From: Escherichia phage vB_EcoP-101114UKE3
Direction: 5' to 3' (one strand)
Sequence record: NC_070982.1
DNA: 64,000 nucleotides
Part shown: positions 1-64,000 of the stretch, piece after piece
Position numbering within the stretch: the first letter of the stretch is position 1
Layout of the letters: every line of letters begins with the position of its first letter
Made by a program: the position numbers and the translations under genes
Notes under the pieces: model-generated
What the model saw: the letters and a program-made list of their open reading frames with translations, nothing else
What the model was told of the DNA's origin: nothing
The model's database searches: none

Positions 1-676
1 AAGACCTGACGGCGCTCTTGTTTTTGATACTACTTCACAAGACCAACTTCTTGCTGGACTTGACACTTATGGGCTGTGTGTGTTTAGGAATAACCAACAA
101 ATAGCAGCACCTTGGGACATATGGAACTACTCCTCAAACCTTTTCTTTAGGGCGGGTGACACATATAGTATGATAAGTATTCCGTTTGAGTCTGCCGGTA
201 AGATAAAAGTTTTTGGTGGTGCATCAGGCAGTGGGTGGAAAACCTCAAGGACGGTATATGATACTGTAAATACAACTGTTGACGTCAATGGCTTTATCAA
301 AGCAGCGTCACCAATAGTTAAGGTATTCCATGACGGAAGTTTTGAAACAAACGAACAATCTGATGGAGTTAGTGTTAAGAAAATCTCCACCGGGGTTTAT
401 TTAATTTCAGGGTGTCTTGGTCTTAATTCTGATGCAGGGTGGGGTGGGGTAGATGGAGGTTTTGAAATCCCAATAGACCGAAACAAACAACCTAGAGTTT
501 GGCTTGACTATGAGGTTAAAGAGGATGGTTCTCTTTTAATTAAAACTTATCATAGAACCCATTCAACATCCCCAGCTTTTGCTAGAAACGAGTTGGAAGG
601 TTTTTCTGACGGAGACCCTGTTGACATTCCTAAGGATGCGTTCATTTCGGTTCGTGTTGAAATGCCTTCTAAGTAA
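1..676 (+). CDS. virion structural protein, C-terminal part (5' end outside window)
   Basis: Frame open from nt 2 to stop 674-676; track Met at 80 is an internal GTG; Gly/Ser/Thr-rich; directly precedes tail fibre gene. Confidence 0.45.
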   Translation, partial: RPDGALVFDTTSQDQLLAGLDTYGLCVFRNNQQIAAPWDIWNYSSNLFFRAGDTYSMISIPFESAGKIKVFGGASGSGWKTSRTVYDTVNTTVDVNGFIKAASPIVKVFHDGSFETNEQSDGVSVKKISTGVYLISGCLGLNSDAGWGGVDGGFEIPIDRNKQPRVWLDYEVKEDGSLLIKTYHRTHSTSPAFARNELEGFSDGDPVDIPKDAFISVRVEMPSK

Positions 677-685
677 ATTAACAAT

Positions 686-705
686 GCTCCCTTCGGGGAG
701 CTTTA
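686..705 (+). terminator. GC hairpin with TTCG loop plus T-run
   Basis: gctccc-ttcg-gggagc followed by ttt; sits between stop 676 and SD/ATG 717. Confidence 0.45.
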
Positions 706-716
706 AGGAGATTTTA

Positions 717-2864
717 ATGTCTAGAGAACTAATGCCCAAATCTGGCATAATGATGCCTCATGTAGTTGTAACCAGAGATGCGGCTGTTGTTGGCGTTTCT
801 ACTGTAGATGGGGCCGCTGGTGCTATCAACTTAACAGAAAAATACCTTCAGAAATCTGACGCTGAAGCAACCTATCAAACGAAAGCAGAAGGGGCTACTA
901 AGCAATATGTAACCGACGCTATCAACCCCATTATGACAAATGCTCTTTTTAAAGATGACCCCTTTGTTAATAATGACACACCTATTCGCTCTGGCGGTGG
1001 TAATGGTGTTGAATCGGTAGATATGATTAAAGTCACCCCTGAGAACACCATCAAACTAGGGAGCTATGCTTCTTCTGTTCAGGGGGTTGAGATTCATTCT
1101 GCTGGTCGTCTTCAGGTTGTTGATCAGAATGATAGTGGTGTAGAAACTAAATACCCTGTGTATTCTAAGCGCTATCGTCCTGAGATTGAAGATTTACCTT
1201 TTGCTGCAATCGGTTCTTATGTTAAGGATTCAAAAGGTCGTACTGTTGGTGTAACCCGTACCGGTATCAACTCTGATATCAAACAACTTACACAGAAAGT
1301 CACTTTTACTCAACCTGTAACCGTAGCCGATGCTGTAGGCGATTATGATGCAGTGACACTGAGACAGCTTCGTAACAGTGGTGGTGGTTCTGGAGGTCCT
1401 ACCATGAGTGGTATCTCGAACTTTGGTATCGGTGATTTCCACTTACGCGATAGTCGTGCTTTTATCCCAGCTTTTGAAGTAGTGTCTGATGGTCAGCTTT
1501 TGAATCGTGCTGATTATCCAGATTTGTGGGCTTATGCTCAACTGCTATCTCCAATCGAGGATTCTCTTTGGTTATCTAACATCTACCAGAGGGGTAAATA
1601 CTCTACGGGTAACGGTACAACGACTTTCCGTGTTCCTGACCGAAATGGTATTCAAGAAGGGTCTCTGAAAGCTCTGTATGGTCGTGGTGATGGTGGAGCT
1701 TCGGCTGCTAATGGTCAAATATTTGATTCTGCTGCTCCTAACATTTATGGAGATATTGGTGGTGTTGTTGCTTATGGCCAGACTGGAGCTATTCTACGAG
1801 GTCAAGAGGAACAACCTCTCGCCCCTCAACCTTCAACTGGAAATGGTGTCTTGAGAGTTAGTTTAGACGCCTCAAAAGCAAGTCCTGTATATGGTCGTTC
1901 CACCGATGAAATCCTAACCCGTAACTTTGTTGGTGTTTGGACTATTCGTGCTCATGGTGGTTTTACTGCTGCTAATACTTCTTGGTCTGTTGTTAACAGT
2001 GACACAAATCGTCCTCCTAAAGGAACTAAAGCTTCTAGCGGTTCTGTTGTTGCTGAATATAAAATTGGTTCAGAAGTAGAGGCTTCTACTACGCTCCAAA
2101 CTGATGCTTATATCGACGGAGCTTATTATGGGATTATCAATGTTTATAATAAAACCAAAGGAGTTACCAAGCAATTAGCTTTTGACGATTCTGGAACCCT
2201 GAACTCTGATAGATATGTTGCTCGGTTTGGGACATTGATGTCTTGGAGTGAAACAGGAAGTCGCAGAGGGACGTTTTCTACAGACAACCAAGGGATCGGT
2301 GCTAACTACTCTTTTAACTCTATACTGAGTGCTTCCCAAGCATCCCAAGGTGGATACAAAACTACTACCCATGTAGGGATGATTCACAATGATGCTGGAA
2401 CTTTTGCTGATTCTTGTTGGCACGTAGCTGGGGATGAAGATAACAAGTATGGTTGTCGTTTAACTCTTCGACCAAACAGAAATGAGATTTATTACTACAC
2501 TTGGCAGCCAAGTTCAACCGGAACTTATACTCTTGCTATGAATCCTGTATCTGATGAAAAGTTGAAACATAACATCCAAGATATCTCTCCTGATGAAGCA
2601 ATTCGTGCGATAAAAGGTTTGGATTTCAAATCGTTTGTGTACAACAATGATAATCAAGGAAGAACTCGTCGTGGTATCATTGCACAGCAGGCAGAGAAAG
2701 TTGAACCTCTTTATGTTAAAACTCGTAAATTCCATGACAACGATGGGGTAGAGCAGGAACAGAAAGAGTTGGATGCAACTCCAATGCTTTTAGATACCAT
2801 GCAGGTTGTTCAAGATCTGCTGAAGCGTATTGAAGTTCTAGAAGCGAAGTTAGCAGAGAAGTGA
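717..2864 (+). CDS. tail fibre/tailspike with C-terminal intramolecular chaperone (peptidase S74-like) domain
   Basis: ATG 717 with AAGGAG SD (track start 579 lies upstream of hairpin); C-terminus VSDEKLKHNIQDISPDEAIRAIKGLDFKSF matches the S-D-x-x-L-K-x-N-I autocleavage motif of endosialidase/L-shaped fibre chaperone domains. Confidence 0.8.
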   Translation: MSRELMPKSGIMMPHVVVTRDAAVVGVSTVDGAAGAINLTEKYLQKSDAEATYQTKAEGATKQYVTDAINPIMTNALFKDDPFVNNDTPIRSGGGNGVESVDMIKVTPENTIKLGSYASSVQGVEIHSAGRLQVVDQNDSGVETKYPVYSKRYRPEIEDLPFAAIGSYVKDSKGRTVGVTRTGINSDIKQLTQKVTFTQPVTVADAVGDYDAVTLRQLRNSGGGSGGPTMSGISNFGIGDFHLRDSRAFIPAFEVVSDGQLLNRADYPDLWAYAQLLSPIEDSLWLSNIYQRGKYSTGNGTTTFRVPDRNGIQEGSLKALYGRGDGGASAANGQIFDSAAPNIYGDIGGVVAYGQTGAILRGQEEQPLAPQPSTGNGVLRVSLDASKASPVYGRSTDEILTRNFVGVWTIRAHGGFTAANTSWSVVNSDTNRPPKGTKASSGSVVAEYKIGSEVEASTTLQTDAYIDGAYYGIINVYNKTKGVTKQLAFDDSGTLNSDRYVARFGTLMSWSETGSRRGTFSTDNQGIGANYSFNSILSASQASQGGYKTTTHVGMIHNDAGTFADSCWHVAGDEDNKYGCRLTLRPNRNEIYYYTWQPSSTGTYTLAMNPVSDEKLKHNIQDISPDEAIRAIKGLDFKSFVYNNDNQGRTRRGIIAQQAEKVEPLYVKTRKFHDNDGVEQEQKELDATPMLLDTMQVVQDLLKRIEVLEAKLAEK

Positions 2865-2869
2865 GATAA

Positions 2870-2887
2870 GCCCCTTCGGGGGCTTTT
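2870..2887 (+). terminator. GC hairpin with TTCG loop plus T-run
   Basis: gcccc-ttcg-ggggc then tttt immediately after fibre stop. Confidence 0.45.
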
Positions 2888-2953
2888 AGGAGTGAAACTG
2901 GTGAATAAGTAATGAAACTACTATATCCAAAAGGAAAATGAAAGGAGAAGAAA

Positions 2954-3172
2954 ATGAAAATGATGAAACAGGTAACTTATGGTCTAGCTTGCTTAGGGAC
3001 AGGTTTTGTGATTTCCACAGCAGTACCTGTAAATGCAGTAGGCTCTCATTCTATTATAGAAGCTCCTGTAGAGAAGCTTAGTTCTCAATGTAAACAAAGG
3101 ACCATTCAAAATAATTTGGTTGTTATTTGCCCAGACGCTCAATCTTCAGCTCTGAGAAAAATTCTTCCTTAA
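2954..3172 (+). CDS. small membrane/secreted protein (holin candidate)
   Basis: SD aaaggag; N-terminal hydrophobic segment VTYGLACLGTGFVISTAVPV; immediately upstream of lysozyme. Confidence 0.35.
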   Translation: MKMMKQVTYGLACLGTGFVISTAVPVNAVGSHSIIEAPVEKLSSQCKQRTIQNNLVVICPDAQSSALRKILP

Positions 3173-3205
3173 TTGACCTAAAATAACAACAAAAGGAGGT
3201 CAAAG

Positions 3206-3697
3206 ATGGACGCTATCGCATTGCCGCCTATACAGATGAGCCTAAGTCCGGCTGGTATGGAGTTTATCATGAAGCATGAAGGCATGAGAACTAAAGCCTA
3301 TAAAGACTCCGCTGGAATCTGGACTATATGTGTAGGGGCTACGCGCGATATGAATGGGTATCCAGTAAGACAAGGATTAACGTATTCTATAGAGGATTGT
3401 CTAGCTCTGCTAGATAGAGACACACAAGACTCTGTTCGTGCTACTCAGAAAAACATAAGAGTTCCTATGCTAGCTCATGAATTTGATGCTGTCACTTCTT
3501 TCAACTTTAATGTTGGTGGTGGTGCTTTGTCAGCTTCAAAACTTAGGAAAGTGATCAACGGAGATGTGAAGGGTGATGTTTACTCAGAGTTCTTACGTTG
3601 GGATAAGATAACTGTTAAAGGTGTAAAGCAGCGGAGTCCGGGACTTCACAATCGCAGGGTTGCAGAAGCAAATCTATACACTACAGGAAAATATTAA
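3206..3697 (+). CDS. lysozyme (GH24 muramidase, endolysin)
   Basis: HEGMRTKAYKDSAGIWTICVGAT motif typical of T4/lambda-type lysozymes; SD aaggagg. Confidence 0.8.
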   Translation: MDAIALPPIQMSLSPAGMEFIMKHEGMRTKAYKDSAGIWTICVGATRDMNGYPVRQGLTYSIEDCLALLDRDTQDSVRATQKNIRVPMLAHEFDAVTSFNFNVGGGALSASKLRKVINGDVKGDVYSEFLRWDKITVKGVKQRSPGLHNRRVAEANLYTTGKY

Positions 3698-3709
3698 TGG
3701 AGGTGCCTT

Positions 3710-4513
3710 TTGGCTATCGAAACAACTGCGGTAGTTACTACCGATTTAAACCCCCTATACCCACGGGACAGGGATTATCTTTATGAAGGGGCTGCCCAGA
3801 TACGACTGGTCAAACAAGTATTAATTAACACCTTTCCTAACATCACAGAGCCAGTTCAACTTGACTCAGATTCTTTCAACATCTTAGCAAACAAGGTTTC
3901 CTTTACTGGAGATTCTATGGATGTTGGAGGTTTGATGATCAAAAACTTAACTCCGGGAACTGGTGATAAAGATGCTGTAACCAAAGGTCAGATGGAAGCT
4001 TTCATGTTAAACTGGATGCAGAATAAACTCTATCGTATTGGGGCTTACTATATCACTGAAGAAGATATCAACCCCGGAGATTCTAGCTCTCTTGGTTTTG
4101 GTTCTTGGGCTAAAGTAACTGGTGTTGTTATGGGTACTGGTGTTGTTAACCCTGATGGCTCTGTTCCTAATGCTCAGCGTGTAGAGTTCCAAGCAGGTGG
4201 TACTGGTGGTCGTGTATTTAACACAATTCGTGCTGACAACATGCCTCTGACTACAATCAATGGTTCTAGTTTTCAAGTTAGTTCTTATTCTCACTCACAT
4301 AATATCACAATGGGTCGTGGAGATGCTAGTGGTCACAACAGCAGTCCTAATTGGTATAGTCCGGGTGGTGGTTATACTCAGGTAACTGACACTAACACCC
4401 ACTCTCACTCAATTACAGGTTCTGTTAGTTTTGGACGTGATGATGTATCGAGACAACCCATCAACACTTTGCCGCCTTTCAGAGCAGCGCATATCTGGAG
4501 ACGTATTAGCTAA
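3710..4513 (+). CDS. tail fibre protein with HxH repeats; probable TTG start
   Basis: In-frame stop at 3695-3697 leaves TTG 3710 as only start, GGAGG SD 6 nt upstream; SHSHNIT and THSHSIT motifs resemble metal-binding HxH repeats of fibre tips. Confidence 0.5.
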   Translation: MAIETTAVVTTDLNPLYPRDRDYLYEGAAQIRLVKQVLINTFPNITEPVQLDSDSFNILANKVSFTGDSMDVGGLMIKNLTPGTGDKDAVTKGQMEAFMLNWMQNKLYRIGAYYITEEDINPGDSSSLGFGSWAKVTGVVMGTGVVNPDGSVPNAQRVEFQAGGTGGRVFNTIRADNMPLTTINGSSFQVSSYSHSHNITMGRGDASGHNSSPNWYSPGGGYTQVTDTNTHSHSITGSVSFGRDDVSRQPINTLPPFRAAHIWRRIS

Positions 4514-4522
4514 GGAGGAACT

Positions 4523-7500
4523 ATGGCGCTTTATCCAATAAAATCTTTAGGGGCTGTAGGGGTTATTGCTGACCAAGCTCCGACTGATTTAGCACCTAAT
4601 GCTTTCACTAATGCTATCAATGCCCGCTTTGTAGAGCAAAGAGTTTTTAAGACGGGGGGCAATGCCCCTCTTTCTTATGTAGAAGAAGATAAAGAGATTA
4701 CACCACTTTCTTTTATATCAATGCCTTTTGACTACTATAGTGCAGGTAATAGCTTTCTGATTGTTGGTACAGACAAAAAGCTATACAAGCTAACAGATGA
4801 AAGTTTGACAGATATTAGCCGAAAGGTTGCTACTGTCACAAAAAGAGCTTCCGCTTCTATTAAGATATATCCGGTTGTTTCTCAGATTGTTCCTAAAGAA
4901 ACTTCTATTTCAATGAATTTCAATCAAACTAAAACCTTGGAAGTTTCTATTCTTCCTGAAGATGCTAATAACACAGCTTTAGTTTGGGAGGTTAGTAATT
5001 CTTCTTATGGTAAAGTAGAAGCTGACACCGAGAACCCTAAAACTGCAACCTTGACGTCTTATGAAAAAGAAGGGAATTTAGTAGTTACTGTATCAACAGC
5101 TGATAAATCTATTAGTGCTCAGATTGCAGTAAACATCATAGATGGTGATTCTGGTATCTTCTTAAGTCAGGATACAATAACTGTCCGCAAAGGTGGTAAC
5201 ACAACACTAACTGCTGTTACTGGAAAAACTCCTGTAACTTGGGTCTCTAGTAATGCTTCTGTTGTGTCTGTAACACCTAATGCTAATACACTGACAGCTA
5301 CTTTGTCTGCTAATGGTGAGGGTACTGTAACAATAACTGCTGATAACGGAACTAAGAGTGCTTCTTGTCAAATTACTGTTATACCTCAGATAGACAGTAT
5401 CACTCTGAGTCAGACAAGCGTTCAAATGAGCAGGGGTACTCAGTATGTTTTAACTGCTACGGTTAATCCTTCAGATGCTCCCAATAAAAGCATAACTTGG
5501 ACTTCCTCTAATCCTGCCATTGCCACAGTTTCTGGAAATAGTACAGAAGCGGTAATAACAGGGTTACTAGCTGGGTTTACTGAAATCACAGCTGTTACTC
5601 AAGAGGGTGATAGATCAGCAACCTGTACAGTGAGAGTTGATTTAGCTGGGAGAATGATGCGAACTTCTGCAATGGCTTTATCAGAACCTGTTGTAGATTC
5701 TATACAAGAAGAAGAAACCAATAATACTCCTATCGAATCAGAAGAGGTTTTATATTTTGTTAATGAGCCATCTGGAGTTGATACCTCAGGGATGTATGAA
5801 GGTAACAACTTCTATGATTACTCAAACGTCAATGATATGGAAGGTTTTGCACGAGCTGCACTTATGTCCAGCGATACTCCGTTGCAATCTTTATCACTAG
5901 ATATCATCGATGCCTCTCTTGATGTTGGGGAAGATATTGTAATTACAGCCAATGCTTTGCCTGAGGGAGAGTATTTCTATCAGTGGACAGTGGACAAAGC
6001 AGGATATGTTTCAACCACATCTACTACCGGGAAATCTCTAAAACTGACAGCTATTCGTAAAGGTGAGATCAAAGTTACTTGTACTGCTAGTCAAATGACT
6101 CAGAAAGATTATGATGCTTTTGACGACTATCCTTGGTATCACACCATAATCTCTAACTGTGCAGTGGCTACCACTCACTATGAAACACCACAGGTCAAAG
6201 AATTTGAATCTGAGTATTTCGTAGATCTTCCGGGATGGGGTGAGCAAACAGTCGTTGATAATGATGGCAACCCTTCTGTTAAGAAATTTAACTGGAAGTG
6301 TGAGCGTATTCGTGCATTCAACAACAGACTTTTTGCTCTGAATATGAGGGAATCTAATGCATCTGGTGTAACTACTCACTACCCTCTAAGACTTCGGTGG
6401 TCGAATTTCGCTAACGAAAACAAAGCTCCATCTCTTTGGGATGATTATGCTTATGATCGTTTAACAACTTCAGACCTATCAGCAAACATTGTTGGTCAAA
6501 CTGAGGCTTTGGAAAATGGGTACGCTGGGTATATAGATTTAGCAGATTCTAACGGAAGCTTGATTGATGTACTTCCTCTGAAAGATTACCTTTTTGTTTA
6601 CACGGAGTTCGAAACCTACATTGGTTCTCCAACCAATAACACATATCAGCCTCTTATGTTTAAGAAGCTGTTTAATGACTCTGGCATACTTGCTCCTGAG
6701 TGTGCAGTTGAAGTCGAAGGTGGACACTTCGTAGTAACTCAAAATGATGTGATCTTACACAATGGTGCATCTAAAAAATCTATAGCATCTAACCGAGTCA
6801 AGAATCTTCTCATTAATGAGATCTGTCTAGTAAACCCTCTAGCTACTAGAGTTCACCTACACCAAGACAAGAAAGAGGTTTGGGTTTTATATGTAGGTCC
6901 GGGAGAGCCTAAAGAGAGTTTTGCTTGTAATAAAGCCGCTGTTTGGAATTATGAGTTTGACACTTGGTCTTTCCGTACAATACCATATGCTCAGTGTATT
7001 GGGTTAGTCGATCCACCAGTTCTTGAGAGAGGTCCAATCTGGGCAGATTTTCAAGAGATCACTTGGGATGATCCCTCTATTAACCAATTAGTCTGGAGAA
7101 AGGATGCTAATAACTTCCGTCAAAGGATTACAATAGTTGGCTCTTTCCTGAAAGGATTCTATCAAGTGGATGTTGGTGCTCTGGATTACATCTATGATAG
7201 AACCAACGATAGGATTATAGAAAAACCTTTAGAAATGAGGCTAGAAAGAACTGGTATTGATTTTGATAGTGTCACTAACGAGTGGAATCAAAAACATATT
7301 AATAGATTTAGACCTCAAGTCACTGGTACGGGTACCTATACTTTTGAAGTCGGTGGAAGTCAATTCTCAAACGAGTATGGACATAATCACTCAACTAAAG
7401 AGTTTAGGGTAGGCTCAGATCGTCATGTATCCGTGAGACTGAACCATCCATACCTATTCTATAATGTTATAGATAATGATGTTAACAGTAATGCTTCTAT

Positions 7501-7543
7501 GAATGGTTTAACTATAGAGTTTAGTGTTGGCGGTCGAAGATAA
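4523..7543 (+). CDS. large structural protein with tandem bacterial Ig-like (Big_2-type) repeats
   Basis: 1006 aa; repeated approx 80-aa T/S/V-rich segments (TLTA..TVTITA..) in N-terminal third; SD aaggagg. Confidence 0.6.
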   Translation: MALYPIKSLGAVGVIADQAPTDLAPNAFTNAINARFVEQRVFKTGGNAPLSYVEEDKEITPLSFISMPFDYYSAGNSFLIVGTDKKLYKLTDESLTDISRKVATVTKRASASIKIYPVVSQIVPKETSISMNFNQTKTLEVSILPEDANNTALVWEVSNSSYGKVEADTENPKTATLTSYEKEGNLVVTVSTADKSISAQIAVNIIDGDSGIFLSQDTITVRKGGNTTLTAVTGKTPVTWVSSNASVVSVTPNANTLTATLSANGEGTVTITADNGTKSASCQITVIPQIDSITLSQTSVQMSRGTQYVLTATVNPSDAPNKSITWTSSNPAIATVSGNSTEAVITGLLAGFTEITAVTQEGDRSATCTVRVDLAGRMMRTSAMALSEPVVDSIQEEETNNTPIESEEVLYFVNEPSGVDTSGMYEGNNFYDYSNVNDMEGFARAALMSSDTPLQSLSLDIIDASLDVGEDIVITANALPEGEYFYQWTVDKAGYVSTTSTTGKSLKLTAIRKGEIKVTCTASQMTQKDYDAFDDYPWYHTIISNCAVATTHYETPQVKEFESEYFVDLPGWGEQTVVDNDGNPSVKKFNWKCERIRAFNNRLFALNMRESNASGVTTHYPLRLRWSNFANENKAPSLWDDYAYDRLTTSDLSANIVGQTEALENGYAGYIDLADSNGSLIDVLPLKDYLFVYTEFETYIGSPTNNTYQPLMFKKLFNDSGILAPECAVEVEGGHFVVTQNDVILHNGASKKSIASNRVKNLLINEICLVNPLATRVHLHQDKKEVWVLYVGPGEPKESFACNKAAVWNYEFDTWSFRTIPYAQCIGLVDPPVLERGPIWADFQEITWDDPSINQLVWRKDANNFRQRITIVGSFLKGFYQVDVGALDYIYDRTNDRIIEKPLEMRLERTGIDFDSVTNEWNQKHINRFRPQVTGTGTYTFEVGGSQFSNEYGHNHSTKEFRVGSDRHVSVRLNHPYLFYNVIDNDVNSNASMNGLTIEFSVGGRR

Positions 7544-7549
7544 CAAATA

Positions 7550-7575
7550 GGGGCTTCGGCCCCTTTTATTGTTTT
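7550..7575 (+). terminator. GC hairpin with TTCG loop plus T-run
   Basis: ggggc-ttcg-gcccc then ttttattgttttt. Confidence 0.5.
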
Positions 7576-7590
7576 TAATTGGAGGTACTT

Positions 7591-8559
7591 ATGGGTGCTG
7601 GAGGTTTTCGAAAGAATACTGGTAGAAACAACACCACACTTCCGTACAATGTTGGTTTTCTAAACAATGTGCAGGATACAGAAACTTACAACGTTGCCGT
7701 CTATGATGAACTACAAAAAGTTAGTACAGCAACTAATCAGATGTTTCAAGCCATTGATGAAATACATGAAGAAATTGATGTTAGGATTAAAGCTCTTAAT
7801 GCAATGAATCTTCAATTTGATGAACTTGAAAACAGAATTACTACAGAGATCGAAACAGCTATTGCTGATATTCAAACACAGATGGGCAATCTGTCCACTG
7901 AAGATATTTGGGATAATTCAGTACAACCGCCAGTTAAGCTAGAAAGTTCTATGGCAGGGTTTAAAACTTCTATAGAAGGTAATGAGGTTAAGATACAATC
8001 TGTTGAGGGAATCGTAAACCAGCAGGGAGAGGAAATTGGCTTAGTTCAAACAGAGATCTCTAATATCAATAGCAGCCTATCTTCTTATATGAAGCTATCT
8101 GACTACGAGGCTACGTGGGGGGTTAACTCAAATGTCAACGGTAGGTATGCTGGTGTCAAACTAACTAACAATGGCACGAACAGTCAGTTCCAAGTTACGG
8201 CTGATAAGTTTGTTGTGGGTGACGGTAACTCAGGTAATACACCTTTTGTGTTTGAAGGAGGTCGAGCTAAGATAGAGTTTGCTGATATTAAGAATGTCAA
8301 TATCACAACTGCTCAGATTGCTAATGCTCGTATCCAGTTTGCTCAGATAGATAACGTGTGGATTACTGATGGTCAGATTGCCAATCTTACAGCTAACAAG
8401 ATCACTGCTGGCTCTATGTCCGGTTCTAACTGGAGACTTACAGTAGGTGGAGATTTTGTAATGGGTGGTACAGGCGGTTCTCAGTTATGGATGAACGGTA
8501 ATAGAATAGATTTTTATGATGGGAGTGGAACTCTTCGCATAAGAATAGGGAGTTGGTAA
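7591..8559 (+). CDS. tail fibre-like structural protein
   Basis: ATG 7591 with GGAGG SD (track start 7579 is TTG); coiled-coil N-terminus, Gly-rich beta C-terminus. Confidence 0.5.
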   Translation: MGAGGFRKNTGRNNTTLPYNVGFLNNVQDTETYNVAVYDELQKVSTATNQMFQAIDEIHEEIDVRIKALNAMNLQFDELENRITTEIETAIADIQTQMGNLSTEDIWDNSVQPPVKLESSMAGFKTSIEGNEVKIQSVEGIVNQQGEEIGLVQTEISNINSSLSSYMKLSDYEATWGVNSNVNGRYAGVKLTNNGTNSQFQVTADKFVVGDGNSGNTPFVFEGGRAKIEFADIKNVNITTAQIANARIQFAQIDNVWITDGQIANLTANKITAGSMSGSNWRLTVGGDFVMGGTGGSQLWMNGNRIDFYDGSGTLRIRIGSW

Positions 8560-8560
8560 T

Positions 8561-9595
8561 ATGGCATATGGAATATGGACAAGACCTGTTGGTCCGGGTC
8601 CGGCGGCACCTGCTGACATTTACATTGATAGTGGTAGCACGTTTCCTCAACTCAAGAATAGAGTTAGCGGTAACTTTGCATTTAGTGGAAACATTTGTGA
8701 CCTCCCTATAAACGGGTGGGATGGAAGTGGTCAAATAGTTATTGTCCCAACAGGCTCTGTGGTATGGGAAAGATACATACCGCCTAATGTGACCTCTGAC
8801 GTATACTGGATAAATAACATCTCAGTTATTAATAACTCTACTTTTCGAGTTACTATGGATTATAATGTTAATGGGTGGATATTTGATATGGCTTTTAATG
8901 TGTATCAGATATGGCCTAGAGCTAATAGAAACTACGGAATTACTTTTTCTAACACAGCTGATTACTTCTCTATTTCTGACTCTGGTACTGTTGGTCAGTG
9001 TATCTGGGCTTGGGAAGGTGACATAAACGGCTCTCTTCAGATACCAGATATTGGAGGTTTTGATATGAGCCGGGCAACTGTTTATGCAAACTGGAGTCAC
9101 GGAGGGGCTGGGTTGTTATATAACCCGTCTAACAGGGTTGTTTATGTGTACCAAAACAGGTCTCACGATAACAGTAACACAAACCAAACAGGATATATTG
9201 GTGGTGTTAGGATTGCTGTTTTCTGCGATGGTTCTGTGGTACCAACTCACAACGGTGGCCTAAATATCTTTTCCCCAAATGGGTCTCAGTGCGTATTCTC
9301 TACCTACAGAACCCCTTTTAGTGTTGAGGGGTTTATGCCTATGAGTGGAGGTAATACATCTCTGGCCTATCCAATGATACCACTGTCTTATGGGGCTGGG
9401 GCTATACGAGGAAGTGCTAGTGGTTGGTACTTTCAACACACAAGATCTCATATGATGAATGGATCTTCTTTTGGGACAGGGTATGGAAGAATGATATACT
9501 CTTGGTCAAATCAGTATGATCTCGGTGGTGGGGGTGCTCTAGGATTAAGTATTCCGGTATTAGACGCCAAGAAGATTTTTAGAAGCATACAATAA
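8561..9595 (+). CDS. virion structural protein
   Basis: 344 aa, N/G/S/Y-rich, start overlaps upstream stop, in late operon. Confidence 0.4.
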   Translation: MAYGIWTRPVGPGPAAPADIYIDSGSTFPQLKNRVSGNFAFSGNICDLPINGWDGSGQIVIVPTGSVVWERYIPPNVTSDVYWINNISVINNSTFRVTMDYNVNGWIFDMAFNVYQIWPRANRNYGITFSNTADYFSISDSGTVGQCIWAWEGDINGSLQIPDIGGFDMSRATVYANWSHGGAGLLYNPSNRVVYVYQNRSHDNSNTNQTGYIGGVRIAVFCDGSVVPTHNGGLNIFSPNGSQCVFSTYRTPFSVEGFMPMSGGNTSLAYPMIPLSYGAGAIRGSASGWYFQHTRSHMMNGSSFGTGYGRMIYSWSNQYDLGGGGALGLSIPVLDAKKIFRSIQ

Positions 9596-9604
9596 GGAGA
9601 GGAT

Positions 9605-10402
9605 ATGGATAGGATTTTAGGAGTTTCAGAACTAGACCCACTGGTTCAACAAGCTGCTAAGAAGTATGGTATTCCTGCTGCTCTTGTTCATGCGGTGATT
9701 CAGAGGGAGTCTAGTGGTAAACCCTCTGCCGCTTCAGGAACAGGGCCAGTAGGATTGATGCAGATTAGTAAAGGCTTGGCTAAAGATTATGGATATAAAC
9801 TTGAAGATAGGTTAGACCCTGCAAAGAATATTGACATGGGTGCTAGATATTTAAGAGATAACCTGAAAGCTTTTGACGGCGATGTGAGGAAGGCTTTGGT
9901 GGGGTATTCAGAAGGGACTGGTGGTGCTAAGCAAATGTTTGCTGGTAAGAAAGGGTTTACACCTCAAGCTTTAGATTCAATGAATAATAAGCTGTTCCTA
10001 CCATTCTTTGATAAGAACACAGCAGCGGCACAAGTGGCTAATCCTGTAGGTGCTTTGAAAGCAGTACAGCCTGTGGACCAGTTTGATTCTAATACGCTGA
10101 CTAGAGAAGGTGCTGCAAATGCTCCCACTCAAGCAGAGATGGCTGCAAGCAAGGCTGGGGCTTTGGGTGGTCGTCCTGTAGAGTTTTACTCTGATGAACA
10201 ACAGTCTGGAGAAGATCAAAAACCTCAACAGAACTTTGGTAATGCTGTGTTGGCAGCTGCTTCTATGCTTGCAGGAAAACAGCCTAACTCTCAAACTGTA
10301 CAGAGAGCACACGCCCCTACTCAAGCAGGTTCTCGATATAGTCCACAAACACAAGCTGTGCTGAGACGTCTGTCTAGCATAGGTACTGACATTTACAGAT
10401 AA
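9605..10402 (+). CDS. virion-associated lytic transglycosylase (SLT domain)
   Basis: IQRESSGKPSAASGTGPVGLMQI matches SLT catalytic E-S...GLMQ motif. Confidence 0.75.
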   Translation: MDRILGVSELDPLVQQAAKKYGIPAALVHAVIQRESSGKPSAASGTGPVGLMQISKGLAKDYGYKLEDRLDPAKNIDMGARYLRDNLKAFDGDVRKALVGYSEGTGGAKQMFAGKKGFTPQALDSMNNKLFLPFFDKNTAAAQVANPVGALKAVQPVDQFDSNTLTREGAANAPTQAEMAASKAGALGGRPVEFYSDEQQSGEDQKPQQNFGNAVLAAASMLAGKQPNSQTVQRAHAPTQAGSRYSPQTQAVLRRLSSIGTDIYR

Positions 10403-10411
10403 GGAGGACTT

Positions 10412-11464
10412 ATGTCTCTTTTCGGTTCTGCTCCTAAATCTAAGACTACGGTAGCTCCGTCTTCTCAGGTTGATGCTCTTCTGAAACAGATTGTAGCAAA
10501 TGCTCAGGCTATGAATCAAAACGATCAAGGTTTTATTAATCGTAACATAGCAGGTTTTAATGAAAATCAAACAGCAGCTCTTTCTAATTTAGCAAATTCT
10601 AACACACTCAACCAACTCAGTCAGATGTACACCCCTAGAACTCAACAAGGGTTGGACCAGATGAATGAGTTGGCTCAGAAATATCAAAACCTAGTTAATA
10701 AGGGTGGTATCTCCGCTCAAGATGTTAATAATTTTAGCTCTGGACTGAATAACTCTGCACTAGCTAAGTCTACAGGTAAAGCTGCTGCTAATATATCTCT
10801 TGGTAATGGCTCTGATTCAGGTTCTCTGAGACGTGCTGCTGCTCAAGGTGCTGCTCTCTCTTCAGCGAATACAAATCTTTCTCGTTCTATTCAAGGTAAG
10901 AATATGGGTGTTAACACTCTTCTGAATAACAACTCCTATCAGCAAGGTTTGCTCAATGCTCAGTCTGGTTTAGCAAATCAGAACCTGAATCTAGGAGCTG
11001 CTGGGGTACAAGCTGGTCAACAGGCAATACATAATCAGCTCACTGCCGGGAATCTTCAACAGCAGCAAGATCAACTCCAAGCTAACAACAATTGGGAGAA
11101 TGCTATTGGCAATCAGCAGTATGGTTGGAATCAGCTTAACAATCAGCTTAATGTATTAAACTCAGTAAGTCCAATGGCTGGGTACACTATTACTAATAGA
11201 GGTGCTGCCCCTAATGCTTCACAACAAATCCTTGGTGCTGGGGTTACTGGTCTTGGTATTGCTGGTCGTCTAGGTGCTTTTACCCCTAACCAGCAAACTA
11301 CTAATGCTTGGAATTCGTACAATGCTTCTGGAGGTCAAGCTGGGATGGCTGGTCCTATGATTGGTGGCTCAAACCTGTCTCAACAGAACGGTCAGAGCAA
11401 CTGGTTATCTACCGCAGGGAGTAATATCTTAGGTGGTGTTCTAGGAGCCTTTGGAGCAAATTAA
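10412..11464 (+). CDS. internal virion protein, Q/N/S-rich
   Basis: low-complexity Q/N/G/S composition typical of podovirus internal core proteins; SD aaggagg. Confidence 0.45.
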   Translation: MSLFGSAPKSKTTVAPSSQVDALLKQIVANAQAMNQNDQGFINRNIAGFNENQTAALSNLANSNTLNQLSQMYTPRTQQGLDQMNELAQKYQNLVNKGGISAQDVNNFSSGLNNSALAKSTGKAAANISLGNGSDSGSLRRAAAQGAALSSANTNLSRSIQGKNMGVNTLLNNNSYQQGLLNAQSGLANQNLNLGAAGVQAGQQAIHNQLTAGNLQQQQDQLQANNNWENAIGNQQYGWNQLNNQLNVLNSVSPMAGYTITNRGAAPNASQQILGAGVTGLGIAGRLGAFTPNQQTTNAWNSYNASGGQAGMAGPMIGGSNLSQQNGQSNWLSTAGSNILGGVLGAFGAN

Positions 11465-11473
11465 GGAGGAGCT

Positions 11474-12442
11474 ATGGCTTTATTTGGTGGTGGGAGTAGC
11501 AAGACTACTTCTAAAATGACAAGACCTGACTACATTCAATCCTATATTGATCAGTTGGTCAATCAGGTTAATAACACTAGTTCAGGCGATTATGTGTATC
11601 GAGAAAATGTTGGACTTAATCAAAACCAGCAAGAAGCTCTGAATAATCTATCACAATCTGGTGCATTAGGTGCACTTTCTTCTCAGTATATGGATGCTGC
11701 TCAATCTGGCTTAGGTTATCTAGATAATGCATACTCTGGATATAACAACCTGTCTAACTCTGGTCAAATCACTGGGGAACAGATTGGTGCTCTTGCAGGC
11801 CAGCTCTATGACGATGAGGCTGTGCAAGCAGCTATTGCAGCGAATAATGAACAAACCCAACAGAGTTTGGCTAGGAATGCACTTCCTCAAATCTCTCAGC
11901 AGTTTGCTGGTCAGCAAGGTTCTGGTGCACGTATGGCTAAATCTTTTGCTCAGGGTGATGCTCTGAACCAGATGCAGAACACAGCAACTAATATTACTAA
12001 TAGTGCCTATGACTCCGCTCTAACTCAAGCACAGAACATTCTTTCTGGTAATAGACAAACACAAGCATCTGCTTTAGGTGGTTTATCTAACATTGGCTCC
12101 AATCTTGCTAATCTAGGAAACCAAGCTGGTCAGTTATCACAACAGCAAATGATGAATCAGTGGAATGCAGGACTGCAACAGCAGCAACAACAGCAGTCTG
12201 ATTTGAACAATGCTTATGAGAATGCTCAGAATGCTGCTAATTGGGGTTGGCAGGATATTAACAATCAACTAGGTGCTGCCGGGGTTCTTAATGGAGCTTT
12301 AGGGACAACCACAACTACTAAAACATCTGGTGGTAGTGGAGGCTTCCTAGGTGGTGCTGCGAGTGGTGCTGCTGCTGGTTCAGCTTTTGGCCCTTGGGGT
12401 GCTTTAGCTGGCGGTGTTATCGGTGGATTAGCTAGCTCTTAA
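11474..12442 (+). CDS. internal virion protein, Q/N-rich with Gly-rich C-terminus
   Basis: composition and operon position. Confidence 0.45.
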   Translation: MALFGGGSSKTTSKMTRPDYIQSYIDQLVNQVNNTSSGDYVYRENVGLNQNQQEALNNLSQSGALGALSSQYMDAAQSGLGYLDNAYSGYNNLSNSGQITGEQIGALAGQLYDDEAVQAAIAANNEQTQQSLARNALPQISQQFAGQQGSGARMAKSFAQGDALNQMQNTATNITNSAYDSALTQAQNILSGNRQTQASALGGLSNIGSNLANLGNQAGQLSQQQMMNQWNAGLQQQQQQQSDLNNAYENAQNAANWGWQDINNQLGAAGVLNGALGTTTTTKTSGGSGGFLGGAASGAAAGSAFGPWGALAGGVIGGLASS

Positions 12443-12456
12443 TTAGGAGAATAATT

Positions 12457-14124
12457 ATGCAACAAACTTCTTATGCGTATCTTCGCAGTCAAGACCCAAG
12501 AAATCAGATTTATGGTGTTAAACAAGGGGCCGCTTCGGCCTCTCCATACATGGCAAGACCTGCTTATCCAGCTGCTGATGTTTCTATGTATAACCGGAGA
12601 CCTCCTGCTTCTCCTGTAGGTTTGTCTTCTCTTGTTGCCAATGCTCAAGAAGACCAAGAAGCTATGTTAAATCCGGGATTTAGACAGCGCCTTATGGAAG
12701 CAGAGAATCAAGGAACTCCTACAAGCCTTCAGGGTATTGATATTGGTGAACCAGCTCCTGCTATGAATAACCCAGATCTATCCTCTGATGAGGGTCTACA
12801 AGCTGCTGGGTTGATGCCTAGTGACCCACTTCCTGTTACTCCTCCTCGTAAACCTCTGGAAGAAACAGATAAAGAGTTCTCTCCAGTTCAGGTGGAACAG
12901 GCTCAGAATGTTATTAACACTTTAGCTAATAGTAATCCAGCTCCTGAAGGTATGGCTGGTGCAACTCGTGCTAAAGATCAAGAACGTATTAATAATGATA
13001 TTATGGAAGTAGCTAAAGCTAAAGACCCAGCACAAGCTTGGAATGAGCTTCAGAAGCAACCGTTCTATCAGAAGTCTAGTTTCTACACTGGCTTAATGGG
13101 TGTTGGTCTTTCTATCATGTCAGGTAAATCCCCTATTGAAGCTTTCCAGATTGGTTCTGGCTTAGCTGCTCAGGATGAAACTAAACAACAACTAGAAGCC
13201 AATCGCGATGCTCTGTTAGAACAAGGCTACTCTCAAGATTCAGTTGCTGCTGCAATTGCTTCGGGAGATCCTTCTCTTCTCAAGATGCGTCAGATGAGTC
13301 CTCAGGAGAAAATGGCTCTTGCTGCTCAGGATGAAGAACGTGCCAATCGTGAGTGGGATAGACGTCAACAGATTCAAGAGAATTCGATGCGGGAACGTGC
13401 TGCTGAAACTCGTCGTGCTGCTGAAGAACGTGCTAATGCTCAGTTCGAGAAACAGAAAGAACTTATTGGATATCGTGATCAAGTTAAAGCAGAGCGTGCA
13501 GAGAAAGCTGCTCAGAGCTTTACTTTCAACCCTAAAGAAGTTCGTCTGGCTCAGAATACAGCAGAAGGTACTGTTGCTAAACAGTGGGCAGAAAAAGCAG
13601 GTCTGTTTAATCAGTCTCACAAAGACTTGGATTTAGCTGACAAAGCTATTAAAGATAAGGATTATCAAACTGCTCGTTCTGCTTACATGCAGGCTATCAT
13701 GAACTCCGCAAGGGCAGAAATTGGTGCTAACCGCTCTCTCCAAGCTGATGACTTGGCTCACTTTGCAGAAGACCCGTCAATCTTTGTTAAGGTTGGTAAT
13801 ACTTGGTCCCTTAAAGCAGGCTATCGTCCTTCTGATGCTGCTCTGTCATATGCTCGTAAGCAGGCAACTGTTGGTGCTACTTCCGCTGAGAAAGGTGTGA
13901 AGGATGCTAAGAAAGCAACAATTGAGGCATATATCGGTTCTGGTATGGATAAGAAACGAGCGACAGCTCTTGTCAACCGTGCTATTCCTTCTGCTGGTTT
14001 CTATGACCCATTCGGTACGTTTGAGAGTGAAGCTGAAGCAGCTGTTGGTGGAGATGCTACAAATCCTCGATTAACAGGTGCTCTTTCTTCTTCAGCGGCA
14101 GATACGAGTTGGATGTTCCAGTAA
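12457..14124 (+). CDS. internal virion/ejection protein
   Basis: 555 aa, Pro/Ala-rich N-terminus, E/K/R-rich helical centre; SD aggag. Confidence 0.45.
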   Translation: MQQTSYAYLRSQDPRNQIYGVKQGAASASPYMARPAYPAADVSMYNRRPPASPVGLSSLVANAQEDQEAMLNPGFRQRLMEAENQGTPTSLQGIDIGEPAPAMNNPDLSSDEGLQAAGLMPSDPLPVTPPRKPLEETDKEFSPVQVEQAQNVINTLANSNPAPEGMAGATRAKDQERINNDIMEVAKAKDPAQAWNELQKQPFYQKSSFYTGLMGVGLSIMSGKSPIEAFQIGSGLAAQDETKQQLEANRDALLEQGYSQDSVAAAIASGDPSLLKMRQMSPQEKMALAAQDEERANREWDRRQQIQENSMRERAAETRRAAEERANAQFEKQKELIGYRDQVKAERAEKAAQSFTFNPKEVRLAQNTAEGTVAKQWAEKAGLFNQSHKDLDLADKAIKDKDYQTARSAYMQAIMNSARAEIGANRSLQADDLAHFAEDPSIFVKVGNTWSLKAGYRPSDAALSYARKQATVGATSAEKGVKDAKKATIEAYIGSGMDKKRATALVNRAIPSAGFYDPFGTFESEAEAAVGGDATNPRLTGALSSSAADTSWMFQ

Positions 14125-14148
14125 TCTAAGACCTAAGTCCTATCTCTT

Positions 14149-14159
14149 ATAATGTATAT
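14149..14159 (+). promoter_or_regulatory. phage-specific promoter-like motif TAATGTATATA
   Basis: motif 36 nt upstream of ATG 14195; near-identical copies upstream of three minus-strand genes. Confidence 0.5.
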
Positions 14160-14194
14160 AGGAGGTAGGACATTTTTATTTATAAGGAGACGTT

Positions 14195-17100
14195 ATGGCT
14201 AATTTAAAATCGTGGGAAGAAGCTTCCAAAGCTCCTGCGTATCTGAACGCCTCTCCAGAGCAACAGGCTCAAATGAGAGAACAATACAAGGCAGCAGGGG
14301 GCACTATTCCTGAGACTCAACCACAAGAGCAACCACAACAAGAAGAACGAGGTGCTATTGGGGAGTTTGCTCAAGGTGTGTCTAACGCTCTTCAATCAGG
14401 TGGTGCTAACATTGCAGCTAGTGCTGCTAAAGGTTTAGGTGGGCTGGTAGAGATTGGTGAAAACTTAACTGGTTCGGAAACAAGCTATGGTAAGCGCATT
14501 CAAGAGAACTCTAAACAGTTGCTGGAAGAACGCTTATCTAAGATAGAAGATGGTTTTGGTAAAACAGCTGGTCAGTATGCTGGTGTTGCTGCTGATATTG
14601 GTTTGACAGTTGCAAACCCTGCTGTTGCTGCTGCTGTTATCGCAGCTCGTGAAACAGGTCGTGCTTATGCTGATCAAACTCCTAAAGAAGATGAAGATAA
14701 ATCAGTCTTAGATGCTGCTCTTGTTGGTGGTGCTAACTACGCTGCTCAGAAGATCCTTCCGGGCATGACTGGTACAGCTTCTACTACTCTTGGTCGTGTA
14801 GGACAAAGCGTAGCCTCTAACGCAGTTGCTGGTGCTAAGGGTGGTGCTATTGTTGGTGCTGCTGAAGCTCAGAACAAATATGGGGATGACACTACTCTAG
14901 CTAACGTATTAGAAGGGGCTATTGAAGAGGGTGCACTCGGTGCTGCTTATGGTGGGGCGATTGGTGGGGTTCATGGGTTAATAAGCCGTCCTAGCCCTCA
15001 AGTGTTTGATCGTACTCCTGAGCATGTTAAGACTGACATTGCTGCTGAAGATGAGGCTATTCGTAAAGCTGCTAACGCTGATGAACTTCGTGAAGCCTAT
15101 GCTAAAGCTGAGAATGCTAATGCTGCCTCTGCTTTAAACCTTCTGGATGAAAATGGTTTCCGAATCACAGATGCAGTTGCTATGGACTCTCCTGCTGTTC
15201 AGCGTATATTAAATACAGACCAAAGTCGTGCAGAGAAAGCTGCTACGGTTCAGAAAGATAGCTCTAATGTTCCCGGTCTCAATCCTCTCGCTTCTCCTAA
15301 GAAGACTCAAGGTAAAGCTTTTGCTGACAATGAGTACAACCAGAAACAAGCTGTGGCAATGAAAGATGCAATGGCTGACTACACTAAAGATAACACCAAA
15401 GCCCTTACTGATGTTCTAGACAACCTAGACCGAGAGTTAGTAGCTCTGAGAGCAAGTGGTGATTTTACTGGTAGTGCTATTGACATTAAAAACCGTACTC
15501 AAGCTGATCGTGATTTTATTGATGCTTATAAAACTTTTTACAGTGAAGCTAATCGTTTCAAAGCTCGTGATGGTGAAGACCTAAACAACTTCATTGATAA
15601 AGCTACTCAGTTGCAGAAGCTATCTGAAAATGTTTCTCCAGAAATGAAGAAGGCCATTGGTGGATTAAAGAAACTAAAAGGTATGCCTGAAGGTTTTAAC
15701 CCTATCCAAGATGCTTTCACTCTGAATAATACAGCTAAGTTCATGAGTAACCAAGACCGTGGTTGGACCTCTCTGACTGATGACGGTTTTCGTGAAGCTC
15801 CGGCTCCTGTGTTAGTTAAGAATCCTCTCGGTGCAGCCAAGTATGTACTTAACCGCTTTACTTCCGATCGTGCTCGTGCTCAACGTGAGAAGCAACAGTC
15901 AGCTAATAGTGAAGCTATCCGCTCTTTGGCTAGGGCTGATTTAGAAGTACAACGAGCTAGGACTCAGGCTGAAGAAGCAAGAGCAAAAATGGAAGAAGAA
16001 CCAACCACAGAAGACATCAAATTCCGTACTCAAAATGATGCACCTTCCGAACCGGTTCGTGAGGAGCCTTCTGCTACTACTGTGACGGAAGAAATTCCGT
16101 CCTCTCCAGCTCCAACTGAAACACCTCTTACTGCGAGGGATTTGGTTGCTCAAAGACGTGCTCTCCAACAAGCAGAGCTTAGACGTCAAGAAGCTGAAGC
16201 TGCTCAGGCTCAAGAAAGTGCTACACCAGAACCTGAACCACAGCAAGAAGCTCTTACAGCTAGAGAATTAGTAGCTCAGCGTAGGGCTGTAGCAGAGGCT
16301 AAGAAACGTCAAGAGGCAGAAGAAGCAGAACGTGCTAAAGAAGCTCCTGAGGAAGCCGTAGAAGAGCCTAAAGAGAAACCTGAGCCATTACCTGCTCGTG
16401 CTCCTAAAGCTCCTGAGAAGGCTCCTGAGCCTGTTAAACCGTCACTTGGTGTAGAGCGTCTAGCTTCTATGTCAACTGCTGCTCGTCAAGCAACGAAAGA
16501 CCGTGCTGATCGATTTGCTCGTTCTTTGTATTCGGCTGCTGCTAAAGCTAAAGCCACTGCGGAAAATTTCCTTTCTTACAAGGGAGATCCTAAAGAGCTT
16601 ATGCGTCGTATCCGTCAGGAAGACCAAGCAAACAACACACAGCGTCATGAAGAGATGGCTAGAAACCAACTAGCTTCACAGCAAGGCATTGCTTCTGCTA
16701 AATCTCAACATGTTCGTGCTTCTTTTGCTGATTGGGTGAAAGAACGTGGGTTGCCTTCTGATATTGCTACTAAGGCTTTACGGGCTGAAGAGAAAGGTTT
16801 AGGTGGGAACGTCACAAGTCTAGATTCACTGAAGCGAAGAGCTGAGCGTTTATATCAGAAACAAAGAGATGATGAGTTTGACCGTCTCTATCGAGAGGCT
16901 CTGGAAGAGAATAAAGCTTTTGATAAGAGAGATGCTCCTAAACTGGTAGACCAGAAGAAAGAGCTTCAGGATGAAATTGGTGCGTTGCTTGATGCTGAAC
17001 CGTTACGTCCTGCTCAGAAAGATGCTATGCGTAGGATTATGGAAGACTTCGTGGAGAGTAAGTTTAAATCTTCAGAGAAAGCTGGAAGGGTTGAGGCTTT

Positions 17101-18640
17101 GGAAGTTGGTCAGATGAAGGATGTGTGGGATGGGTTTATTAATACCTATAACCGAGAAGTTAACATGTTCAACAAGGCTAACAAGAATTCTCAATACGAA
17201 GCAGCAGCTAAACACTTGCAAGCACGTCAAGAACGTCTTGAGACGCTCCGTAACAGAGCTAAAGCTCGCAGTGATGCTAAGGCAGCCATGGAGGCTGAGA
17301 AGCAGTCCTTGGAGGCTATAGCGGCTCAGAAATCAGAGATAGAGAAGATGTTCAAAGAATTGCCTGAAAGTGTCAGAGAGGCTCAGGAAGGGCGTACTTT
17401 GAAACAGCTTGCTGCTCACCATGATAAGAACTCTCCAGTACCACCAGAGCGTTTCCGTAGTATCATTGAACGTATTCACAACGCTGAGAGTGATTACCTC
17501 GATCGCAAACGTCGTTTGACCGAAGCAGAGGAAGATGCTCGTGAAGCTAAGTGGAATAGGATGTATGAACAGGCTGAGGAAATGAACCGTAAGTTTGATA
17601 TCGATGCTAGAGTGAAGAGAGATAAGGCTCTGAAGGAAGCTCAAGAACGAGAGAATGACTTAATGGCAGTTCAACGTCAGCGTGACGACATTCATAAGCG
17701 TTTGGTCAATACTCTGGAAGAGAAGGGAGTTTCTAGAGAAGATGCTGAAGCATATGCTGGGTCTTATATGGATAATCGGTATGCTTTGTTAGAGAAACCA
17801 ATGACTCCAGTGGAACATCAGAATGCTCGTGCTCGTATCGAATCTGACGTAGAGAAGTTTGTTAAGAAATACGAAACAGCTACTCCAATCGAAAGAGAGA
17901 TTGCTAAAGCAACTGGTGATGCAGATGGGAAACCTTCTGACTTAGATGCAGAAACATTAAAAGCTATCGAAGATGCTCGTAAAGTTGATTCCGATTTTAA
18001 GAAACTCTTAGATGAAGAGAAGGAAATGGAGAAGATTCGTTCAGCTCTACCTGAAGATGAAAGATCTCAGGCGAACTCTGATATTCTGGAAAGTATTAAG
18101 AAACAGGAAGATGATTTTGCTAGCAAAGCAGAGAAAGCTTTTATTGAAGGGAAGGACTTGCAGGAGTTAGCGAGTGTTGCAGAAGTTCTAGATAGGGTTC
18201 ATGGTGCAGACAAGGCTGGTAACAACCGTCGATTTGTACGTGCTCTACAGACTGCTGCCGAGAACAAGAAACGTTATGGGGATAATCCAGTGGCTTGGTT
18301 TAGTGCTGATGATTACTCTGCTATTGCGAAACTTGGTGCTGCTTCGGCAGGTGGTAACAAATCTCGAGCACTTGAGAAAATCTTTGGTTCTACAGCAGAA
18401 CAAGCTAAAGGGAAACTTTTAGGGCGGGATGATGTAGCTAAGATTAGACGTGTGATTGAAGCGAATCCCAATGTTAAGATTCCTTCTTACAAGACAACTA
18501 CTCGACAAGAGTACATGCAGTTCTTGGAGAAGTATAATGACGAGGGAGAGTTGAAAGTCAAACGTGGTTCTCTGTCTGACAAGTTGGAGAGAGGTAAGCG
18601 TCAAGCTAAACTCCGTGTTAGAGTTCGAGCTAAGGAGTAA
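14195..18640 (+). CDS. very large internal virion/DNA-ejection protein (1481 aa)
   Basis: A/E/K/R-rich with long predicted coiled coils and repeated QRRA..EA segments; last gene of late operon. Confidence 0.55.
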   Translation: MANLKSWEEASKAPAYLNASPEQQAQMREQYKAAGGTIPETQPQEQPQQEERGAIGEFAQGVSNALQSGGANIAASAAKGLGGLVEIGENLTGSETSYGKRIQENSKQLLEERLSKIEDGFGKTAGQYAGVAADIGLTVANPAVAAAVIAARETGRAYADQTPKEDEDKSVLDAALVGGANYAAQKILPGMTGTASTTLGRVGQSVASNAVAGAKGGAIVGAAEAQNKYGDDTTLANVLEGAIEEGALGAAYGGAIGGVHGLISRPSPQVFDRTPEHVKTDIAAEDEAIRKAANADELREAYAKAENANAASALNLLDENGFRITDAVAMDSPAVQRILNTDQSRAEKAATVQKDSSNVPGLNPLASPKKTQGKAFADNEYNQKQAVAMKDAMADYTKDNTKALTDVLDNLDRELVALRASGDFTGSAIDIKNRTQADRDFIDAYKTFYSEANRFKARDGEDLNNFIDKATQLQKLSENVSPEMKKAIGGLKKLKGMPEGFNPIQDAFTLNNTAKFMSNQDRGWTSLTDDGFREAPAPVLVKNPLGAAKYVLNRFTSDRARAQREKQQSANSEAIRSLARADLEVQRARTQAEEARAKMEEEPTTEDIKFRTQNDAPSEPVREEPSATTVTEEIPSSPAPTETPLTARDLVAQRRALQQAELRRQEAEAAQAQESATPEPEPQQEALTARELVAQRRAVAEAKKRQEAEEAERAKEAPEEAVEEPKEKPEPLPARAPKAPEKAPEPVKPSLGVERLASMSTAARQATKDRADRFARSLYSAAAKAKATAENFLSYKGDPKELMRRIRQEDQANNTQRHEEMARNQLASQQGIASAKSQHVRASFADWVKERGLPSDIATKALRAEEKGLGGNVTSLDSLKRRAERLYQKQRDDEFDRLYREALEENKAFDKRDAPKLVDQKKELQDEIGALLDAEPLRPAQKDAMRRIMEDFVESKFKSSEKAGRVEALEVGQMKDVWDGFINTYNREVNMFNKANKNSQYEAAAKHLQARQERLETLRNRAKARSDAKAAMEAEKQSLEAIAAQKSEIEKMFKELPESVREAQEGRTLKQLAAHHDKNSPVPPERFRSIIERIHNAESDYLDRKRRLTEAEEDAREAKWNRMYEQAEEMNRKFDIDARVKRDKALKEAQERENDLMAVQRQRDDIHKRLVNTLEEKGVSREDAEAYAGSYMDNRYALLEKPMTPVEHQNARARIESDVEKFVKKYETATPIEREIAKATGDADGKPSDLDAETLKAIEDARKVDSDFKKLLDEEKEMEKIRSALPEDERSQANSDILESIKKQEDDFASKAEKAFIEGKDLQELASVAEVLDRVHGADKAGNNRRFVRALQTAAENKKRYGDNPVAWFSADDYSAIAKLGAASAGGNKSRALEKIFGSTAEQAKGKLLGRDDVAKIRRVIEANPNVKIPSYKTTTRQEYMQFLEKYNDEGELKVKRGSLSDKLERGKRQAKLRVRVRAKE

Positions 18641-18648
18641 ACAAGAAA

Positions 18649-18690
18649 AGCCCCCAACCTGTAAAAAGGAAGGGGGCTTCTTTATTTCTA
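18649..18690. terminator. bidirectional terminator at convergence of plus and minus transcription
   Basis: gccccc...gggggc hairpin flanked by T-run on plus strand and gcttttcttg on minus strand. Confidence 0.5.
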
Positions 18691-18757
18691 GATGTTAGAA
18701 TCCATCAAATTCATCATACATCCCAATTTTCTTCTTCAAAGTCAATCATAAAACCTC

Positions 18758-19057
18758 CTAGATTAAATCGTAATACTTAATAATATCAGAGAGCTTAAAC
18801 TCTCTAATGTCATTCTTGTCATTATCCCAAGCAGTCATTATCCAACAAGGTTTGCCCCCATTATGATAAGGGGAAGAAGCAACTGAGGTTCGTATAGGAA
18901 TAACGGAGCGGTCTGCAATCTCGCCTCTCCAATTACGATAGCTAAAGCGAAGAATTTGTTTCGTAGATACTTGATCATTTGTGCTTTCCTTGTTCATTGA
19001 TTCAAAGACTTCTTTTTCTTCAGGAGTCTCTAGATTTTTTAAATTCACGTCTTGCAT
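18758..19057 (-). CDS. hypothetical protein
   Basis: ATG 19057 (MQDVNL) with AGAGGA SD; track start 19180 would overlap HNH gene by 160 nt. Confidence 0.4.
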   Translation of the reverse strand: MQDVNLKNLETPEEKEVFESMNKESTNDQVSTKQILRFSYRNWRGEIADRSVIPIRTSVASSPYHNGGKPCWIMTAWDNDKNDIREFKLSDIIKYYDLI

Positions 19058-19424
19058 CGTTTTCCTCTTTAGTTTTAATCTTATGGCATGGTTCTTTACA
19101 TAAGACCTGAAAGCCATCTTTCTCAACCAAAGCTCTCTCAATAATCTCATCCCAAGTAGCTTCATGGTCCACTGGAACAATAGGCTCGATGTGGTCGACA
19201 GCCACCTCTTTCAGAGGAGAGTCATTACCGCACATGGCACACTTGTAGTGCATTGCCAGCTTGCCAGTCTTAGGATTGATTTTACGTTCTGTCTGAGCTT
19301 CTTTGAGAGCATCAAACATAGGCTTCCACTTTCTAGTCAGAGAACGAATCCCTGACTTAATGAAGGAGTTGTAACGTGCTTCAGTCCACTGATTTGAACA
19401 TCTTGTCTTCTCAGCCTTCGCCAT
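19020..19424 (-). CDS. HNH endonuclease
   Basis: CAMCG...VDHIEPI...CKEPCH zinc/HNH motifs. Confidence 0.6.
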   Translation of the reverse strand: MAKAEKTRCSNQWTEARYNSFIKSGIRSLTRKWKPMFDALKEAQTERKINPKTGKLAMHYKCAMCGNDSPLKEVAVDHIEPIVPVDHEATWDEIIERALVEKDGFQVLCKEPCHKIKTKEENDARREFKKSRDS

Positions 19425-19602
19425 AACCTACATCCATATCAGCGTCTTCCCAAATGCGTTTATTGACTCGGTGTGATTCTTTATCAGCACGAGGGATACG
19501 ACCTGTGCGACGATCAAATGCTTGGTGCTTAATCTTTTGATCTTTACGAGATTCACGAGTAGAGAAGTTTTCATCATACGAACGATAGTCAAATTTACCC
19601 AT
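19411..19602 (-). CDS. hypothetical basic protein
   Basis: ORF with coupled start/stop. Confidence 0.3.
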   Translation of the reverse strand: MGKFDYRSYDENFSTRESRKDQKIKHQAFDRRTGRIPRADKESHRVNKRIWEDADMDVGYGEG

Positions 19603-19612
19603 TATAATATCC

Positions 19613-20461
19613 TTATTCCCAAGTTTTATCTAACCATGACCAATCAAAGAGGTCACCTTCAGCTTGTCCAACGAAGAGCAATCGAGCGTTTTCTAACATC
19701 TTATCTTCTGCTTCTTCCTCGAACCTCTTATAGTATTCCATTCGTATAATATGATAAAGAGTCCACTTATCGAATACCTTCTCAATAAGTTTGATTGCAG
19801 CCTTGCTACCAATGCCTTTACGGCGCATAACCAAGTTGCCACCCCACATCATTTCAACCTTCTCACCACAACCGGGAATATTATCTGTATTATCCCCAAT
19901 CAACATTTGGTAGAAGAAATTCTGCCATGCTACTTCTTCTGATACATAATGAGGAGGTACTTCTTTCTGTCTTTCTCCACAAGCCCAACGATAATGCCAT
20001 CCGGGAGTGATTAACAAATCTTTATCACGAGTACAGATAATCGTATTCTTATCTCGTCTCTGTCTTTCAGCTAGGGCATCATCTGCCTCTCTCCCAAAGA
20101 CTTCTACATACTCGTAATTTTCTTTAATATAATCACTAACGTTCTGCCAGTGGTGGGGTCTTTCTCCCGGTGGGCGATTAGCTTTGTAGCCTTGCTGTTT
20201 AGCAATGTTAAATCGAAAGTTACCACCTTCACTGAAGTAAAAGATTGTTTTCTCACAACCTGACCTTGCAATGATTACATCAATTTTGTGTTGAAGTCGT
20301 TCAATCAAGAATCCATAATCAACTGGAACACGACCTGTGTCTAGAAAAGGATGCTCTTGTGTAAGAGCACCGACTTCATATCGCAGAACATCTGCATCCA
20401 CAATTGCTACTTCAGGATAGATTACATCAGACATAGAGTTCTCTCCGTGTCCGTACAACAA
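19613..20461 (-). CDS. 5'-3' exonuclease/flap endonuclease
   Basis: N-terminal VAIVDADVL and H3TH-like GIGSKAAIKLIEKV motifs. Confidence 0.7.
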   Translation of the reverse strand: MLYGHGENSMSDVIYPEVAIVDADVLRYEVGALTQEHPFLDTGRVPVDYGFLIERLQHKIDVIIARSGCEKTIFYFSEGGNFRFNIAKQQGYKANRPPGERPHHWQNVSDYIKENYEYVEVFGREADDALAERQRRDKNTIICTRDKDLLITPGWHYRWACGERQKEVPPHYVSEEVAWQNFFYQMLIGDNTDNIPGCGEKVEMMWGGNLVMRRKGIGSKAAIKLIEKVFDKWTLYHIIRMEYYKRFEEEAEDKMLENARLLFVGQAEGDLFDWSWLDKTWE

Positions 20462-21023
20462 TCCAGTTTAAATAATCTACTGCATCTTCTACAGTAGAAT
20501 TATTCGCTAGGTAGTATGTATTTCTCTGACTACCTTCAATGTAGGAACGAGAATCTCCTTTAAAATCACAACCTTCACGAATCACCTGAATTACCTGAAC
20601 ATGGAAATGTTTCTCTAGTTCTTCAACTTCGGCTTTGAACCCACCATCAGAGAAGACGATAACATCATTCTGTGATGGGATACGTTGTTGAATACTGCTA
20701 ACAGCAAGTTTACCCATGCAGGTCTCACCAAACATAGGCTTCAGGTAATTCTCGCTAGTTGCAATCATCAAGTCTCGAACTGACTTACCGTCCCATTCAG
20801 GACGGCTATGTTCTTTCCACTCACGATCGTTGTACAGCTCCATGAACTCATAAAGAGGTAGACCTAATGCAGCAGCAGCCACTCGATACATAGGCTCCTT
20901 AAAAGCCTTTACATGAGGCCTAAACTCGGTGTTACCAAGTGTTTTCTCTAACCAAGAATTAGCGATTGTATCTTTACCACAACCCGGTGGTCCATTCAGA
21001 ATTACTACTAATGGTTTACTCAT
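20427..21023 (-). CDS. P-loop deoxynucleoside monophosphate kinase
   Basis: Walker A GPPGCGKDT; size and context. Confidence 0.55.
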   Translation of the reverse strand: MSKPLVVILNGPPGCGKDTIANSWLEKTLGNTEFRPHVKAFKEPMYRVAAAALGLPLYEFMELYNDREWKEHSRPEWDGKSVRDLMIATSENYLKPMFGETCMGKLAVSSIQQRIPSQNDVIVFSDGGFKAEVEELEKHFHVQVIQVIREGCDFKGDSRSYIEGSQRNTYYLANNSTVEDAVDYLNWIVVRTRRELYV

Positions 21024-21673
21024 TATTGAATCATCCCTTGAAGATCTTCTTTATCAAAGTGCTTCTCTACTACCGCTTCATACAGATCACGATTCTCTGA
21101 ATAACGACGATAGAAGGTTCCGTGTGAAATTCCCAACTCTTGCTGGATGTGATCATGTGGGATGCCGAGAAAGAGCATTGAGAACATGCTTGCCATCTTA
21201 CGGTTTTCCATAATGTCACTCAGGTCTTGGAAGAAGAAAAAGATTCTAGATTCCAAGAACGGGTCTCCAGTAGAATCATGCTTATCCATCGCAATCTCTA
21301 AAGGACTTTCCCATGAATTCATCTCAGGAGGTCTAAACATATCAGCCTCTGGAATAGAGTAGATACGTCGGTCTCCAACTGTCTGGCGATTAGAACGAAT
21401 CGACCAGATGATATTCTTGACACGATAAGTCATGTGCTCAATATCTTTTTCATCAGTGAGCAGAAGTTCTTCTTGCTTTGCAAACACAAAACGCCAAGCG
21501 TTCAGTAATACTTCCTGAGCAACATCCTCTGCCTCGTGATAGTCTTTAATGTCATACATAAAATACTTATGCACAACTTTCCAATTCTCTCGATAGAATT
21601 CATCGAAGGTTGGGTAGTACTTAATAGGTATGCCATGAATACGATAGCGTGTGGGTGTTGTCTTTTTCTTCAT
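21023..21673 (-). CDS. phage ECF-like sigma factor
   Basis: region-2-like [16 protein letters not shown] and C-terminal [24 protein letters not shown]. Confidence 0.65.
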
Positions 21674-21697
21674 AAGTCATCCTTAACTTACTTTACA

Positions 21698-21922
21698 TTA
21701 AACTACACAGAATAAATACATTGCTGTTTCAGGGGAAGGTATGTGGTCACTAGGATATCTAACCCTAATCCACTCATCATCTTCTGCTACATAATAAGCC
21801 CAATAAGACCCATTTTCATTAATAAAGAACTTGAAGGTACAACCAAAGATTTGGTTATTGTGTTCCCATACTGCATGAAACTGAGTAACACCTTCTGGTA
21901 TTGTAAGTTCCGCTCTGATCAT
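21698..21922 (-). CDS. hypothetical protein
   Basis: 74-aa ORF coupled to sigma gene. Confidence 0.35.
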   Translation of the reverse strand: MIRAELTIPEGVTQFHAVWEHNNQIFGCTFKFFINENGSYWAYYVAEDDEWIRVRYPSDHIPSPETAMYLFCVV

Positions 21923-22179
21923 TGTATTCCTCTCTCCTTTAGAGCTTTAAGCAAACCGTTGTGGTTAGCGGCACAGGTTGTATAAGTGTCCTGATACCAC
22001 TCGAGTGTTGTTGCAAGTGCTACTCCCTGTCCACTCTGAAGTAAAGGGAGGTCTACATCACATTCAGCTTTTAGGTTTGTTGGTAAGGGCATTAGCTGCC
22101 TGCTGTTGTCGCTCGTTGAACAAGCTGACATACTCATCACTAGCACACACATTGTAAAAAACTGGCTTAGTCTTTTCAT
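21919..22179 (-). CDS. o-spanin candidate (secreted/lipoprotein, Rz1-like)
   Basis: signal peptide ending SMSACS; overlaps 3' end of i-spanin gene in another frame. Confidence 0.55.
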   Translation of the reverse strand: MKRLSQFFTMCVLVMSMSACSTSDNSRQLMPLPTNLKAECDVDLPLLQSGQGVALATTLEWYQDTYTTCAANHNGLLKALKERGIQ

Positions 22180-22411
22180 AATGCATCTCTTTGTAAATAG
22201 TTTCCGTGTTCTTCTTCCAGTTAGATAAACCAGTCAGAACTTTCTGAGCCACTTCATCAGCAGCCTTAGCTCTCTCAACCTCAATCTCTTGCTGTTTCTT
22301 CTCATGGTCAAGAGCATTACTATCACTTCTGTATTGCTCAAACTTGACACCACCAAAGAAAATAATAGCTGTGAAAATAAGAAAGCCTATATTGTTTTGA
22401 AGCTTTTCCAT
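22064..22411 (-). CDS. i-spanin candidate (Rz-like)
   Basis: start MEKLQ at 22411 after terminator hairpin; N-terminal TM IGFLIFTAIIFFGGV then coiled coil. Confidence 0.55.
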   Translation of the reverse strand: MEKLQNNIGFLIFTAIIFFGGVKFEQYRSDSNALDHEKKQQEIEVERAKAADEVAQKVLTGLSNWKKNTETIYKEMHYEKTKPVFYNVCASDEYVSLFNERQQQAANALTNKPKS

Positions 22412-22423
22412 TTTAACTCCAAC

Positions 22424-22446
22424 GAAAAAAGCCACCCGAAGGTGGC
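22424..22446 (-). terminator. intrinsic terminator (TTCG hairpin plus U-run)
   Basis: minus-strand gccacc-ttcg-ggtggc followed by tttttt. Confidence 0.5.
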
Positions 22447-22470
22447 TAAGCTATTACAAGGAGAGATTCA

Positions 22471-23211
22471 TTAGAAAGGGCTGTCATCTTCTTCAAAGGT
22501 AGACTGCGGCTCTTCGTTAATAGTAGGGATACTTGGAGTAGCATCTTTCTGTTCAGTATCAGAAGCTTTAGTAACTTCACGACCAGCCAGAGGGATGTTC
22601 TTAGCATCATTAGCTTGGGTCAGAAGATTACGTTGGAATGGGAAGATTGCTTGATAAGCAGCCAAGTTAGCATCAGTCTCAGCATACGGTTCGAAGAAGA
22701 TCAACTCACTACGAGGGGCACCTACAGCATCACGATATTTGGTAGGGATTGGAGTGATACTCTTAATGGAGTTTTTCTTCTCACCAGCTTTGTTTACATA
22801 GGAATTAACCAGAATGTTAACAGGCTGACCTAGCAGCATATCTTTAAACCAACCCAAATCACCTTTCAGTGCTTGAACACTTGGGTCGATCATTTTAATC
22901 AGATTCAGAATACCAGAGTTCTTAGCTCGTGGGTTTACGTCGAAAGTTTTAAACTGGCAAGCAGGACGAGGGTCCAGAGGTTTGCCTTCATTATCAGTCC
23001 CTGTTGCATCTACGCCAATCAGCTCAAAAGCTAAGTCCATACGGAAAGCTGGGTTCTTAGGGGTAACTGCTTTGGTCTTAGGGTCAATCCAAGGGTCACG
23101 ATTGTGAACACCTAAACCTACAACACGAACAATACGTGCTTCGTACTCACCATCAGGGATTACATCGTAGTTGGATTTACGGGATACAGACAGTTCAGGG
23201 ATCATAGACAT
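22471..23211 (-). CDS. ssDNA-binding protein candidate
   Basis: acidic C-terminal tail ending EEDDSPF, as in SSB and T7 gp2.5. Confidence 0.5.
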   Translation of the reverse strand: MSMIPELSVSRKSNYDVIPDGEYEARIVRVVGLGVHNRDPWIDPKTKAVTPKNPAFRMDLAFELIGVDATGTDNEGKPLDPRPACQFKTFDVNPRAKNSGILNLIKMIDPSVQALKGDLGWFKDMLLGQPVNILVNSYVNKAGEKKNSIKSITPIPTKYRDAVGAPRSELIFFEPYAETDANLAAYQAIFPFQRNLLTQANDAKNIPLAGREVTKASDTEQKDATPSIPTINEEPQSTFEEDDSPF

Positions 23212-23268
23212 ATTAATATTTCCTTATATAAATTTAAGATTGTTGCTCTCTTTGAGCGGTTTGTATAC

Positions 23269-23279
23269 TATATACATTA
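23269..23279 (-). promoter_or_regulatory. promoter-like motif TAATGTATATA (minus)
   Basis: about 60 nt upstream of SSB start. Confidence 0.45.
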
Positions 23280-23341
23280 CACTTATACAGATAAGGTTCT
23301 ATTATACTATAACCTTTTTGGTAGTAGATAATGACAAGTAG

Positions 23342-23352
23342 TAATGTATATA
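23342..23352 (+). promoter_or_regulatory. promoter-like motif TAATGTATATA (plus, divergent)
   Basis: exact motif on plus strand in 410-bp ORF-free region; no downstream plus-strand gene. Confidence 0.35.
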
Positions 23353-23625
23353 TGGTATAGCTAGTAAAGCTATTGCAGGCTTGTATATTGGGCAATCATT
23401 GTAACCCTTGCAAGTACCGAAGGGCAGGAGACACCTGCGAGATAAAATAGAGAATTAAGGAAATCCTTGATTTAGGTTGTAGGGACTCCTAGGGACTTTG
23501 ATTCTCTATTTAAAAGAATATTAATTACTTACTACCTAAATAATTAACTAACTTACTTAAACCAAACTCAAGAATAATAGATAAAAAGATTATTCCTAAG
23601 AAAGCTAAAAAGTAAAGGATATAAG

Positions 23626-24246
23626 TTACCATTCAAGTAAACCTTTAAAGTTAGTTTGTTCTACTATCCTCTGATAAGGTAAGTTAGATTCTGCTTGTTT
23701 GCTTAACACCTCTTGTACTTTATCAGTAATTGAATAATCTTTTTGTAATAAAGAAGCTACCCACTCTTTCCTACTTTCCAGTTCTTTTCTAATCTCTTGC
23801 AGAGACACAGCTCTGTAATCAATTTGTTCCATAGAAGTACAGAAGTATCTCCAATCTCTGATAGTAGAATTATGAGTATGAGCATAGATATTATACTTTC
23901 CTCTCATTTCATCAGAGTGAATAGGAATATGAGTTACCCAAAACTCTTTGTACTTATAATCACCACTGATGTGTCTAAAGACTTTCATCATATCAGGGAG
24001 AAGTTCTAATCTGTCATGGTTTCCTAAGACAAGATGTTTCTCTCCTTTTACTTCAGCGATAATATCAAGTGCATATTTCTCAAACACCCAATCACCTGTA
24101 AAGAAAGTTTTATCACGTTTAGTAACATGGTCAAACGCTGCTAAGATAGCTTTGTCGTGTTCTTCAATACTACTAAACTTCTTCCTAAAGTTACAGATGT
24201 TACGATGGCCTAGGTGACCATCACCTGCAAAATAAACTTCAGCCAT
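23626..24246 (-). CDS. calcineurin-like metallophosphoesterase
   Basis: GDGHLGH ... GNHD motifs. Confidence 0.65.
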   Translation of the reverse strand: MAEVYFAGDGHLGHRNICNFRKKFSSIEEHDKAILAAFDHVTKRDKTFFTGDWVFEKYALDIIAEVKGEKHLVLGNHDRLELLPDMMKVFRHISGDYKYKEFWVTHIPIHSDEMRGKYNIYAHTHNSTIRDWRYFCTSMEQIDYRAVSLQEIRKELESRKEWVASLLQKDYSITDKVQEVLSKQAESNLPYQRIVEQTNFKGLLEW

Positions 24247-24457
24247 TCTCGTATGTGTCCTCGTAATATGAGTAGTTGAAGGATTCAGCTTTCGTTTCAG
24301 CCTCCTCCCTATCGTCTGTTTCTAAAATAACTCTCCAGCCAAAACCCTCAGGATACTCAGCCCCTTCGTCTAGCCAGACTTTATATCGTTTAGATAGTGC
24401 AACCATCGCAGATGTAATCTCCACTGAGTGACTCTTGTAGGAGGCGAGATTGTTCAT
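24239..24457 (-). CDS. small hypothetical protein (paralog of 24974..25153)
   Basis: shared KRYKVWLDEG...GWRVILETDD pattern; start uncertain. Confidence 0.35.
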   Translation of the reverse strand: MNNLASYKSHSVEITSAMVALSKRYKVWLDEGAEYPEGFGWRVILETDDREEAETKAESFNYSYYEDTYENG

Positions 24458-24593
24458 CTGACACCAGTTTGTCAACCTCCTCTTTCAGAGCCATAAGGTC
24501 AACAAAGGTTAGTAGCTCATGCCGGTCAGCAATTATTTGGTATTTGTAATCACTGATGTGCCCTACGGTTTGTGCGACGTAAATATTAGACAT
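24390..24593 (-). CDS. small hypothetical protein
   Basis: 67-aa ORF. Confidence 0.35.
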   Translation of the reverse strand: MSNIYVAQTVGHISDYKYQIIADRHELLTFVDLMALKEEVDKLVSDEQSRLLQESLSGDYICDGCTI

Positions 24594-24817
24594 TATAAGA
24601 TCTCCCTTTGTTTAGCGTTAATGACTGACATTGCTGTGATTGGATTATTTGTTCCGAGATACTCTAGAACAGGTGGACTGCTAACTGGTTTATCAGCCTC
24701 CACATAATTCTTAACCTTGCCACCAAGAACCGCTAGAGAAGCCTGAGCTTCCGCTTCATCATAGTGAATTCGGTCAACTGTTTTCTTTCCAATCCTATAA
24801 GTGTGAACGTAAATCAT
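24593..24817 (-). CDS. small hypothetical protein
   Basis: 74-aa ORF with coupled start/stop. Confidence 0.35.
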   Translation of the reverse strand: MIYVHTYRIGKKTVDRIHYDEAEAQASLAVLGGKVKNYVEADKPVSSPPVLEYLGTNNPITAMSVINAKQREIL

Positions 24818-25020
24818 TTAACTTCCTCAATATCAACTAATTCAAAACTTCCTATTTCTTCAAGCTTAATAATCTCTTTAACTTTCTCAACAGCTTTAAT
24901 AGGGTTTTCTTCTTCTACAACTTTACACCCTGATACTTCAAGACTGCCTGTTCCACGAAGGTATAAATTCAACTTATAAACTACTTTGTAGTATCTCATC
25001 GTGCTCCCAATTTCTTTCAT
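24814..25020 (-). CDS. small hypothetical protein
   Basis: 68-aa ORF. Confidence 0.35.
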   Translation of the reverse strand: MKEIGSTMRYYKVVYKLNLYLRGTGSLEVSGCKVVEEENPIKAVEKVKEIIKLEEIGSFELVDIEEVK

Positions 25021-25153
25021 AATATCCAGAGTTGTAGTTTAGGGCGCATTTCTCGGCCTCTTCTATGTCGTCTGTGTTTAGGATATTAACCCAACCACCA
25101 ACTTCATCAAAACCCTCTTCTACCTCATTGAACCACACGCTGTATTTCTTCAT
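24974..25153 (-). CDS. small hypothetical protein (paralog of 24239..24457)
   Basis: start MKKYSVW at 25153 overlaps upstream stop (ATGA). Confidence 0.4.
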   Translation of the reverse strand: MKKYSVWFNEVEEGFDEVGGWVNILNTDDIEEAEKCALNYNSGYYERNWEHDEILQSSL

Positions 25154-25329
25154 CTTGATAAGACCCTTCCCCAATCCTTGATGTAACATCGACCATCAAC
25201 CCACTTGGTCTCTGATTTAAACTTTTGAGAGATTCTTGTTTCACAGTCTTCTTTACTGTAATCACCAAGAGCATCCATCACCCAAAGAAACAGAGCAATT
25301 ACAATAGACCAGATTAGAAACTTCTTCAT
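25150..25329 (-). CDS. small membrane protein (59 aa), not in ORF track
   Basis: MKKFLIWSIVIALFLWV...; ATGA overlaps with both neighbours. Confidence 0.35.
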   Translation of the reverse strand: MKKFLIWSIVIALFLWVMDALGDYSKEDCETRISQKFKSETKWVDGRCYIKDWGRVLSR

Positions 25330-25718
25330 CGTATCACCAGAGGCTCTTCAGAGTACACAGGAGAGGTTATTTCTACCGGAGGTGCTGCTCTAAGGTCATT
25401 AAGCCTTACGCCCTTCAGCATACCATCTAGGTGGTCCATTTTAGGGATACCTACAGGGAAGTCATCAATCCAAACATCCACAAAGAAACCCAAGCTCTGA
25501 GTGACGGAATCCTTCTGAACACCATTGCAAAAGATAACAGGAATATCTAGACTTGCTGCATCTGCTAGAAGCTCCTCATTTGAATACCCATTAGGTTGAG
25601 CAAAACGATAGGTGACAATACGTACATCATGTCCACGAGATTTCATAAGACCTACAATGTGGGTCCACATCTCTTTGTCCACTGTAAAAGTGTCATCATA
25701 ATCTAAACCAATATTCAT
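25326..25718 (-). CDS. HAD-superfamily phosphatase (5'-nucleotidase-like)
   Basis: N-terminal DYDDT (DxDxT) motif. Confidence 0.5.
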   Translation of the reverse strand: MNIGLDYDDTFTVDKEMWTHIVGLMKSRGHDVRIVTYRFAQPNGYSNEELLADAASLDIPVIFCNGVQKDSVTQSLGFFVDVWIDDFPVGIPKMDHLDGMLKGVRLNDLRAAPPVEITSPVYSEEPLVIR

Positions 25719-25734
25719 ATTAGCCTCTTAGACA

Positions 25735-25756
25735 AGAAAAGCCACCCGAAGGTAGC
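25735..25756 (-). terminator. intrinsic terminator (TTCG hairpin plus U-run)
   Basis: minus-strand gcuacc-uucg-gguggc with G-U pair only on this strand, then uuuucuug. Confidence 0.45.
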
Positions 25757-26002
25757 TTATTTATTCTGTGTTTCCAGTTCGCTGATACGAACTTTCAAAC
25801 CGTTAATCTCAGCCTGAGCAGCTTCTAGTTTAATTAGAGCTTCTTCAGCGTCAGCTTCTGTTTGAAGAACCGCAGTGGTTAGTTCGTATAAAGCTTGGCG
25901 GAGAGAATCTTTTCCCATAGCATGAATCTGTGCAACAAAGAATTGCTTACCTTCCGTGGTTTCCAAAGTCTCTTTTAATTCTTTAGATGTTAAAGTCATC
26001 AT
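25757..26002 (-). CDS. hypothetical coiled-coil protein
   Basis: 81-aa helical ORF. Confidence 0.4.
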   Translation of the reverse strand: MMTLTSKELKETLETTEGKQFFVAQIHAMGKDSLRQALYELTTAVLQTEADAEEALIKLEAAQAEINGLKVRISELETQNK

Positions 26003-26381
26003 TACTCCCTTTCATAAATTTTAAGAACTGTACCGCCATCTGCTTCAATCTGAGCAACTACTTCATCGCGCTCTTCATCAGAATAAACCAGTTGGTTGTG
26101 AAATTTGCCTGTACTATCTTGGAAATACACATTCCATTTTGGAGCAGGTTTACGAATCAAATCCATCATTGATCTTTCTCCTCTCGTTCAACCCATGTAT
26201 GGAAAAGCTCCCCATACACTTTGGCATCATCAAAACGTCCTTCTTCCTGTGCGAGTTTTTGTTGCTTCAAGCACCATTCAGAACTTTTTACTTCTTCCAC
26301 TTCCTTGTCTCCTTAAAAAGAACTAATCAATAAGACTAGTTCATTTCATAATACGATTCAGCTCTTCCACTGAACTAATCA

Positions 26382-26693
26382 CTACTTCTCCACCACAAAG
26401 AGGTTAACTTCAATGAAAGTTTCGTATTGTGTTGACTCCTGCTTACGGGTGTAGTAGAAATGACGACCTTCTAATGCACCTCCGTACTGAGTGGCACATC
26501 TTTTAACCATCTCTTTTATCACATCTACAACTGATTCGCCTTTCCACGGACGTAACCCCTGAGTTGGGACTTTTGCTGTACAGGTTACTTGTGTGTAACC
26601 TACATCTTGTAGAGATATCTCAAGAATCAGCTTTGCCCAAGCATCAAAATTAAGCTTGGGGTTATATTTAACTTCAGTTTTGATATCAATCAT
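26382..26693 (-). CDS. hypothetical protein
   Basis: 103-aa ORF coupled downstream of DNA polymerase. Confidence 0.4.
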   Translation of the reverse strand: MIDIKTEVKYNPKLNFDAWAKLILEISLQDVGYTQVTCTAKVPTQGLRPWKGESVVDVIKEMVKRCATQYGGALEGRHFYYTRKQESTQYETFIEVNLFVVEK

Positions 26694-28537
26694 TAGTGAG
26701 TATGATTCCAGTTTAATCCAATCTTACAATCTGATGCAAGAGGACATTCCATCTTGAGGTATTCCCCTGCTTTACGAACACATTCTTCAGTGAGGGTACG
26801 AAGTTTGTTAACATCATCACGATGTACAGTGAACTGTCCTTCATCATGCATGTCAATAACCTTCGCACAACGAACACCATCCCGCTCAATCCATTTATTG
26901 AGGAATAGCATTGCATACTTCATAACAATCGCCCCAGCGCTCTGTAAGAGTGTATTTAAGGCTTTATGGACCATAACCTTTCCAGTTGCATCTCTTCTCA
27001 TTGTAATACGACGTCCATCCACACCGTAGATATATCCACTTTGCGCTTTCTCTGTCATACGTTCAATAAGGATTGCAATACAAGGGTTCTCTGCTAAGAA
27101 TCTTGCTCTCATGATAGCCCCTTCGTCAGAGCCACCACCTACAATACTTCCTAACTTAGCGTCACCTGCCCCATAGTTAAAGGCATAGATAAACGTTTTA
27201 GCATTATCACGAGTAGGAAGGCCAGCAAGTTTTTGGTTATGTGAGTGAATATCTCCTTCTAAAAGAATATCTCTATACATAACAGCAGAAGCTAGACCAC
27301 GTTCAGCTTCTCGTTTCTTAGCCGGGTTGTTTTCTCGCTCTGCTTCAGCGAGCATCTCACGACATTCTTTAATAAGGTAGTGAGCTAGCATCCTCAGCTC
27401 AAGACCAGAGCCATCGTAACCTAAGAAGATTTCACGACCAGCAGGAACATAGAACTTATAGGCACCTACGGGTTTGTCTTTCTTGCCCGGTTTTCCCACT
27501 TCGTAGATAATGTTAGTACCCTTTCGTACGTAACACCCATCAGGGATATGGTTGGTAATGATGAAAGGATGGTTATGACTATCGTCTGAGGAATAGTCAG
27601 ATTGAAAAAGACTGCGGCACTCGTGACCAAACAAACCGCGAGAAGGAATATTAACAACAATGCGATGTTTAAAACGAAATGTCGGAGTAGCGCAGCTATT
27701 AGCTTCGGCGGACAACTTACCATCTTTACGTTCCTTGTCGATAAGCCCGCTAATCAAACCTAGCCTGTGAGCCGCTACAACGCGTCTCTTAAGCAAACTT
27801 CCTACACCCCCTAGCTCACCCCCAAGCCCCTCTTCAAGAGTCTCCTCAAGGTTTGTAGGGGCTGTGGGCCACTTGTTTGATGTAGCCAAAGCTTTTTTGA
27901 TTTCATCAAAGGTTACAGGTTTCTTCCTATTCGGATTAAGACCTAAACCACTGACGTAGGCTTTCATGTAGTTGACAGTGTGATAACGGAAATGTTTATC
28001 CAAAAATCTTCGGATATCAGCATCTATCATCTCCGCTGTCTGTTTCTCTTTAGCATTACCTCGAATCCAAGCAGAATACCATGCAGAGTATGTACCATAC
28101 TTCTTCATAGCTCTACGGATTTCAAATGTATTCCAAGGTTTCTTAGAATAATTCCACTCTGGAGGTATGAAGCCCTCATCCATCAAGGCTTCTTTAATAC
28201 GTGCATCTTTCGATGGGTCGAAGTCTACATACTCAACGCAAGTAAACGCCCCACCGATATCTTCTCTTTTAAGACCAACCCTATCGCAATAGAGCTGAGG
28301 CCACTTCTGTAAAGCACCTGATTTCTTAAAAGGCTTAGCATAAGTTGAACCATCCACCCGCATTTTAGGGAGGAGAGGAATCAGTTCTTTATCAATATTG
28401 ACAATAATCTCTTTGAGAAGGTGAACAAACCACCGAGCGTTTCTTCTGTTGAAGTTGACTCCATGCTTCGCTTGTTTTGAGATTATATCAGCGACTGTCA
28501 TCTCCGTTATGAAAGGTAACTTATCAGGGTTATCCAT
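26693..28537 (-). CDS. DNA polymerase, family A (polymerase domain only)
   Basis: motif A FLGYDGSGLELRMLAHY, motif B RDNAKTFIYAFNYGAG, motif C VHDE; ATG 28537 with AAGGAG SD (track start 28540 is GTG). Confidence 0.85.
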   Translation of the reverse strand: MDNPDKLPFITEMTVADIISKQAKHGVNFNRRNARWFVHLLKEIIVNIDKELIPLLPKMRVDGSTYAKPFKKSGALQKWPQLYCDRVGLKREDIGGAFTCVEYVDFDPSKDARIKEALMDEGFIPPEWNYSKKPWNTFEIRRAMKKYGTYSAWYSAWIRGNAKEKQTAEMIDADIRRFLDKHFRYHTVNYMKAYVSGLGLNPNRKKPVTFDEIKKALATSNKWPTAPTNLEETLEEGLGGELGGVGSLLKRRVVAAHRLGLISGLIDKERKDGKLSAEANSCATPTFRFKHRIVVNIPSRGLFGHECRSLFQSDYSSDDSHNHPFIITNHIPDGCYVRKGTNIIYEVGKPGKKDKPVGAYKFYVPAGREIFLGYDGSGLELRMLAHYLIKECREMLAEAERENNPAKKREAERGLASAVMYRDILLEGDIHSHNQKLAGLPTRDNAKTFIYAFNYGAGDAKLGSIVGGGSDEGAIMRARFLAENPCIAILIERMTEKAQSGYIYGVDGRRITMRRDATGKVMVHKALNTLLQSAGAIVMKYAMLFLNKWIERDGVRCAKVIDMHDEGQFTVHRDDVNKLRTLTEECVRKAGEYLKMECPLASDCKIGLNWNHTH

Positions 28538-28553
28538 CACCCACTCCTTATAG

Positions 28554-28907
28554 TTATTGGTATATTAAGTCTGTGAATGCTTGGTTGTCTTCAACAATAT
28601 CTAAAGCTTCATATGAATCAGACAATTCATCCACATAAAAGACTGCTGGAATATCTTCTGCTCGCTGTCTACGAGATTCCCTTTGTTCATTGATATTTCT
28701 TTGAACCTGTGCAAGTTTCATACCCCACACCTGCTCATACAACTCTGGATATTTGTCACTAACCACTACATAATTTCGAGCTGGTTGGTTTCTATTAATC
28801 TTCGCTGTCAACTCAATAAACTGGCGAAACTCTTGAATAGAGAGGTTGTCATGAATATTATCCCATTTGAGAACGCAGTGACGTTCTAGGCATTGAGGTA
28901 CTGGCAT
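28554..28907 (-). CDS. hypothetical protein
   Basis: 117-aa ORF. Confidence 0.4.
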   Translation of the reverse strand: MPVPQCLERHCVLKWDNIHDNLSIQEFRQFIELTAKINRNQPARNYVVVSDKYPELYEQVWGMKLAQVQRNINEQRESRRQRAEDIPAVFYVDELSDSYEALDIVEDNQAFTDLIYQ

Positions 28908-28910
28908 AAC

Positions 28911-29180
28911 TTACTCCACTGTCGGGAATGGTTTTAGGTTGTTCATGGCTGTACGAACATCAGCACAGATTTCAGGATCACGATAAGAGAGGAATTTACC
29001 ATCCTTACCACGAATCATTACATTAGTCCGTGATGTTTTATTAGGCAATAAAGAAATCCCTCCAATAAGATGGTTGGTAGGGTGTTGTCCTTGATTAACC
29101 TTGTAGTCATGAGTCTGAGCGTCACCATTAAAGAGATGATCACGAATTTGGATTAAGCTAATCTTCATATTATGCACCAA
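28911..29180 (-). CDS. small protein, tandem paralog
   Basis: shares TxRTNVxxRGxDGKFxSxRD...NLKPFP with next gene. Confidence 0.4.
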   Translation of the reverse strand: MVHNMKISLIQIRDHLFNGDAQTHDYKVNQGQHPTNHLIGGISLLPNKTSRTNVMIRGKDGKFLSYRDPEICADVRTAMNNLKPFPTVE

Positions 29181-29421
29181 AGTTAGGGAAAGGTTTCAGA
29201 TTTTCAATAGACTTAGCAATACGCTTAGGAACAGCCTTATCACGGAAGGAGATGAACTTTCCATCAGGACCACGAAGGGCTACATTAGTACGAGCTGTTG
29301 TTTTGTTAAACTGAATCATCTCAACAGAGCTTGTAACATTTTCTACAGGAAAAGTATAGCTCTCAGTTGTGTTCAGAGAAGGGAGGAAATCAGTTACAGT
29401 GATGTAAGTTACTTTAGACAT
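29170..29421 (-). CDS. small protein, tandem paralog
   Basis: start MSKVTYI at 29421 after terminator hairpin. Confidence 0.4.
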   Translation of the reverse strand: MSKVTYITVTDFLPSLNTTESYTFPVENVTSSVEMIQFNKTTARTNVALRGPDGKFISFRDKAVPKRIAKSIENLKPFPNFGA

Positions 29422-29442
29422 ATTTATTACCTTAGGTTCTAT

Positions 29443-29472
29443 AAAAGAAAAGGCCACCCGAAATGGGTAGCC
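29443..29472 (-). terminator. intrinsic terminator
   Basis: minus-strand ggcuaccc-auuuc-ggguggcc (G-U on this strand) then uuuucuuuu. Confidence 0.5.
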
Positions 29473-29477
29473 TTATA

Positions 29478-29792
29478 TCAACTTGAGCTTAAAGCTCCTT
29501 TGCGACCGCCTGCTGATTTTCCAGCACGATCTCCACTTTTGCCGCCGTTCGAGCGATTTCGAGAGACTGATTCAACACGTAAGTTACTTGACGCATTAGA
29601 ACCTCCCGACTTGATTGATCGTTTGTGTCCAACATCTTTACCTCGGACAGCAGCTTTTCCATCGCGCTTTTCAACGATGCGACGTGCACGGTGGCGCTGA
29701 GCATCTCCGCTCTTGCTACCAACGCCGGTCTCACCCCTTGCGATTGCAGTTCTTCGTTCTTGTGCATAATCACGTTTCGCCTTATCGGTCAT
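29478..29792 (-). CDS. basic low-complexity protein
   Basis: strong AAGGAG SD before MTDKAK; K/R/G/S-rich; overlapping alternative frame 29489..29773 has weak start context. Confidence 0.3.
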   Translation of the reverse strand: MTDKAKRDYAQERRTAIARGETGVGSKSGDAQRHRARRIVEKRDGKAAVRGKDVGHKRSIKSGGSNASSNLRVESVSRNRSNGGKSGDRAGKSAGGRKGALSSS

Positions 29793-29826
29793 CATAACTC
29801 CTTAATATATCAGTGTACACTAAGGA

Positions 29827-29836
29827 GTATACATTA
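29827..29836 (-). promoter_or_regulatory. promoter-like motif TAATGTATAC
   Basis: variant of TAATGTATATA about 35 nt upstream of start at 29792. Confidence 0.35.
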
Positions 29837-29839
29837 TGT

Positions 29840-30577
29840 TTATGATTTTTCAGATTCCATTGCTTTAACAATAGCTTTACAGAAACCTGAACGAACAATA
29901 TCATCCGATTCGCCATCTACTAGAGCGGCAAATTCAAATAACTGGTGACGGTAGATGAAATCAGTAGCCCAATCAAGACCGCTCTCACCACGCATGTCGT
30001 GCTGGTTAGTGTCCCCCATGCAGAACATCTGAGAGGTTTCACCAAGACGTGTCATGATTGAATATGCTTCATCAGGAGTAGTGTTCTGGAACTCATCAAC
30101 AATCACGATAGCATCGTTGAACGAGCGACCACGTAGATATTCCAGAGGTACGAACTCAATATTACCATTACCTACTTGACATTCGTAGAAACCTTTACCG
30201 TAGCGCTGAGTAATAACATCAACGATTGGCATTAGGTATGGTTCAAACTTCTCACGAAGCCCACCGGGAAGTAATCCAAGACTATTACCCATACCAACAG
30301 CAGGTCGGCTTAGGATAATCTTCTCAATCTTCCCACTCTTCAGAGCATCAATCACTGTAGAAGTGATTACGAAGGTCTTACCACAACCAGCAGGAGCATC
30401 TGTGAATACAACCTGTTTGGTTTTAATTGCATCAAGCAGCTCACTCTGGAATTGGTTCTGAGGTACTACCGGCTTAGCAAGAACTACTTCTTCAAATTCC
30501 CGCTTTCCTTTCTTGGTGACGAGAGCTTCACGACGTAATTCTCTCCGTGATGCTTTCCGAGATTCTCTACGACTCAT
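29840..30577 (-). CDS. phoH: PhoH-like ATPase
   Basis: Walker A APAGCGKT and PhoH-like core. Confidence 0.8.
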   Translation of the reverse strand: MSRRESRKASRRELRREALVTKKGKREFEEVVLAKPVVPQNQFQSELLDAIKTKQVVFTDAPAGCGKTFVITSTVIDALKSGKIEKIILSRPAVGMGNSLGLLPGGLREKFEPYLMPIVDVITQRYGKGFYECQVGNGNIEFVPLEYLRGRSFNDAIVIVDEFQNTTPDEAYSIMTRLGETSQMFCMGDTNQHDMRGESGLDWATDFIYRHQLFEFAALVDGESDDIVRSGFCKAIVKAMESEKS

Positions 30578-30755
30578 TTCCTACCTCCGTGTTCTTCATA
30601 TAAGAAGCTACAGGATTTACACTCTGAGCAATGGATACCTATAACCTTAATTTCGACAAACTTCTTATTCTTCCCTTTAGTCGGGGAGCCTTTGGCAAGC
30701 TCCCGTATTACTTTCGAGTCCAAATGGAGAAGAGTTGATTCACATTTAAAACATT

Positions 30756-31076
30756 TCAGATTGATTTGTCCTTATGTAAACGGTATACTTCAGTAGCCAT
30801 ACAAGCTATACGCTCGTCATGTGGGAGATGCATACCAGTAGAGCCGTTCCATCCTTCGAACTCTGAATCAAAGAATCCAATAGGCTCGGGATACATCTCT
30901 TGCAAGGTGGTTAAGTCATCAGCCACTTGTTGCCACTTATCGTCAGACCAGATTGGGTCATCCAACCAATAATACAAATAGGAGTGGATAAGCATCTGTG
31001 TTCTATGTCGTTTAATCACTTCAGCAGGACTGATTTCATTTCCGTTACCAGTCCTAAATGTATTATTGTTGATCAT
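30756..31076 (-). CDS. NAD-dependent DNA ligase domain-Ia-like small protein
   Basis: HSYLYYWLDDPIWSDDKWQQVADDLTTLQEMYPE matches LigA N-terminal H-x-YLY-x-D-P-x-I-D-EYD-L-LE-HPE pattern; no adenylation domain. Confidence 0.45.
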   Translation of the reverse strand: MINNNTFRTGNGNEISPAEVIKRHRTQMLIHSYLYYWLDDPIWSDDKWQQVADDLTTLQEMYPEPIGFFDSEFEGWNGSTGMHLPHDERIACMATEVYRLHKDKSI

Positions 31077-31552
31077 TCCAAAACCCTTTCTTCTAAATCA
31101 TAAAAGATTTGATTTGTCCCATTATTCTCAACAAGCACTGTTCCATTATCTAGCAGGGTAGCAACTTGGGAATAAGGAATGTTCTTTAACATCAGAGCAT
31201 TAATGGTCGGCTTGTTTTTGAAGTAAGCGACAGGCTCAACATAGAAGGAAATCCCACGACTTCCTTTAATTGGGGTGCTTGAAGATAGAACCCAAATTGT
31301 TTCTGGCTTGTCTATTTCCTTTTCAACACCAACCTCAACAAGAGAGTCAGCAGCGAAACCTACAGGACGCCTAGAAGAACCAAGCAACCGAACATATCCC
31401 GGTAATTTTGACATATTAGACCAACTACCAGTGTTTTCATTAAACACAGGTCTTACATCACCATATGCCCAAACCAGATTATCATAGTCACGGGCTATGT
31501 ATTTAACCCAATCAGGAACATCATACTCCCTTCCTTCAAAAATAGCTTTCAT
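31073..31552 (-). CDS. hypothetical protein
   Basis: 159-aa ORF. Confidence 0.4.
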   Translation of the reverse strand: MKAIFEGREYDVPDWVKYIARDYDNLVWAYGDVRPVFNENTGSWSNMSKLPGYVRLLGSSRRPVGFAADSLVEVGVEKEIDKPETIWVLSSSTPIKGSRGISFYVEPVAYFKNKPTINALMLKNIPYSQVATLLDNGTVLVENNGTNQIFYDLEERVLE

Positions 31553-31747
31553 TTAGATAACCTTGTGCTTATAGATGTTAGGGTTGTAGTAATGCAACCA
31601 GTTTATGTATTGTTTCTGTTCAAGGTAGTGTCTGCAATCATGACAAAAAGCATGACCCAAACCTGTTTCCTCGTTCAGCTTGAAGTTGATAAGAAGCTTC
31701 TGCTTTTGACAGAAGCTACATGCTTTAGTGGGCTTCACGTAATGCAT
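31553..31747 (-). CDS. small zinc-ribbon protein
   Basis: CSFC...CHDC cysteine pairs; start chosen to minimise overlap with ThyX. Confidence 0.35.
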   Translation of the reverse strand: MHYVKPTKACSFCQKQKLLINFKLNEETGLGHAFCHDCRHYLEQKQYINWLHYYNPNIYKHKVI

Positions 31748-32375
31748 CCCATGAGATTGGGAAAAGTTTACGAAGCTCTTCATCAACAGTTGATGCGAAC
31801 ACTCGTACTTCATACTGAGCATGGTCGGACAGTCGCTGACGACATAACTCTGACCAGCCATATAAAGAACCTGTCCACACCCACTCAGTGATCATACCTT
31901 GAGGTAGAACGAATCGGGCTTGCTCTGGAGCAATAAACTTAATCAACTCATCATATGACTCAAGAGCTGTTTCATATGCCCGATTAATCAGAACTAGTGC
32001 AGAGTTTTGCGCTCCCGTGGTGAGGAGATTCCCCGCACCTGCATGGAGGTCCGAAGGTCTTTCAAAAATCTCTTTAGGGATGAAGAGTTCAACTGCTCCA
32101 TCTTTATACCGCCGGGACATTTCGTTCCACGAGAATCCAACTTGATGCTTGCCCAGCTGTCTCGCAATTGCGATTGGCGCTTTGCATCGGAAGCTAATTG
32201 TCGGATGGCGGAATGGTGTGACATGCTTTTCTCTGGCAAGGAACTTGATAAGGCGTTCATCTCGTTCATTTAACTCTCCTTCACGAGTAACCCCAAAGGA
32301 AACTCGAGCTGCATTAACAACAGATTTATCAGAACCCATTGCTTCAATTAGTGTTGCTTGTAATTGTTCGTTCAT
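31725..32375 (-). CDS. thyX: flavin-dependent thymidylate synthase-like (ThyX)
   Basis: PFRHPTISFRCKAPIAIARQLGKHQVGFSWNEMSRRY aligns to ThyX signature region, with K-H-Q in place of R-H-R. Confidence 0.7.
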   Translation of the reverse strand: MNEQLQATLIEAMGSDKSVVNAARVSFGVTREGELNERDERLIKFLAREKHVTPFRHPTISFRCKAPIAIARQLGKHQVGFSWNEMSRRYKDGAVELFIPKEIFERPSDLHAGAGNLLTTGAQNSALVLINRAYETALESYDELIKFIAPEQARFVLPQGMITEWVWTGSLYGWSELCRQRLSDHAQYEVRVFASTVDEELRKLFPISWDALREAH

Positions 32376-32389
32376 CCTTGAATTCTTCC

Positions 32390-32605
32390 TTAGTAATGAA
32401 TCTTTTTATAAATCAGGTTGCTTCCACTTTCTGTTTCAATCCCTTTCTGGATTGTAATCTTAGAAGCACCGGTATTAGCAATTTTTAAAGCTCGTTTAAA
32501 GCGGCGAGCCTCTCTCCGTGTTGTGTATGAGGAGAAGCTAGGGATTGTACTATCAAAATTAAACCACTTAACTACCCAAAAAGTAATCCAAGGTTTCTTT
32601 TCCAT
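32390..32605 (-). CDS. small protein, TR(Q/R)EAR family paralog
   Basis: TRREARRFKRAL ... KKIHY shared with 34470..34685 and 34685..34897. Confidence 0.4.
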   Translation of the reverse strand: MEKKPWITFWVVKWFNFDSTIPSFSSYTTRREARRFKRALKIANTGASKITIQKGIETESGSNLIYKKIHY

Positions 32606-32606
32606 A

Positions 32607-32882
32607 TTAAATACCTTTCAGAGCTGTATCTAAAAACGCACGGAGGTTTGATTCAGTTTGCATACCGGACAAGCTGTAGTGAGCACCACTGTTCATGTTA
32701 GGAACCACAAAGGCTGGGATACTGCGAACACCATATTCAATGGCTCGCTCTCGACCATTACCTTCAGAGATATTTACTTCTTCAACTTCTACGTTGTAAT
32801 CAGCTACAACTTTCTTAAACACAGGAGCCATAGCTGCACACGGAGCACAGGAATTACTATAAAACTTAATTACTTTACTCAT
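32607..32882 (-). CDS. thioredoxin/glutaredoxin-like protein
   Basis: start MSKVIKF; CAPC active-site motif. Confidence 0.65.
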   Translation of the reverse strand: MSKVIKFYSNSCAPCAAMAPVFKKVVADYNVEVEEVNISEGNGRERAIEYGVRSIPAFVVPNMNSGAHYSLSGMQTESNLRAFLDTALKGI

Positions 32883-33072
32883 TTTATTCCTTGTTAATAA
32901 ACAGATTGATATGACGTTGGGTAGCAGGAACAACAATAAAAGATTTATACTGACCTTTTGCTAAGTCATGAGCAATCTTCTTTGTCTGACTAAGACCCAT
33001 TACACAGCCACTAACAATAATAGCATGTGCTTGTAGCTCTTCAGGTAGGTTTAGTTTCACTCTTTGGGTTCC

Positions 33073-33258
33073 TTATAGCATACAAAGAATAATAACAAGA
33101 GGTAGTGTTATAGCAAAATGTACCAGAACAACACTACCTAGCTTGATAGCTTTAACATCCTCTTCTGCTGGGTTTTCTTTAATTGCTAAATTTCGAGCTT
33201 TATATATAACAGTACCAACTATTAACGACCACACGGCCCACACAATCAGTGAAATCAT
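33073..33258 (-). CDS. small membrane protein (tandem paralog)
   Basis: two TM segments; similar to 33268..33489. Confidence 0.45.
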   Translation of the reverse strand: MISLIVWAVWSLIVGTVIYKARNLAIKENPAEEDVKAIKLGSVVLVHFAITLPLVIILCML

Positions 33259-33267
33259 ATCAAACCC

Positions 33268-33489
33268 TTATGCAGTCAACAGGTGGAGAAGGAAAGGAAT
33301 GACAACAGAGAAGACTACCAGAGCAATGCTGCCATGTTTAATGGGTTTAGCGTCATTCGGGTTCTCTTTAAGCATCTGTTTCTGAGCTACATAAACGATA
33401 CCGCCAACAAAAATTGCCCATACAGACCATACGATTGCTGAAAACATACTCATATCCTTATAAAGAAGTTCGCCCCACCTCTTGAACAA
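33268..33489 (-). CDS. small membrane protein (tandem paralog)
   Basis: two TM segments. Confidence 0.45.
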   Translation of the reverse strand: MFKRWGELLYKDMSMFSAIVWSVWAIFVGGIVYVAQKQMLKENPNDAKPIKHGSIALVVFSVVIPFLLHLLTA

Positions 33490-33510
33490 AGAGACAGGGC
33501 GGAGGTTTGA

Positions 33511-34086
33511 TTAGTAAGACACATCACCACTGGAGTGGGACATGTTGCTCTTGACGAAGTAACAGAACTTGCCAAGACCTTCATTAATTTCTTGAAGCAT
33601 ACTCTGGTCCACTGGATAGGTGCACAAGTCTGAATCAAACTCATCCATCTTCTCAATGATACACATAAGAGTCATGCACATGTCGGAAAGCATACCGTCC
33701 ATGTCAAGATCAGCGTTACCTTCTCGGAACCAAGCATGACCTAAATAATTACTAGCAGTAGCATCCACTTTAACACAATGAAAGCGCATACGCTCTGCTA
33801 TTCGGTCGCCTGCCTCACGAGCATAATCTTCTAGTTCATCGAACATACCATGAACACCTTGGAAACCAGCTCCAGAGACGTTCCAGTGGTAGTTCTTTGC
33901 TTTGATGTGTAGAAGTTCAAGGTTAGCTTGCACACCACACAAGATGTGTTCTAAGCTGTTACCGCTAATCAGTTTATTCATTCCCTCAAGACGAGAGATA
34001 GAAGAGTCAGTAGCAGAGAATGGGTTGCTAGAACCCACTCGTGTTAGTTCTGGTAAGTCGAAGACATTATTATGCATTAGGTGCAT
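33511..34086 (-). CDS. Dps/ferritin-like protein
   Basis: YHWNVSGAGFQGVHGMFDELEDYAREAGDRIAER matches Dps ferroxidase-site region. Confidence 0.55.
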   Translation of the reverse strand: MHLMHNNVFDLPELTRVGSSNPFSATDSSISRLEGMNKLISGNSLEHILCGVQANLELLHIKAKNYHWNVSGAGFQGVHGMFDELEDYAREAGDRIAERMRFHCVKVDATASNYLGHAWFREGNADLDMDGMLSDMCMTLMCIIEKMDEFDSDLCTYPVDQSMLQEINEGLGKFCYFVKSNMSHSSGDVSY

Positions 34087-34399
34087 CCCCTTCTAAGTTA
34101 GTTGAATTAGCTACATTACGAGCAATGTTATCCATGACCTGCTGTGTAATAACAATGCAATTCTGAGGGTCTACTGATTTAGAACGCCCCATCTCAGGGT
34201 CATAGACTTTGACTCGCTTGGCTGTTGAGCCAGTAACTTGCAACACTTTGAGAAGATAGCCTTGGTTTCCAATAGACCATGCAACAACATCACGATTCTT
34301 GATATAACGACCAAGCATGTCACGATGATAGAACTGCTGCATAACTTTAGCTTTGCTAATCTCTTCAGATGGCGGGGCCACTTTACTCAAATCTAACAT
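34070..34399 (-). CDS. hypothetical protein
   Basis: second ATG (MLDLSKV, 34399) has AGGAG SD; promoter motif just upstream. Confidence 0.4.
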   Translation of the reverse strand: MLDLSKVAPPSEEISKAKVMQQFYHRDMLGRYIKNRDVVAWSIGNQGYLLKVLQVTGSTAKRVKVYDPEMGRSKSVDPQNCIVITQQVMDNIARNVANSTNLEGDAPNA

Positions 34400-34435
34400 A
34401 ACTCTCTCCTGTTTCATACAATATTCTTATACTGT

Positions 34436-34446
34436 ATATACATTTG
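34436..34446 (-). promoter_or_regulatory. promoter-like motif AAATGTATATA
   Basis: about 37 nt upstream of start at 34399. Confidence 0.45.
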
Positions 34447-34469
34447 AGAGTTATCATATCTACTACCAA

Positions 34470-34685
34470 CTAGTAATAAACCTTGCTGGATATGAATCCA
34501 GCACTGTTATGGATATTTTCAATCCAACGATGAATCTCCACCTTTTCAGCGATTCCTAAAGCTTTTGTAGCTTTTATAGTTTTCTTAGCAAGACGAGCCT
34601 CTTGTCTTGTGTTGAATAATTGAATACAATCACCACCAAGAGCTTTGTTAGCCCATTTAGTACGAACTGCCCATAATTTATCCAT
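34470..34685 (-). CDS. small protein, TR(Q/R)EAR family paralog
   Basis: NTRQEARLAKK. Confidence 0.4.
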   Translation of the reverse strand: MDKLWAVRTKWANKALGGDCIQLFNTRQEARLAKKTIKATKALGIAEKVEIHRWIENIHNSAGFISSKVYY

Positions 34686-34897
34686 TAGTAATGTACCTTT
34701 CCGCTGATATAGAAACGACCTGATTTAAAGTCTTGAGCTTTGTGGATAGTGATCTTATTAATTGTGCTTTCACAACTTAATAAGAACTTCTTATGAGCGC
34801 GAGCTTCTTGACGGGTATTCCTAATACCCATTGACTCTGTACCACTGCTCCAGTGAATACGAACTACCCAACGTCTTTTCATTGTTCCAAACTCCAC
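34685..34897 (-). CDS. small protein, TR(Q/R)EAR family paralog
   Basis: NTRQEARAHKK. Confidence 0.4.
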   Translation of the reverse strand: MEFGTMKRRWVVRIHWSSGTESMGIRNTRQEARAHKKFLLSCESTINKITIHKAQDFKSGRFYISGKVHY

Positions 34898-35088
34898 TAT
34901 CTGTCAACCGATTTAGGGACAAACTGCATTACACAGACCTGACTACGAGGGAGATTTATTTCACAAGCGGCTCTTCTCGTCTCAATCTTAACGCTAGAAT
35001 CTGGACCAACGTTAGATATAAATACTCCCATAGCAAATGCCCCAACTACAAAACCTATAGCTAAGTAAGTAGCTTTTTCTTCTTTCAT
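34897..35088 (-). CDS. small membrane protein
   Basis: TM segment LAIGFVVGAFAMGVFI. Confidence 0.35.
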   Translation of the reverse strand: MKEEKATYLAIGFVVGAFAMGVFISNVGPDSSVKIETRRAACEINLPRSQVCVMQFVPKSVDR

Positions 35089-35093
35089 CTTGG

Positions 35094-35627
35094 TTATACA
35101 CCCTTAGATGCAACTACACCATTACTGCCGTTGTATCGACCCTTCACTGCATAAGAGTCATCACCAGCGTGAGAGTGTTCGAACATAACCATTTGACCAA
35201 CACGCATCCCAGCACGAACTCGTAAGCTATGATTATGGGTAACGTTATGAAATTCAAAGGTTAGTTTACTGCTGTTAAACCCTGCATCAGCCCAACCAGC
35301 ATGGAGGTGGTTTAAACCACAACGAGCCATTGAGGAGCGAAGTACAAACAGGCTTGAGATGTTATCTGGAAGGTTAAACTCTTCCATTGAGTGCGCTAAG
35401 AAGAATTGCCCCGGAGTGATAACAATACCATCTTCAGGGATTTTTACTTCTTTCCACTTGAGGTTTTCTTTAGCATCAATGTCAACAATTCCGTCAGCCT
35501 GTTCTTCAACAAGGATAGTATCACCAATACGGATATCCACGCTAGCAGCGTTAACATATTTATGCTCCGCATCTAAAAAGCCATTATCAATAACGCTGTG
35601 TAATTCTTGAGAACCTAAAAGACTCAT
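35094..35627 (-). CDS. dcd: dCTP deaminase (dUTPase-fold)
   Basis: HAGWADAGFNSSKLTFEFHN motif. Confidence 0.7.
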   Translation of the reverse strand: MSLLGSQELHSVIDNGFLDAEHKYVNAASVDIRIGDTILVEEQADGIVDIDAKENLKWKEVKIPEDGIVITPGQFFLAHSMEEFNLPDNISSLFVLRSSMARCGLNHLHAGWADAGFNSSKLTFEFHNVTHNHSLRVRAGMRVGQMVMFEHSHAGDDSYAVKGRYNGSNGVVASKGV

Positions 35628-37087
35628 GAGTTTCTGTTTCCTTGTACAGATGATGCCAAATTATTAATCATGTTACGAGCTGTTTCACGAGATAGTGTAA
35701 CACCTGCTAAGTTGTTATGAAGCTCACCAGATAGCTCACGAGCAGCAGCTCGAAGTTCTGTACCAAGTGTAGTATCGGAGTGAGCCAAACCATTACGACG
35801 ACTATAAGGTCGAGGAGCTTCGTTAGCGTCATTAGCCAATGATGCAAAACCAATATGAGCAGCTTCACGAGACGCTATAGTTGACACTCGATCTTCCGTA
35901 GGGGTTGGCAAATCACCAACTTCTACACGTTCTATATCACCAGCACGTAGACCCTGAACGACTGAGCTTACTGTTTCCCATGAACGACGAGAACGCTGTA
36001 AATCACCCATTGACGGAGAAGAAGCAGGTCGAACAGTTACTCCACCTGTATCATGAGTGACATGCCATGTACGAGTATCCATTCCAGAAGAGCGTGCACT
36101 ACCAAAACTGCCAGTGAAAGTGTCACGAGGTGCCATTGTAGGAGGAACTGCGAATCTTTCCTGTTGCCAAGAATCGCGTCTGTTAGTTCCCGGAGTCCAA
36201 GGCTGCGTGATTGCTTCAGCACCTATAGTGGTTAATCCGCTAGACCATTCTGTCTGTAGGTTAACTTCCTCGTCCAGATAACTACGACCCCTTTCCTGAG
36301 GAATGTTTAATATAGTTTCCATCATCTTCAGGGTATAATGACGACGCTGATTCTGATATAAATTTACACCAGCCATAGGTCCAACTAAATCACTAATCAG
36401 GTGAACTTCTGGCTCACCGAAAGCTCCCATTGCAAGGTGCATATATTCGGTAGAACTGCTATAAACTGCAACAGTTGCTTCAGGCCACTTCTTGTGAACA
36501 TACTTCATTTCACGACCAGATACCACAGGAATGTCACGAGTGTATGACATTGCAAACAAACCTTCGTTTGACACATACATGTCATCAAGAGACATGAACC
36601 CCTGACAGATCATAGGAAAGCGACGGCTTAAAGTATCCATATCCAAAGGTAGATTAATCATCATCTGGATTTTAACTTGATCAATCTCAATTTCCAGAAT
36701 CTCTTGGAAAGTGAAAAGTGCTTCAGCGTAAGTTGTCCCACTAACAGGCTGAACTAGGCGAGATGTAGTTTGAAGCCCTTTACTCTCTGTCCAAGACAAG
36801 AAGTTGTCAAGGAACAGTGCAGCATTCATCACGTTAGCAGGGTTGTTTTCCTGACGGGTGTTCCAACGAAACCCTCCTTGGACTAGGAAGATATCCACAT
36901 CATTCGGAGTTCGGTTCTGGAAGAACGTATCACGGATAGCACCACCTGCAATAACAGGGTAGATACCATCAGGAACTACGTTGTCTCTGATCAGATTGCG
37001 AATCAGATCAAGCCCTACGCTGAGGGCTTCTCCTTCTTGAAGGTTTAATTCAGACAATGGAATCTTAATCATTTCTACATTTTCCAA
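35624..37087 (-). CDS. nucleotidyltransferase (CCA-adding/poly(A)-polymerase-type head) with low-complexity C-terminal half
   Basis: [10 protein letters not shown]...DVDIFLV polymerase-beta-type NTase motifs; C-terminal 230 aa S/T/R/A-rich. Confidence 0.5.
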
Positions 37088-37623
37088 TTTAGAGATGGGG
37101 GATTCTTATAATCAAATCCAGCCATTTGGCAAAGACACATGTAAACCTTAACTGTCAAGTTAACGTCTTGCTCACAATACGTGAACATGTCTTCAGTGAA
37201 TGCATCCCATGCTTCTTCCTGTTCACCATAATCACCCTTCAGCTCTCCCAGAAATTCGCCCCATTGCTTGAGGCCATGACCGCGAGGGCCATGTCTAGGG
37301 TCGCCTTTGGGGTATTCTGGACTATCACCAATACGGTCAGGCTTGAGATATCTACTCAGGCACAAAGTATCGAAGACGTTAAAGCGAAAAGGTATCACAT
37401 GAGAATAAAACTTAAACAAAGCAGGAAGGTCAAAATCAATAATATTGTGACCTATTACTACATCAGCTTCTTTCAGTTTGTGTAGTGCTTCTTCAATTTG
37501 GTGAGGGCGATACCCCCACCGCTCTCCAGATAATACATCAAATATCCAGATACACCAGACATTCTGAATACCATCATAGAGATTATCACCCTCGATATCA
37601 AACGCATACAGTTTCTTTACCAC
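37075..37623 (-). CDS. DnaQ-like 3'-5' exonuclease (stand-alone)
   Basis: Exo I YAFDIEGD, Exo II HNIIDFD, Exo III YCEQD. Confidence 0.6.
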
Positions 37624-39407
37624 GGACGTGCCTCCCCTTCCTGTGCAAGTAAGGAAGCTGCATCCTCTCCATTGGTAACGGTAAAAGGATGCTCTTCATC
37701 AACTTCATGATCTTCTCGTTCTACAAGACGACCTGTTTCGTTAATGTATTTGGTATAGCAAACCCCTGTCTGTCCATAGTTACGCTCTTTGAGCAGTCGT
37801 ATGATTGACAAGTTTTTACCTAACCCATCCGCTTGTTTGTTACGTTCAAAACCAATAATACACTGACACCAGCGCATCAATGAACGTGAACCAGTAAACT
37901 GTACTTCTTTAACCTGACCACCTTCTTCGTGAGGTGCACCACCTGCCGGAGCGTTCAAGTGAGATAATACAAAAGCAGTGAAGTCTAATTCCTTACACAT
38001 ACCAGCAAGCTCTGAAGCAATCTTGCTGATTTCTGTGTTTACCTCAGATGGGGTTAAGTGAGATACCAATGCAGTGATGTTATCAAGAATGATAAATTTA
38101 CACTGATTCTCAACTACCCAAAAGCGAATACACTGCTTAATGTCTTCCCACTCGTTCTGCCCAAAGTTGTCATACAAGAAAAACTTATCAGCGTATCGAA
38201 GTGCTTCATCTCGTAGCTGGCTTTCTTCGTACTCAACATCTGGTCGGTGGAATGGAATAGATGCAGATTTACCTGCAATGTTCTTAACAGACATGCCTAC
38301 CTTCTCTTCCAAGAAGAAGCCACCACCATTAAAACCATGCTCAAGGCAAAGCCATGCTACTAGTTCGTGTGCGATTAAGGTTTTACCTGAACCAACACCA
38401 CCGCCGATTGCAACCATCTCTCCCCAACGAATACCAAAGGTCATGTCGTTAAGAGTTTTCCACGGATAAGGAATACCCCATTCCGCTTTCTTCAGAGCAT
38501 CTTCGAGGCAATCAAAAACTGTAACAGCTCCAGCAGGAGATTCCCGCTTAGCTGAATATTTCAGATTGTTGAAAAGCTCTTGACCTCTCCCTGCAAGTAA
38601 CATGTCGTTTGCATCTTTGATTTCCTTTTCTTGTCCGTTATAAGTGAACGTACCTTTTGGAATCCTTGCAAACTTAACATGCGGGTACAGAGAACGACCC
38701 TTAGTTAAAGCAATCTCACCTGCATCATCATTGTCCATGCAGAGTACAATCTCCTCGAAACCATTAATAAAATCACGGTTTCTTGATAATACAGAAGAGA
38801 TTGAACCTGCACCGAACGGAAGAGAGACGCAAGCAGGTTTGATGTTAGTTGCGTTTGTAAACGCGGTAAGTACGTGGAACCCAGACATACAAGAGAGAGG
38901 ATCTTCAAAGATGAAGAGTTTCTTGTTGTATACGTCACCACGTTGTGCTTGAGCCATACCAAACAAGTCGGCTTCTTTCACATTACCTACATAATAGAAC
39001 TTCTTGCTGTCTAGAAGTTTTACTTCATATCCAACAATGTTCCCATCACGTTCACGAGGGAAGAAGTAGCTGTCAGGAGTTTGACCATCTGTTTGGCTTA
39101 AACCGATACGGCATCCATAACGTTCAGATACAGCTTTAGGAATTAAGCGACGAGTCAACTCTCCCTGAGGAAGCTCTAAGCAATCGTCTAAGACTTCTCG
39201 GAGTTCTTCAGGGGACAGCTCTTTCTTTTCATTAGGAGTGGGCGTCGTTCCTTTCTCGAAGATTTCATACGCACCACATCTGTTACATGAACCCCACTCC
39301 TCACCGGACTCTTCATTTCGGAAGAGAATCATGTGATTGCGGGTCTTATCACGACCATGAGAGATACACTCTTTACAGCCTGTGTCTCCCAAAATGATCT
39401 TTGACAT
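37617..39407 (-). CDS. primase-helicase
   Basis: N-terminal Cys4 zinc ribbon, [13 protein letters not shown], Walker [10 protein letters not shown]. Confidence 0.85.
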
Positions 39408-39442
39408 GCTCTATCCTCCTTGGAATTCCTTGAGCAATCTTC

Positions 39443-39650
39443 TTAGTAAAACGATCGTATTTCTTCCCACACATCATCTTGCAAGTTTCTAAAACCCTGC
39501 AAGGTTTGCTTTGTTCTGTGAATAAATTCTTCAGAGTGCTTATCAGGTGTGAGCATACTGACAAACTTTTCATAGCGATTAATCTTCCACCGCATCTTCA
39601 AGTAGTCAGATTCCAGCTTTCTTAACTTCTGCCTGTCAGTTACTGTCATC
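39443..39650 (-). CDS. hypothetical protein
   Basis: start MTVTDRQ at 39650; track start 39745 would overlap GGCT gene. Confidence 0.3.
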
Positions 39651-40067
39651 CTTCTCACCTGCCAGATATGCTGTCCAGTCACCAGATTCAACCAGAACAT
39701 CTTGTTCTTCGTCGATGTGATAAATCCACGCTTCCACAGTTTCACCGCTGTCCAATAATACTGGAATCAGTGTACGCTTGTAAAAGGTGTATGGGTTATC
39801 ATTACCACGATGACCTTCCAGACCGTCATACGGACCTTCCAGACCAGCTTGGGTTGTTTCAAAGACTTCTACACGAACAGGCTTACCATTGCTGTCATGC
39901 TCCAAAGATACACTTGGGAAGTATGCTGTGCAATACTGATACAGGTTACAGTTGTTTACTGTCCACCCTTCACCAATAGACACACCACCTGCACGAGCAT
40001 TGATAGCGTGGTTGTGTTGACCTTTACGAAGAGAACCATACGTTGCAACTAATACTTTATCAGACAT
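39636..40067 (-). CDS. gamma-glutamyl cyclotransferase-like (AIG2/GGCT fold)
   Basis: N-terminal VATYGSLRKG motif. Confidence 0.6.
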   Translation of the reverse strand: MSDKVLVATYGSLRKGQHNHAINARAGGVSIGEGWTVNNCNLYQYCTAYFPSVSLEHDSNGKPVRVEVFETTQAGLEGPYDGLEGHRGNDNPYTFYKRTLIPVLLDSGETVEAWIYHIDEEQDVLVESGDWTAYLAGEKDDSN

Positions 40068-40071
40068 TACA

Positions 40072-40269
40072 TTACCTTTTGTTTAAAATTTCTTTTGTAC
40101 AAGAAGTCCCGTTACACACGAGAACTGTTTGAGTTATAGAATCGACAACTGTTACATGGCTGCCGCATTGAGTTATGATTTGACCTCTCCCTGAATCTTT
40201 AGAGATGCATTCATCAGCGGCGATCGCTGACACACTGAATAAGGAGAGGAAAAATAGAATCTTTTTCAT
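40072..40269 (-). CDS. small secreted Cys-rich protein
   Basis: signal peptide MKKILFFLSLFSVSAIAA; 6 Cys in mature part. Confidence 0.4.
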   Translation of the reverse strand: MKKILFFLSLFSVSAIAADECISKDSGRGQIITQCGSHVTVVDSITQTVLVCNGTSCTKEILNKR

Positions 40270-40275
40270 GGCTGC

Positions 40276-40692
40276 TTACCAATCATGTTGGAAACCAGAA
40301 TATCCAGAGAAGATGATTGATCGGATTGGCTTTTCAGGGAATCCTTCAAAACATCCCTTAATGGCTTTCTTGGTTTCATCAGAAATTGACTCTTTTTCAC
40401 CAAACCAATATTCTTCAAAAATATCAGAGAAGATATAAGTTCGGTATCTTTCCAAGTCATAAAAACCTTCCACTGCACTTGTAACAGCTCTACTAATTAC
40501 ACTTGAAGCTACAGGAAATAAGTCACCGTGTTCCAGAAACAAGCACCAACGATCAAAGAGAGGAATCTCTTCATCTTTCAGAAGACTTTCTAACTCTTCC
40601 TTTGCCTCTTTCTTGTGCTTCTCAAAGAGGTTTTTGGAATACTCTACATCTAAGATACGACTTTTAAACATATCCAGTTTATTATTAACCAT
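40276..40692 (-). CDS. hypothetical protein
   Basis: 138-aa ORF. Confidence 0.4.
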   Translation of the reverse strand: MVNNKLDMFKSRILDVEYSKNLFEKHKKEAKEELESLLKDEEIPLFDRWCLFLEHGDLFPVASSVISRAVTSAVEGFYDLERYRTYIFSDIFEEYWFGEKESISDETKKAIKGCFEGFPEKPIRSIIFSGYSGFQHDW

Positions 40693-40718
40693 TTTACAAC
40701 CTCTAGTTAAATTCGAAC

Positions 40719-40742
40719 TAGCCTCCTCTTTCGAAGAGGCTA
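40719..40742 (-). promoter_or_regulatory. intergenic RNA hairpin with GAAA tetraloop
   Basis: perfect 10-bp stem on minus strand (C-A mismatch on plus strand); no U-run. Confidence 0.35.
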
Positions 40743-40749
40743 AAGCAAA

Positions 40750-40935
40750 TTATTCTACTTCGAAGTGTTTGATCACACCAGTCAGTACATCAGATTGGAA
40801 TGTACCCACTAGCTCTGTACCTCGGAAAAAGTTAACACTTGTTCCAAGTGATTCAAAGCGATCTGCTTGAATGTCCAGAGATTGAATATTTCCTTCTGCT
40901 GACATTGTACGAAACATGATTGTGTATTTATTCAC
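40750..40935 (-). CDS. small hypothetical protein
   Basis: 61-aa ORF. Confidence 0.35.
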   Translation of the reverse strand: MNKYTIMFRTMSAEGNIQSLDIQADRFESLGTSVNFFRGTELVGTFQSDVLTGVIKHFEVE

Positions 40936-41174
40936 AGACTCGTTACTCCCTTATCTGCTTGTGCAATTGCGATGATACGCTCAGCACATTCCATTGAATA
41001 CTTATCACCTCGTTTGAGGAAGGTGATGATTGCAGAGAACTGATTACCAATCATTCTCTTATTTGTGATACCAAACTCTTCACAGAGTTGGTTGATAGCT
41101 TTACGAGAGCCTACAATCAGAGGCTCTTTTTCTTCGGTCATTCCACGGCTGATCAAATCTTCGATAGACAACAT
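40932..41174 (-). CDS. small hypothetical protein
   Basis: 80-aa ORF. Confidence 0.35.
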   Translation of the reverse strand: MLSIEDLISRGMTEEKEPLIVGSRKAINQLCEEFGITNKRMIGNQFSAIITFLKRGDKYSMECAERIIAIAQADKGVTSL

Positions 41175-41200
41175 TACAAATTCCTTTTTGTTTAATTTAA

Positions 41201-42436
41201 TTACAGAGTTACTGCTACTTCGCTACCTTCAACATTGACAGACTCTAACTTGCGAGGGTTATGAATCTGGACTGGATTGACCGGAACGTTCCAACCACTG
41301 CGGTAGAAGTTACGACCATCACAGAACAAAATGACATTGGCAGACATTGCATTCGGTTGAAGGTTGTTGTGGACGTGACGGATATCTGCAATCCAGTAAC
41401 CACGAGACAAAGTGTAACCAGTAGGTGCATTACGAATAGTTTGAGTATTCATCTGACCTTCTAGCTGCATTTCTTCAGGAACTACATCTACCGAATCAAC
41501 CGGCTGTGCTACTTGTCCTTCCAGTGCAAAGTTTTCATCATCAGCACTTTCAATATCATCCACTAACTCACCGTCTCCATCTTCAATCGGAGTCTGGTAA
41601 ACCACTTTATACTGAGGAGTATAGAGAGGGTTCTGAGCTTTAACAAACTCAAGAATGTTATGACGGTAGGTATCCAGAGTTGTACCAGTCAGGCCCGGTG
41701 CTGTATTAACTTCCAGTACCCACGCTTCTTGACCTTTGGTGATAATATCAACTGCACCGAAATCCAGACCCATTGATTCAACAGCTTTCACTGCATTGAT
41801 CAGAGAGGCGTCATTCGGAGCATCTGTGAAGGAGCTTGAGTAAACCCAGCCAGTGTGGTGATTACGAATATCTTCACGATAGTTAGGGTCTTCGCGATAA
41901 CCATTGCGACGAATCTTCTTCTGAACATAGGTGATTACACCTTTGAACACATGGACACGCCACTCACGACGTGGGCCTTGAATGCCTTTAGTGTACAGTT
42001 CAGCTCGACCAAGACCATCACCCGGTTCTACAACAACAATGCCCGAACCAGAGTGACCAGTCAGCTCATGGCGCTCATACACAATATTACCAGTGTTTGA
42101 CCACTCTTGAGCAGTCTCTTGAACATCTGTGTATTCCACAGTTTTAACACCTGCTTGGTCCATCACGCTGAAAGCACGACGTTTGTTCGCTGCCATATGT
42201 AAGGCTGCGGTACGGTTAAGGACGGTTGCAGAACCAAAGAATGATTCAGGATAGCGACGGTTCCCGTAGTTAACAACCACATCACCTTCACGAGAACGCC
42301 AGCGGCTATTCTCTGAAAGAAGACCCATCACGTTAGCATTGATGCGTTCATCACGGATAGTATCACTGATAGCAGATACTAGAGCGTTAACAGAATCAGA
42401 CGGGCCATACGGAAGAACACGGATACGAGTAGTCAT
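41201..42436 (-). CDS. ATP-grasp amidoligase
   Basis: C-terminal WVLEVNTAPGLTG ATP-grasp signature. Confidence 0.75.
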   Translation of the reverse strand: MTTRIRVLPYGPSDSVNALVSAISDTIRDERINANVMGLLSENSRWRSREGDVVVNYGNRRYPESFFGSATVLNRTAALHMAANKRRAFSVMDQAGVKTVEYTDVQETAQEWSNTGNIVYERHELTGHSGSGIVVVEPGDGLGRAELYTKGIQGPRREWRVHVFKGVITYVQKKIRRNGYREDPNYREDIRNHHTGWVYSSSFTDAPNDASLINAVKAVESMGLDFGAVDIITKGQEAWVLEVNTAPGLTGTTLDTYRHNILEFVKAQNPLYTPQYKVVYQTPIEDGDGELVDDIESADDENFALEGQVAQPVDSVDVVPEEMQLEGQMNTQTIRNAPTGYTLSRGYWIADIRHVHNNLQPNAMSANVILFCDGRNFYRSGWNVPVNPVQIHNPRKLESVNVEGSEVAVTL

Positions 42437-42438
42437 TT

Positions 42439-42669
42439 TTAGATACCTTTTAGTTTAAGAATTTCGTTACGACAGGATTGAATTTTAGCTTCGATTGCCC
42501 AATACTCAGCGAACATTTCGTCTTCTTGGGCATCGCTTGGAGAGTCGATTAAGTTAAAAGCAAACGGATACAGCTTTCGCTGCTCCGTTACCAGTTGTTG
42601 AAGTCGGAGTTGTTGATACTCCAGCATTGTCAGGTGAGGCTTAGCTCCCTTGCTTGACATGAGGCTCAA
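42439..42669 (-). CDS. small hypothetical protein
   Basis: 76-aa ORF. Confidence 0.35.
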   Translation of the reverse strand: MSLMSSKGAKPHLTMLEYQQLRLQQLVTEQRKLYPFAFNLIDSPSDAQEDEMFAEYWAIEAKIQSCRNEILKLKGI

Positions 42670-42874
42670 CTTTAATCCCCTTCATTTTAACATAGTCAGC
42701 CAACACGTTATTGATAACGGTTGGAAAAGGGATTTCTACTGGAGAGTCAACCAGCTTCCCAATACCTTCTTGCATCCACTTCTGGATTGCTCGGAGGTTA
42801 TCACATCCTGTGCTTGTCATCGGAATACGGCGGGTAGTTACCACGTTATCCAACATCAGTTTACGAACTTCCAT
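42641..42874 (-). CDS. small hypothetical protein
   Basis: 77-aa ORF overlapping previous by 29 nt. Confidence 0.35.
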   Translation of the reverse strand: MEVRKLMLDNVVTTRRIPMTSTGCDNLRAIQKWMQEGIGKLVDSPVEIPFPTVINNVLADYVKMKGIKVEPHVKQGS

Positions 42875-42885
42875 AACTATACCTC

Positions 42886-44919
42886 TTAGTGTTTACCTTT
42901 ACAGTAATCTGAATTACAGATCACCCTGTTTTCTTTGTTCAGTGAGCAAGTTTCTGCATCACGCCACGGAATTTGTTTATAACAGACTGCACAAAACCCA
43001 ATTGAAGTCCAGAGGGCTTTTGTAAACTCAGCTGTTCGTTGTCCATCGTAACTGACAACTGTTTTTCGGAGAGAGGTTGACTTTTCTGGAAATGTCTCCG
43101 CTTTCTCAGCGGGTACCTCCTTTGGGGCATTCTTTGGACCATAAACAGAGATGGCATAAGTATCACCACCACGTTTTTCCAAATACGAATTAGGAACATC
43201 TGCAAGTGTGATGTCCCCTGAACGTTTTGCTGAGCTGACCATTACAATCATACGGCTAAGCATACGTTCATCAACACGAACAGCTACTTCAGGACGACGT
43301 GGGTTGGTTGTGTCTACTGCTTTAGTCCAAATATAACCTTCAGATAGAGTAACATTCTTTACTTTATCTTTGATTTCTTTGGAGCAGATATAACAAACGT
43401 CTTCACCACGAAGTTTACTCATTTCGTTGTCAAACTCGAAATCAGTCTTGACTTCACCACAGATAGCACATACACCCAAAGGCACATCTTCTTCCTCTTC
43501 AGAGGTTTTAGATAACGCTTCGAAGCATTCTGGATGCCAGTATGCCTGATAAGCAAACACAGCCTTACGAGCATCTTTCCAGTCAATGTGCTTATCACAA
43601 CCACCACAGTCACCATGAGAGTGAGATTCCCAGAACTTACGAGTGACTTCTACACCATTCTTAGTGATGAAGGAGTCCTCTGCATCAAAAGGGATATCAT
43701 CATCAAAATCAGCAGTAGTGCTTTGAGGCTCCTTATCTGTAGCATCAACAAACAGCCCTGAAGTTAGTACGAGGCGAATCATACTGTCCACTTCGGAGAT
43801 ACAAGCAATCGTCCCGCGATATACTACCTTTGGGTTTTCAAGAGCCTTAAGATATTCATCTTTGGCTACGTTGTGAACATCCCCTTCGACATACTCTTGA
43901 GCTTTATCATCGTAGATGTAACCAACCATCTTACCACGATCTGTGTTGTTATAAGCATGGAACTCGTGAGGAATAATATCCACACGACCATCACGACGAT
44001 AAGGAAGACCGCGATCGGCAGCCAGTTTGTTCTGGTCTTCAATCGCTTTACGACGACGAATGTCTCCGCTTGTCACGCCGGGCTTGTCGTCTTTGTTTCC
44101 GTAAATGTCGCTTGTGCTGCTGCTTGATTTGTTTGTCTGTTGGTTCTGATAAAGAGAGGAGTTCGAGTAATAGCCGCCCCAGCGACTCGTTACCGTAAAA
44201 ACCGGAAGCGTGTGCTCCACCTCTTGAACCAGAGTCATACGACTGTTAGACACATCAAAGATATACTCAGTTCCCACTTTACATTCGAAGTGGTCATTGA
44301 TATGGTTCTTATGGGACTTAGAACGCTCTAAAATCCACATAAGCATAGCTTCTTCAGAAGCTCCAAACCAATCCAAACCACAGCGGGCTAGGTGGAAAGG
44401 ACGCTCATCATTACGGATAATGTGAAGTGTGTTGTCTTTAGCATCATGCCAAATCAAAGTGAATGCACCATCCAGTTTTTGGATAGTCTCTGCTGCTCCA
44501 ATGGTGTTAATTGAGTGGCAGATGTTTTCACTATCAACTTCGAAACGCTTACTGTCAGGAAGGAGATCTTGATCTAACAGGGTTCCATTATGAACCAGAG
44601 TAATATCCCCGTGAGTAAATGGGTGAGCATTTCGAGCATTGACAGCCCCACGAGTGGCATGTCGGCTGTGACCAACAATCCACGAAGGAGGAACTACGTA
44701 GTTCGTAAGCCCTTTGGTAATATTTGTATATTCTGTCTGGAGCATAAAAGCATAAGAAGGAAGAGCTTCTTTATAAGAGAAGACTTGCTTTTCACCTTTA
44801 CGCTGACCAAACACACCAGTTGAGTGCTGTCCACGGAAAACACCAGCATACAGAAGTTGGTTGAAAATGTCCAAATCTGCTGAGGTCATGTTGCCGCCAG
44901 CTAATACGATACCACAAAT
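42886..44919 (-). CDS. class-II (Ntn) glutamine amidotransferase fused to Cys-rich Zn-ribbon region; proposed AUU start
   Basis: CGIVLAGGN...YAGVFRGQHSTGVFG and HSRHATRGAVNARNAHPF...LVHNGTL match PurF/AsnB-type domain; catalytic Cys lies 9 codons upstream of track ATG (44889), preceded only by ATT then AAA then TAG, with AGGTGG SD 8 nt before ATT. Confidence 0.65.
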   Translation of the reverse strand: MCGIVLAGGNMTSADLDIFNQLLYAGVFRGQHSTGVFGQRKGEKQVFSYKEALPSYAFMLQTEYTNITKGLTNYVVPPSWIVGHSRHATRGAVNARNAHPFTHGDITLVHNGTLLDQDLLPDSKRFEVDSENICHSINTIGAAETIQKLDGAFTLIWHDAKDNTLHIIRNDERPFHLARCGLDWFGASEEAMLMWILERSKSHKNHINDHFECKVGTEYIFDVSNSRMTLVQEVEHTLPVFTVTSRWGGYYSNSSLYQNQQTNKSSSSTSDIYGNKDDKPGVTSGDIRRRKAIEDQNKLAADRGLPYRRDGRVDIIPHEFHAYNNTDRGKMVGYIYDDKAQEYVEGDVHNVAKDEYLKALENPKVVYRGTIACISEVDSMIRLVLTSGLFVDATDKEPQSTTADFDDDIPFDAEDSFITKNGVEVTRKFWESHSHGDCGGCDKHIDWKDARKAVFAYQAYWHPECFEALSKTSEEEEDVPLGVCAICGEVKTDFEFDNEMSKLRGEDVCYICSKEIKDKVKNVTLSEGYIWTKAVDTTNPRRPEVAVRVDERMLSRMIVMVSSAKRSGDITLADVPNSYLEKRGGDTYAISVYGPKNAPKEVPAEKAETFPEKSTSLRKTVVSYDGQRTAEFTKALWTSIGFCAVCYKQIPWRDAETCSLNKENRVICNSDYCKGKH

Positions 44920-44996
44920 TTTCTAATCCACCTGAAGGGTAAACCCTTTCATCTAATTAACCTTTAAATGCGCCCTGTATAAGAGCGCCCGTTGTG

Positions 44997-46097
44997 TTAC
45001 AGCAGTCGTTCTAATTGCATTTCCAGATGGTCTGGAATATAACCAGTGACGTTATCATCACTGCTACCTGATTCACGCATCAATGCAAACATGTGACGAA
45101 TTTCACGAACCGTTGCGATTCGAGTGCTTTCAATCTGAGGGGTGTAGTAGGTCATGATCTCTTCGTAGACACTGTTGGCATTACCGCGCACATATCCCAA
45201 GAAACCATAGAAGTCATTCATATCACGTAAGTTGATAAGGACTTCACCATCAGGGCCAGTCTGTTGCACACGAACACGACCAACCAAAGTTACAGATTGC
45301 TCACGACAGAAGAGAATATCACGAGCAAGACGATACCCTTCAGTGAGATCACTGTCTCTTGGAGTATAGTCTAGGGGTAGATGTTGAATCATAGGAGCGA
45401 AGCGCAGCTCATTCAACTTCTCAACATAAGCTTCATTGTCTAAATCTGCATATTCAACAGCCAGTTTCTTGAGAACCAAGAAGCGGTTGACCAGATTCAG
45501 AAGTTGGCTCTTTTTCCACTTCGGCTCTGAGATACGGAACTCAACAGAACCAAATTGAGATAGAGGCAAAAGATTAAGGGAGGTGTATTTATCCCAGCTA
45601 TTAACAAGAGAGTGGAAGAAAGCTTCCCCGTCTCGGTTGAACGCTGACGAAGCATTCATAACTTGTGCTTGAACGACAGCAAAAGCTGGACAGAAGTTGC
45701 TACGATAGCGATGGTATCCAGAACATTTGAACATCATCTTTTCATAGAACGTCCATCCAAGAATAACTTTCTTAAGGATATTACTATCAGCGTCACGCAT
45801 ATCCATATGAACGTGAGTGGAGCAGCGCCAAGTTCCCTCGGCTCCAGAATCCTGTACTGCTTCACTCAGATTGTTAATAGCACGAAGTAATTCTTCACCG
45901 TTGTAAGGTCGTGCACATACTAATTCACAACCATCACGAAGAGAGCCATCTTCAGTACAAACCCACATATCAGCGTCAATGTCAGTTGTACCTTCGACTT
46001 CTAACTCAATACCAACACCACACTGAAAAGCAATACTTGGATGCGGTTCAGATAAGCGAGGGTTACGGTATCCAAAAACTTGTGCTACGGTTGTCAT
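44997..46097 (-). CDS. amidoligase (glutamine synthetase/GCS-like fold)
   Basis: GIELEVEG ... CSTHVH motif pattern. Confidence 0.5.
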   Translation of the reverse strand: MTTVAQVFGYRNPRLSEPHPSIAFQCGVGIELEVEGTTDIDADMWVCTEDGSLRDGCELVCARPYNGEELLRAINNLSEAVQDSGAEGTWRCSTHVHMDMRDADSNILKKVILGWTFYEKMMFKCSGYHRYRSNFCPAFAVVQAQVMNASSAFNRDGEAFFHSLVNSWDKYTSLNLLPLSQFGSVEFRISEPKWKKSQLLNLVNRFLVLKKLAVEYADLDNEAYVEKLNELRFAPMIQHLPLDYTPRDSDLTEGYRLARDILFCREQSVTLVGRVRVQQTGPDGEVLINLRDMNDFYGFLGYVRGNANSVYEEIMTYYTPQIESTRIATVREIRHMFALMRESGSSDDNVTGYIPDHLEMQLERLL

Positions 46098-46720
46098 AAT
46101 GATTCCACCAACTCTACATTATATGATGACAGGTCTGAAGAAATATGCTTGAACTTCTCCAGAAGGTTTAAAGATTGACGACCATTGTCGCCATAACCAG
46201 CTTCAAGAAGCACGTTTCCAACGTAAGCCCCTTTGTAATAAACTTTTCCATCGACAGGATTGATATAGATGAAACGAGTAACCAACCCTTCAAACTCTGG
46301 ATTAAACAGGTTATACACCAAATCACCCGGAATCGAACGTCCGAGAGAAGGTGGAGTACCACGAAGTTTATTCCCCATCAAGCCTTTAGCTCGCTGACGA
46401 ACAGGGTTGATATGGGTCCAGCTCACCACGTTATTACCATGCTGAAGGTATCCTACATCTGGAGACTCCAGAATGAGGCTGTGATCAAACACTGGGATAT
46501 TACTAACAATCTGACGTTCAAACTGACCTTCGGAGTTTTTAGTCCAGCGTTCCGCCTCAAACACTAAAGACATTTCAGCGTCGTGTGAGTAGTCGTCGAT
46601 ATCAAAGTTACCTTGCTGACGAACATCAAGCACATATAGAGGGAGGTTTTTACCATCAGGTGATCGCTGAGCAATCCATGTTCCACAATAATAGTGTTGA
46701 AAATCTCTTAACAAGCTCAC
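46094..46720 (-). CDS. hypothetical protein (cassette member)
   Basis: 208-aa ORF translationally coupled within cassette. Confidence 0.4.
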   Translation of the reverse strand: MSLLRDFQHYYCGTWIAQRSPDGKNLPLYVLDVRQQGNFDIDDYSHDAEMSLVFEAERWTKNSEGQFERQIVSNIPVFDHSLILESPDVGYLQHGNNVVSWTHINPVRQRAKGLMGNKLRGTPPSLGRSIPGDLVYNLFNPEFEGLVTRFIYINPVDGKVYYKGAYVGNVLLEAGYGDNGRQSLNLLEKFKHISSDLSSYNVELVESL

Positions 46721-46729
46721 AATATCACC

Positions 46730-47536
46730 TTATACAATCTGGAGTTTAGAGGAGAATTTATCTGCTTCTTTAACATCGTTACTGTTGATGATGTTGTGAA
46801 GCTTTTCAATTGGAAGGCGAGAGTGAAGTGACATCAATACTTCCATATCACAGCCTTGAACAACCTTATCAACTTGCTCATAAACAAACTTGCGGGTTGA
46901 CTTCTCGCCAATCCAGAAGTTAGAAAGAGAACGATATTCAATACCGTAATCCTTGTAACGAATGGCAGAAGCCTTTCCGTATAACTCTTTACGACGAGTG
47001 TCTTTATCCATGATTACAGCTGGCAAGGACAGGAAATAATCACACAACACACCCAACATCATTTGAGTTTGTCGAGTAATCTCTAAAGTCCCGGAGACAC
47101 CAAGGTGCACATGACCCCCAGCAGTACGCAAACCCTTATTAGTTGCGACCGGTGAAGGGTTCTTTTGTCCAGTGAAGGCATTGAAATCAGGAGTACAACC
47201 AAATACAAAGGCTGACGGATGGAAAGATTCAAGCTCTTCTGAAGTGAACACATGAGAGCTAATCCCAAGTGCTGCCTCCATGCCACGTTCATTGAGAACT
47301 TTGTTAGTCAGATCAATACCACGCTGAATGTTATCATCAAACGCTTCAAACCCTTCCTGTGGGTTAATATCAAACTCGGCCAGAACGTTGTCTTCTTGAA
47401 GACGAACATCAGGAGCCAGATCAATTTTATTGTCTTTAGAACAGCCCAGCTTACCAGCCACAGAGGTGATAATACCGGAAGCAGTACGAACAAACATTTC
47501 AGGGTCAGAGCCAATAAGGAAAGCGCGCTTAGTCAT
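46730..47536 (-). CDS. COOH-NH2 ligase-like protein (second amidoligase)
   Basis: start MTKRAF at 47536 with GGAG SD; GSDPEMF ... GCTPDF ... GGHVHLG motifs. Confidence 0.5.
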   Translation of the reverse strand: MTKRAFLIGSDPEMFVRTASGIITSVAGKLGCSKDNKIDLAPDVRLQEDNVLAEFDINPQEGFEAFDDNIQRGIDLTNKVLNERGMEAALGISSHVFTSEELESFHPSAFVFGCTPDFNAFTGQKNPSPVATNKGLRTAGGHVHLGVSGTLEITRQTQMMLGVLCDYFLSLPAVIMDKDTRRKELYGKASAIRYKDYGIEYRSLSNFWIGEKSTRKFVYEQVDKVVQGCDMEVLMSLHSRLPIEKLHNIINSNDVKEADKFSSKLQIV

Positions 47537-48479
47537 TGTAATACTCCACGAGTTCATCAAAAAGGGAAACAACACGAGCACCAGCTTCTTCTGGTGTCAT
47601 TGAGGAAGGTACTGCTTGCATCAGACGTTCGATAAAACTTTGAACAGTAATTCTGTCCATACGCTGATCTAATACTTCTCGCTTGTGACCTGCACAAGTT
47701 GACCAGAGACGTAACCACTCACTCATACTCTCATAATGGTCAGGGTCTTGGTCACGACGACGTGCCATACGACGGAGAACTCCATCATTATGGTTTCGTA
47801 CATAACCATCTCGGTTGTCATCAACACCGAATACATTCTGAACCCATACGTTTTCAGAAAATTCATCAGTGGTGCAAATTAATGGCAGAAATGCAATTGC
47901 ACTCATGTCGCCATCAAAATAAGTCGCTGCTGACTCATCGGTTGAGTCTACGTCATTACTATAACACCAGCGACCAAAGAAGTTACGACTTAAACCAGCT
48001 AAGCGTAGAGCTAAACCGATTCGTTGTCGCTTAAGCAACTCTTCCTTGTCTTGTACGCCTTCCTGAAGGAACTCCATTCCATTAAAATCACCATCCAAAT
48101 AGCTACGGATGGTCATTAGTCCAGTAAACACCTTGTCTGCTGGATGGTTTCGAAGGTTCACGGCAATAGAGTTCACCGAAGTGACAGAGAACATATCTTT
48201 ATAGCAAGACATTGAGTTAAAAATGTCTGTTGCTTCAACTAAAGCTCTTTCGATATCTTTAGCTGGTACGCCATAAAAATTGTGAGGCCAGAAGTTAATA
48301 ACTTCAATTTCTGAAGTTCTGTCACGAAGGCTTGTTCGGTTACGACTTTCACCGTTAATGTCTGTAACAGAATACATGTGCATACAGTTAAAAGTACCAA
48401 AGCAAGCTCTTCCTTTGAACACTGACTCACCGAAATCCTCTGCCGGTGTTACCGGAGCAATCGATGCGGAGATTGACAT
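47529..48479 (-). CDS. hypothetical protein (cassette member)
   Basis: 316-aa ORF. Confidence 0.45.
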   Translation of the reverse strand: MSISASIAPVTPAEDFGESVFKGRACFGTFNCMHMYSVTDINGESRNRTSLRDRTSEIEVINFWPHNFYGVPAKDIERALVEATDIFNSMSCYKDMFSVTSVNSIAVNLRNHPADKVFTGLMTIRSYLDGDFNGMEFLQEGVQDKEELLKRQRIGLALRLAGLSRNFFGRWCYSNDVDSTDESAATYFDGDMSAIAFLPLICTTDEFSENVWVQNVFGVDDNRDGYVRNHNDGVLRRMARRRDQDPDHYESMSEWLRLWSTCAGHKREVLDQRMDRITVQSFIERLMQAVPSSMTPEEAGARVVSLFDELVEYYND

Positions 48480-48487
48480 ATTCGCCT

Positions 48488-49705
48488 CTATTTATTAAAG
48501 AATAATTTTTCCATAATGGTTTCCCACTCTTCTGAGGGGAGGGTTGAGAACCCGTTTCCGTGAAGCCTGTTTGTCATGCAACTAATAATATTGTACATGT
48601 TGTAGCTTCGGGTGGATTCTGTTCCATTGTTCCAGTTATAACCGAAAACAATTTTATCGAAGGAGGTTTTATCCGTAGTTACTTCTCGGATGAACTCAAC
48701 CAAGAGCGATTTCTCTGTGATGACCGCACGTTCACCATCTGGCAGATTACAATACTGAGGAAGAAGAATTGGTAAGAACATCGAATTGTTCACTCGACAA
48801 TCACGAACATCTTCACTGCGATAGATTAGGCTTGAGAAGTCTTCATCACGCAGGTGTCCTTCACCTTCAGTGTATTCACACTGTCGCCATTTGGTCTGAC
48901 GAGGTTCAATCATTGTACTACCAACGCCTACTGTATACAGAGACGCTTGGAAGATACACGAGTCGTAATCATTCCCTGTTAAAGCAACTTGCTCATTGCC
49001 GAACACATCCACTGAAGAGTTAATCAGTCGGCTGAATGCAAGAGAGGCTAGTGGAGACCAACCTTTCTTATACATCTTGTTCAGCATTTCATACACAGCA
49101 GATTTTTCATCATCTGTATAGAATGTACGATTCAGCATCAGATAGAACAGAGCGCGATCAGCAGGACAACCATCAGTACAAACACCCATGAATCCTACTT
49201 CATGCCATACCAGACATGAGTCAGAATCTTTATCCATGAATGCTTCAAAGGCTTCCATTACAGCCCTGTCAGTAACATCAGGACGGTTGTTTTCTTCTGC
49301 CCATGTTTCTACATGAGAAGGAGGACGAGGGTCTCCATTCTCCACCCCTTCGCGGAAATATTGAGTGGTAATAGGCTTTTTATCACCATAACGTTTTACA
49401 CCATAAGCGGGAAGGTGTGTACCAGAGTTCCAGATGTACTTAATTTCGGACATAGGCATCATGTTTTCGAGAACGTTCTCTTCAGCAGTGCCTTGACGAA
49501 CCATCATATTTTCACTCCACACCTTAATGCGGATATTCCAGCCGTAGTTGCTGTCATACGTGTTATAATAATCAGGATCACCATCTTCATCTTCATCATA
49601 ATCACCACCCTGATAGTAACCTGCTTTCAGGAAACCATAACAAGGAGGCCAGACGGTTACAACATCATCTGATTCTTTCCAGCTTTGAAGTGTTACAGGG
49701 AACAT
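48488..49705 (-). CDS. hypothetical protein (cassette member)
   Basis: 405-aa ORF, acidic N-terminus. Confidence 0.45.
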   Translation of the reverse strand: MFPVTLQSWKESDDVVTVWPPCYGFLKAGYYQGGDYDEDEDGDPDYYNTYDSNYGWNIRIKVWSENMMVRQGTAEENVLENMMPMSEIKYIWNSGTHLPAYGVKRYGDKKPITTQYFREGVENGDPRPPSHVETWAEENNRPDVTDRAVMEAFEAFMDKDSDSCLVWHEVGFMGVCTDGCPADRALFYLMLNRTFYTDDEKSAVYEMLNKMYKKGWSPLASLAFSRLINSSVDVFGNEQVALTGNDYDSCIFQASLYTVGVGSTMIEPRQTKWRQCEYTEGEGHLRDEDFSSLIYRSEDVRDCRVNNSMFLPILLPQYCNLPDGERAVITEKSLLVEFIREVTTDKTSFDKIVFGYNWNNGTESTRSYNMYNIISCMTNRLHGNGFSTLPSEEWETIMEKLFFNK

Positions 49706-49716
49706 CTTTTACCTCT

Positions 49717-50079
49717 TTACTCTGCTACCAAAAGGCTCAGAGATTTGCGAATGTAGTCAATACTACGGAAGTTTCGATAGTTCTCTTGGAAGCGCATTTT
49801 TTCAAACTCTGCTTCCTGAAGCTCTACCTCTGCTGCTTTATATCCTGATAAAGCTAAACTTACCACATCCTGAGGTAAGGTATTACGACGGCGAATAAGA
49901 TATTTATTCGCTTTTAGTTTACCTTGTGCACGAGCCATTTTGGCCTTTGCCGCCTTGATACCATGAGAAATCCAAAGCAGTTGCTGTTTCAGATCTTCCT
50001 CATCCATACCACCTAAATCATTTGCTACTTTATGCAGCGTAGACAGGTTCACATGGCCTTTAATGGGGCGTAGGTTCAT
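49717..50079 (-). CDS. hypothetical protein
   Basis: 120-aa basic helical ORF. Confidence 0.4.
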   Translation of the reverse strand: MNLRPIKGHVNLSTLHKVANDLGGMDEEDLKQQLLWISHGIKAAKAKMARAQGKLKANKYLIRRRNTLPQDVVSLALSGYKAAEVELQEAEFEKMRFQENYRNFRSIDYIRKSLSLLVAE

Positions 50080-50243
50080 AACTTCTCCTGTTTGTCACAT
50101 TGATTGGTTAGCCAGTTGTAAGACCCACTGTTGTTCTTGCTTAACTCGCAAGATGCAAAAGAGTACATCCTGACAAACCCCACAGTGGCTAAGCAAATAA
50201 AGATTGCTGCCAATAAGAATTTAGCTTTCAACTTATTATCCAT
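50076..50243 (-). CDS. small membrane/secreted protein (55 aa), not in ORF track
   Basis: MDNKLKAKFLLAAIFICLATVGFV...; GAGG SD; stop overlaps next ATG. Confidence 0.35.
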   Translation of the reverse strand: MDNKLKAKFLLAAIFICLATVGFVRMYSFASCELSKNNSGSYNWLTNQCDKQEKL

Positions 50244-50446
50244 ACAACCTCTTCTTTGAGCTTAAAAAAGGACTCTCCTAAGAGAGCCAAGCTTTAAGGC
50301 CAATTAAATAGATATCACCCAATATCTGTGGATAACCTGCTCTTAAAATATTCTATCCGACGGATGTTCGAGGATTATTCCTCTCCCTAGCATCGGCCCC
50401 ATACGGGAAAGATTAAATTAAGTTTAGGTTAGTTGAGCCAGAATAG

Positions 50447-50489
50447 CTCACATAGCCCTCTGATACTCACAAGGGCTATAGATGTTACT
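50447..50489 (-). repeat. conserved hairpin element, copy A
   Basis: CACATAGCCCTCTGATACTCACAAGGGCTATAG directly after stop codon; 8-bp stem, 12-nt loop; near-identical copy at 56084-56130. Confidence 0.5.
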
Positions 50490-50733
50490 CTGTGGCTCCG
50501 TCGAATCGGAGGATTGCTGCTGGAACAGGGTATGCTTCCAGATCTTCATCCAGTCGGTATAGATGCCCTGTACTTAAATTTACAGCTGTTACTGGCTTAG
50601 AGTGGCCTCCAGCCTGTATGGAAGGAACTCTGATAAAGAACTCTTCTGGATATTCAACAGAGTGGAACACACTTCCTGAATAAAGATCTTTTATTTTAGA
50701 AGTTTGTTTAGGAGTTTTATCAGCAATTTTCAT
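50485..50733 (-). CDS. small protein, five-member paralog family
   Basis: L-x-x-G-[DS]-x-F ... V-x-L-S-x-G pattern shared with 51854, 52124, 54939, 56130 ORFs. Confidence 0.45.
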   Translation of the reverse strand: MKIADKTPKQTSKIKDLYSGSVFHSVEYPEEFFIRVPSIQAGGHSKPVTAVNLSTGHLYRLDEDLEAYPVPAAILRFDGATE

Positions 50734-50966
50734 TACAGACCTTTCTTAGCACGATCTTTGGCAGTTTTGCCAGTGCGGATACGATGGGAAACATTAACCA
50801 GCTCGCCACCTTCGACGATGGTTACGCTTTTGTTTTTCGCAATATCAAACACAGTTTTCTCTGTGCCGCCCAGACGAATCTGTTTAGGCTCACTGTGGGT
50901 CTGAGTTGATTTAGACTGGAACTGGAACGGCTGACGGATGGCATCAATTGCGCTAACTTTAGACAT
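50733..50966 (-). CDS. small hypothetical protein
   Basis: 77-aa ORF. Confidence 0.4.
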   Translation of the reverse strand: MSKVSAIDAIRQPFQFQSKSTQTHSEPKQIRLGGTEKTVFDIAKNKSVTIVEGGELVNVSHRIRTGKTAKDRAKKGL

Positions 50967-50994
50967 GTTTTTATTACCTTACATTAAAGAGAGA

Positions 50995-51408
50995 TTAAAC
51001 AACGAATTGGAACGCTTCGTATCCAAACTTGTATAAGAAATCGTGTTTGAACTTTACTACACGACCACGATCGCGGAAAGCTTTCAGGCGACTGCTGAAC
51101 CCAACCATTGGCTCAGGGTCAATAGGGCTACGAATCTTCATAGCTACAGAGTGCAGCTTGAAGCGTTTACCAGTGCTACAGGCCATCATCACATACTCCA
51201 TACGAGTAGTCCAGATGTTGAGCACCATGCTTGTTTTCTCCGCTGACCAACCAGTCTTGCGGGCGATTTCTTTATGGACATTAAGCTCCAAAGGAAGAGG
51301 GAATTGCTTGTTGAATGAAGCCGGATATAGCTTGACCAGAAGGTCAATGTTTTCTTTATACGTTAAGTAAGCCAATTTCTTGCTTACGTTAGGGAATTTC
51401 CCAGACAT
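50995..51408 (-). CDS. ProQ/FinO-domain-like RNA-binding protein
   Basis: KENIDLLVKLYPASF..PLPLELNVHKEIARKTGWSAEKTSMVLNIWTTRMEYV...GKRFKLHS aligns by pattern to E. coli ProQ N-terminal domain. Confidence 0.45.
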   Translation of the reverse strand: MSGKFPNVSKKLAYLTYKENIDLLVKLYPASFNKQFPLPLELNVHKEIARKTGWSAEKTSMVLNIWTTRMEYVMMACSTGKRFKLHSVAMKIRSPIDPEPMVGFSSRLKAFRDRGRVVKFKHDFLYKFGYEAFQFVV

Positions 51409-51606
51409 TTTTGAAGCTCCAAAACAGCGCCGAAAAGAGAGGCGTCATAGTAGCTAAAAGGAGGAGAGAAGAGGGCTTATTTACTTGCCTTTTTCTGTCC
51501 GTTAATGTACCAGATAACTGAACCGTCAGGCTGTCGTTGACCGAAGCCTTTCAAGTTAACCATTTCTTCTTCAGAGTAGGCACGTTTTCTCACTGATTTT
51601 CTCCTG

Positions 51607-51864
51607 TCAGTAGAAGGTGTGTGTAGAGTCGTCGTTCATAGATAACCAAACGAAGAAGACAATCACACAGAAAGCAATAATACCGAGAGTTGCAAGGATT
51701 ATAGTGTTAGCTAATGTGATATCTAACACGCTTTGCAGATATATAAAGAACTGTACGACACCACATACCATCAGCACAACCCCAACGACAATGAGGAGCC
51801 AATATGTGCAGAGAAGGACTGCATCTAATAGTGATACATACTTTGGATGATCTTTATGTCTCAC
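51607..51864 (-). CDS. small membrane protein
   Basis: two or three TM segments. Confidence 0.4.
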   Translation of the reverse strand: MRHKDHPKYVSLLDAVLLCTYWLLIVVGVVLMVCGVVQFFIYLQSVLDITLANTIILATLGIIAFCVIVFFVWLSMNDDSTHTFY

Positions 51865-52120
51865 TGATCTTTTCCACTAAATCCAGAGTTGCTGATTCAA
51901 ATACAACACCAACTACCATATTAGGTGCCATATTACGAACGTATCCGCTCTGCATAGACACGGCCCGAGAGTATTCAGAACCGTTAGAACTTTTGTTTAC
52001 CTTCATGTAAAGGGTTTGCTCTTTATCTTCTTTCAGAGTAAAGAAAGAGCCGGGAAGAAGCCTCTGAACAGTCAGAGGGATATCTGCAACATGAGTCTTA
52101 TTGATAGTAAGAACTGTCAT
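51854..52120 (-). CDS. small protein, five-member paralog family
   Basis: LLPGSFFTLKEDKEQTLYMKV. Confidence 0.45.
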   Translation of the reverse strand: MTVLTINKTHVADIPLTVQRLLPGSFFTLKEDKEQTLYMKVNKSSNGSEYSRAVSMQSGYVRNMAPNMVVGVVFESATLDLVEKISET

Positions 52121-52123
52121 TGC

Positions 52124-52378
52124 TTATTCCTTAATAGTTGCTTCAGCTTTAATAGGAATAACAGCAACATCTTTACGAGGTGCTGTCGCTCGACCTGTGT
52201 TAAGGCAGGCTACAAGTCTATGCTCGTCCGCACCCTTGATGCAGAGTCGAGTTGAGAACTCAGTAGACAGCAAGATGTACAAATCATCATCTTCACTGTT
52301 AGGGTACATGAAGCAATCCCCAAGTCGTAAAGCACTGAGAGGTATTGCACTCTTACCTGCTGGTTTATTAACTTTCAT
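52124..52378 (-). CDS. small protein, five-member paralog family
   Basis: LRLGDCFMYPNSEDDDLYILLS. Confidence 0.45.
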   Translation of the reverse strand: MKVNKPAGKSAIPLSALRLGDCFMYPNSEDDDLYILLSTEFSTRLCIKGADEHRLVACLNTGRATAPRKDVAVIPIKAEATIKE

Positions 52379-52654
52379 TTTACCACCTTTAGTTATGGAC
52401 CAATTTATGAGAGAACTCTCGGAAGAATGCTTTCATAAATAGGGGGAGGGGACGAATCCTCCCATATCCTATTAATTAATATTGCATGTAAGATCTAACA
52501 ATTCGATGCTGTAGTGGATAGCGTAAAACGCTTACCGGCATTAAACCCAGCCCATGAGGGGCTTATGTGAATAAAATGCTCAACATTGAGCGGTTAGTTG
52601 ATAGGAGATCTGAAGTCCTATCTCAAAGGACTCTCGTAAGAATCCTTCACGATA

Positions 52655-52909
52655 TCACTTAGTAAGAAAGATTATCAACTTATCCGCTACCCAGCCTATT
52701 AACATAAGGACAGGTAAGAAGAAGATAAAGATCAGCATAAAAGGCCAGAAGAATATCACCGTCCAAATAGAAAGTATATCAGGCTGACCACTCCATGAGC
52801 AGTGGAAGAAGTTGTAGAGTGTATTGGTTTTGAAGCACCATTTAACTACAATGGCTGCTAACCACCAACCAATAACATAAATCAGGAGGACATACGCTGC
52901 TGTAACCAT
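52655..52909 (-). CDS. small membrane protein
   Basis: multiple TM segments. Confidence 0.4.
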   Translation of the reverse strand: MVTAAYVLLIYVIGWWLAAIVVKWCFKTNTLYNFFHCSWSGQPDILSIWTVIFFWPFMLIFIFFLPVLMLIGWVADKLIIFLTK

Positions 52910-53136
52910 TCACCGTTCCATTGATAGTTGCGAGTTACCACGTTTCCGTGGATAAGGAAGTGCTGGCGGCGAAGGATATCTTTAACGTTGTAGTAGGCAG
53001 CGTTACCGAGATGACCTTCTTTAATAAGCCAACGAAGATTACGGATATCAACCAACAGCATTTTTACTTGCTGTTGGCATGAAGTTTGAGCTGCTGTTTC
53101 AAGTAGAGCTTTCGTATCAGAATAATGACCGGACAT
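52882..53136 (-). CDS. hypothetical protein
   Basis: 84-aa ORF. Confidence 0.35.
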   Translation of the reverse strand: MSGHYSDTKALLETAAQTSCQQQVKMLLVDIRNLRWLIKEGHLGNAAYYNVKDILRRQHFLIHGNVVTRNYQWNGEWLQQRMSS

Positions 53137-53137
53137 A

Positions 53138-53464
53138 TCACCACTCCTTACCCTTTGTTGTTACAGAGCCACTACACTGTACACCACGGGAGATAAAGTC
53201 ATAACGCGACCAATCACCTTGTGTCTCCATATCACGCCCTACATAAGCCTTCTCATCAACAGCACCGCCGTTGGAACAAGAAGCACCAGCATAACGCATA
53301 TCAATTTCACCACTAGGAATCTTCTCCCCGCTGTGCCAACGGGAAACACAGACACCTTCTACCGATAATGCACACCATCCATCAGGACGATGCTGTACGC
53401 AGCCTGTAAGAGCTACACAGGCGATAAAGATACAGGTTAAGGTAATTACACCACCCCAGCTCAT
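53138..53464 (-). CDS. secreted protein/lipoprotein candidate
   Basis: signal peptide with LTGC lipobox-like motif. Confidence 0.5.
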   Translation of the reverse strand: MSWGGVITLTCIFIACVALTGCVQHRPDGWCALSVEGVCVSRWHSGEKIPSGEIDMRYAGASCSNGGAVDEKAYVGRDMETQGDWSRYDFISRGVQCSGSVTTKGKEW

Positions 53465-53601
53465 AATCCCTCCTGAAGCGCCTTACGGCGGCTATCTCGC
53501 CAAGCCATCCATAGGTAGGTTTTAAGTTCTTCTCTTTCTTCTTCGCTGAACAAAGGAGAAGTAAAGATATCATCGAACCACTCATTAAACTCAGGGGTCA
53601 T
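53461..53601 (-). CDS. small acidic protein (46 aa), replaces track ORF 53382..53585
   Basis: AGGAGG SD 4 nt before ATG 53601; TGA overlaps ATG of downstream gene. Confidence 0.35.
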   Translation of the reverse strand: MTPEFNEWFDDIFTSPLFSEEEREELKTYLWMAWRDSRRKALQEGL

Positions 53602-53740
53602 AAACCCTCCTATTTGATTTGGTGGACTATCTGGAATCGAACCAGAAGCTCACTAAGAAAGCAATTCCCACTGTTATAAAAGCACTTGCCTCAACAGGGA
53701 TACACTAACTTTGGTGCCGCACCCATACTAGCCCTAAATG

Positions 53741-53816
53741 TGGTGCGCCCTACAGGACTCGAACCTGTAACCAATAGCTTAGAAGGCTACTGCTCTATCC
53801 GTTGAGCTAAGAGCGC
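53741..53816 (-). tRNA. tRNA-Arg(UCU): tRNA-Arg (anticodon UCU), CCA encoded
   Basis: hand-folded cloverleaf: 7-bp acceptor, D arm GCTC/GAGC, anticodon loop CTTCTAA, T arm ACAGG-TTCGAGT-CCTGT, discriminator A plus CCA. Confidence 0.85.
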
Positions 53817-53824
53817 GGAATTGT

Positions 53825-54034
53825 TTAACTGAAGATACGCAAGGCCACATCATGACCAATATGACCGGGAACTTTATGCTGCTCTATTTTCAAGCAGCGC
53901 TTACAGATACGAGATACACGAGACTCTTTTCTCTCTACTGGAGTGTCTTTAGCGTGAGTGATGTGTAGGTTTTCAGTGATCACCCACTCGTGTTTACATC
54001 CAGAATCTTCGGGCTTTTTCTTACGAAAGAACAT
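53825..54034 (-). CDS. small zinc-ribbon protein (triplet member)
   Basis: start MFFRKKK; CKHEW ... CKRC. Confidence 0.4.
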   Translation of the reverse strand: MFFRKKKPEDSGCKHEWVITENLHITHAKDTPVERKESRVSRICKRCLKIEQHKVPGHIGHDVALRIFS

Positions 54035-54042
54035 AACACCTC

Positions 54043-54207
54043 TTAGATCAGATCTGTTTTCTTGTGCAGACCACACACTTTACAGCGAGAGTAGATACGC
54101 AACCCTTGTCGCTCTCTGTCAGTAAGTTTATTTGTGATCGTCAGTTCATAAGTATGAAGATCTTCCCACTCATGGAAATGAAATAGACGTTTGAACCATT
54201 TGATCAT
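54043..54207 (-). CDS. small zinc-ribbon protein (triplet member), not in ORF track
   Basis: 54 aa MIKWFKRLFHFHEW...CKVCG; near-duplicate N-terminus of 54217..54402. Confidence 0.4.
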   Translation of the reverse strand: MIKWFKRLFHFHEWEDLHTYELTITNKLTDRERQGLRIYSRCKVCGLHKKTDLI

Positions 54208-54216
54208 AATGATTCC

Positions 54217-54402
54217 TTAGATTACATCACGATGACTAATATCACCACACACCTTACACTGAATAATGTAACGTGTGCCCTTGTCATTGTTCCCATCTGA
54301 ATCCGTATAGACCAGAGGACGGGTGTTAATAATCTTCCAATCATGACAATGGAAGACACGCTTTAGCCACTTAATCATATTAAGCACACGCCGGTAATTC
54401 AA
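54217..54402 (-). CDS. small zinc-ribbon protein (triplet member)
   Basis: MIKWLKRVFHCHDW...CKVCG. Confidence 0.4.
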   Translation of the reverse strand: MNYRRVLNMIKWLKRVFHCHDWKIINTRPLVYTDSDGNNDKGTRYIIQCKVCGDISHRDVI

Positions 54403-54637
54403 TTAACTGAGGAGTACGACAAGGGCCATCCTCATACACACCTACCAGTGTTGGCATGTAAGGCCCAGCGCACTGGTATTCATCGAACAGTTCATTGTAA
54501 GTAGGCTTCCACTTCCAAGCCCACACATAACCCATTCGATCAATGGCAATGTAACGAGTGTTCAGAGGAACCTGCATCATCACATCACCAACTGCTATTA
54601 CTTTCGTAATAACTGCTGCTCGGAAGTTTGTCTTCAT
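54380..54637 (-). CDS. hypothetical protein
   Basis: 85-aa ORF. Confidence 0.35.
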   Translation of the reverse strand: MKTNFRAAVITKVIAVGDVMMQVPLNTRYIAIDRMGYVWAWKWKPTYNELFDEYQCAGPYMPTLVGVYEDGPCRTPQLIELPACA

Positions 54638-54942
54638 GACTTTGCAGCCTCCATCATTTTATTCATTTTAGCCACACCTTTACGGATAAGAGGCATAAAT
54701 TCATCAGCCAGTTCAGTGGATAAAAGTTTAAGCCCGCCTGATTTAATACCGTTCACCGCCTTCTCAACTTCATCCGACAGCAATGTCATTGTTAACCACG
54801 GGGATTTTATTACCACAGTAAAGCCCGGTTCATACCGCGAGTGACTGTAGGTGAACTCTAAATGAGTAACACCGGGCATCTTAGACATTTGAGCACGGAT
54901 ATCTACATTAGGGTTGCAGCGAGTTGAAGATGAAATTGTCAT
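54634..54942 (-). CDS. hypothetical protein
   Basis: 102-aa ORF. Confidence 0.35.
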   Translation of the reverse strand: MTISSSTRCNPNVDIRAQMSKMPGVTHLEFTYSHSRYEPGFTVVIKSPWLTMTLLSDEVEKAVNGIKSGGLKLLSTELADEFMPLIRKGVAKMNKMMEAAKS

Positions 54943-55190
54943 GGCGCTTTAATCTCAATCTGAACGTTGACGACGAATACAGTATGGTTTGCACTGTACA
55001 CTGAAGTGCCTATGATTGGCTTATCATCACTGAGGATTTCAACAGCGTGCTCAAGGTTAATCTTCAGATGAAGACGCCCTGATTCCATGAAGAAATCACC
55101 AGCACGTATCTCACCGAACTTAGCTGGCACACCGATAGAGGGTATCAGTATGTCAGTGCGACCTTTACGGTCAAATAAACGATTGAACAT
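54939..55190 (-). CDS. small protein, five-member paralog family
   Basis: IRAGDFFMESGRLHLKIN. Confidence 0.45.
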   Translation of the reverse strand: MFNRLFDRKGRTDILIPSIGVPAKFGEIRAGDFFMESGRLHLKINLEHAVEILSDDKPIIGTSVYSANHTVFVVNVQIEIKAP

Positions 55191-55199
55191 ATCACCCCC

Positions 55200-55409
55200 T
55201 TATGTAATATCAACCTCAAACCAACAGGTAAGAGCTTTTTCATTGTTGCGTTTTGGCTCAAAGGATTTAACAACCGATAACACTCGGCGCTGTTCTCCAT
55301 CAAACCAGATAGTTTCATCTTTTTCAGGGAGTAGGTTGTGTGCAGCACAAACAATCTCACCTAGTACAACCTGTCTGCCATCTTGCTTACGAACTAAACG
55401 AATGTTCAT
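55200..55409 (-). CDS. small hypothetical protein
   Basis: start MNIRLV after terminator hairpin. Confidence 0.35.
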   Translation of the reverse strand: MNIRLVRKQDGRQVVLGEIVCAAHNLLPEKDETIWFDGEQRRVLSVVKSFEPKRNNEKALTCWFEVDIT

Positions 55410-55452
55410 AACAACCTCTCTTGTTAGTTTAAGTAAGAGTTGTCCCTTAATT

Positions 55453-55483
55453 AAAACAACAAAGGCCACCCCTAAGGGCAGCC
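55453..55483 (-). terminator. intrinsic terminator
   Basis: minus-strand ggcugccc-uuag-ggguggcc with two G-U pairs (C-A on plus strand), then U-rich run. Confidence 0.5.
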
Positions 55484-55489
55484 TCTTAT

Positions 55490-55693
55490 TTAAGCGCAAG
55501 CACTACGCAGTTTGTTATTCAAGAAGCGATCTTCTGCATTATACAGGAATGCATAGAACAACTCTTTTGCTACATCCCGATCGCAATTGAGACATTTAGA
55601 GATCTGTAACAACAAACCATCACGACTATTAGGATGGTCAATTATCGCAAGACGAATAATCTCACGAATACCAATGTCATGCTCAGCCGCCAT
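55490..55693 (-). CDS. small hypothetical protein
   Basis: 67-aa ORF. Confidence 0.35.
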   Translation of the reverse strand: MAAEHDIGIREIIRLAIIDHPNSRDGLLLQISKCLNCDRDVAKELFYAFLYNAEDRFLNNKLRSACA

Positions 55694-56083
55694 AGAACCA
55701 ATCACCCTGACGTTTACGAATGTTAGTTGTCAGACGAAGCATGGCAGACTCAATCTTCAGAGCACCATTTGCTACTGCATCCATACGTTCAGGACGGTTC
55801 ATACGTTTGGTTGTCTTTTTCATAATGTTCTCTCTTTATTGATGGAGGCAGGATTGCCAGTTAATATAAAGGGAAGCCCTACACGTTAAGACTTCCGCTT
55901 GTACAAACTGTCGAGAACTCTCTACCCCTAGATTGTTCTCTATCCCAAACCGATACATACCCCTACATATCGGAAAGCTGTTCGAAAATTAACAGGTTTT
56001 AGTCTATCACCGGATGTTTGAGACAAGTCTCGCCCTAGCGGTGAGCCATATGGCGTTGAGATTATAGTTAATTGAGGAACACC

Positions 56084-56130
56084 CTCACATAGCCCTCTGA
56101 TAAACACAAGGGCTATAAGTCGATGTTACT
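56084..56130 (-). repeat. conserved hairpin element, copy B
   Basis: CACATAGCCCTCTGATAAACACAAGGGCTATAAG directly after stop of 56130..56360. Confidence 0.5.
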
Positions 56131-56360
56131 TAACCATTAATATGAGTTACTTGAACATCAGGTACAGGGATAACTTCATGGTCTTCCTGTAATTGGAACA
56201 GTGTCCCCTGACTAAGACCAACCACACGATGCATATCGTTAAGTCTAGTGTCTGTCTTTAGGTAGACATTTTCAGAGTTAGTTGGTAAACGGAACACATC
56301 GCCCGGACGTAACTCACTGAGCTTTTTAGTAACAACTACAGAGAAGAGATTAATTTTCAT
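56130..56360 (-). CDS. small protein, five-member paralog family
   Basis: LRPGDVFRLPTNSENVYLKT ... VVGLSQGTLFQLQED. Confidence 0.45.
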   Translation of the reverse strand: MKINLFSVVVTKKLSELRPGDVFRLPTNSENVYLKTDTRLNDMHRVVGLSQGTLFQLQEDHEVIPVPDVQVTHING

Positions 56361-56533
56361 TTGATTAACACCAAATCAGTACGACGTTCGAAGGAAGGGG
56401 AGGATTCACCATTCCACTGAACAAGATAACAGAGAACACCATCAATCGTTGTTCTCCGACGAATAACACCTGTAACAGTTCCACCAACAAGACGAACGGT
56501 GTCGCCAACGGTAAATTTAACCTTTGAGCGCAT
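56357..56533 (-). CDS. small hypothetical protein
   Basis: start MRSKVKF with AGGAG SD. Confidence 0.35.
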   Translation of the reverse strand: MRSKVKFTVGDTVRLVGGTVTGVIRRRTTIDGVLCYLVQWNGESSPSFERRTDLVLIK

Positions 56534-56822
56534 CTCCTGTTTCCTCATTCTGGCGTTTAATTTCTTCAGTGAGTTGCTTATTAAGATCTTGAATACGCTT
56601 AATCTCCCAACCCAAAGAAGCCAAACGATCGTTACGTGCTTCGATTTGTTCCTGCATTTTAAGTAATTTGGAACGAACATCAGCATTAAAAACTTCTTCT
56701 TGCTTAAGAAGGAACTCGTAACGACGCTTCCAGCTTGCTGATTTATTTCTTAAAATAATAAACCCTAGAGTAGAAACCGTTACAGTGAGTACGAAAAGGA
56801 ACTTATAAACCTCTAAAGACAT
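56517..56822 (-). CDS. membrane-anchored coiled-coil protein
   Basis: N-terminal TM then helical E/K-rich region. Confidence 0.4.
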   Translation of the reverse strand: MSLEVYKFLFVLTVTVSTLGFIILRNKSASWKRRYEFLLKQEEVFNADVRSKLLKMQEQIEARNDRLASLGWEIKRIQDLNKQLTEEIKRQNEETGDALKG

Positions 56823-57023
56823 ATCTTTATCCTCTTAAAGTAAGATATTATAAGAAATATTATTTAGAATTTATTATTTCTAAACTTAATTCCTATCAAT
56901 AATTTTCAGAGGTCTATATACAGTCATTACCTCTGGTCCCAAATCACTTCCACTTTTTACAGAGAAAATCATAAGTGTGTGATTTATAAGGAAATTTAGT
57001 TTGTCAATATTGGCACTTATGAA

Positions 57024-57410
57024 TCAGTCACGGGAGCTGTTATTGAACACTAAATCACCACAATACATCGGATTGGTATACCACTTTGGCACCCCTTCGC
57101 TCTTACTCTGAAAGTATGTACCGCTGTACAAAGGCACATAACCTTTCTTCAGTGCACGCCTTGCAAGCCGCTCGCTCTCTCTGATTGATTTCTTTATCAG
57201 AGGGTTATCATCACGAATTAGCTTTACATAACGCTTAAAAGGTTTCTCCTTCTTTAATAGGACGGGTATCCACTCGAACTGGTTTCGTTGATTTATAACC
57301 TGCTCGGCAGTCAGTTTTCGTTGTGACATTCTGTTTATTACGGTATCCGCTACTAATGCTTTGCAAGCGGTTGGCTGATTCCCTGCCTCATAATAAATAG
57401 TCAATGTCAA
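57024..57410 (-). CDS. SleB/CwlJ-like cell-wall hydrolase domain protein
   Basis: IYYEAGNQPTACKALVADTVINR matches IYAEARGEP..AV..V.NR core motif. Confidence 0.5.
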   Translation of the reverse strand: MTLTIYYEAGNQPTACKALVADTVINRMSQRKLTAEQVINQRNQFEWIPVLLKKEKPFKRYVKLIRDDNPLIKKSIRESERLARRALKKGYVPLYSGTYFQSKSEGVPKWYTNPMYCGDLVFNNSSRD

Positions 57411-57462
57411 AAGTAGCTGGGCTGTCGTTATCAGAACTTACTACCCCCTTGTTTTACGGGCA

Positions 57463-57489
57463 TAAAAAAGCCCCATCCGAAGACGGGGC
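57463..57489 (-). terminator. intrinsic terminator (TTCG hairpin plus U6)
   Basis: minus-strand gccccguc-uucg-gauggggc (G-U only on this strand) then uuuuuu. Confidence 0.55.
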
Positions 57490-57727
57490 GACCTGAAAGA
57501 GTGAACATGACCTCACTCATTTAAGAATCCTCGTAAAGACTCTTAAAAAAGAGGCCTCGTTAAAGGCCCGGTCAAATGACCATCCAATAGGGATTGAACC
57601 ATGCCAATGATTCACAAAGGGAGTTCCCTTTAGGTATCACTAGCTACGCAAAAAGCCGCACAAAGGCGGCAGACAAAGACGCTCAAGAAGAGCGTCATAG
57701 TAGTTGACCACTGGTCCAGAAGAGGGC

Positions 57728-58171
57728 TTACTTAACTCTTGCTGTTTTGAGTGGGTCAATATATTTTTCAACTCCCCACTTATGTTTACTATCAGCGTAG
57801 AAAACATCTGGTGCACATTGGCTAGTAGTAGGAAATGCTTTCGGTGGCTTAGTGCTACCTTTATTCTTCTGCTTACCTTTAGTGCGACCATTACAAAAGA
57901 TTTCTAAACGTTTTTCTTGTTCTGTTTTTGCTGCACCATTGGTTAACAGAGAACGCTTGTGATCAGCAAGAAGAAGCGCATCAGCACGATGAACACGACG
58001 ACCTAACACCTTCGCTACGGTAGAAGGTTTATGTTCTTGAGCGGCTTGTTTGATAGCTCTTCGTTTAAGGCTACGTTTGCTAATATGGTTAACAGCGGCT
58101 GGCTTTTCTTTTTCCAGCTCATTCATAGAGAACACTCGTCCGCCTTTCATGCTGATTTTAGATTTAGCCAT
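57728..58171 (-). CDS. hypothetical basic protein
   Basis: 147-aa K/R-rich ORF. Confidence 0.4.
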   Translation of the reverse strand: MAKSKISMKGGRVFSMNELEKEKPAAVNHISKRSLKRRAIKQAAQEHKPSTVAKVLGRRVHRADALLLADHKRSLLTNGAAKTEQEKRLEIFCNGRTKGKQKNKGSTKPPKAFPTTSQCAPDVFYADSKHKWGVEKYIDPLKTARVK

Positions 58172-58241
58172 TGTTTTATTCCTTTCGCTGATAAATTATA
58201 TCATGCAAGCCTTACCACATAGCAAGGCTTAACCAAATAAC

Positions 58242-58451
58242 TTAATCAATTAAACTAAACGATTTCCAACTACGTGTAATTGCTACCTTTTCGCCATCAA
58301 AGAGAACACTTACAGAGATCAGTTTACCGCGACAACTGGATACCGTGGTAATACGTCCGGTTAATGCCTTACCTTTATTCAGGTAGTGATAGCGGACACG
58401 ACGTCCTAACAAACGAGTAGCTTTCTTCTCTAACGTGCTTAAGCTGGTCAT
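58242..58451 (-). CDS. small hypothetical protein
   Basis: 69-aa ORF. Confidence 0.35.
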   Translation of the reverse strand: MTSLSTLEKKATRLLGRRVRYHYLNKGKALTGRITTVSSCRGKLISVSVLFDGEKVAITRSWKSFSLID

Positions 58452-58672
58452 TAAATAGCCCCTTTATGTTGGAGTGATCTTACACGACGATACATAACAG
58501 TTGATGCACTAATCGCCGCTTGTTTTCTTTCGTGCTCATGCTGATTCTTTCGAATCTTATCCATCTCGGCATCATTACGACGACGTTGTAAGATTCTGCT
58601 ACATTTGCGATGGTTGTTATTAGCACGTGCTTTCTTACAGATAGGGCAAAGGTGGGATTGAGTTAAAATCAT
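58451..58672 (-). CDS. small basic zinc-finger protein
   Basis: CPIC...C motif. Confidence 0.35.
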   Translation of the reverse strand: MILTQSHLCPICKKARANNNHRKCSRILQRRRNDAEMDKIRKNQHEHERKQAAISASTVMYRRVRSLQHKGAI

Positions 58673-58893
58673 TTGCGAAGCCCTAACTTACGAAGGAATC
58701 GGCCTAGCTTAGTTTCCTGCGTGATAGTGTAAGTAACAGAGTTTTCAATCAATGCTTGTTCTTGAATCGGCGACGGATACCACTCGCCAGTAAGAATGCA
58801 TTTGCATTCGATTCCGTATTTATCGGTTTTACGATATGTCATGTTGTTGAGAATGTTACGATACATCTTAACTTCTGTTTTCAGTTTTGGCAT
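58669..58893 (-). CDS. small hypothetical protein
   Basis: 74-aa ORF. Confidence 0.35.
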   Translation of the reverse strand: MPKLKTEVKMYRNILNNMTYRKTDKYGIECKCILTGEWYPSPIQEQALIENSVTYTITQETKLGRFLRKLGLRK

Positions 58894-59001
58894 GGTGTTT
58901 ATCTCTTTTTAGTTTCTTTGATTAGTACACTGAATCAATGCACTAGTAAAAGAAAAGGCGCTACCCTTTCGAATAGCGCCTTATGTGTTCTTTATTGTTG
59001 G

Positions 59002-59904
59002 TTATGCTGCCTGTTGGCGTGCTGCCATGATTTCGGCAGCTTTGCGCAACACTTCTTCTTCTTCCTGCGCAGCTTTCTCGTTCGCTTTGATAGTTGAAGC
59101 ATTTGAGATGCGACCACGAAGGTTAGACAATTTTTCAGTCATTTCGTTGATCGCTTTTTCCATTTCATCAGCGTATGAGTCCAGAGATTCAAGCTCTTTA
59201 GTCGAGGCATTAATCAGGTAGTCGTCGCTGATAGATACAGTTGATGCGGTCACTTTCTTAAGGAGTGAATCGAAAGTTTTCTTAACTTTGCCTACTTCTT
59301 CACTCAATGCGATAGTATTGTCAGAAGATGCGCCGTTGCGTTCATCTGCCAGTAGTGCCGCTTCAATACGGATTGCAGCCAGACGGTCAACCAGTGCATA
59401 AATATCCTGATTAAAGTTTTCGTTAACCTTCTGGTTGATTTGATTTGCTACCGGAACATTGTCGTTGCAACCTTTGTAGAATGCTGGGTTATCAACCTGC
59501 ACGTCTTCACCTTTAGCAAAGCGTTCAAAGGAATTAGACCAGCGGGCGCGGTTTTGTTCCATTTTGGCCTTAACTTGTTCCGGTTTAGCATCCTCTTTCG
59601 CTTTCGCTTCACCTTCCAGATTAATCCATTTCTTTTTACCGTTCGCCCCGTCAGTGTTATATTTGATAGGAGTAAGGAAAGAGATTGCAACCGAAATTAC
59701 ATCTAAATCACGATAACGCTCAGTTAACAAGAAATCAACCGCCGCCTGCAATACATCCAGTTTCTTACCGTTGGTGCGGAAGTGCTGCAAATGGCCTAAC
59801 AGGAAGTTAGAAACATCTTGTTTGATTGCCGCGTTGTTGCTACGAATGTTGTTAGCCAGTGCATTAAAGCCGGATTCGTTAACCAGATTAAAAACTTTAG
59901 CCAT
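59002..59904 (-). CDS. hypothetical early protein
   Basis: ATG 59904 (MAKVFNL) with AAGGTG SD; helical with E/K-rich C-terminus. Confidence 0.45.
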   Translation of the reverse strand: MAKVFNLVNESGFNALANNIRSNNAAIKQDVSNFLLGHLQHFRTNGKKLDVLQAAVDFLLTERYRDLDVISVAISFLTPIKYNTDGANGKKKWINLEGEAKAKEDAKPEQVKAKMEQNRARWSNSFERFAKGEDVQVDNPAFYKGCNDNVPVANQINQKVNENFNQDIYALVDRLAAIRIEAALLADERNGASSDNTIALSEEVGKVKKTFDSLLKKVTASTVSISDDYLINASTKELESLDSYADEMEKAINEMTEKLSNLRGRISNASTIKANEKAAQEEEEVLRKAAEIMAARQQAA

Positions 59905-59971
59905 GATATTCACCTTTCAATTGTAAGGGCACTATGCCCCGCTCTCTATGAGCTTTTTAAGTCACTATTGA

Positions 59972-60007
59972 CTTATCAATAATCACTCAATATCAAGTAA
60001 TTATTGA
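59972..60007. promoter_or_regulatory. perfect 11-bp inverted repeat TTATCAATAAT / ATTATTGATAA
   Basis: arms separated by about 15 bp, 70 nt upstream of first early gene. Confidence 0.4.
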
Positions 60008-60720
60008 TAAGCGAGGCGGTCTTATCAGGAGTTAACCTTGCCGCCTCCTTATCCGTGATGTTTCATCTGGTATCTTTAATTAGTCGCTATAAATAAAGCC
60101 GACCTGATAGCGATGATCAATCATCACAATAAGGCAGTGCGTCCGACTCTATTTAATTACTTTATCGTAACCGTCGGCAATATCGTCTACTTTGCTTTCG
60201 CTCCCGCCTATCCTTTTGTACTAACTCTCAATCGCTAACCATCGCCCACTACGGGAGGTTATTGCGAAAGAGTCATTAGCCGTCTAATACATTGACGTTT
60301 TATATCTTTCAGCAGGTTTACTACATAAACTGATTATGTACGCCATCAATAGTGGCCTCAAATCATTCACATCGTAAACGTTCACACTAAACCTTATTGT
60401 TAAATAGCAATTTGCCACTTTTTAACCATTCACCGCCGCCCCCAATTGGGCGTTAATTCGTCGGATTTGCCTACCCTGATAAACTTCTTTCACTGTAGCA
60501 CCTTGTTAGCGATGGCCGCCGCTACCCTTTAACCGTGGGCGATTAGTTTAGGCCGTTGCGTGTACTCAATGAATCCGTTTTATCAGTGGTGACGTTTCCA
60601 GTTAAGGGATTGTAAAAACTGTTTACCCTGATAATTTAGGGAGTCTTACGCCGTTTTATCTGGTATGTTTTCCGATGGTTATTATCATCCAACATATTCA
60701 ACCGATATAGGAGAATGTTT

Positions 60721-60737
60721 AAATTGTTAAAGAGCGG
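60721..60737. repeat. 17-bp repeat AAATTGTTAAAGAGCGG (copy 1)
   Basis: exact copy at 61088-61104; core TTAAAGAGCGG also near 60958 and partial near 61498. Confidence 0.5.
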
Positions 60738-60823
60738 TAAATCTATCAGTGTGCTTTCTCACACTATGCAACTGTTAGCCGTTGTTACGCTTTTCTTAAG
60801 CGGTGAATTGCTTAAGTGTGCTC

Positions 60824-60852
60824 ATTATGAATCATGCTGTTTTAGCTGTCAA
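60824..60852 (-). promoter_or_regulatory. sigma70-type early promoter P1
   Basis: minus-strand TTGACA, 17-nt spacer, CATAAT. Confidence 0.5.
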
Positions 60853-60990
60853 CCGCTTTTTTAATCTTTTTCGTCGTTCCCTTTATTGGGAGGATATATC
60901 AATCAGCTATATTTGATTGAAGATTAAGCGGTAAGGCTTAACTCACGATTCATATTTTTAAAGAGCGGTGTTTCTTACTGCTTGGTGAAC

Positions 60991-61018
60991 ATTCTATCAG
61001 AGTATTTCACCTTGTCAA
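60991..61018 (-). promoter_or_regulatory. sigma70-type early promoter P2
   Basis: minus-strand TTGACA, 16-nt spacer, extended -10 TGATAGAAT. Confidence 0.5.
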
Positions 61019-61087
61019 CTCTTTTTATCATCTTCTTTTATTCTATTCCCTTATCTCGCTTGAATCTATGCGAAAGGGCAAGATGAT

Positions 61088-61104
61088 AAATTGTTAAAGA
61101 GCGG
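61088..61104. repeat. 17-bp repeat AAATTGTTAAAGAGCGG (copy 2)
   Basis: exact repeat of 60721-60737. Confidence 0.5.
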
Positions 61105-61149
61105 GGCACTAAGTGCCGGATGTTTCAAGTCATCGCTGACCGTGTGAAC

Positions 61150-61177
61150 ATCTTATCATAATGATTCGATGTGTCAA
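61150..61177 (-). promoter_or_regulatory. sigma70-type early promoter P3
   Basis: minus-strand TTGACA, 16-nt spacer, extended -10 TGATAAGAT. Confidence 0.45.
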
Positions 61178-61239
61178 CAACTATTTTTCGATTAATGCAT
61201 CTTGATAAACTAGCGACCGTTAAGGCCGCTAACCTTACC

Positions 61240-61440
61240 TTAGTTCATACGTTTAAAGGTTAAATCTTTATCTGTACTTACCAGCGATAACACCGCAATA
61301 GCTTTGCCTTTATCGGCATCGGCTACCATCTCTTTTGCCTGCTGTAATGTACTACCGACTATTCTCATAATCATGTTAGTAACGTTAATGCTAGTGCAAG
61401 TGATTTGCGTGTCTTTGCTTGAGAAGGTGTAGATGTTCAT
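61240..61440 (-). CDS. small hypothetical protein
   Basis: start MNIYTF with GAGGA SD. Confidence 0.35.
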   Translation of the reverse strand: MNIYTFSSKDTQITCTSINVTNMIMRIVGSTLQQAKEMVADADKGKAIAVLSLVSTDKDLTFKRMN

Positions 61441-61799
61441 TGATAAATCCTCGTTATGGCATGGTTGAGAGTTTATCAAGATACACTAATCGAATTATTA
61501 AAGAGCAAGGCTAAACATCTAGCCTATCAGGAGGTAACTTACTGCATCACGTCCTGATAAGATTCAATATACACTATCCTAAAACCGTTGCAAGTCTTTT
61601 TCTAAAATAATTTCACTTTCTTTTAGGCATAAAGGAACGAACACACGAATAACATCAAGGGAGGAAGAAAACAAGCTCTATAATCGAAATCTAGGCACAT
61701 AGGAAGCATCCTAGCGAGCTAAACAGGGGCAAGATGTGCAATCACCTTAGAAATGAAAAAAGCGCCTCAAAAGGGCGCTTAGAGAGTCTTACGGATTGG

Positions 61800-62126
61800 T
61801 TACGGATTGGTGCAAGTGCCGTTACCGGATGATATTTCGTTCATCGACTCATCGAACAACGTCATGCTAGACCGCATCATGTGATCTATAGTGATTTGCT
61901 TTCCGGTAATTTCGTTAACAAGCATTGCAGACTTACTATCAACTATCTTGCTGTCGTAGTCGTTCAGGTCAATCAATACTACCTTGCTGGACTTCTTGCC
62001 AGTGTCGTAGTTTTCCATAAGATAGGTGCATTGCAGACCATCTAAACTAGCCTCGTTGAATACGGCAGCATAGGACACGGAAGAAATAGCGAACAAAGCA
62101 GAACATACAGCTAATTTAATTTTCAT
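61800..62126 (-). CDS. small secreted protein
   Basis: signal peptide MKIKLAVCSALFAISSVSYAA. Confidence 0.45.
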   Translation of the reverse strand: MKIKLAVCSALFAISSVSYAAVFNEASLDGLQCTYLMENYDTGKKSSKVVLIDLNDYDSKIVDSKSAMLVNEITGKQITIDHMMRSSMTLFDESMNEISSGNGTCTNP

Positions 62127-62218
62127 GATCCAACCCTTAAGCGGAACGTGCAACAAAGAAAAACAAGTCATAGATAAATGCTATGATACAGAGAACTAAC
62201 AGACAATGCAAAAAATAC

Positions 62219-62491
62219 TTATGTAACATTACTCACCACTTTATCTAGATGATCATCGAACGTTTCACAAATGGATTGCACTTCGTCAATATCTAGTAAC
62301 AGACCGTGACGGGCAAAGAATTGAGCTAACTCAAGATAATCCGCACCAATAAGCATGACACCATTGAAAGGGGCGATCTTAACATCTTGAGATGTTACCA
62401 ATAATAAATTACCAATATCAGCAATAGCGTCATAATTCAGCGTAACGCCTACACCGTAATTGTGTGTTTCAATAATGGCAATAGTTTCCAT
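62219..62491 (-). CDS. hypothetical acidic protein
   Basis: 90-aa ORF coupled to upstream gene. Confidence 0.4.
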   Translation of the reverse strand: METIAIIETHNYGVGVTLNYDAIADIGNLLLVTSQDVKIAPFNGVMLIGADYLELAQFFARHGLLLDIDEVQSICETFDDHLDKVVSNVT

Positions 62492-62493
62492 CG

Positions 62494-62742
62494 TTAATTA
62501 TCCTCGACGGTTAGTAGTTCTTCCAGTGACAAACCGGATTTAACCAGCAAATCACGATATTCGTTAGCATCCATCGGATCGAGGCCGGATAATCGGGCAA
62601 CGGTCATGCGTGCATGTGCTGAAGACAAGGAAGCTAAAGCACGGATAGGGATCAATACAAGCCCATATTTACCGCTGATAACTAAATCACCGTGCTGGAT
62701 GCACATATGAGCATTTACTACGATTGCAAATGATTCATTCAC
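62494..62742 (-). CDS. hypothetical protein
   Basis: 82-aa ORF, start overlaps upstream stop. Confidence 0.4.
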   Translation of the reverse strand: MNESFAIVVNAHMCIQHGDLVISGKYGLVLIPIRALASLSSAHARMTVARLSGLDPMDANEYRDLLVKSGLSLEELLTVEDN

Positions 62743-63239
62743 TGGATAGCCTCACAATTAGCAAAGTTAATAAAGGTTGTATAAACTGCTACACCGTCAT
62801 GATATGCAGTCGTAGCGAGTATGGTTTCACTTACATCACCATAGCTAACGAGATTAGTTACAAACTGTAATTTCTCTTTCTCAACCTTCTGATACAGAGA
62901 ATACGTCACCATATCGTGATCACTATCAGCACGTTTCAATTTAATGACTGACTGAGTGCCGGATTTCTCGCCCAATGGGGTAAGAGTGACACGCACATTA
63001 GCGGTAGTGACTTCATTGAAGTGAACACGCCAGAATGCATCATTGCCATCACTTCCAACGTCACGGCAAGCCATATCAGGAGCGTTCTTAAATGTGCTAA
63101 CAAAAGATTGCAGACCAGTAGGAGCGGATAACCTCTTATCATCTTTAGCCTGCACATTGGTAGCGATAGCACTAACACCGATAGCTGCAACCAGTGCATA
63201 AGACGCTAGATTGATAGCCTGCATTGCTTTGATAGCCAT
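62739..63239 (-). CDS. secreted/periplasmic protein
   Basis: start MAIKAMQ with AGGAG SD; signal peptide ending ATNVQA. Confidence 0.45.
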   Translation of the reverse strand: MAIKAMQAINLASYALVAAIGVSAIATNVQAKDDKRLSAPTGLQSFVSTFKNAPDMACRDVGSDGNDAFWRVHFNEVTTANVRVTLTPLGEKSGTQSVIKLKRADSDHDMVTYSLYQKVEKEKLQFVTNLVSYGDVSETILATTAYHDGVAVYTTFINFANCEAIQ

Positions 63240-63520
63240 TATTACTACTCCTGATAGATGAAAGATTGTTTGTCGTGTGTAGTTACTTAGGCTGATCAAC
63301 CTTCACTACTCACTATCACCGCTAACTACTTTACATCACTGCTTCATTAACGATAATTCAAACTACGATTGCAACTATATATTAAAGGAAAAACATGTCA
63401 ACCACTTATTTTCAAACTCTTTCATAACTCACTGAATATAAAAGGAATTTAATTTACTAAACTTTCTTACTCAGAGATACAGCTTACCAAATAGATGTTA
63501 TTTTATAACACTTACAGAAC

Positions 63521-63615
63521 GGGTAGCAGACCAACGGGATAGATAGATGGGTAAGACGTGCCGCATAGGTTAGCCAATGGGTAAGAAGCCTAACGAGGAA
63601 GGGGAAACGGGTAGG
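63521..63615. repeat. cluster of five GGGTA(A/G)G-type short repeats
   Basis: GGGTAG, GGGATAG, GGGTAAG, GGGTAAG, GGGTAGG at 13-30 bp spacing in ORF-free DNA. Confidence 0.45.
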
Positions 63616-63688
63616 ATATAATGTAAGTTAGTTACAGGTAACAGGTCAGACCATGCGGTAATAAATTACCAGTCAAATTCCTACTCAT

Positions 63689-63760
63689 CAAAAGAAAAAA
63701 GAAACGCTGAAAAAAGAAAAGAATAAAAGAAAGAATAAAAATAATAACTAAAGTAAACAA
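63689..63760. repeat. 70-bp purine (A/G) tract on plus strand
   Basis: aaaagaaaaaagaaacgctgaaaaaagaaaagaataaaagaaagaataaaaataataa. Confidence 0.5.
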
Positions 63761-63848
63761 CTACCAGTCTAATGATACATACATCAATAATCCACTCATG
63801 AAACATTAACATAGGTTATTACTATTAAACTTGGGGTAGTGTGAGGAT

Positions 63849-63857
63849 TGTTATAAT
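63849..63857 (+). promoter_or_regulatory. extended -10 element TGtTATAAT (rightward)
   Basis: perfect TGnTATAAT; weak -35; target lies beyond window. Confidence 0.3.
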
Positions 63858-64000
63858 TGCATGGTGTTACCATTACTAACCTCACTATGATAGCCCTTAC
63901 TATTAGCCCTCTTATTATCACCCCTTAACAGTACATCAGAGTCTAGCCTTTCATCCTTCCTTAACATGAGTAGAAGAAATACGGGTGGGATATTACTGGT

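Follow-up and report, generated by a model that had tools for sequence, protein, structure and literature searches.

The ligase cassette of Escherichia phage vB_EcoP-101114UKE3 is a real gene cluster common to hundreds of short-tailed phages, with a core of five genes encoding a COOH-NH2 ligase, a protein designated F208, an Amidoligase_2 protein, a class-II glutamine amidotransferase that retains its Cys1 and a RimK-like ATP-grasp enzyme. It lies in a stretch of 64,000 nucleotides (sequence record NC_070982.1), hereafter the window. The cassette is already known: as later papers cite it, and as the first-pass annotation had noted for phiEco32-like phages, the enzyme combination was predicted computationally in 2009 (Iyer, Abhiman, Burroughs and Aravind 2009, Mol Biosyst). 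Those later papers call it a putative peptidoglycan modification cassette or module (Hardies et al. 2013, phiRIO-1; Duhaime et al. 2017, PSA-HP1) and give the published hypothesis, a prediction only, of cell-wall modification with a role in superinfection exclusion. Our literature search returned citations of the Iyer 2009 prediction only, with no biochemical study and no product reported, in line with the annotation's statement that no experimental product was known.

Between 39636 and 49705 every gene lies on the minus strand, with spacings of 2–77 nt or short overlaps (Table 1), the co-directional arrangement already described; 14 ORFs are counted there, however, rather than eleven. Nor is the whole run one cassette, as had been proposed, since 40932–41174 encodes a homologue of gp79, an RNA-polymerase-binding transcription factor of phiEco32 (PMC8948821; gp79 function is also covered in PMC12276001). 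To judge from its sequence, this homologue is an unrelated transcription factor outside the ligase system. Two of the five proteins said to lack recognisable motifs match Pfam DUFs (DUF7020 and DUF7195), so that this description stands only in part. The 120-aa ORF upstream, whose product is probably the 5' member of the conserved block, is syntenic in a distant lineage, L090: the ORF lying next upstream of the F405 homologue there encodes a protein 32% identical to it (E 5e-14). The block therefore probably reaches as far as about 50079. Over 39636–49705 there is 100% identity between the window and Escherichia phage vB_EcoP-101114BS3, a relative of phiEco32, and phiEco32 itself is a close relative, with 60–80% protein identity.

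Table 1 Features of the cassette region in window coordinates
Feature	Position	Strand	Remarks
GGACT/AIG2-like gamma-glutamylamine cyclotransferase, 143 aa	39636..40067	-	PF06094
65-aa ORF, signal peptide, four Cys	40072..40269	-	variable accessory gene
DUF7020 protein, 138 aa	40276..40692	-	PF22885, E 1.4e-19; variable accessory gene
61-aa ORF	40750..40935	-	38% identical to phiEco32 gp78
phiEco32 gp79 homologue	40932..41174	-	76% identical to phi32_79
RimK-like ATP-grasp ligase, 411 aa	41201..42436	-	C-terminal extension variable
~73-aa protein	42439..42660	-	63% identical to phiEco32 gp81
DUF7195 small basic protein, 77 aa	42641..42874	-	PF23825, E 3.3e-19
Class-II (Ntn) glutamine amidotransferase, 677 aa	42886..44919	-	GATase_6 PF13522, E 2.6e-14
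Leader with predicted hairpin and Shine-Dalgarno GGTGGA	44920..44975	-	upstream of amidotransferase gene
Amidoligase_2 (PF12224)	44997..46097	-	annotated ATP-dependent carboxylate-amine ligase
F208, 208-aa protein	46094..46720	-	always between the two ligases
COOH-NH2 ligase (PF14395)	46730..47536	-	annotated ATP-dependent carboxylate-amine ligase
F316, 316-aa acidic protein	47529..48479	-	phrog_13102
F405, 405-aa acidic protein, phage-only fold	48488..49705	-	
120-aa basic protein, pI 9.8	49717..50079	-	58% identical to phiEco32 gp89

The enzymes and their relatives

Every enzyme call of the first-pass annotation passes an HMM or profile test, and the motifs on which it drew (YGSL, LEVNTAPG and, in both ligases, HVH) are all found in the translations. 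The COOH-NH2 ligase matches its Pfam family (34.2 bits against a cut-off of 25; E 2e-8) and phrog_3815 (E 3e-112), and its motifs GxDPE, QxD, GCxPD, GH.H and EYR are invariant in six lineages; the ATG at 47536 is the most likely start of the gene. Amidoligase_2 also scores 34.2 bits in Pfam, against a cut-off of 22, and twelve residues (E31, E33, E35, S52, E58, S93, H95, H97, E119, R130, E186 and R188) are invariant in 26 diverse members. Pfam thus upholds the family calls for these two proteins, whilst the GS/GCS fold ascribed to them is putative: neither profile has a sequence relative in the PDB, and the two profiles do not match each other.

The ATP-grasp enzyme is borderline as a single sequence (Pfam RimK 19.6 bits, cut-off 21), but a 25-member family profile matches solved RimK structures over ~207 positions (E 8.8e-9), with GshB not among its PDB matches. 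Its best sequence relatives are the alpha-L-glutamate ligases of the RimK/LysX/MptN/CofF clade, whose ATP- and Mg-binding residues, including the E-x-N motif, are kept; K85, E158, R160, H162, K174, R191, D230, E242 and N244 are invariant. It differs from this clade in its variable C-terminal extension and in scoring far under the equivalog cut-offs (NCBIfam MptN 2.5e-9 and rimK_fam 1.5e-6, both under their cut-offs).

The amidotransferase call is borne out by the GATase_6 match and by the N-terminus of the protein. Its frame reads TAG-AAA-ATT-TGT-GGT and translation starts at the AUU codon at 44919 instead of the ATG at 44889; the product therefore begins with the canonical MCGIV, restoring the catalytic N-terminal Cys, and an N-terminal MCG is found in ~80 of 86 homologues. 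C-terminal to the amidotransferase domain lie a low-complexity linker, then a beta-rich region and Zn-ribbons; apart from a weak LIM match, no Pfam domain is found in the C-terminal region. The ~55 nt of the leader are shared at 100% identity by the window, phiEco32, ECBP2 and KBNP1711, whereas the adjoining coding DNA diverges; the predicted fold of its hairpin is not significant (z -1.58). The protein described earlier as GGCT/AIG2-like is a GGACT (PF06094, E 8.9e-16, 59 bits against a cut-off of 22.8) in which both the YGSL motif and the LEG-motif Glu are found.

This is the set of enzymes of the phiEco32-type amidoligase system: COOH-NH2 ligase, Amidoligase_2, class-II amidotransferase, ATP-grasp and GGCT-like protein. 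PF14395 is named after phiEco32. Judged by the citations in later papers, gene order and position upstream of the primase are also the same, and there is no essential difference beyond the DUF7020 gene and the 65-aa signal-peptide ORF that the window copy adds. The cassette also resembles pathways that ligate and then remove a gamma-glutamyl group, such as glutathione synthesis and the gamma-glutamyl cycle (GshA, GshB and GGCT), the ergothioneine pathway (EgtA and EgtC), or the butirosin ATP-grasp BtrJ with the GGCT-like BtrG, in combining a GCS/GS-type ligase, an ATP-grasp, a class-II amidotransferase-like hydrolase and a cyclotransferase. The cassette enzymes are not orthologous to these, however, and the EgtC match is weak; the likeness is one of logic, not membership.

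Conservation of the cluster and its place beside replication genes

The check on synteny suggested by the first-pass annotation covered 87 loci, in which the succession of COOH-NH2 ligase, 200-aa protein, Amidoligase_2, amidotransferase and ATP-grasp hardly varies. Synteny is seen in LUZ24, Alcaligenes phage QDWS535, phiEco32, Privateer and TC6. Beyond the phiEco32-like phages, the cassette is found in LUZ24-like, Zobellviridae, 7-11-like and Privateer-like phages, and the reduced-genome phage Bas94 retains it entire. In the phage collection, searches with the ATP-grasp and the primase each gave 92 Escherichia and 3 Shigella records. The core proteins are acidic (pI 4.6–5.8) and soluble, with no transmembrane segments or export signals.

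Around this core the content of the run varies, and it could be argued that the genes are merely historically frozen early or middle genes of unrelated function lying side by side, with no one system among them. The unrelated gp79 homologue would fit such a view, as would the variable accessory genes and the patchy distribution of other members: GGACT joins the core in about one third of lineages (32 of 87 loci), leaving about two thirds of loci without it, and F316 and F405 are detectable in only some lineages. The DUF7020 gene is missing in Bas87 and SU7-type genomes, although the L090 lineage has one at the same position. The 65-aa ORF, whose translation has the signal peptide and Cys residues expected of the secreted Cys-rich peptide first described, falls in a segment missing from Bas87, and its positional counterpart in L090, also of 65 aa, is not homologous to it. 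The ~73-aa protein occurs in 11 loci and is confined to the Gordonclarkvirinae and close relatives, whilst the DUF7195 protein (pI 9.3), syntenic between the amidotransferase and ATP-grasp genes, occurs in 24, including the LUZ24 gp20 position. Against a merely frozen neighbourhood, all four enzymes co-occur in 79 of the 87 loci, 71 of them in canonical order, in lineages whose proteins share only 25–40% identity; the enzymes remain together where the order is rearranged (TC6 and lineages L038 and L079); and the catalytic residues do not vary even between very divergent phages. We consider this explanation very improbable.

The position of the module raises a different question. In the 87-locus analysis the primase start comes after the ATP-grasp gene at a median distance of 1150 nt, and a primase/helicase gene is found within 2.5 kb of the module in 58 of 64 loci. 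Were the ligases to decorate a base or dNTP precursor with an amino-acid amide, this DNA or nucleotide hypermodification would explain both why the module travels with replication genes and the resistance of the Gordonclarkvirinae to restriction-modification. The Zn-ribbons on the amidotransferase would also suit such a role, and there is a precedent in CmoY, an amide ligase encoded in a phage and dependent on ATP, acting on 5-carboxymethylcytosine to give 5-carboxymethylcytosine-glycine, in some cases with a glutamine-hydrolysing domain (PMC12783734). CmoY is asparagine-synthetase-like, however, forms AMP and is always found together with a DNA carboxymethyltransferase and a Cx-SAM synthase (PMC12783734), neither of which domain searches found in the cassette; the same searches found no base-activating enzyme, whether hydroxymethylase, kinase, transglycosylase or CmoA/CmoX-type carboxymethyltransferase. 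The acidity of the proteins also speaks against DNA modification, as does the strong avoidance of restriction sites in the window genome (CCWGG 0 observed against 95 expected, GATC 124 against 294, 6-mer palindromes 597 against 962), because such selection is expected only for cleavable DNA. Native-versus-amplified nanopore sequencing of the LUZ24-like phage Rembedalsseter, the cassette being known in its close relative UFV-P2, showed nicks only, and the authors of BASEL look to the dCTP deaminase and nucleotidyltransferase instead. Of the three options left open by the first-pass annotation (DNA modification, protein tag and small-molecule effector), the first is thus weakened, and we regard it as unlikely.

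Partner proteins and a possible protein target

The fold predicted for F405, with confidence and without a solved relative, is a new finding of this analysis. In BFVD, GAP52 and LAh_8 each have two matches to it which, from their sizes, would be their tandem upstream proteins. F316 is probably a distant paralogue of F405: the two share the motif PAD[KR]xxFxxLMxxR, although their hhalign score is weak. F208, which has Tudor/SH3-like barrels, is a probable non-catalytic adaptor or subunit.

Such proteins invite the suggestion that, for host take-over, the ligases attach glutamate or gamma-glutamyl units to a protein of the host or the phage, which might for example belong to the ribosome, RNA polymerase or the replisome. 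F208, F316/F405 and the Zn-ribbon tail that the amidotransferase carries would then be substrate-recognition modules, and GGACT would clear gamma-glutamyl-epsilon-lysine remnants. RimK acting on S6, LysX on LysW and PafA/Dop in pupylation provide precedents. RimK, the closest relative of the ATP-grasp enzyme, modifies protein C-termini, and GGACT acts on gamma-glutamyl-epsilon-lysine. The non-catalytic beta-barrel and Zn-ribbon/LIM-like parts point the same way: F208 with its barrels, and an amidotransferase tethered to a beta-rich domain and Zn-ribbons with no synthase domain, would suit a macromolecule as target more than a small molecule. The acidic F405 and F316 evolve fast, like a host interface (42% and 55% identical to phiEco32, whereas the primase reaches 93% in SU10-type Kuraviruses), and in phage PSA-HP1 the homologous genes 'were expressed immediately' after infection.

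The sequence nevertheless points to no target, and the loop Lys conserved in F208 is not invariant, being R or Q in other lineages. Pupylation likewise pairs a ligase, PafA, with a deamidase, Dop, both of GS/GCS-like fold, as the cassette has two adjacent ligases and small proteins, and its gamma-glutamyl-lysine chemistry would suit the GGACT; the cassette lacks, however, both a proteasome or Mpa partner and a Pup-like protein with C-terminal GGQ/GGE, its small syntenic proteins ending ...QGS, ...KGI, ...GIKP and ...DYFE with no conserved C-terminal Gln or Glu. Modification of a protein is, on balance, possible but doubtful.

Proposed stepwise ligation on a small acceptor

We favour a small soluble cytoplasmic molecule with carboxyl and amino groups as the acceptor and suggest, with about an even chance of being right, that the cassette carries out stepwise ATP-dependent glutamyl or peptide-type amide ligation on it. 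The steps proposed here are drawn from the established chemistry of the enzyme families. In each of the three ligases, ATP would activate a carboxylate that is then joined to an amine, so that up to three amide bonds could be built successively. Since L-glutamate is what the RimK/MptN/CofF clade adds, and gamma-glutamyl-amines are the substrates of GGACT, the most likely building block would be glutamate or a gamma-glutamyl unit. The amidotransferase may either supply glutamine-derived ammonia, converting a carboxylate to an amide, or hydrolyse a gamma-glutamyl amide as EgtC does, and GGACT would remove the gamma-glutamyl group or recycle it as 5-oxoproline. F208 and the F316/F405 pair, which have no recognisable enzyme identity, may serve as adaptors or subunits.

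Several points tell against the cell wall as the target. The ATP-grasp enzyme appears from its sequence to be RimK-like, not Ddl-like, and domain searches of the cassette found no Mur-ligase domain, UDP-binding domain or periplasmic component. In our view, peptidoglycan does not serve Gram-negative hosts' phages as a surface receptor and a short lytic cycle leaves little time for wall remodelling; a cell-wall role would also leave the fixed position beside replication genes unexplained. The stem peptide of a peptidoglycan precursor, as in the published hypothesis, is even so the single most likely acceptor, though a tentative one, and it is about equally likely that these phages use the cassette to build another gamma-glutamyl peptide or metabolite.

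Organisation and transcription of the cassette

The interval 39636-49705 of the window carries an amidoligase module of the phiEco32/LUZ24 type. Since this module was described and named (as a 'putative peptidoglycan modification cassette') in work dating from 2009-2013, the finding is already known, a re-identification and no discovery. What is new here is the AUU start codon of the amidotransferase gene with its conserved leader, the definition over 87 loci of a five-gene core (COOH-NH2 ligase, F208, Amidoligase_2, amidotransferase and ATP-grasp), and a novel-fold pair of proteins, F405 and F316 (405 and 316 amino acids, respectively). The first-pass annotation had proposed eleven co-directional genes: the shared direction is borne out, every ORF lying on the minus strand with gaps of 2-77 nt or overlaps of 4-20 nt, but the number is not, as we count 14 ORFs.

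ORFs of the cassette in order of transcription, with the gene that follows them
Feature	Window coordinates	Strand	Order
F405	48488-49705	minus	1st
F316	47529-48479	minus	2nd
COOH-NH2 ligase	46730-47536	minus	3rd
F208	46094-46720	minus	4th
Amidoligase_2	44997-46097	minus	5th
Class-II glutamine amidotransferase	42886-44919	minus	6th
DUF7195	42641-42874	minus	7th
ORF of ~73 aa	42439-42660	minus	8th
ATP-grasp ligase	41201-42436	minus	9th
gp79 homologue, 80 aa	40932-41174	minus	10th
61-aa ORF	40750-40935	minus	11th
DUF7020	40276-40692	minus	12th
65-aa ORF with signal peptide	40072-40269	minus	13th
GGACT	39636-40067	minus	14th
Primase/helicase gene	37617-39407		next after GGACT gene

At the DNA level, the interval is 100% identical to its counterpart in Escherichia phage vB_EcoP-101114BS3 (MZ234015.1), 95-99% identical to those of SU7, EK010, IME267 and the BASEL phages Bas86/87, and ~74% identical to those of Gordonclarkvirinae further removed, the SU10-type Kuraviruses among them. 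The cassette proteins share 42-84% identity with their phiEco32 counterparts, with F405 and F316 evolving faster (42% and 55%) than the enzymes (60-80%). The core proteins all have an acidic pI (4.6-5.8) and are devoid of hydrophobic segments.

Three of the ORFs fall outside the ligase system. One, the gp79 homologue, is embedded in the cassette; its product is 76% identical to phiEco32 gp79, which is reported to bind RNA polymerase, shut off sigma-70 transcription and activate the phage sigma factor (PMC8948821; PMC12276001). The other two, DUF7020 and the 65-aa ORF, lie in a part (6% of the interval) that Bas87, SU7 and EK010 lack. A DUF7020 gene recurs at the same position in one distant lineage (contig L090).

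The promoter consensus of the phiEco32 sigma factor gp36, TAATGTATA, has exact matches at window positions 14150, 23271, 23342 and 29828. There is no exact match between 39 and 51 kb and no gp36-type promoter within the cassette, which is therefore probably read from upstream early promoters. Scans for sigma-70 promoters and terminators gave nothing above chance; a terminator-like hairpin with a T-run is seen at 50288-50271 (minus), upstream of a 55-aa ORF.

Predicted enzymes and their partners

The chemistry predicted for the cassette stands on firm ground, with three ATP-dependent carboxylate-amine ligases and a Cys1 amidotransferase, often accompanied by a gamma-glutamylamine cyclotransferase. 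The enzyme families named in the first-pass annotation hold up, with GGACT, GATase_6, Amidoligase_2 and COOH-NH2_lig all scoring above curated Pfam thresholds and the ATP-grasp enzyme recognised via its family profile. GGACT, a predicted AIG2-like gamma-glutamylamine cyclotransferase (59 bits, Pfam cut-off 22.8), has the YGSL substrate-binding motif at residues 10-13 and the expected catalytic Glu within YDGLEGH.

The COOH-NH2 ligase matches PF14395 (34.2 bits, cut-off 25) and phrog_3815 (E 3e-112), with invariant GxDPE, GCxPD, GH.H and EYR motifs. Amidoligase_2 matches PF12224 (34.2 bits, gathering score 22), and its family has an invariant Glu/His/Arg cluster (E31, E33, E35, H95, H97, E119, R130, E186 and R188). 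Family-profile searches found no PDB sequence relatives of either protein and profile-profile comparison of the two gave no signal, so the glutamine-synthetase-like (GS/GCS) fold given to both is a literature assignment, taken from Pfam and Iyer 2009. The idea that the two amidoligases are paralogues of each other thus gained no support from the comparison.

As a single sequence, the ATP-grasp protein is borderline, its 19.6 bits falling below the Pfam cut-off of 21, and we therefore built an alignment of 25 members from diverse loci. Nine residues are invariant across these (K85, E158, R160, H162, K174, R191, D230, E242 and N244), constituting the usual ATP- and Mg-binding set of ATP-grasp enzymes, E242-x-N244 included. 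The profile built from this alignment hits RimK and alpha-L-glutamate ligase chains of known structure with E values of 9e-9 to 2e-7 over ~207 positions, and the NCBIfam ranking has MptN, RimK and CofF ahead of D-Ala-D-Ala ligase. Judged by these matches, the ligase is a predicted member of the RimK-like clade.

The amidotransferase ORF as listed begins MTSADL and lacks a catalytic Cys. The in-frame upstream sequence reads TAG-AAA-ATT-TGT-GGT-ATC-GTA, preceded by GGTGGA, and initiation at the AUU codon gives M-C-G-I-V, a canonical class-II N-terminus; the Bas87 and phiEco32 annotations also begin the gene at this ATT. About 80 of 86 amidotransferase homologues from other phages have MCG at the N-terminus, indicating that selection acts on the glutaminase nucleophile. 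Once the initiator Met is cleaved off, the catalytic Cys would be exposed, as expected of a class-II (Ntn) enzyme, and the Pfam scores are 53.8 bits for GATase_6 (threshold 27) and 25.1 for GATase_7 (threshold 25). In every lineage the ~230-aa amidotransferase domain is followed by a linker of low complexity, a beta-rich region and at least one Zn-ribbon. No synthase domain can be recognised in any of them, and Pfam finds none in the C-terminal 440 aa of the protein encoded here; the ammonia-accepting partner could possibly act in trans, one of the amidoligases being an example.

The AUU start of the amidotransferase gene and the leader before it lie at window 44917-44975 (minus). The leader, of ~55 nt, is 100% identical among the window, phiEco32, ECBP2 and KBNP1711, whilst the flanking coding DNA diverges. 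Directly 3' of the Amidoligase_2 stop codon is a hairpin whose pairing is kept via compensatory changes; the predicted fold of the leader is statistically not significant (z -1.58). Conserved leader and hairpin together suggest that the amidotransferase is controlled at the level of translation or transcription. Relatives from other hosts (loci L012-L014 and L090) have an AUG start and a short, unrelated leader.

Turning to the remaining proteins, F405 and F316 look like tandem paralogues with a phage-specific fold, because the motif PAD[KR]xxFxxLMxxR is common to both; profile searches found no PDB sequence relatives of either. We considered whether F208, the 208-aa protein encoded between the two amidoligase genes, has a conserved modifiable Lys and rejected this, as only the loop residues R108 and G113 are invariant across lineages. 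The small proteins were likewise rejected as Pup- or LysW-like carriers for want of a common C-terminus: unlike the tag protein in pupylation, with its conserved C-terminal Gln or Glu, the small syntenic proteins have C-termini that vary by lineage and no such conserved residue. The DUF7195 sequence gives the impression, and only that, of a ribbon-helix-helix protein. Ten cassette proteins gave zero matches to PADLOC defence-system models.

Distribution and genomic neighbourhood

With the ATP-grasp protein as query, tblastn found 314 phage records, led by those of Pseudomonas (120), Escherichia (92) and Vibrio (22) phages and followed by Aeromonas, Proteus, Salmonella, Cronobacter and Pseudoalteromonas, among others. 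In IMG/VR, a search by pattern yielded 284 confirmed viral contigs. The same gene order is found in LUZ24 (gp14-gp22), Alcaligenes phage QDWS535, phiEco32 (gp88-gp77) and Proteus phage Privateer, and the set is rearranged in TC6 (Zobellviridae). Iterative HMM searches of 87 loci identified the COOH-NH2 ligase in all 87, Amidoligase_2 in 85, the amidotransferase in 84, ATP-grasp in 81, the primase in 66, F208 in at least 61 and GGACT in 32. The four enzymes (COOH-NH2 ligase, Amidoligase_2, amidotransferase and ATP-grasp) occur together in 79 loci, 71 of them in canonical order, and the primase start lies a median 1150 nt after the ATP-grasp gene. The searches with ATP-grasp and primase agree in their counts of Escherichia (92) and Shigella (3) records. 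Synteny had been put forward in the first-pass annotation as a check, and co-occurrence, order and adjacency to replication genes do recur across related phages, identifying the genes of the interval as a cassette of the phiEco32 type.

The sole candidate for a natural deletion is Escherichia phage myPSH2311 (MG976803.1), a 68.7-kb Kuravirus in whose record (positions 6000-11000) genes for the COOH-NH2 ligase, F208, Amidoligase_2 and the amidotransferase are missing. We set it aside: it has three tandem ATP-grasp fragment copies and two small ORFs, several other genes are truncated, and the record is probably misassembled, failing which it would be a deletion mutant.

In a distant lineage with the full cassette (Logan contigs L090-L092, up to 94 kb; 400-9300), genes for a PRPP-synthetase-like protein, NAPRTase, TerC, TerD and a vWA-TerF-like protein lie just upstream, NAPRTase suggesting NAD salvage. 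In Privateer, nrdA and nrdB (ribonucleotide reductase) lie between the ATP-grasp and GGACT genes (13266-16721), which may point to a link with nucleotide or redox metabolism or may just mark an insertion hotspot.

Candidate acceptors

The reading that we favour, and to which we give about even weight, is that the molecule modified by the cassette would be small and soluble. Within it, the peptide of the peptidoglycan precursor, which has three free carboxylates, is the single most likely candidate, albeit a weak one, because there are three ligases to match and because it is the acceptor that experts have hypothesised. Peptidoglycan was proposed as the substrate by Duhaime et al. and by Hardies et al. 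(2013), a proposal repeated in a 2025 paper, whilst Iyer et al. (2009) are cited in later papers as having predicted a role for the enzymes in cell-wall modification and in the blocking of superinfection. Against this candidate, the ATP-grasp enzyme is RimK-like, the cassette proteins contain no Mur-type, UDP-sugar/UDP-binding or periplasmic domains, and a cell-wall role does not account for the constant association with replication genes. A protein target would suit both the affinity to RimK and the adaptor-like components of the cassette but we consider it rather unlikely; neither a tag nor a target can be pointed to.

Modification of DNA must be weighed against the restriction biology of these phages. 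Restriction-site avoidance in the window (1-64000) is strong, with observed/expected counts of 0/95 for CCWGG, 124/294 for GATC, 0/21 for GAGCTC, 0/17 for CTGCAG, 0/10 for GGATCC and 597/962 for all 6-mer palindromes. Sites for EcoRV (27/19), EcoKI (6/8) and EcoP1I (104/112) are not avoided, and related phages are reported to resist all three restriction-modification (RM) systems. The lack of avoidance at EcoRV and EcoKI sites means that these phages must have a further means of protection. The BASEL study describes these phages as 'remarkably resistant to RM systems' with no known pathway, its authors suspecting that a dCTP deaminase and a nucleotidyltransferase lie behind a covalent DNA modification. 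In the window, a 487-aa 'nucleotidyltransferase' (35624-37087, minus; phrog_12715, no Pfam or NCBIfam match) is encoded beside the exonuclease subunit of the DNA polymerase, with a dCTP deaminase nearby.

This resistance, and the fact that amide ligases decorate DNA in other phages (PMC12783734), make DNA an attractive target for the cassette, but we regard it as improbable. Known phage DNA hypermodification pathways include a base-activating enzyme in the cluster, whereas none (hmU/hmC synthase, 5-HMUDK kinase, DpdA or CmoA/CmoX) is found among the cassette proteins, which are moreover acidic. Strong site avoidance is expected only if the DNA is cleavable, and native sequencing of the LUZ24-like phage Rembedalsseter, a close relative of the cassette-bearing UFV-P2, revealed only nicks. 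We give a similarly low probability to a broader scheme, in which a replication-coupled module would place a glutamyl or peptidyl amide on phage DNA, a nucleotide precursor or a replisome protein, with targeting by the novel-fold F405/F316 and by the Zn-ribbons that form the tail of the amidotransferase, and would explain the strong RM resistance of Gordonclarkvirinae.

Literature searches found no biochemical or genetic study of the cassette product; the sole experimental datum found comes from PSA-HP1, where homologous genes are reported to have been 'expressed immediately' after infection. The cassette is real, and the cautious interpretation in the first-pass annotation was sound. The module is among the most widespread conserved enzyme sets of short-tailed phages of Gram-negative bacteria to lack a demonstrated function, its carriers (314 isolate genomes and 284 IMG/VR contigs) including therapeutic Pseudomonas (LUZ24-like) and E. 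coli (Kuravirus-like) phages. That it occupies 6-13% of these small genomes, and is complete in Bas94, the one member of a reduced-genome clade inspected, suggests that it matters for infection. As the BASEL phages Bas86-94 infect an engineered E. coli K-12, the function of the cassette is now accessible to genetic tests. Identification of the product would settle a prediction standing since 2009 and could bring to light a novel way of taking over the host or of excluding superinfecting phages or, with less likelihood, of protecting DNA.

Follow-up and report, generated by a model that had tools for sequence, protein, structure and literature searches.

An AUU codon as the probable start of a class-II glutamine amidotransferase gene in a phiEco32-like coliphage

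The locus and its initiation region

We have analyzed a stretch of 64,000 nucleotides from Escherichia phage vB_EcoP-101114UKE3 (NC_070982.1), here termed the window, that derives from a phiEco32-like coliphage (Gordonclarkvirinae). It contains the following features, given in the direction of transcription.

44997..46097, minus strand: upstream gene of the Amidoligase_2 family (Pfam; annotations of Bas87 and SU7), with its stop 77 nt before the ATT
44970..44988, minus strand: terminator-like hairpin directly after the amidoligase stop codon (folding and alignment)
44912..44968, minus strand: invariant 57-nt leader block comprising TTAAAGGTTAATTAG, mini-ORF, hairpin, Shine-Dalgarno (SD) sequence, ATT and TGTGG (comparison of genera and a match in 95/95 records)
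44923..44952, minus strand: in-frame nine-codon mini-ORF MKGFTLQVD*, which begins at ATG 44952, contains a GTG and ends in TAG 3 nt before the ATT
44933..44951, minus strand: hairpin UGAA(A)GGG-UUUA-CCCUUCA, which abuts the SD at the 3' end and has one A in common with it (RNA folding)
44928..44933, minus strand: SD sequence AGGTGG, 8 nt 5' of the ATT (from sequence; invariant in relatives)
44917..44919, minus strand: ATT, the proposed initiation codon AUU (read directly; kept in relatives)
44914..44916, minus strand: TGT, codon of the putative Cys1 nucleophile of an Ntn amidotransferase (Cys invariant in alignments A1 and A2)
44887..44889, minus strand: ATG, Met10 of the proposed mature protein, the start in many records and unconserved (annotations and alignment)
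42886..44919, minus strand: coding sequence of 677 codons, counting the initiator and running from ATT to stop, for a protein with a class-II (Ntn) glutamine amidotransferase domain (ORF list, Pfam, PHROG 4736, AF2 and Foldseek)

On the minus strand GAAAGGGTTTACCCTTC leads into the SD AGGTGG (44933-44928), followed by ATTAGAAA (44927-44920), ATT (44919-44917) and TGT (44916-44914). The codons then run GGT ATC GTA TTA GCT GGC GGC AAC ATG (44889-44887) ACC TCA, and reading through the frame of the ATT gives *-K-I-C-G-I-V-L-A-G-G-N-M-T-S. A preliminary description of this DNA had placed the SD 8 nt from the ATT, and that spacing is what we read. The in-frame TAG (44925-44923) lies inside ATTAGAAA, two codons 5' of the ATT, and since only AAA and ATT stand between it and the Cys codon there is no canonical start available in that interval. 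To this extent the earlier claim that no ATG, GTG or TTG precedes the Cys codon holds; 5' of the TAG, however, both an ATG and a GTG are present. The gap between CGIVLAGGN and YAGVFRGQHSTGV, previously given as 9 residues, is in fact 13. Pairing of AGGTGG with the anti-SD has a duplex energy of -5.9 kcal/mol, which is only moderate. The arrangement is infC-like, with a near-cognate AUH codon at the proper distance from the SD and no canonical in-frame alternative.

The terminator-like hairpin has a stem with compensatory changes between genera (GCGCUC/GGGCGC vs GUGCCUC/GGGGCAC), and a stretch overlapping it carries a 'terminator' feature in the record of phage 4E8. The amidotransferase gene belongs to a conserved cluster of COOH-NH2 ligase, amidoligase, GATase and ATP-grasp genes. 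A phage neighborhood of amidoligase, ATP-grasp, GAT-II, COOH-NH2-ligase and GGACT genes was reportedly described by Iyer et al. in 2009, and this neighborhood is common to the window, Bas87, SU7, UFV-P2 and a homolog, L016. It is also known from LUZ24-like phages (PMC3890496). In the papers on this cluster that we consulted we found no report on the start codons of its genes.

A predicted Ntn glutaminase domain

The GATase domain occupies approximately 44197-44916 on the minus strand and matches Pfam GATase_6/7/4, and the C-terminal two thirds of the protein contain three CxxC...CxxC zinc-ribbon-like modules. PHROG 4736 covers residues 1-513, corresponding to profile positions 2-497 of 498. 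Both in that profile and in the NCBIfam GlmS model the Cys is position 2, right after the Met, and 44 of 51 database homologs have an MCG N-terminus. In the window the Cys codon directly follows the ATT, and on sequence the Cys would thus be residue 1 as in the Ntn class. It is invariant in an alignment of 38 homologs, together with R29-G30, H84-x-R86, H110-N111-G112 and D129-S130, which match the RG, GHTRWAT, HNG and TDTE motifs of GlmS. Equivalents of the glutamine-binding and oxyanion residues Arg26, Arg73, Asn98-Gly99 and Asp123 of GlmS are all found. When aligned with a GlmS-type sequence using hhalign, the family profile, with the pattern MCGIV...RGxxSTG...GH(S/T)RxAT...HNG...(V/T)D(S/T)E, matches from column 1 (99.5%, E = 3.6e-23), its Cys falling on that of MCGIV, and this bears out the likeness to PurF and GlmS N-termini proposed previously.

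The AF2 model (pLDDT 94.3, pTM 0.92) is predicted to have the four-layer alpha-beta-beta-alpha Ntn fold. Its best Foldseek match in the PDB is the glutaminase domain of GlmS (1xff; E = 2.7e-14, TM 0.69), followed by GFAT-1, PurF, AsnS and EgtC. Profiles, model and fold search thus agree in placing the Cys at the predicted nucleophile position of a class-II amidotransferase.

The protein is not GlmS, because SIS, PRTase and synthetase domains are missing and its scores fall far below the family cut-offs. There is no Pfam match in it to the two SIS domains expected of GlmS/GFAT, and the C-terminus carries the CxxC repeats instead; among the NCBIfam models, PRK00331 gives it 40.5 bits and TIGR01135 33.7, where the cut-offs are 381 and 418. 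Many records name the product 'L-glutamine-D-fructose-6-phosphate aminotransferase' or GlmS, which is misleading. According to the main text of the paper on phage SU10 the orthologous protein was detected by mass spectrometry and is therefore made; that text gives no N-terminal peptide (PMC4281155).

Conservation of the leader and of the codons from Cys1

The 57-nt leader, with SD and ATT inside it, is 100% identical in 95/95 related phage records, so that the check on conservation of these two elements suggested in the preliminary description comes out clearly in their favor. Overall the window is 70-73% identical to Kuravirus and Nieuwekanaalvirus. The longest exact run that it shares with either is the leader block, at 57-68 nt, and the next longest is 26-37 nt. 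Direct reading showed the ATT in 12 distinct sequences from three genera of Gordonclarkvirinae, in 7 contigs from metagenomes and in 5 from IMG/VR; all Gordonclarkvirinae-like sequences and contigs examined carry it. In one homolog (L106) Cys1 is encoded by the synonymous TGC. More distant homologs do have ATG-TGT, the situation in which the ATT had been suspected of being a sequence error, yet the 95 identical leaders and the 12 environmental contigs exclude that explanation.

This conservation exceeds what an SD and a start codon need. A promoter for the phage sigma factor (gp36) does not account for it, as the published motif tAATGTATAtA is absent from the leader; nor was a sigma-70-like site found there. 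The motifs of the leader occur only once within the window. A known RNA family or riboswitch was rejected, Rfam matches being at chance level only. The SD-adjacent hairpin has a folding energy of -6.1 kcal/mol, and the 131-nt region overall folds no better than shuffled sequences (z = -0.59).

An ATT start is already known as an annotation. It is used for phi32_83 of the type phage phiEco32, for SU10_085 and for Bas87_0079, Bas90_0080 and Bas93_0070. These orthologs have the same gene, leader and ATT as the window, and the curators of the phiEco32, SU10 and BASEL genomes arrived at the same start; the evidence from them is annotation only. In the SU10 and BASEL papers we found no discussion of this codon. 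Most other records have a truncated start, including those identical to the window, where IME267 and HC-25922 begin at the ATG and the leader of MLP3 is unannotated. SU7, ECBP2 and EK010 also begin at the ATG, so this was indeed, as had been said, the annotated start in GenBank and RefSeq. In the records of EP335, KBNP1711 and O18-011 the start is placed 26-57 codons downstream.

Such starts, which most automatic annotations choose, would be correct if the Cys region were untranslated, with the N-terminal motif a decaying remnant and the protein beginning at ATG 44889 or, in relatives, further downstream. The ATG is not conserved, however. Most relatives lacking it have NLSS or SLSS in place of NMTS, and Kuravirus and Nieuwekanaalvirus have CTG or CTC at this codon. 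The first in-frame canonical start past Cys1 is at codon 113 in phiEco32, 45 in KBNP1711 and 26 in O18-011, and starting there would cost as many as 112 residues of a domain whose fold is predicted with confidence and which has kept all its catalytic residues. Moreover, purifying selection acts on the codons from Cys1 onward. The ratio pN/pS is 0.21-0.25 for codons 1-56 and, at 0.15-0.16, similar for the remaining domain, and within codons 1-9 there are 3 synonymous changes vs 0-1 non-synonymous. We regard an untranslated Cys as the least probable reading of the locus.

A second route to an N-terminal Cys is a propeptide, as some Ntn amidotransferases have; processing of B. subtilis PurF is an example. 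Here translation would begin at the ATG of the mini-ORF, which is in frame with the enzyme, and a 12-residue propeptide would be removed autocatalytically. An open in-frame extension 5' of the Cys is precluded by the TAG two codons upstream, and because of this stop a propeptide would need read-through. Natural UAG read-through is low in E. coli, and amber suppression was rejected in that the sole tRNA found in the window is Arg-TCT, with no suppressor. One homolog, L016, does have an ATG in frame, 11 codons 5' with no stop between, as a propeptide would require, but this ATG lacks an SD whereas a perfect AGGAGG stands 8 nt before the ATT. In L080 (stop 5 codons 5'), L052, L068 and L077 there is no canonical start between the stop and the ATT or ATC. 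A processed propeptide is thus very improbable.

AUU initiation and comparison with known systems

Among the matches listed from IMG/VR and from a scan of metagenome contigs with alignment A2, the codon right before Cys1 is ATT or ATC in at least seven separate lineages of the family, TTG once and GTG never. The AUH codon has a strong SD 5-8 nt 5' in L012, L014, L016, L052, L065, L068, L077, L080 and L122. In at least four lineages (L052, L068, L077 and L080) it is the sole option because an in-frame stop is followed by no canonical start, and inside the clade of L065, L068 and L077 ATT and ATC interchange. An ATT clade occurs in a second phage GATase family as well; over both families AUH outnumbers GTG and TTG by approximately 26 to 1 among the non-ATG starts of the matches listed. 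In these enzymes the true start is visible because the obligatory Cys1 pins its position.

A stable hairpin adjacent to the SD is found in 9/10 distinct AUH leaders, against 7/62 ATG leaders among the matches listed. The hairpins are analogous in position to that of the window and unrelated to it in sequence. A stratified control and shuffle z-scores ruled out long intergenic spacers or GC content as the source of the association, and it persists with the SD fixed to GGAGG. The hairpin does not accompany every ATT-Cys1, as the ATT clade of the second family has none. What is new here is this recurrence of ATT or ATC before Cys1 across lineages, usually with a small hairpin beside the SD.

The AUU might alternatively be used mainly by termination and reinitiation, whereby ribosomes translating the mini-ORF would melt the hairpin, stop at UAG and restart at the AUU 3 nt on, coupling expression of the two. 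The mini-ORF is invariant, its ATG (44952) has AAAGG 8 nt 5', and ribosomes are known to reinitiate in E. coli where stop and start lie close together (PMC2268962). Two other lineages, L014 and L080, have a long ORF that ends 4 nt 5' of the ATT. Across lineages, however, termination-reinitiation is unsupported as a general mechanism. A 5' ORF of 30 codons or more ends near the start in 2/10 AUH leaders vs 36/62 ATG leaders, none of the other AUH leaders has a mini-ORF resembling that of the window, and the leader of a fairly close ATT relative (L012, 66% identity) contains no ATG. In a leader that does not vary, the mini-ORF cannot be judged conserved apart from the hairpin and SD that overlap it. 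We consider it unlikely that reinitiation is the main mode of use, and the conserved in-frame mini-ORF, stopping as close to the ATT as it does, leaves room for a contribution from it.

Every comparative test put forward with the original proposal, of an AUU start that exposes Cys1, came out in its favor, and from the comparisons of sequence and predicted fold we infer that initiation at AUU followed by removal of Met is very probable. The AUU (44919-44917) would be read by ordinary SD-directed initiation with fMet-tRNAfMet, after which deformylase and methionine aminopeptidase would take off the Met. This removal is possible because a Cys at the second position is permitted, E. coli PurF and GlmS being examples. 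It would expose Cys1 as the N-terminal nucleophile of the class-II domain, and the ATG at 44889 would be an incidental internal Met codon. The initiation region, with its hairpin abutting a good SD, its 8-nt A-rich spacer and AUU, probably sets the rate of initiation, and may possibly regulate it. On the AUU reading most public records, RefSeq included, hold a protein truncated at its N-terminus and lacking the nucleophile, and the correct start is the ATT.

AUU or AUC seems to have arisen or persisted in at least seven lineages, each with a strong SD and most with an SD-adjacent hairpin. We suggest tentatively, as a possibility rather than an expectation, that AUH starts with SD-abutting hairpins are a repeatedly evolved module of translational control, for example IF3-sensitive or coaxially stacked, and more broadly that such starts are commoner in phage genes than annotated. 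The gene offers a natural and easily cloned system for probing non-canonical initiation and the possible use of IF3 discrimination by phages, and families with an obligatory residue-1 nucleophile could provide internal standards against which to judge real start-codon usage in viral metagenomes.

The phage protein shares the Ntn glutaminase fold, as predicted, and the catalytic residues with E. coli PurF and GlmS, which begin MCGIVG... and use Cys1 as nucleophile once the Met is gone. The genes of these two, unlike that of the phage, start at AUG, and the phage protein lacks their additional domains. Few AUU starts have been well studied in E. coli, the classical AUU-initiated genes being infC, encoding IF3, and pcnB. 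Both have an AUU start with an SD, and as in the phage gene the AUU (or AUC) is conserved rather than accidental. To our knowledge an association with an SD-abutting hairpin has not been described for either. AUU is normally a poor initiator, at approximately 5% of AUG in one reported case, and IF3 discriminates against it; IF3 treats AUU and AUC as non-canonical, making such starts potentially IF3-sensitive (PMC5499595). The phage gene differs from infC and pcnB in being an early phage gene, and what makes its start recognizable, the mandatory Cys1, has nothing to do with infC.

The catalytic cysteine and the domains of the protein

Within the protein encoded at 42886..44919 (minus strand) Pfam matches GATase_6, GATase_7 and GATase_4, and with the cysteine as residue 1 positions 2 to 497 of the 498 in the PHROG 4736 profile are aligned. 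The match to the NCBIfam GlmS model, with the same numbering, begins at profile position 2. The N-terminus is MCG in 44 of the 51 database homologs, and residues C2, G3, R29, G30, H84, R86, N111, G112 and D129 are invariant in an alignment of 38 sequences; the invariant residues of the phage protein line up with the GlmS motifs RG, GHTRWAT, HNG and TDTE. For residues 1-242 AlphaFold gives a model with a pLDDT of 94, whose best structural matches are the GlmS glutaminase domain, GFAT, PurF, AsnS and EgtC. Judged by sequence and predicted structure, the cysteine is the Ntn nucleophile. Profiles, MCG starts and predicted fold are in accord with the PurF/GlmS-type N-terminus proposed in the preliminary description. 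The two parts of the motif given there are separated by 13 residues, not nine.

Identity as GlmS itself is ruled out, as Pfam finds no SIS domains in the protein and it scores ~40 bits against NCBIfam GlmS cut-offs of ~400. Without SIS domains, calling the product 'L-glutamine-D-fructose-6-phosphate aminotransferase' claims too much. The C-terminal two thirds (42886-44196, minus strand) contains three CxxC...CxxC zinc-ribbon-like modules, with a weak LIM match (E=0.007). Shorter homologs of ~400 amino acids have one such module, and most members of the family are ~270 residues shorter than this protein.

The phage belongs to the phiEco32-like podophages of E. coli (Gordonclarkvirinae) and is 100% identical to IME267, MLP3 and others over the leader region. 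This is an early-region gene, clustered with others in the order COOH-NH2 ligase, hypothetical gene, Amidoligase_2, amidotransferase, two small ORFs, ATP-grasp enzyme; LUZ24-like phages are known to have this cluster too (PMC3890496). The sole tRNA in the window is tRNA-Arg (anticodon TCT; 53741-53816, minus strand).

Probable initiation at AUU

Elements of the leader, with the Shine-Dalgarno sequence as SD
44999-44997, minus: TAA stop codon of the amidoligase gene (sequence)
44988-44970, minus: terminator-like hairpin after that stop (fold, alignment)
44952-44923, minus: mini-ORF MKGFTLQVD*, nine codons, in frame with the amidotransferase gene; invariant, overlapping hairpin and SD
44933-44928, minus: SD AGGTGG, 8-nt spacer to ATT (sequence)
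44925-44923, minus: in-frame TAG (sequence)
44919-44917, minus: proposed start ATT (sequence)
44916-44914, minus: TGT, Cys1 codon (sequence)
44889-44887, minus: downstream ATG used in many annotations (sequence)
Leader, minus: TTAAAGGTTAATTAG ATG AAA GGG TTT ACC CTT CAG GTG GAT TAG AAA ATT TGT GGT ATC GTA TTA GCT GGC GGC AAC ATG ACC...

The minus-strand sequence bears out the layout of SD, spacer, ATT, TGT, upstream TAG and downstream ATG described previously, to which the mini-ORF has to be added. AAA and ATT are the sole codons separating TAG from the cysteine codon, and the predicted leader hairpin is GAA(A)GGG-UUUA-CCCUUC. The terminator-like hairpin lacks a clear U-tract; its stem changes between genera (GCGCUC/GGGCGC versus GUGCCUC/GGGGCAC) are compensatory, indicating a selected structure.

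A 57-nt block including ATT (44968-44912, minus strand) is 100% identical in 95 of 95 related phage records, so that both ATT and SD are kept in homologous phages. We read it directly in 12 distinct sequences from Suseptimavirus, Nieuwekanaalvirus and Kuravirus, and it is present on five IMG/VR and seven metagenome contigs. Against genomes 70-73% identical overall it forms the longest exact run (57-68 nt), the next longest being 26-37 nt. By contrast the ATG at 44889 is confined to Suseptimavirus, its place being taken by N-L-S-S in Kuravirus and S-L-S-S in Nieuwekanaalvirus, and the first in-frame canonical start past Cys1 is codon 113 in phiEco32, 45 in KBNP1711 and 26 in O18-011. Codons 1-9 have three synonymous and 0-1 non-synonymous differences, and pN/pS is 0.21-0.25 for codons 1-56 versus 0.15-0.16 in the remainder of the domain, showing that the region from Cys1 onward is translated. 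The SU10 ortholog was found by mass spectrometry among early proteins (PMC4281155).

Homologs with a canonical start directly before the cysteine do exist (such as P0001/L013, 71% identity; AAAGGA-N7-ATG-TGT), which the preliminary description had taken as a possible sign of sequence error, but with ATT invariant in about a hundred independent genomes such an error is ruled out. The observation is confirmed, and the comparative evidence of conservation, selection, a non-conserved ATG and the lack of any codon but AAA and ATT after TAG is strong, making it highly probable that AUU initiation places the cysteine at residue 1.

The mini-ORF offers two other routes. Translation might begin there, read through TAG and be followed by propeptide removal to expose Cys1. 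This is unlikely: the window has no suppressor tRNA, homologous loci L052, L068, L077 and L080 have no canonical start between the in-frame stop and ATT/ATC, and in L016 the upstream in-frame ATG has no SD whereas a perfect AGGAGG lies 8 nt before ATT. Alternatively, ribosomes terminating on the mini-ORF could reinitiate at AUU. This is conceivable for this phage but not as a general mechanism, since a substantial ORF ends beside the start in 2/10 leaders with AUU or AUC (AUH) starts versus 36/62 ATG leaders.

For direct initiation at AUU, the SD would anchor the 30S subunit, and the hairpin beside it may give a longer dwell time on a weak codon by stacking on the SD helix or insulating it. 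AUU would be decoded by fMet-tRNA, and Met removal would then expose Cys1.

AUH starts in two families and predicted hairpins in one

Among the best 80 of 280 IMG/VR loci of this family, Cys1 is preceded by ATG in 69 (counting L038, where TGC separates ATG from the aligned cysteine), ATT in eight, ATC in two, TTG in one and GTG in none. With metagenomic relatives (L012, L014/15, L016/17 and L122) added, AUH starts fall into at least six separate clades of the NJ tree, each beside ATG sister lineages, plus L122 outside the tree. ATT and ATC interchange within one clade, and the close relatives L012 (ATT) and L110 (ATG) have homologous leaders. The SDs of AUH leaders are strong, and many read AGGAGG with a spacing of exactly 8 nt. 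The independent leaders L014, L016, L068 and L080 share the string (A)GGAGGATA(G/A) before ATT at fixed 8-nt spacing; this may be SD plus A-rich spacer, or more, such as a putative protein-binding site.

A stable hairpin is predicted at -40 to -13 in 9/10 distinct AUH leaders versus 7/62 ATG leaders (Fisher p = 1.2e-6), for lineages that are few and partly non-independent, the IMG/VR loci covered being the best 80 of 280. In 6-7 of the nine only 0-1 nt separates the 3' end of the hairpin from the SD. Mean predicted MFE is -6.4 versus -1.4 kcal/mol and shuffle z -2.65 versus -0.09. The association holds among leaders whose non-coding spacer is 28 nt or longer (-6.25 versus -1.37, p = 3.5e-5), and in two new scans with SD fixed to GGAGG, where 10/14 ATT leaders and, among the ATG matches listed, 4/26 ATG leaders have a hairpin (p = 7e-4). 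Hairpin sequences are unrelated between lineages (GCUGC-AAAC-GCAGC, GACGG-AUUA-CCGUC, GCACCU-GUA-AGGUGC), as expected under selection on structure.

The ATT scan also found an unrelated-looking class-II family, a 226-aa stand-alone GATase_6 protein beginning CGIFG...KKRGTFSYGG, on IMG/VR marine phage contigs (L351-L375 and L128-L229, outside the window). One clade, with 16 distinct leaders, has AGGAGG-N7-8-ATT-TGY directly 3' of a TTGAAT-N17-TATAAT promoter-like element. None of these 16 has a hairpin, so an SD-adjacent hairpin is not obligatory. In 45 more distant relatives the start is ATG, mostly 7-9 nt past TATAAT and without SD, so that these genes look leaderless. Both hairpin leaders and second-family ATT leaders would leave little or no free single-stranded RNA 5' of the SD.

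Annotation and known initiation systems

The CDS is already annotated from ATT in phiEco32 (phi32_83; 54493..56523, complement), SU10 (SU10_085), Bas87, Bas90 and Bas93. The BASEL authors report manual refinement of annotation, and we found no discussion of the start codon in the text of the SU10 (PMC4281155) and BASEL papers. Elsewhere ATG is annotated, in window-identical IME267 and HC-25922 and in SU7, ECBP2 and EK010; window-identical MLP3 has no annotated feature in the leader, and the CDS starts of EP335, KBNP1711 and O18-011 lie 26-57 codons downstream. Internal ATG/GTG starts from codon 10 to ~58 deprive the deposited proteins of NC_070979 (EP335), NC_023593 (KBNP1711), NC_070985 (O18-011), NC_070983 (IME267), NC_018859 (ECBP2) and MZ342906 (SU7) of Cys1. 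Gene callers have also pushed ATT-start homologs L012 (1711-1722), L014 and L016 upstream to GTG/ATG (MTKI-C, ...KPI-C, ...STI-C), so that protein databases contain spuriously extended N-termini (P0004, P0012, P0017). The ATT start is thus already annotated in the type phage, yet widely mis-annotated elsewhere.

As far as we could find, the family-wide recurrence of AUH starts and the SD-adjacent hairpin are undescribed, and they are worth an experiment. IF3 treats GUG and UUG as canonical and rejects AUU and AUC (PMC5499595). That AUH outnumbers GTG/TTG by 26:1 therefore hints at putative selection for initiation that is sensitive to IF3 or regulated in some other way, and not just for reduced output.

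Follow-up and report, generated by a model that had tools for sequence, protein, structure and literature searches.

A structured RNA module present twice in the early operon of a phiEco32-like coliphage, one copy of which is complementary to the leader of host nrdD

The element and its place in the early region

The window (the whole stretch of 64,000 nucleotides that was analysed) derives from a phiEco32-like coliphage of the Gordonclarkvirinae, genus Suseptimavirus; Escherichia phage vB_EcoP-101114BS3 matches the region at 100% identity, and SU7, IME267, and ECBP2 are close. The genes around the element are on the minus strand and are part of the early region, whose leftward transcription in the phiEco32 group begins at a small number of strong sigma-70 promoters located at the right genome end (SU10 supplement). 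A promoter scan of the window placed strong sigma-70 promoters at 63401, 61177, 61018, and 60852. Each of these is followed by the boxA sequence CGCUCUUUAACAAU, which matches the boxA of the E. coli rrn leaders, and because of this arrangement the early operon probably uses host Nus-type antitermination. About ten terminator-like hairpins were counted in the long early operon, and those at 58982, 57696, 57670, 57569, and 57489 are ahead of both copies of the element. When the whole window was scanned with Rfam 15 (4227 models), only a tRNA-Arg (53744-53816) passed the gathering threshold.

The element is present downstream of two paralogous genes, copy A after 50485..50733 and copy B after 56130..56360. 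The products of these two genes share 32% identity (23/71, E 3e-8), and no further members of their family were found within the early region of the window. A paralog of the upstream gene precedes both window copies and the copy in Moazamivirus, and is absent before copy A of the Kuraviruses and in LAMP. A fixed neighboring gene was also looked for on the downstream side, where the genes proved to be unrelated between copies and lineages. The upstream 76-amino-acid protein was modeled with a pLDDT of 84 as a small SH3-like beta-barrel; a structure search with this model returned no significant match, the best (E 0.057) being to KOW, eIF5A, Tudor, and FeoA-like barrels.

A first-pass annotation of the locus had described a hairpin directly after the stop codon and a second block further along, both recurring after the paralogous gene, and all of these were located. 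The hairpin ATAGCCCT/AGGGCTAT, with an 8-bp core and a 12-nt loop, is directly 3′ of the 50485..50733 stop, and its pattern TAGCCCT-N-AGGGCTA has exactly two sites in the 64 kb (50453-50478 and 56090-56115), with 0 of 100 shuffles matching. The second block, TAATCT ... GCTAGGG-AGAGGAATAATCCTC-GAACATCCG-TCGGATAGA, was found at about 50418-50352, and both blocks are repeated after 56130..56360, at 55996-56130. The range assigned to copy A, 50280-50489, proved too short, as the conserved unit extends from the stop codon (50489) to the U-tract of a terminator (50264). The 3′ domains, the terminators, and a complementarity to host nrdD go beyond what that annotation had recorded. The parts of copy A are as follows.

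50481..50489, minus strand: AGUAACAUC box, overlapping the stop codon of 50485..50733
50451..50480, minus strand: hairpin H1, with a conserved stem base (AUAGCC/GGCUAU) and a variable stem top and loop
50434..50450, minus strand: hairpin H2, UGAGCUA/UGGCUCA
50408..50433, minus strand: A/U-rich linker ACUAACCUAAACUUAAUUUAAUCUUU, the 5′ strand of a predicted long-range helix, P0
50398..50407, minus strand: hairpin H3, 3 bp, CCC-GUAU-GGG
50357..50396, minus strand: hairpin H4, with a 6-bp outer stem, a 7x7 internal loop (CUAGGGA / GAACAUC), a 5-bp inner stem, and a variable loop
50318..50351, minus strand: 34-nt antisense segment AUAUUUUAAGAGCAGGUUAUCCACAGAUAUUGGG, complement of E. coli nrdD mRNA −43..−10
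50327-50335, minus strand: 9-mer TTATCCACA within the 34-nt segment, a perfect DnaA box
50310..50327, minus strand: small hairpin AGAUAUU-GGGU-GAUAUCU, overlapping the 3′ end of the antisense segment
50264..50288, minus strand: intrinsic terminator GGCUCUC-UUAG-GAGAGUCC followed by U6, with a 7-bp GC-rich stem

The next start codon downstream of the copy A terminator is at 50243. Copy B has the same module, followed by a 3′ domain of its own, and its next downstream start codon is at 55823.

55996..56130, minus strand: shared module, from the box to H4
56122-56130, minus strand: box
56088-56117, minus strand: H1
56073-56087, minus strand: H2
56055-56072, minus strand: linker
56045-56054, minus strand: H3
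56007-56044, minus strand: H4, with the loop CUAGGGC / AAACAUC
55863..55995, minus strand: own 3′ domain, unlike that of copy A
55950-55973, minus strand: hairpin H5, cap UA-GGGG-UA
55913-55940, minus strand: hairpin H6, cap UA-GGGG-UA
55872-55896, minus strand: terminator-like hairpin followed by CUUUAUAUU, weaker than the copy A terminator

The B-type copies are 310-360 nt in length, and as a group they have the two additional long hairpins with UA-GGGG-UA caps and the weaker terminator-like hairpin. A UAGGG motif is repeated in the H4 loop, H5, H6, and the final hairpin, and in Klebsiella phage Klyazma it takes the form GGUAGGGGUAUC. Taken together, the units look like a common module joined to a copy-specific domain and a terminator.

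Distribution and covariation of the shared module

Copy A was found by blastn in 103 phage records, and about 100 records from two coliphage genera retain the element. Kuraviruses and Suseptimaviruses have two copies each, the A-type between the homologs of phiEco32 gp91 and gp90 and the B-type between those of gp113 and gp112. Between these two genera the copy A DNA is 85-86% identical, while a neighboring protein is only about 55% identical. A single A-type copy, with 70-76% DNA identity, is present in the Salmonella phages 7-11, SE131, and pSal-SNUABM-01 (Grimontviridae, Moazamivirus). A covariance model was built from the copies, and the search of related phages that had been put forward as a check on the element recovered it at 112-145 bits, with nothing else scoring in the same loci.

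Pattern scans of viral, metagenome, and genome collections, followed by the covariance model, returned mostly the same phages. A divergent member (L057) came from a contig of 48.7 kb that had been binned as a Flavobacterium MAG and whose proteins resemble those of Citrobacter phage CVT22 and Klebsiella phage Klyazma (Zobellviridae, Citrovirus). In this member H1, H2, and the outer stem of H4 are entirely different in sequence yet paired, and H3 (CCC-AUAU-GGG) and the loop CUAGGGC/AAACAUC are unchanged. The Klyazma copy, which likewise retains the architecture on stems of other sequence, scored 30 bits and has the loop CUAGGAA/UCUCCAUC, and the same layout could be recognized by eye in CVT22. 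Both the Moazamivirus and the Citrovirus-like phages are single-copy. Among more distant relatives, Cronobacter phage GAP52 and Erwinia phage Pecta lack the element, and it was not detected at the right end of phage 7-11 either. No third copy was found in the window or in the fetched loci, where the only additional matches were on the reverse strand of the H1 palindrome or were 18-bit matches between Kuravirus gp78 and gp77. Other matches from the core-motif scan, at 15 bits, were attributed to chance, and one candidate from the viral scan (L005) is probably chance as well. No Rfam family matched copies A or B, the search at E<=10 giving only weak, unrelated matches of 10-21 bits.

Across 19 distinct copies, 95.4% of the cells in the alignment were in standard pairs, and sliding the 3′ partner by 1-3 columns lowered this value to 38-51%. 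Double compensatory changes were present in 10 of the 27 pairs, although with a sequence diversity amounting to about four lineages these represent few independent events. None of 500 shuffles reached the observed covariation score. Nearly all A, B, and Moazamivirus copies have the box in the form AGUAACAYC, and H1 always starts 4-20 nt after a stop codon. The 9 pairs of H1 are 100% paired, and its stem covaries completely in L057. The H2 stem is replaced by GAGG/CCUC in copy B, by GAGUUA/UAACUC in Moazamivirus, and by GGUAUACA/UGUAUAUC in L057, and the H3 stem likewise covaries (CCC/GGG, GCC/GGC, GGC/GCC) around a conserved RUAU loop. The outer stem of H4 reads CCGAUG/CGUCGG, UCACCG/CGGUGA, RCACCG/CGGUGU, or UCGGUG/CGCCGA according to lineage, with double changes in 3 of its 6 pairs and up to four pair types at one position. 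The symmetric 7x7 internal loop that it encloses has the consensus CUAGGGN/RAACAUC, the 5′ strand being given first, and is without known counterpart.

The compensatory change that had been noticed between the two window copies, GAGGA/UCCUC vs GAGAC/GUCUC, was confirmed, and it is one among many: the outer H4 stem (CCGAUG/CGUCGG vs UCACCG/CGGUGA) and H3 (CCC/GGG vs GCC/GGC) differ between A and B in the same manner. The first-pass annotation had set proteins of about 30% identity against an element of 85-90% identity. The protein figure held (32%), but in the covariance-model alignment copies A and B are identical at only 80 of 124 positions (65% overall), with 31 gap columns in addition. The first block (box and H1) is 91% identical (39/43), whereas the H3-H4 block is 62% identical (30/48), and the second block is preserved through compensatory change rather than through sequence identity. 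The view that the element is functional and not a relic of duplication is nevertheless supported, by its wide conservation and by the compensatory changes in its stems.

G.U pairs are frequent at five positions. As each of these would be an A.C mismatch on the opposite strand, it is the sense strand of the early genes that folds, and the folded molecule is most simply the RNA. From the earlier alternative of an RNA or a DNA element, an RNA of the early-gene sense strand is therefore retained, and a double-stranded DNA site is disfavored by the same G.U pairs. The shared element is a genuine structured RNA module and forms a new family, which spans three families of phages that infect gut bacteria.

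Complementarity of copy A to the host nrdD leader

When copy A was used as a query against complete E. coli genomes, one site was found in 5423 of 5426 genomes, with 31-34 nt matching at 93.5-94% identity. The site falls in the treC–nrdD intergenic region, on the strand opposite to nrdD, with 10 nt separating it from the nrdD start codon downstream, and the sense RNA of the phage is therefore antisense to the nrdD 5′UTR. The phage RNA 5′-AUAUUUUAAGAGCAGGUUAUCCACAGAUAUUGGG (50351-50318) is complementary to the nrdD mRNA 5′-CCCAAUUUCUGUGGAUAACCUGUUCUUAAAAUAU, which is immediately followed by GGAGCGAUCAUG, and the target, at −43 to −10, adjoins the Shine–Dalgarno sequence. The duplex comprises 32 Watson–Crick pairs, 1 G.U pair, and 1 mismatch (U.U), and the match scores 54 bits, corresponding by our own calculation to E of about 1e-7 for one genome. 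In the reverse direction, the nrdD leader matched 99 records of a phage collection, with a Kuravirus match of 34/37, and outside the family the only matches were one Salmonella chromosome record and two weak ones. From the sequence, taken with published descriptions of the nrdD promoter (PMC2892513, PMC12176259), the target should be inside the 5′UTR, downstream of the NrdR and FNR boxes and of the TATAAT.

Variation across the intergenic region was compared among 12 distinct coliphage A copies, and it was lowest in the 34-nt segment, where 2 of 36 columns vary as against 11-46% elsewhere. Four of the five scorable differences from a perfect antisense sequence, collected from the coliphages, Paul, and 7-11, are A>G or C>U changes that keep the pairing as G.U; this bias towards preserving a wobble pair is suggestive, and only suggestive, of selection. 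The leaders of Salmonella and Citrobacter nrdD were obtained through TreC, and the core common to E. coli, Salmonella, and Citrobacter is UGUGGAUAACCUGUUCUUA...AAAUAUGGAG. In the Salmonella phages, complementarity is kept over 18-19 nt of this shared core; it is perfect over 19 nt in L031 and includes two G.U pairs in 7-11. Pairing by the coliphages extends into the E. coli-specific CCCAAUUU; no corresponding extension into Salmonella-specific leader sequence was seen in the Salmonella phages.

The interaction was evaluated by cofolding, since duplex scans with long sequences gave inflated energies. Cofolding of copy A (228 nt) with the nrdD leader (−90..+30) gave a ddG of −30.9 kcal/mol relative to the separate folds, compared with a mean of −7.7 (best −11.3) kcal/mol for shuffled leaders and −6.5 kcal/mol for copy B. 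H1-H4 and the terminator stay folded in the predicted complex, and P0 and the small hairpin open. P0 was predicted with RNAalifold from 17 A-type sequences, between the linker and the sequence after H4, enclosing H3 and H4, and this helix and the small hairpin are predicted to engage some of the antisense segment in pairing internal to the phage RNA. The Kuravirus linker, ACUAACCUAAUCUUAAUAUAU, is about 80% identical, in the sense orientation, to the nrdD leader target and has two mismatches in P0 where the nrdD target pairs; the linker in the window has an insertion. P0 thus looks like a weaker internal stand-in for the duplex with the nrdD target. Between P0 and the terminator, the A-type copies share an invariant GGUUAUCCACAG. 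The terminator, of the form GGCUCU...AGAGUCC with U6, and its flanks are conserved from the coliphages to the Moazamiviruses, with the stem base kept and the loop covarying, and the small hairpin is absent in phage 7-11.

No match of copy B to E. coli was detected at E<=1, in a search reaching matches of at least about 20-22 nt, and copy B, L057, and the Citrovirus copies are without nrdD complementarity. The link to nrdD accounts for the 3′ domain of copy A and not for the shared module. The other early intergenic regions, searched as a concatenated sequence, gave no E. coli match at E<=10, and the search for targets within the phage itself gave only 12-nt chance matches. Folding of the nrdD leader yielded no stable or conserved structure and no clear basis for choosing between repression and activation.

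A candidate small RNA and the alternatives

The two copies are best explained, with a probability that we put at about one half, as paralogous intra-operonic small RNAs with a common scaffold, of which copy A is an antisense regulator of host nrdD. Copy A has two features expected of an enterobacterial trans-acting, base-pairing small RNA, a U-tailed terminator and complementarity to an mRNA at or near its ribosome-binding site. The reading builds on conservation, structure, complementarity, orientation, and thermodynamics, and from these we infer the ends of the transcript, an action in trans, and the direction of regulation. Copies A and B would be transcribed within the early message from the strong sigma-70 promoters near 60.8-63.4 kb, the 3′ end of each RNA would be made at its terminator, and the 5′ end would probably arise from a cut made either within the A/U-rich linker or shortly before H1. 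Acting in trans, the 34-nt segment of copy A (37 nt in Kuraviruses) would pair with the nrdD 5′UTR from −43 to −10. In the free RNA part of this segment would be held in the imperfect helix P0, which the better duplex with nrdD would displace. The most likely outcome would be repression of nrdDG, either by blocking of the ribosome-binding region or by an RNase III cut in the long duplex, and repression is considered more likely than activation by opening of the leader because the 34-bp duplex ends at −10. The H1-H4 module may serve as a scaffold for stability, processing, or protein binding, and copy B would be a sister RNA in which the same scaffold carries a different effector domain.

No ribonucleotide reductase other than NrdD works without oxygen, and the gut, where these phages live, is an oxygen-free condition. 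It speaks against the nrdD reading that the benefit to the phage of repressing its host's sole anaerobic ribonucleotide reductase is not obvious, as do the predicted internal pairing of part of the antisense segment and the failure of the Salmonella phages to extend pairing into leader sequence specific to Salmonella. We regard as unlikely, while giving it real weight, a purely cis-acting module of RNA punctuation, in which the 3′ end of the preceding cistron would be shielded by H1 and H2, RNase E would enter at the A/U linker, the downstream fragment would be shielded by H3 and H4, and the terminator would attenuate read-through; the nrdD complementarity would then have no function in trans and would reflect either the capture of a host fragment or coinciding DnaA boxes. 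The constant placement of H1 4-20 nt after a stop codon, the location in a long operon with about ten terminator-like hairpins, and the sharing of the module by copies with no nrdD match all fit such a role, and the upstream paralog found in both window copies and Moazamivirus fits a role as a 3′UTR. A stabilizer, however, requires neither an invariant 7x7 internal loop nor a conserved RUAU loop, and a near-perfect match of 34-37 nt to a single host site, at 54 bits and roughly E 1e-7, is far beyond chance. Moreover, that match is the most conserved segment in the coliphages, and its substitutions are biased towards wobble-preserving changes. A cause at the DNA level for part of the similarity between phage and nrdD is possible, because a perfect DnaA box is present once in the segment and twice in the nrdD leader DNA. 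Taken further, copy A could be a DnaA-binding site or part of an origin, with its hairpins formed in single-stranded DNA; the box is the sole perfect TTATCCACA of the 64-kb window and is invariant in all A-type copies, those of the Salmonella phages included, and the two boxes of the nrdD leader are present in E. coli, Salmonella, and Citrobacter alike. This is nonetheless very improbable, as one box compares with 0.73 per window expected by chance, DnaA recognizes 9 bp and not 34-37, stems rich in G.U pairs are strand-specific, and the box is missing from copy B and the Citrovirus copies. With a single DnaA box, no box cluster, and a cumulative GC skew that has no inflection near 50 kb, a replication origin is unsupported.

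An equally slender chance is given to a processive antitermination RNA like HK022 put, in which nascent H1-H4 would bind RNA polymerase and allow read-through of the following terminator. The two copies per genome would suit it, as would their location 60-130 nt upstream of an intrinsic terminator that is followed by early genes without a recognizable promoter, published maps placing the early promoters only at the far right end (SU10 supplement). The copies, at 56130 and 50489, are however 5-10 kb downstream of the promoters (60852-63401) and past five earlier terminators, which is not the promoter-proximal position of put-type elements, and the boxA CGCUCUUUAACAAU after each strong promoter suggests host Nus-type antitermination instead. 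The single copies of Moazamivirus and the Citrovirus-like phages also count against it, and it gives no reason for the 34-nt nrdD complement. The faintest prospects attach to control of the downstream genes, whether by a riboswitch or attenuator leader that senses a ligand or protein or by an internal promoter. The layout of a conserved structured domain, a terminator, and then genes resembles such a leader, and a TATAAT-like hexamer is present 2-6 nt upstream of H3 in every copy, but no Rfam match was obtained even at E<=10 and the downstream genes are unrelated across copies and lineages. The promoter alternative, for which reporter fusions had been suggested in the first-pass annotation, was rejected: by inspection, no copy has a usable −35 at the required spacing of 16-18 bp, a start 7 nt past the hexamer would be inside the covarying H3, and the promoter scan was empty in both copies.

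Relation to known phage RNAs

The small RNA proposed here for copy A is comparable to several known systems. DicF of the Qin prophage is described in a review text as an intra-operonic small RNA, generated by termination and RNase III/E processing, that represses host ftsZ and other mRNAs. The present RNA is likewise phage-derived, noncoding, located in a polycistronic operon, and ended by an intrinsic terminator, and it is likewise proposed to base pair near the ribosome-binding site of a host mRNA. DicF, however, is 53 nt long, belongs to a defective prophage, and relies on short imperfect pairing, whereas the present RNA is from virulent phages, has a four-hairpin module of roughly 130 nt and a near-perfect complement of 34-37 nt, and shares no sequence or Rfam similarity with DicF. 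Lambda PreS (LPR1) is similar in being a phage-encoded RNA that pairs with the message of an essential host gene of DNA synthesis, dnaN in that case, to help the lytic cycle; it differs in coming from a temperate phage, in having been found by RIL-seq, and in enhancing translation, the present RNA being known from computation. The c4 RNA of P1/P7 and the CI RNA of P4 are structured antisense RNAs that are cut from longer phage transcripts and use short complementary stretches. Unlike the RNA proposed here, they are processed by RNase P and their targets are messages of the phage itself, and the Rfam scans gave no match to the C4 family. HK022 putL/putR and lambda nutL/nutR also provide two related noncoding elements per genome upstream of early-operon terminators, but these are short, promoter-proximal, and act on RNA polymerase; in the present phages the promoter-adjacent boxA copies fit that role better, and copy A has a complement to a host mRNA.

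There are hardly any documented examples of small RNAs from virulent phages with an action on host genes, and the terms ‘lytic phage’, ‘virulent phage’, and ‘ribonucleotide reductase’ are absent from one 2025 review of phage small RNAs. The reading of copy A as a regulator of nrdD makes a precise and testable prediction, a 34-nt duplex beside the nrdD Shine–Dalgarno sequence. The phages concerned are also used as candidates for therapy. The covariation-supported structured RNA family, with members in three phage families, is also new and could enter RNA family databases.

It can be speculated, though we hold it to be distinctly improbable, that H1-H4 is a protein-binding handle of modular phage RNAs, in which exchangeable 3′ domains direct the RNA to different host messages and nrdD is the first target. 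The proposal is supported by the recurrence of UAGGG motifs in the H4 loop, in the H5 and H6 caps, and in the GGUAGGGGUAUC of Klyazma. If it were true, virulent phages would carry a programmable, RNA-guided means of silencing or activating host genes. Such a handle could have as its partner the small SH3-like protein whose gene immediately precedes the element both in the window and in the Moazamiviruses.

Early transcription

The sequence CGCTCTTTAA(C/A)AAT was found downstream of all three strong early sigma-70 promoters (61177, 61018, and 60852), and in two of the three cases it extended to CCGCTCTTTAACAATTTA. This sequence matches the boxA element in the rrn leader regions of E. coli. These boxA-like sequences suggest that transcription of the long early operon involves recruitment of the host Nus antitermination complex by the phage. 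The transcribed strand of this operon (50271-61780, minus) carries about 10 terminator-like hairpins, two of which, at 57569 and 50288, have the tail CTTTTTTAAG in common, and a tRNA gene lies between copies A and B.

Features of the early operon
60723-60736, 60954-60967, and 61090-61103, minus strand, boxA-like sequences downstream of strong early sigma-70 promoters
61780, 58982, 57696, 57670, 57569, 57489, 55896, 55486, 52463, and 50288, minus strand, terminator-like hairpins on the transcribed strand
53741-53816, minus strand, tRNA-Arg (anticodon TCT)
56130-56360 and 50485-50733, minus strand, paralogous small proteins immediately upstream of copies B and A
55913-55973, minus strand, GGGG-capped hairpins

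Small proteins and coding calls at the element

The paralogous small proteins encoded upstream of the two copies were predicted to adopt an SH3-like beta-barrel (pLDDT 84), and comparison of the modelled barrel with the PDB gave no significant match. Both proteins belong to PHROG families of unknown function, and a homolog is also encoded upstream of phiEco32 copy B and of the single Moazamivirus copy. In the record of phage Paul, a 31-aa CDS is annotated within copy A itself (locus L017, 10033-10128). This CDS is probably an over-call, because the stems covary and the copies differ by indels.

Recurrent motifs

The hairpins H5 and H6 of copy B are capped by GGGG tetraloops closed by UA/UA (UAGGGGUA), as is a hairpin in Klebsiella phage Klyazma (L065, about 15440-15452), and the UAGGG motif of these caps is repeated in the CUAGGG of the H4 loop. 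In host DNA, two DnaA-box sequences (TGTGGATAA) lie ~ 75 bp apart in the nrdD 5'UTR of E. coli, Salmonella, and Citrobacter (leader loci L067, 2500-2600; L068, 4945-5045; L070, 4950-5050). None of the papers searched described regulation of nrdDG by DnaA.

Related phages and contigs

Salmonella phage pSal-SNUABM-01 has an annotated protein of the ProQ/FinO family, a class of RNA chaperone, in its early region ~ 6 kb upstream of the element (L014, 5651-6379). Weak covariance-model matches of 18 bits were obtained in three Kuraviruses at the same place, between the gp78 and gp77 homologs (loci L002, 21648-21725; L016, 19105-19182; L017, 19651-19730), and these may represent an H1-like hairpin. 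Two contigs in bacterial MAGs, binned as Flavobacterium and Peptococcaceae, look like phage DNA: L057 (JBOFGJ010000684.1) is similar to Citrovirus, and L063 (CALKAR010000070.1) carries a Kuravirus-type copy A (131 bits).
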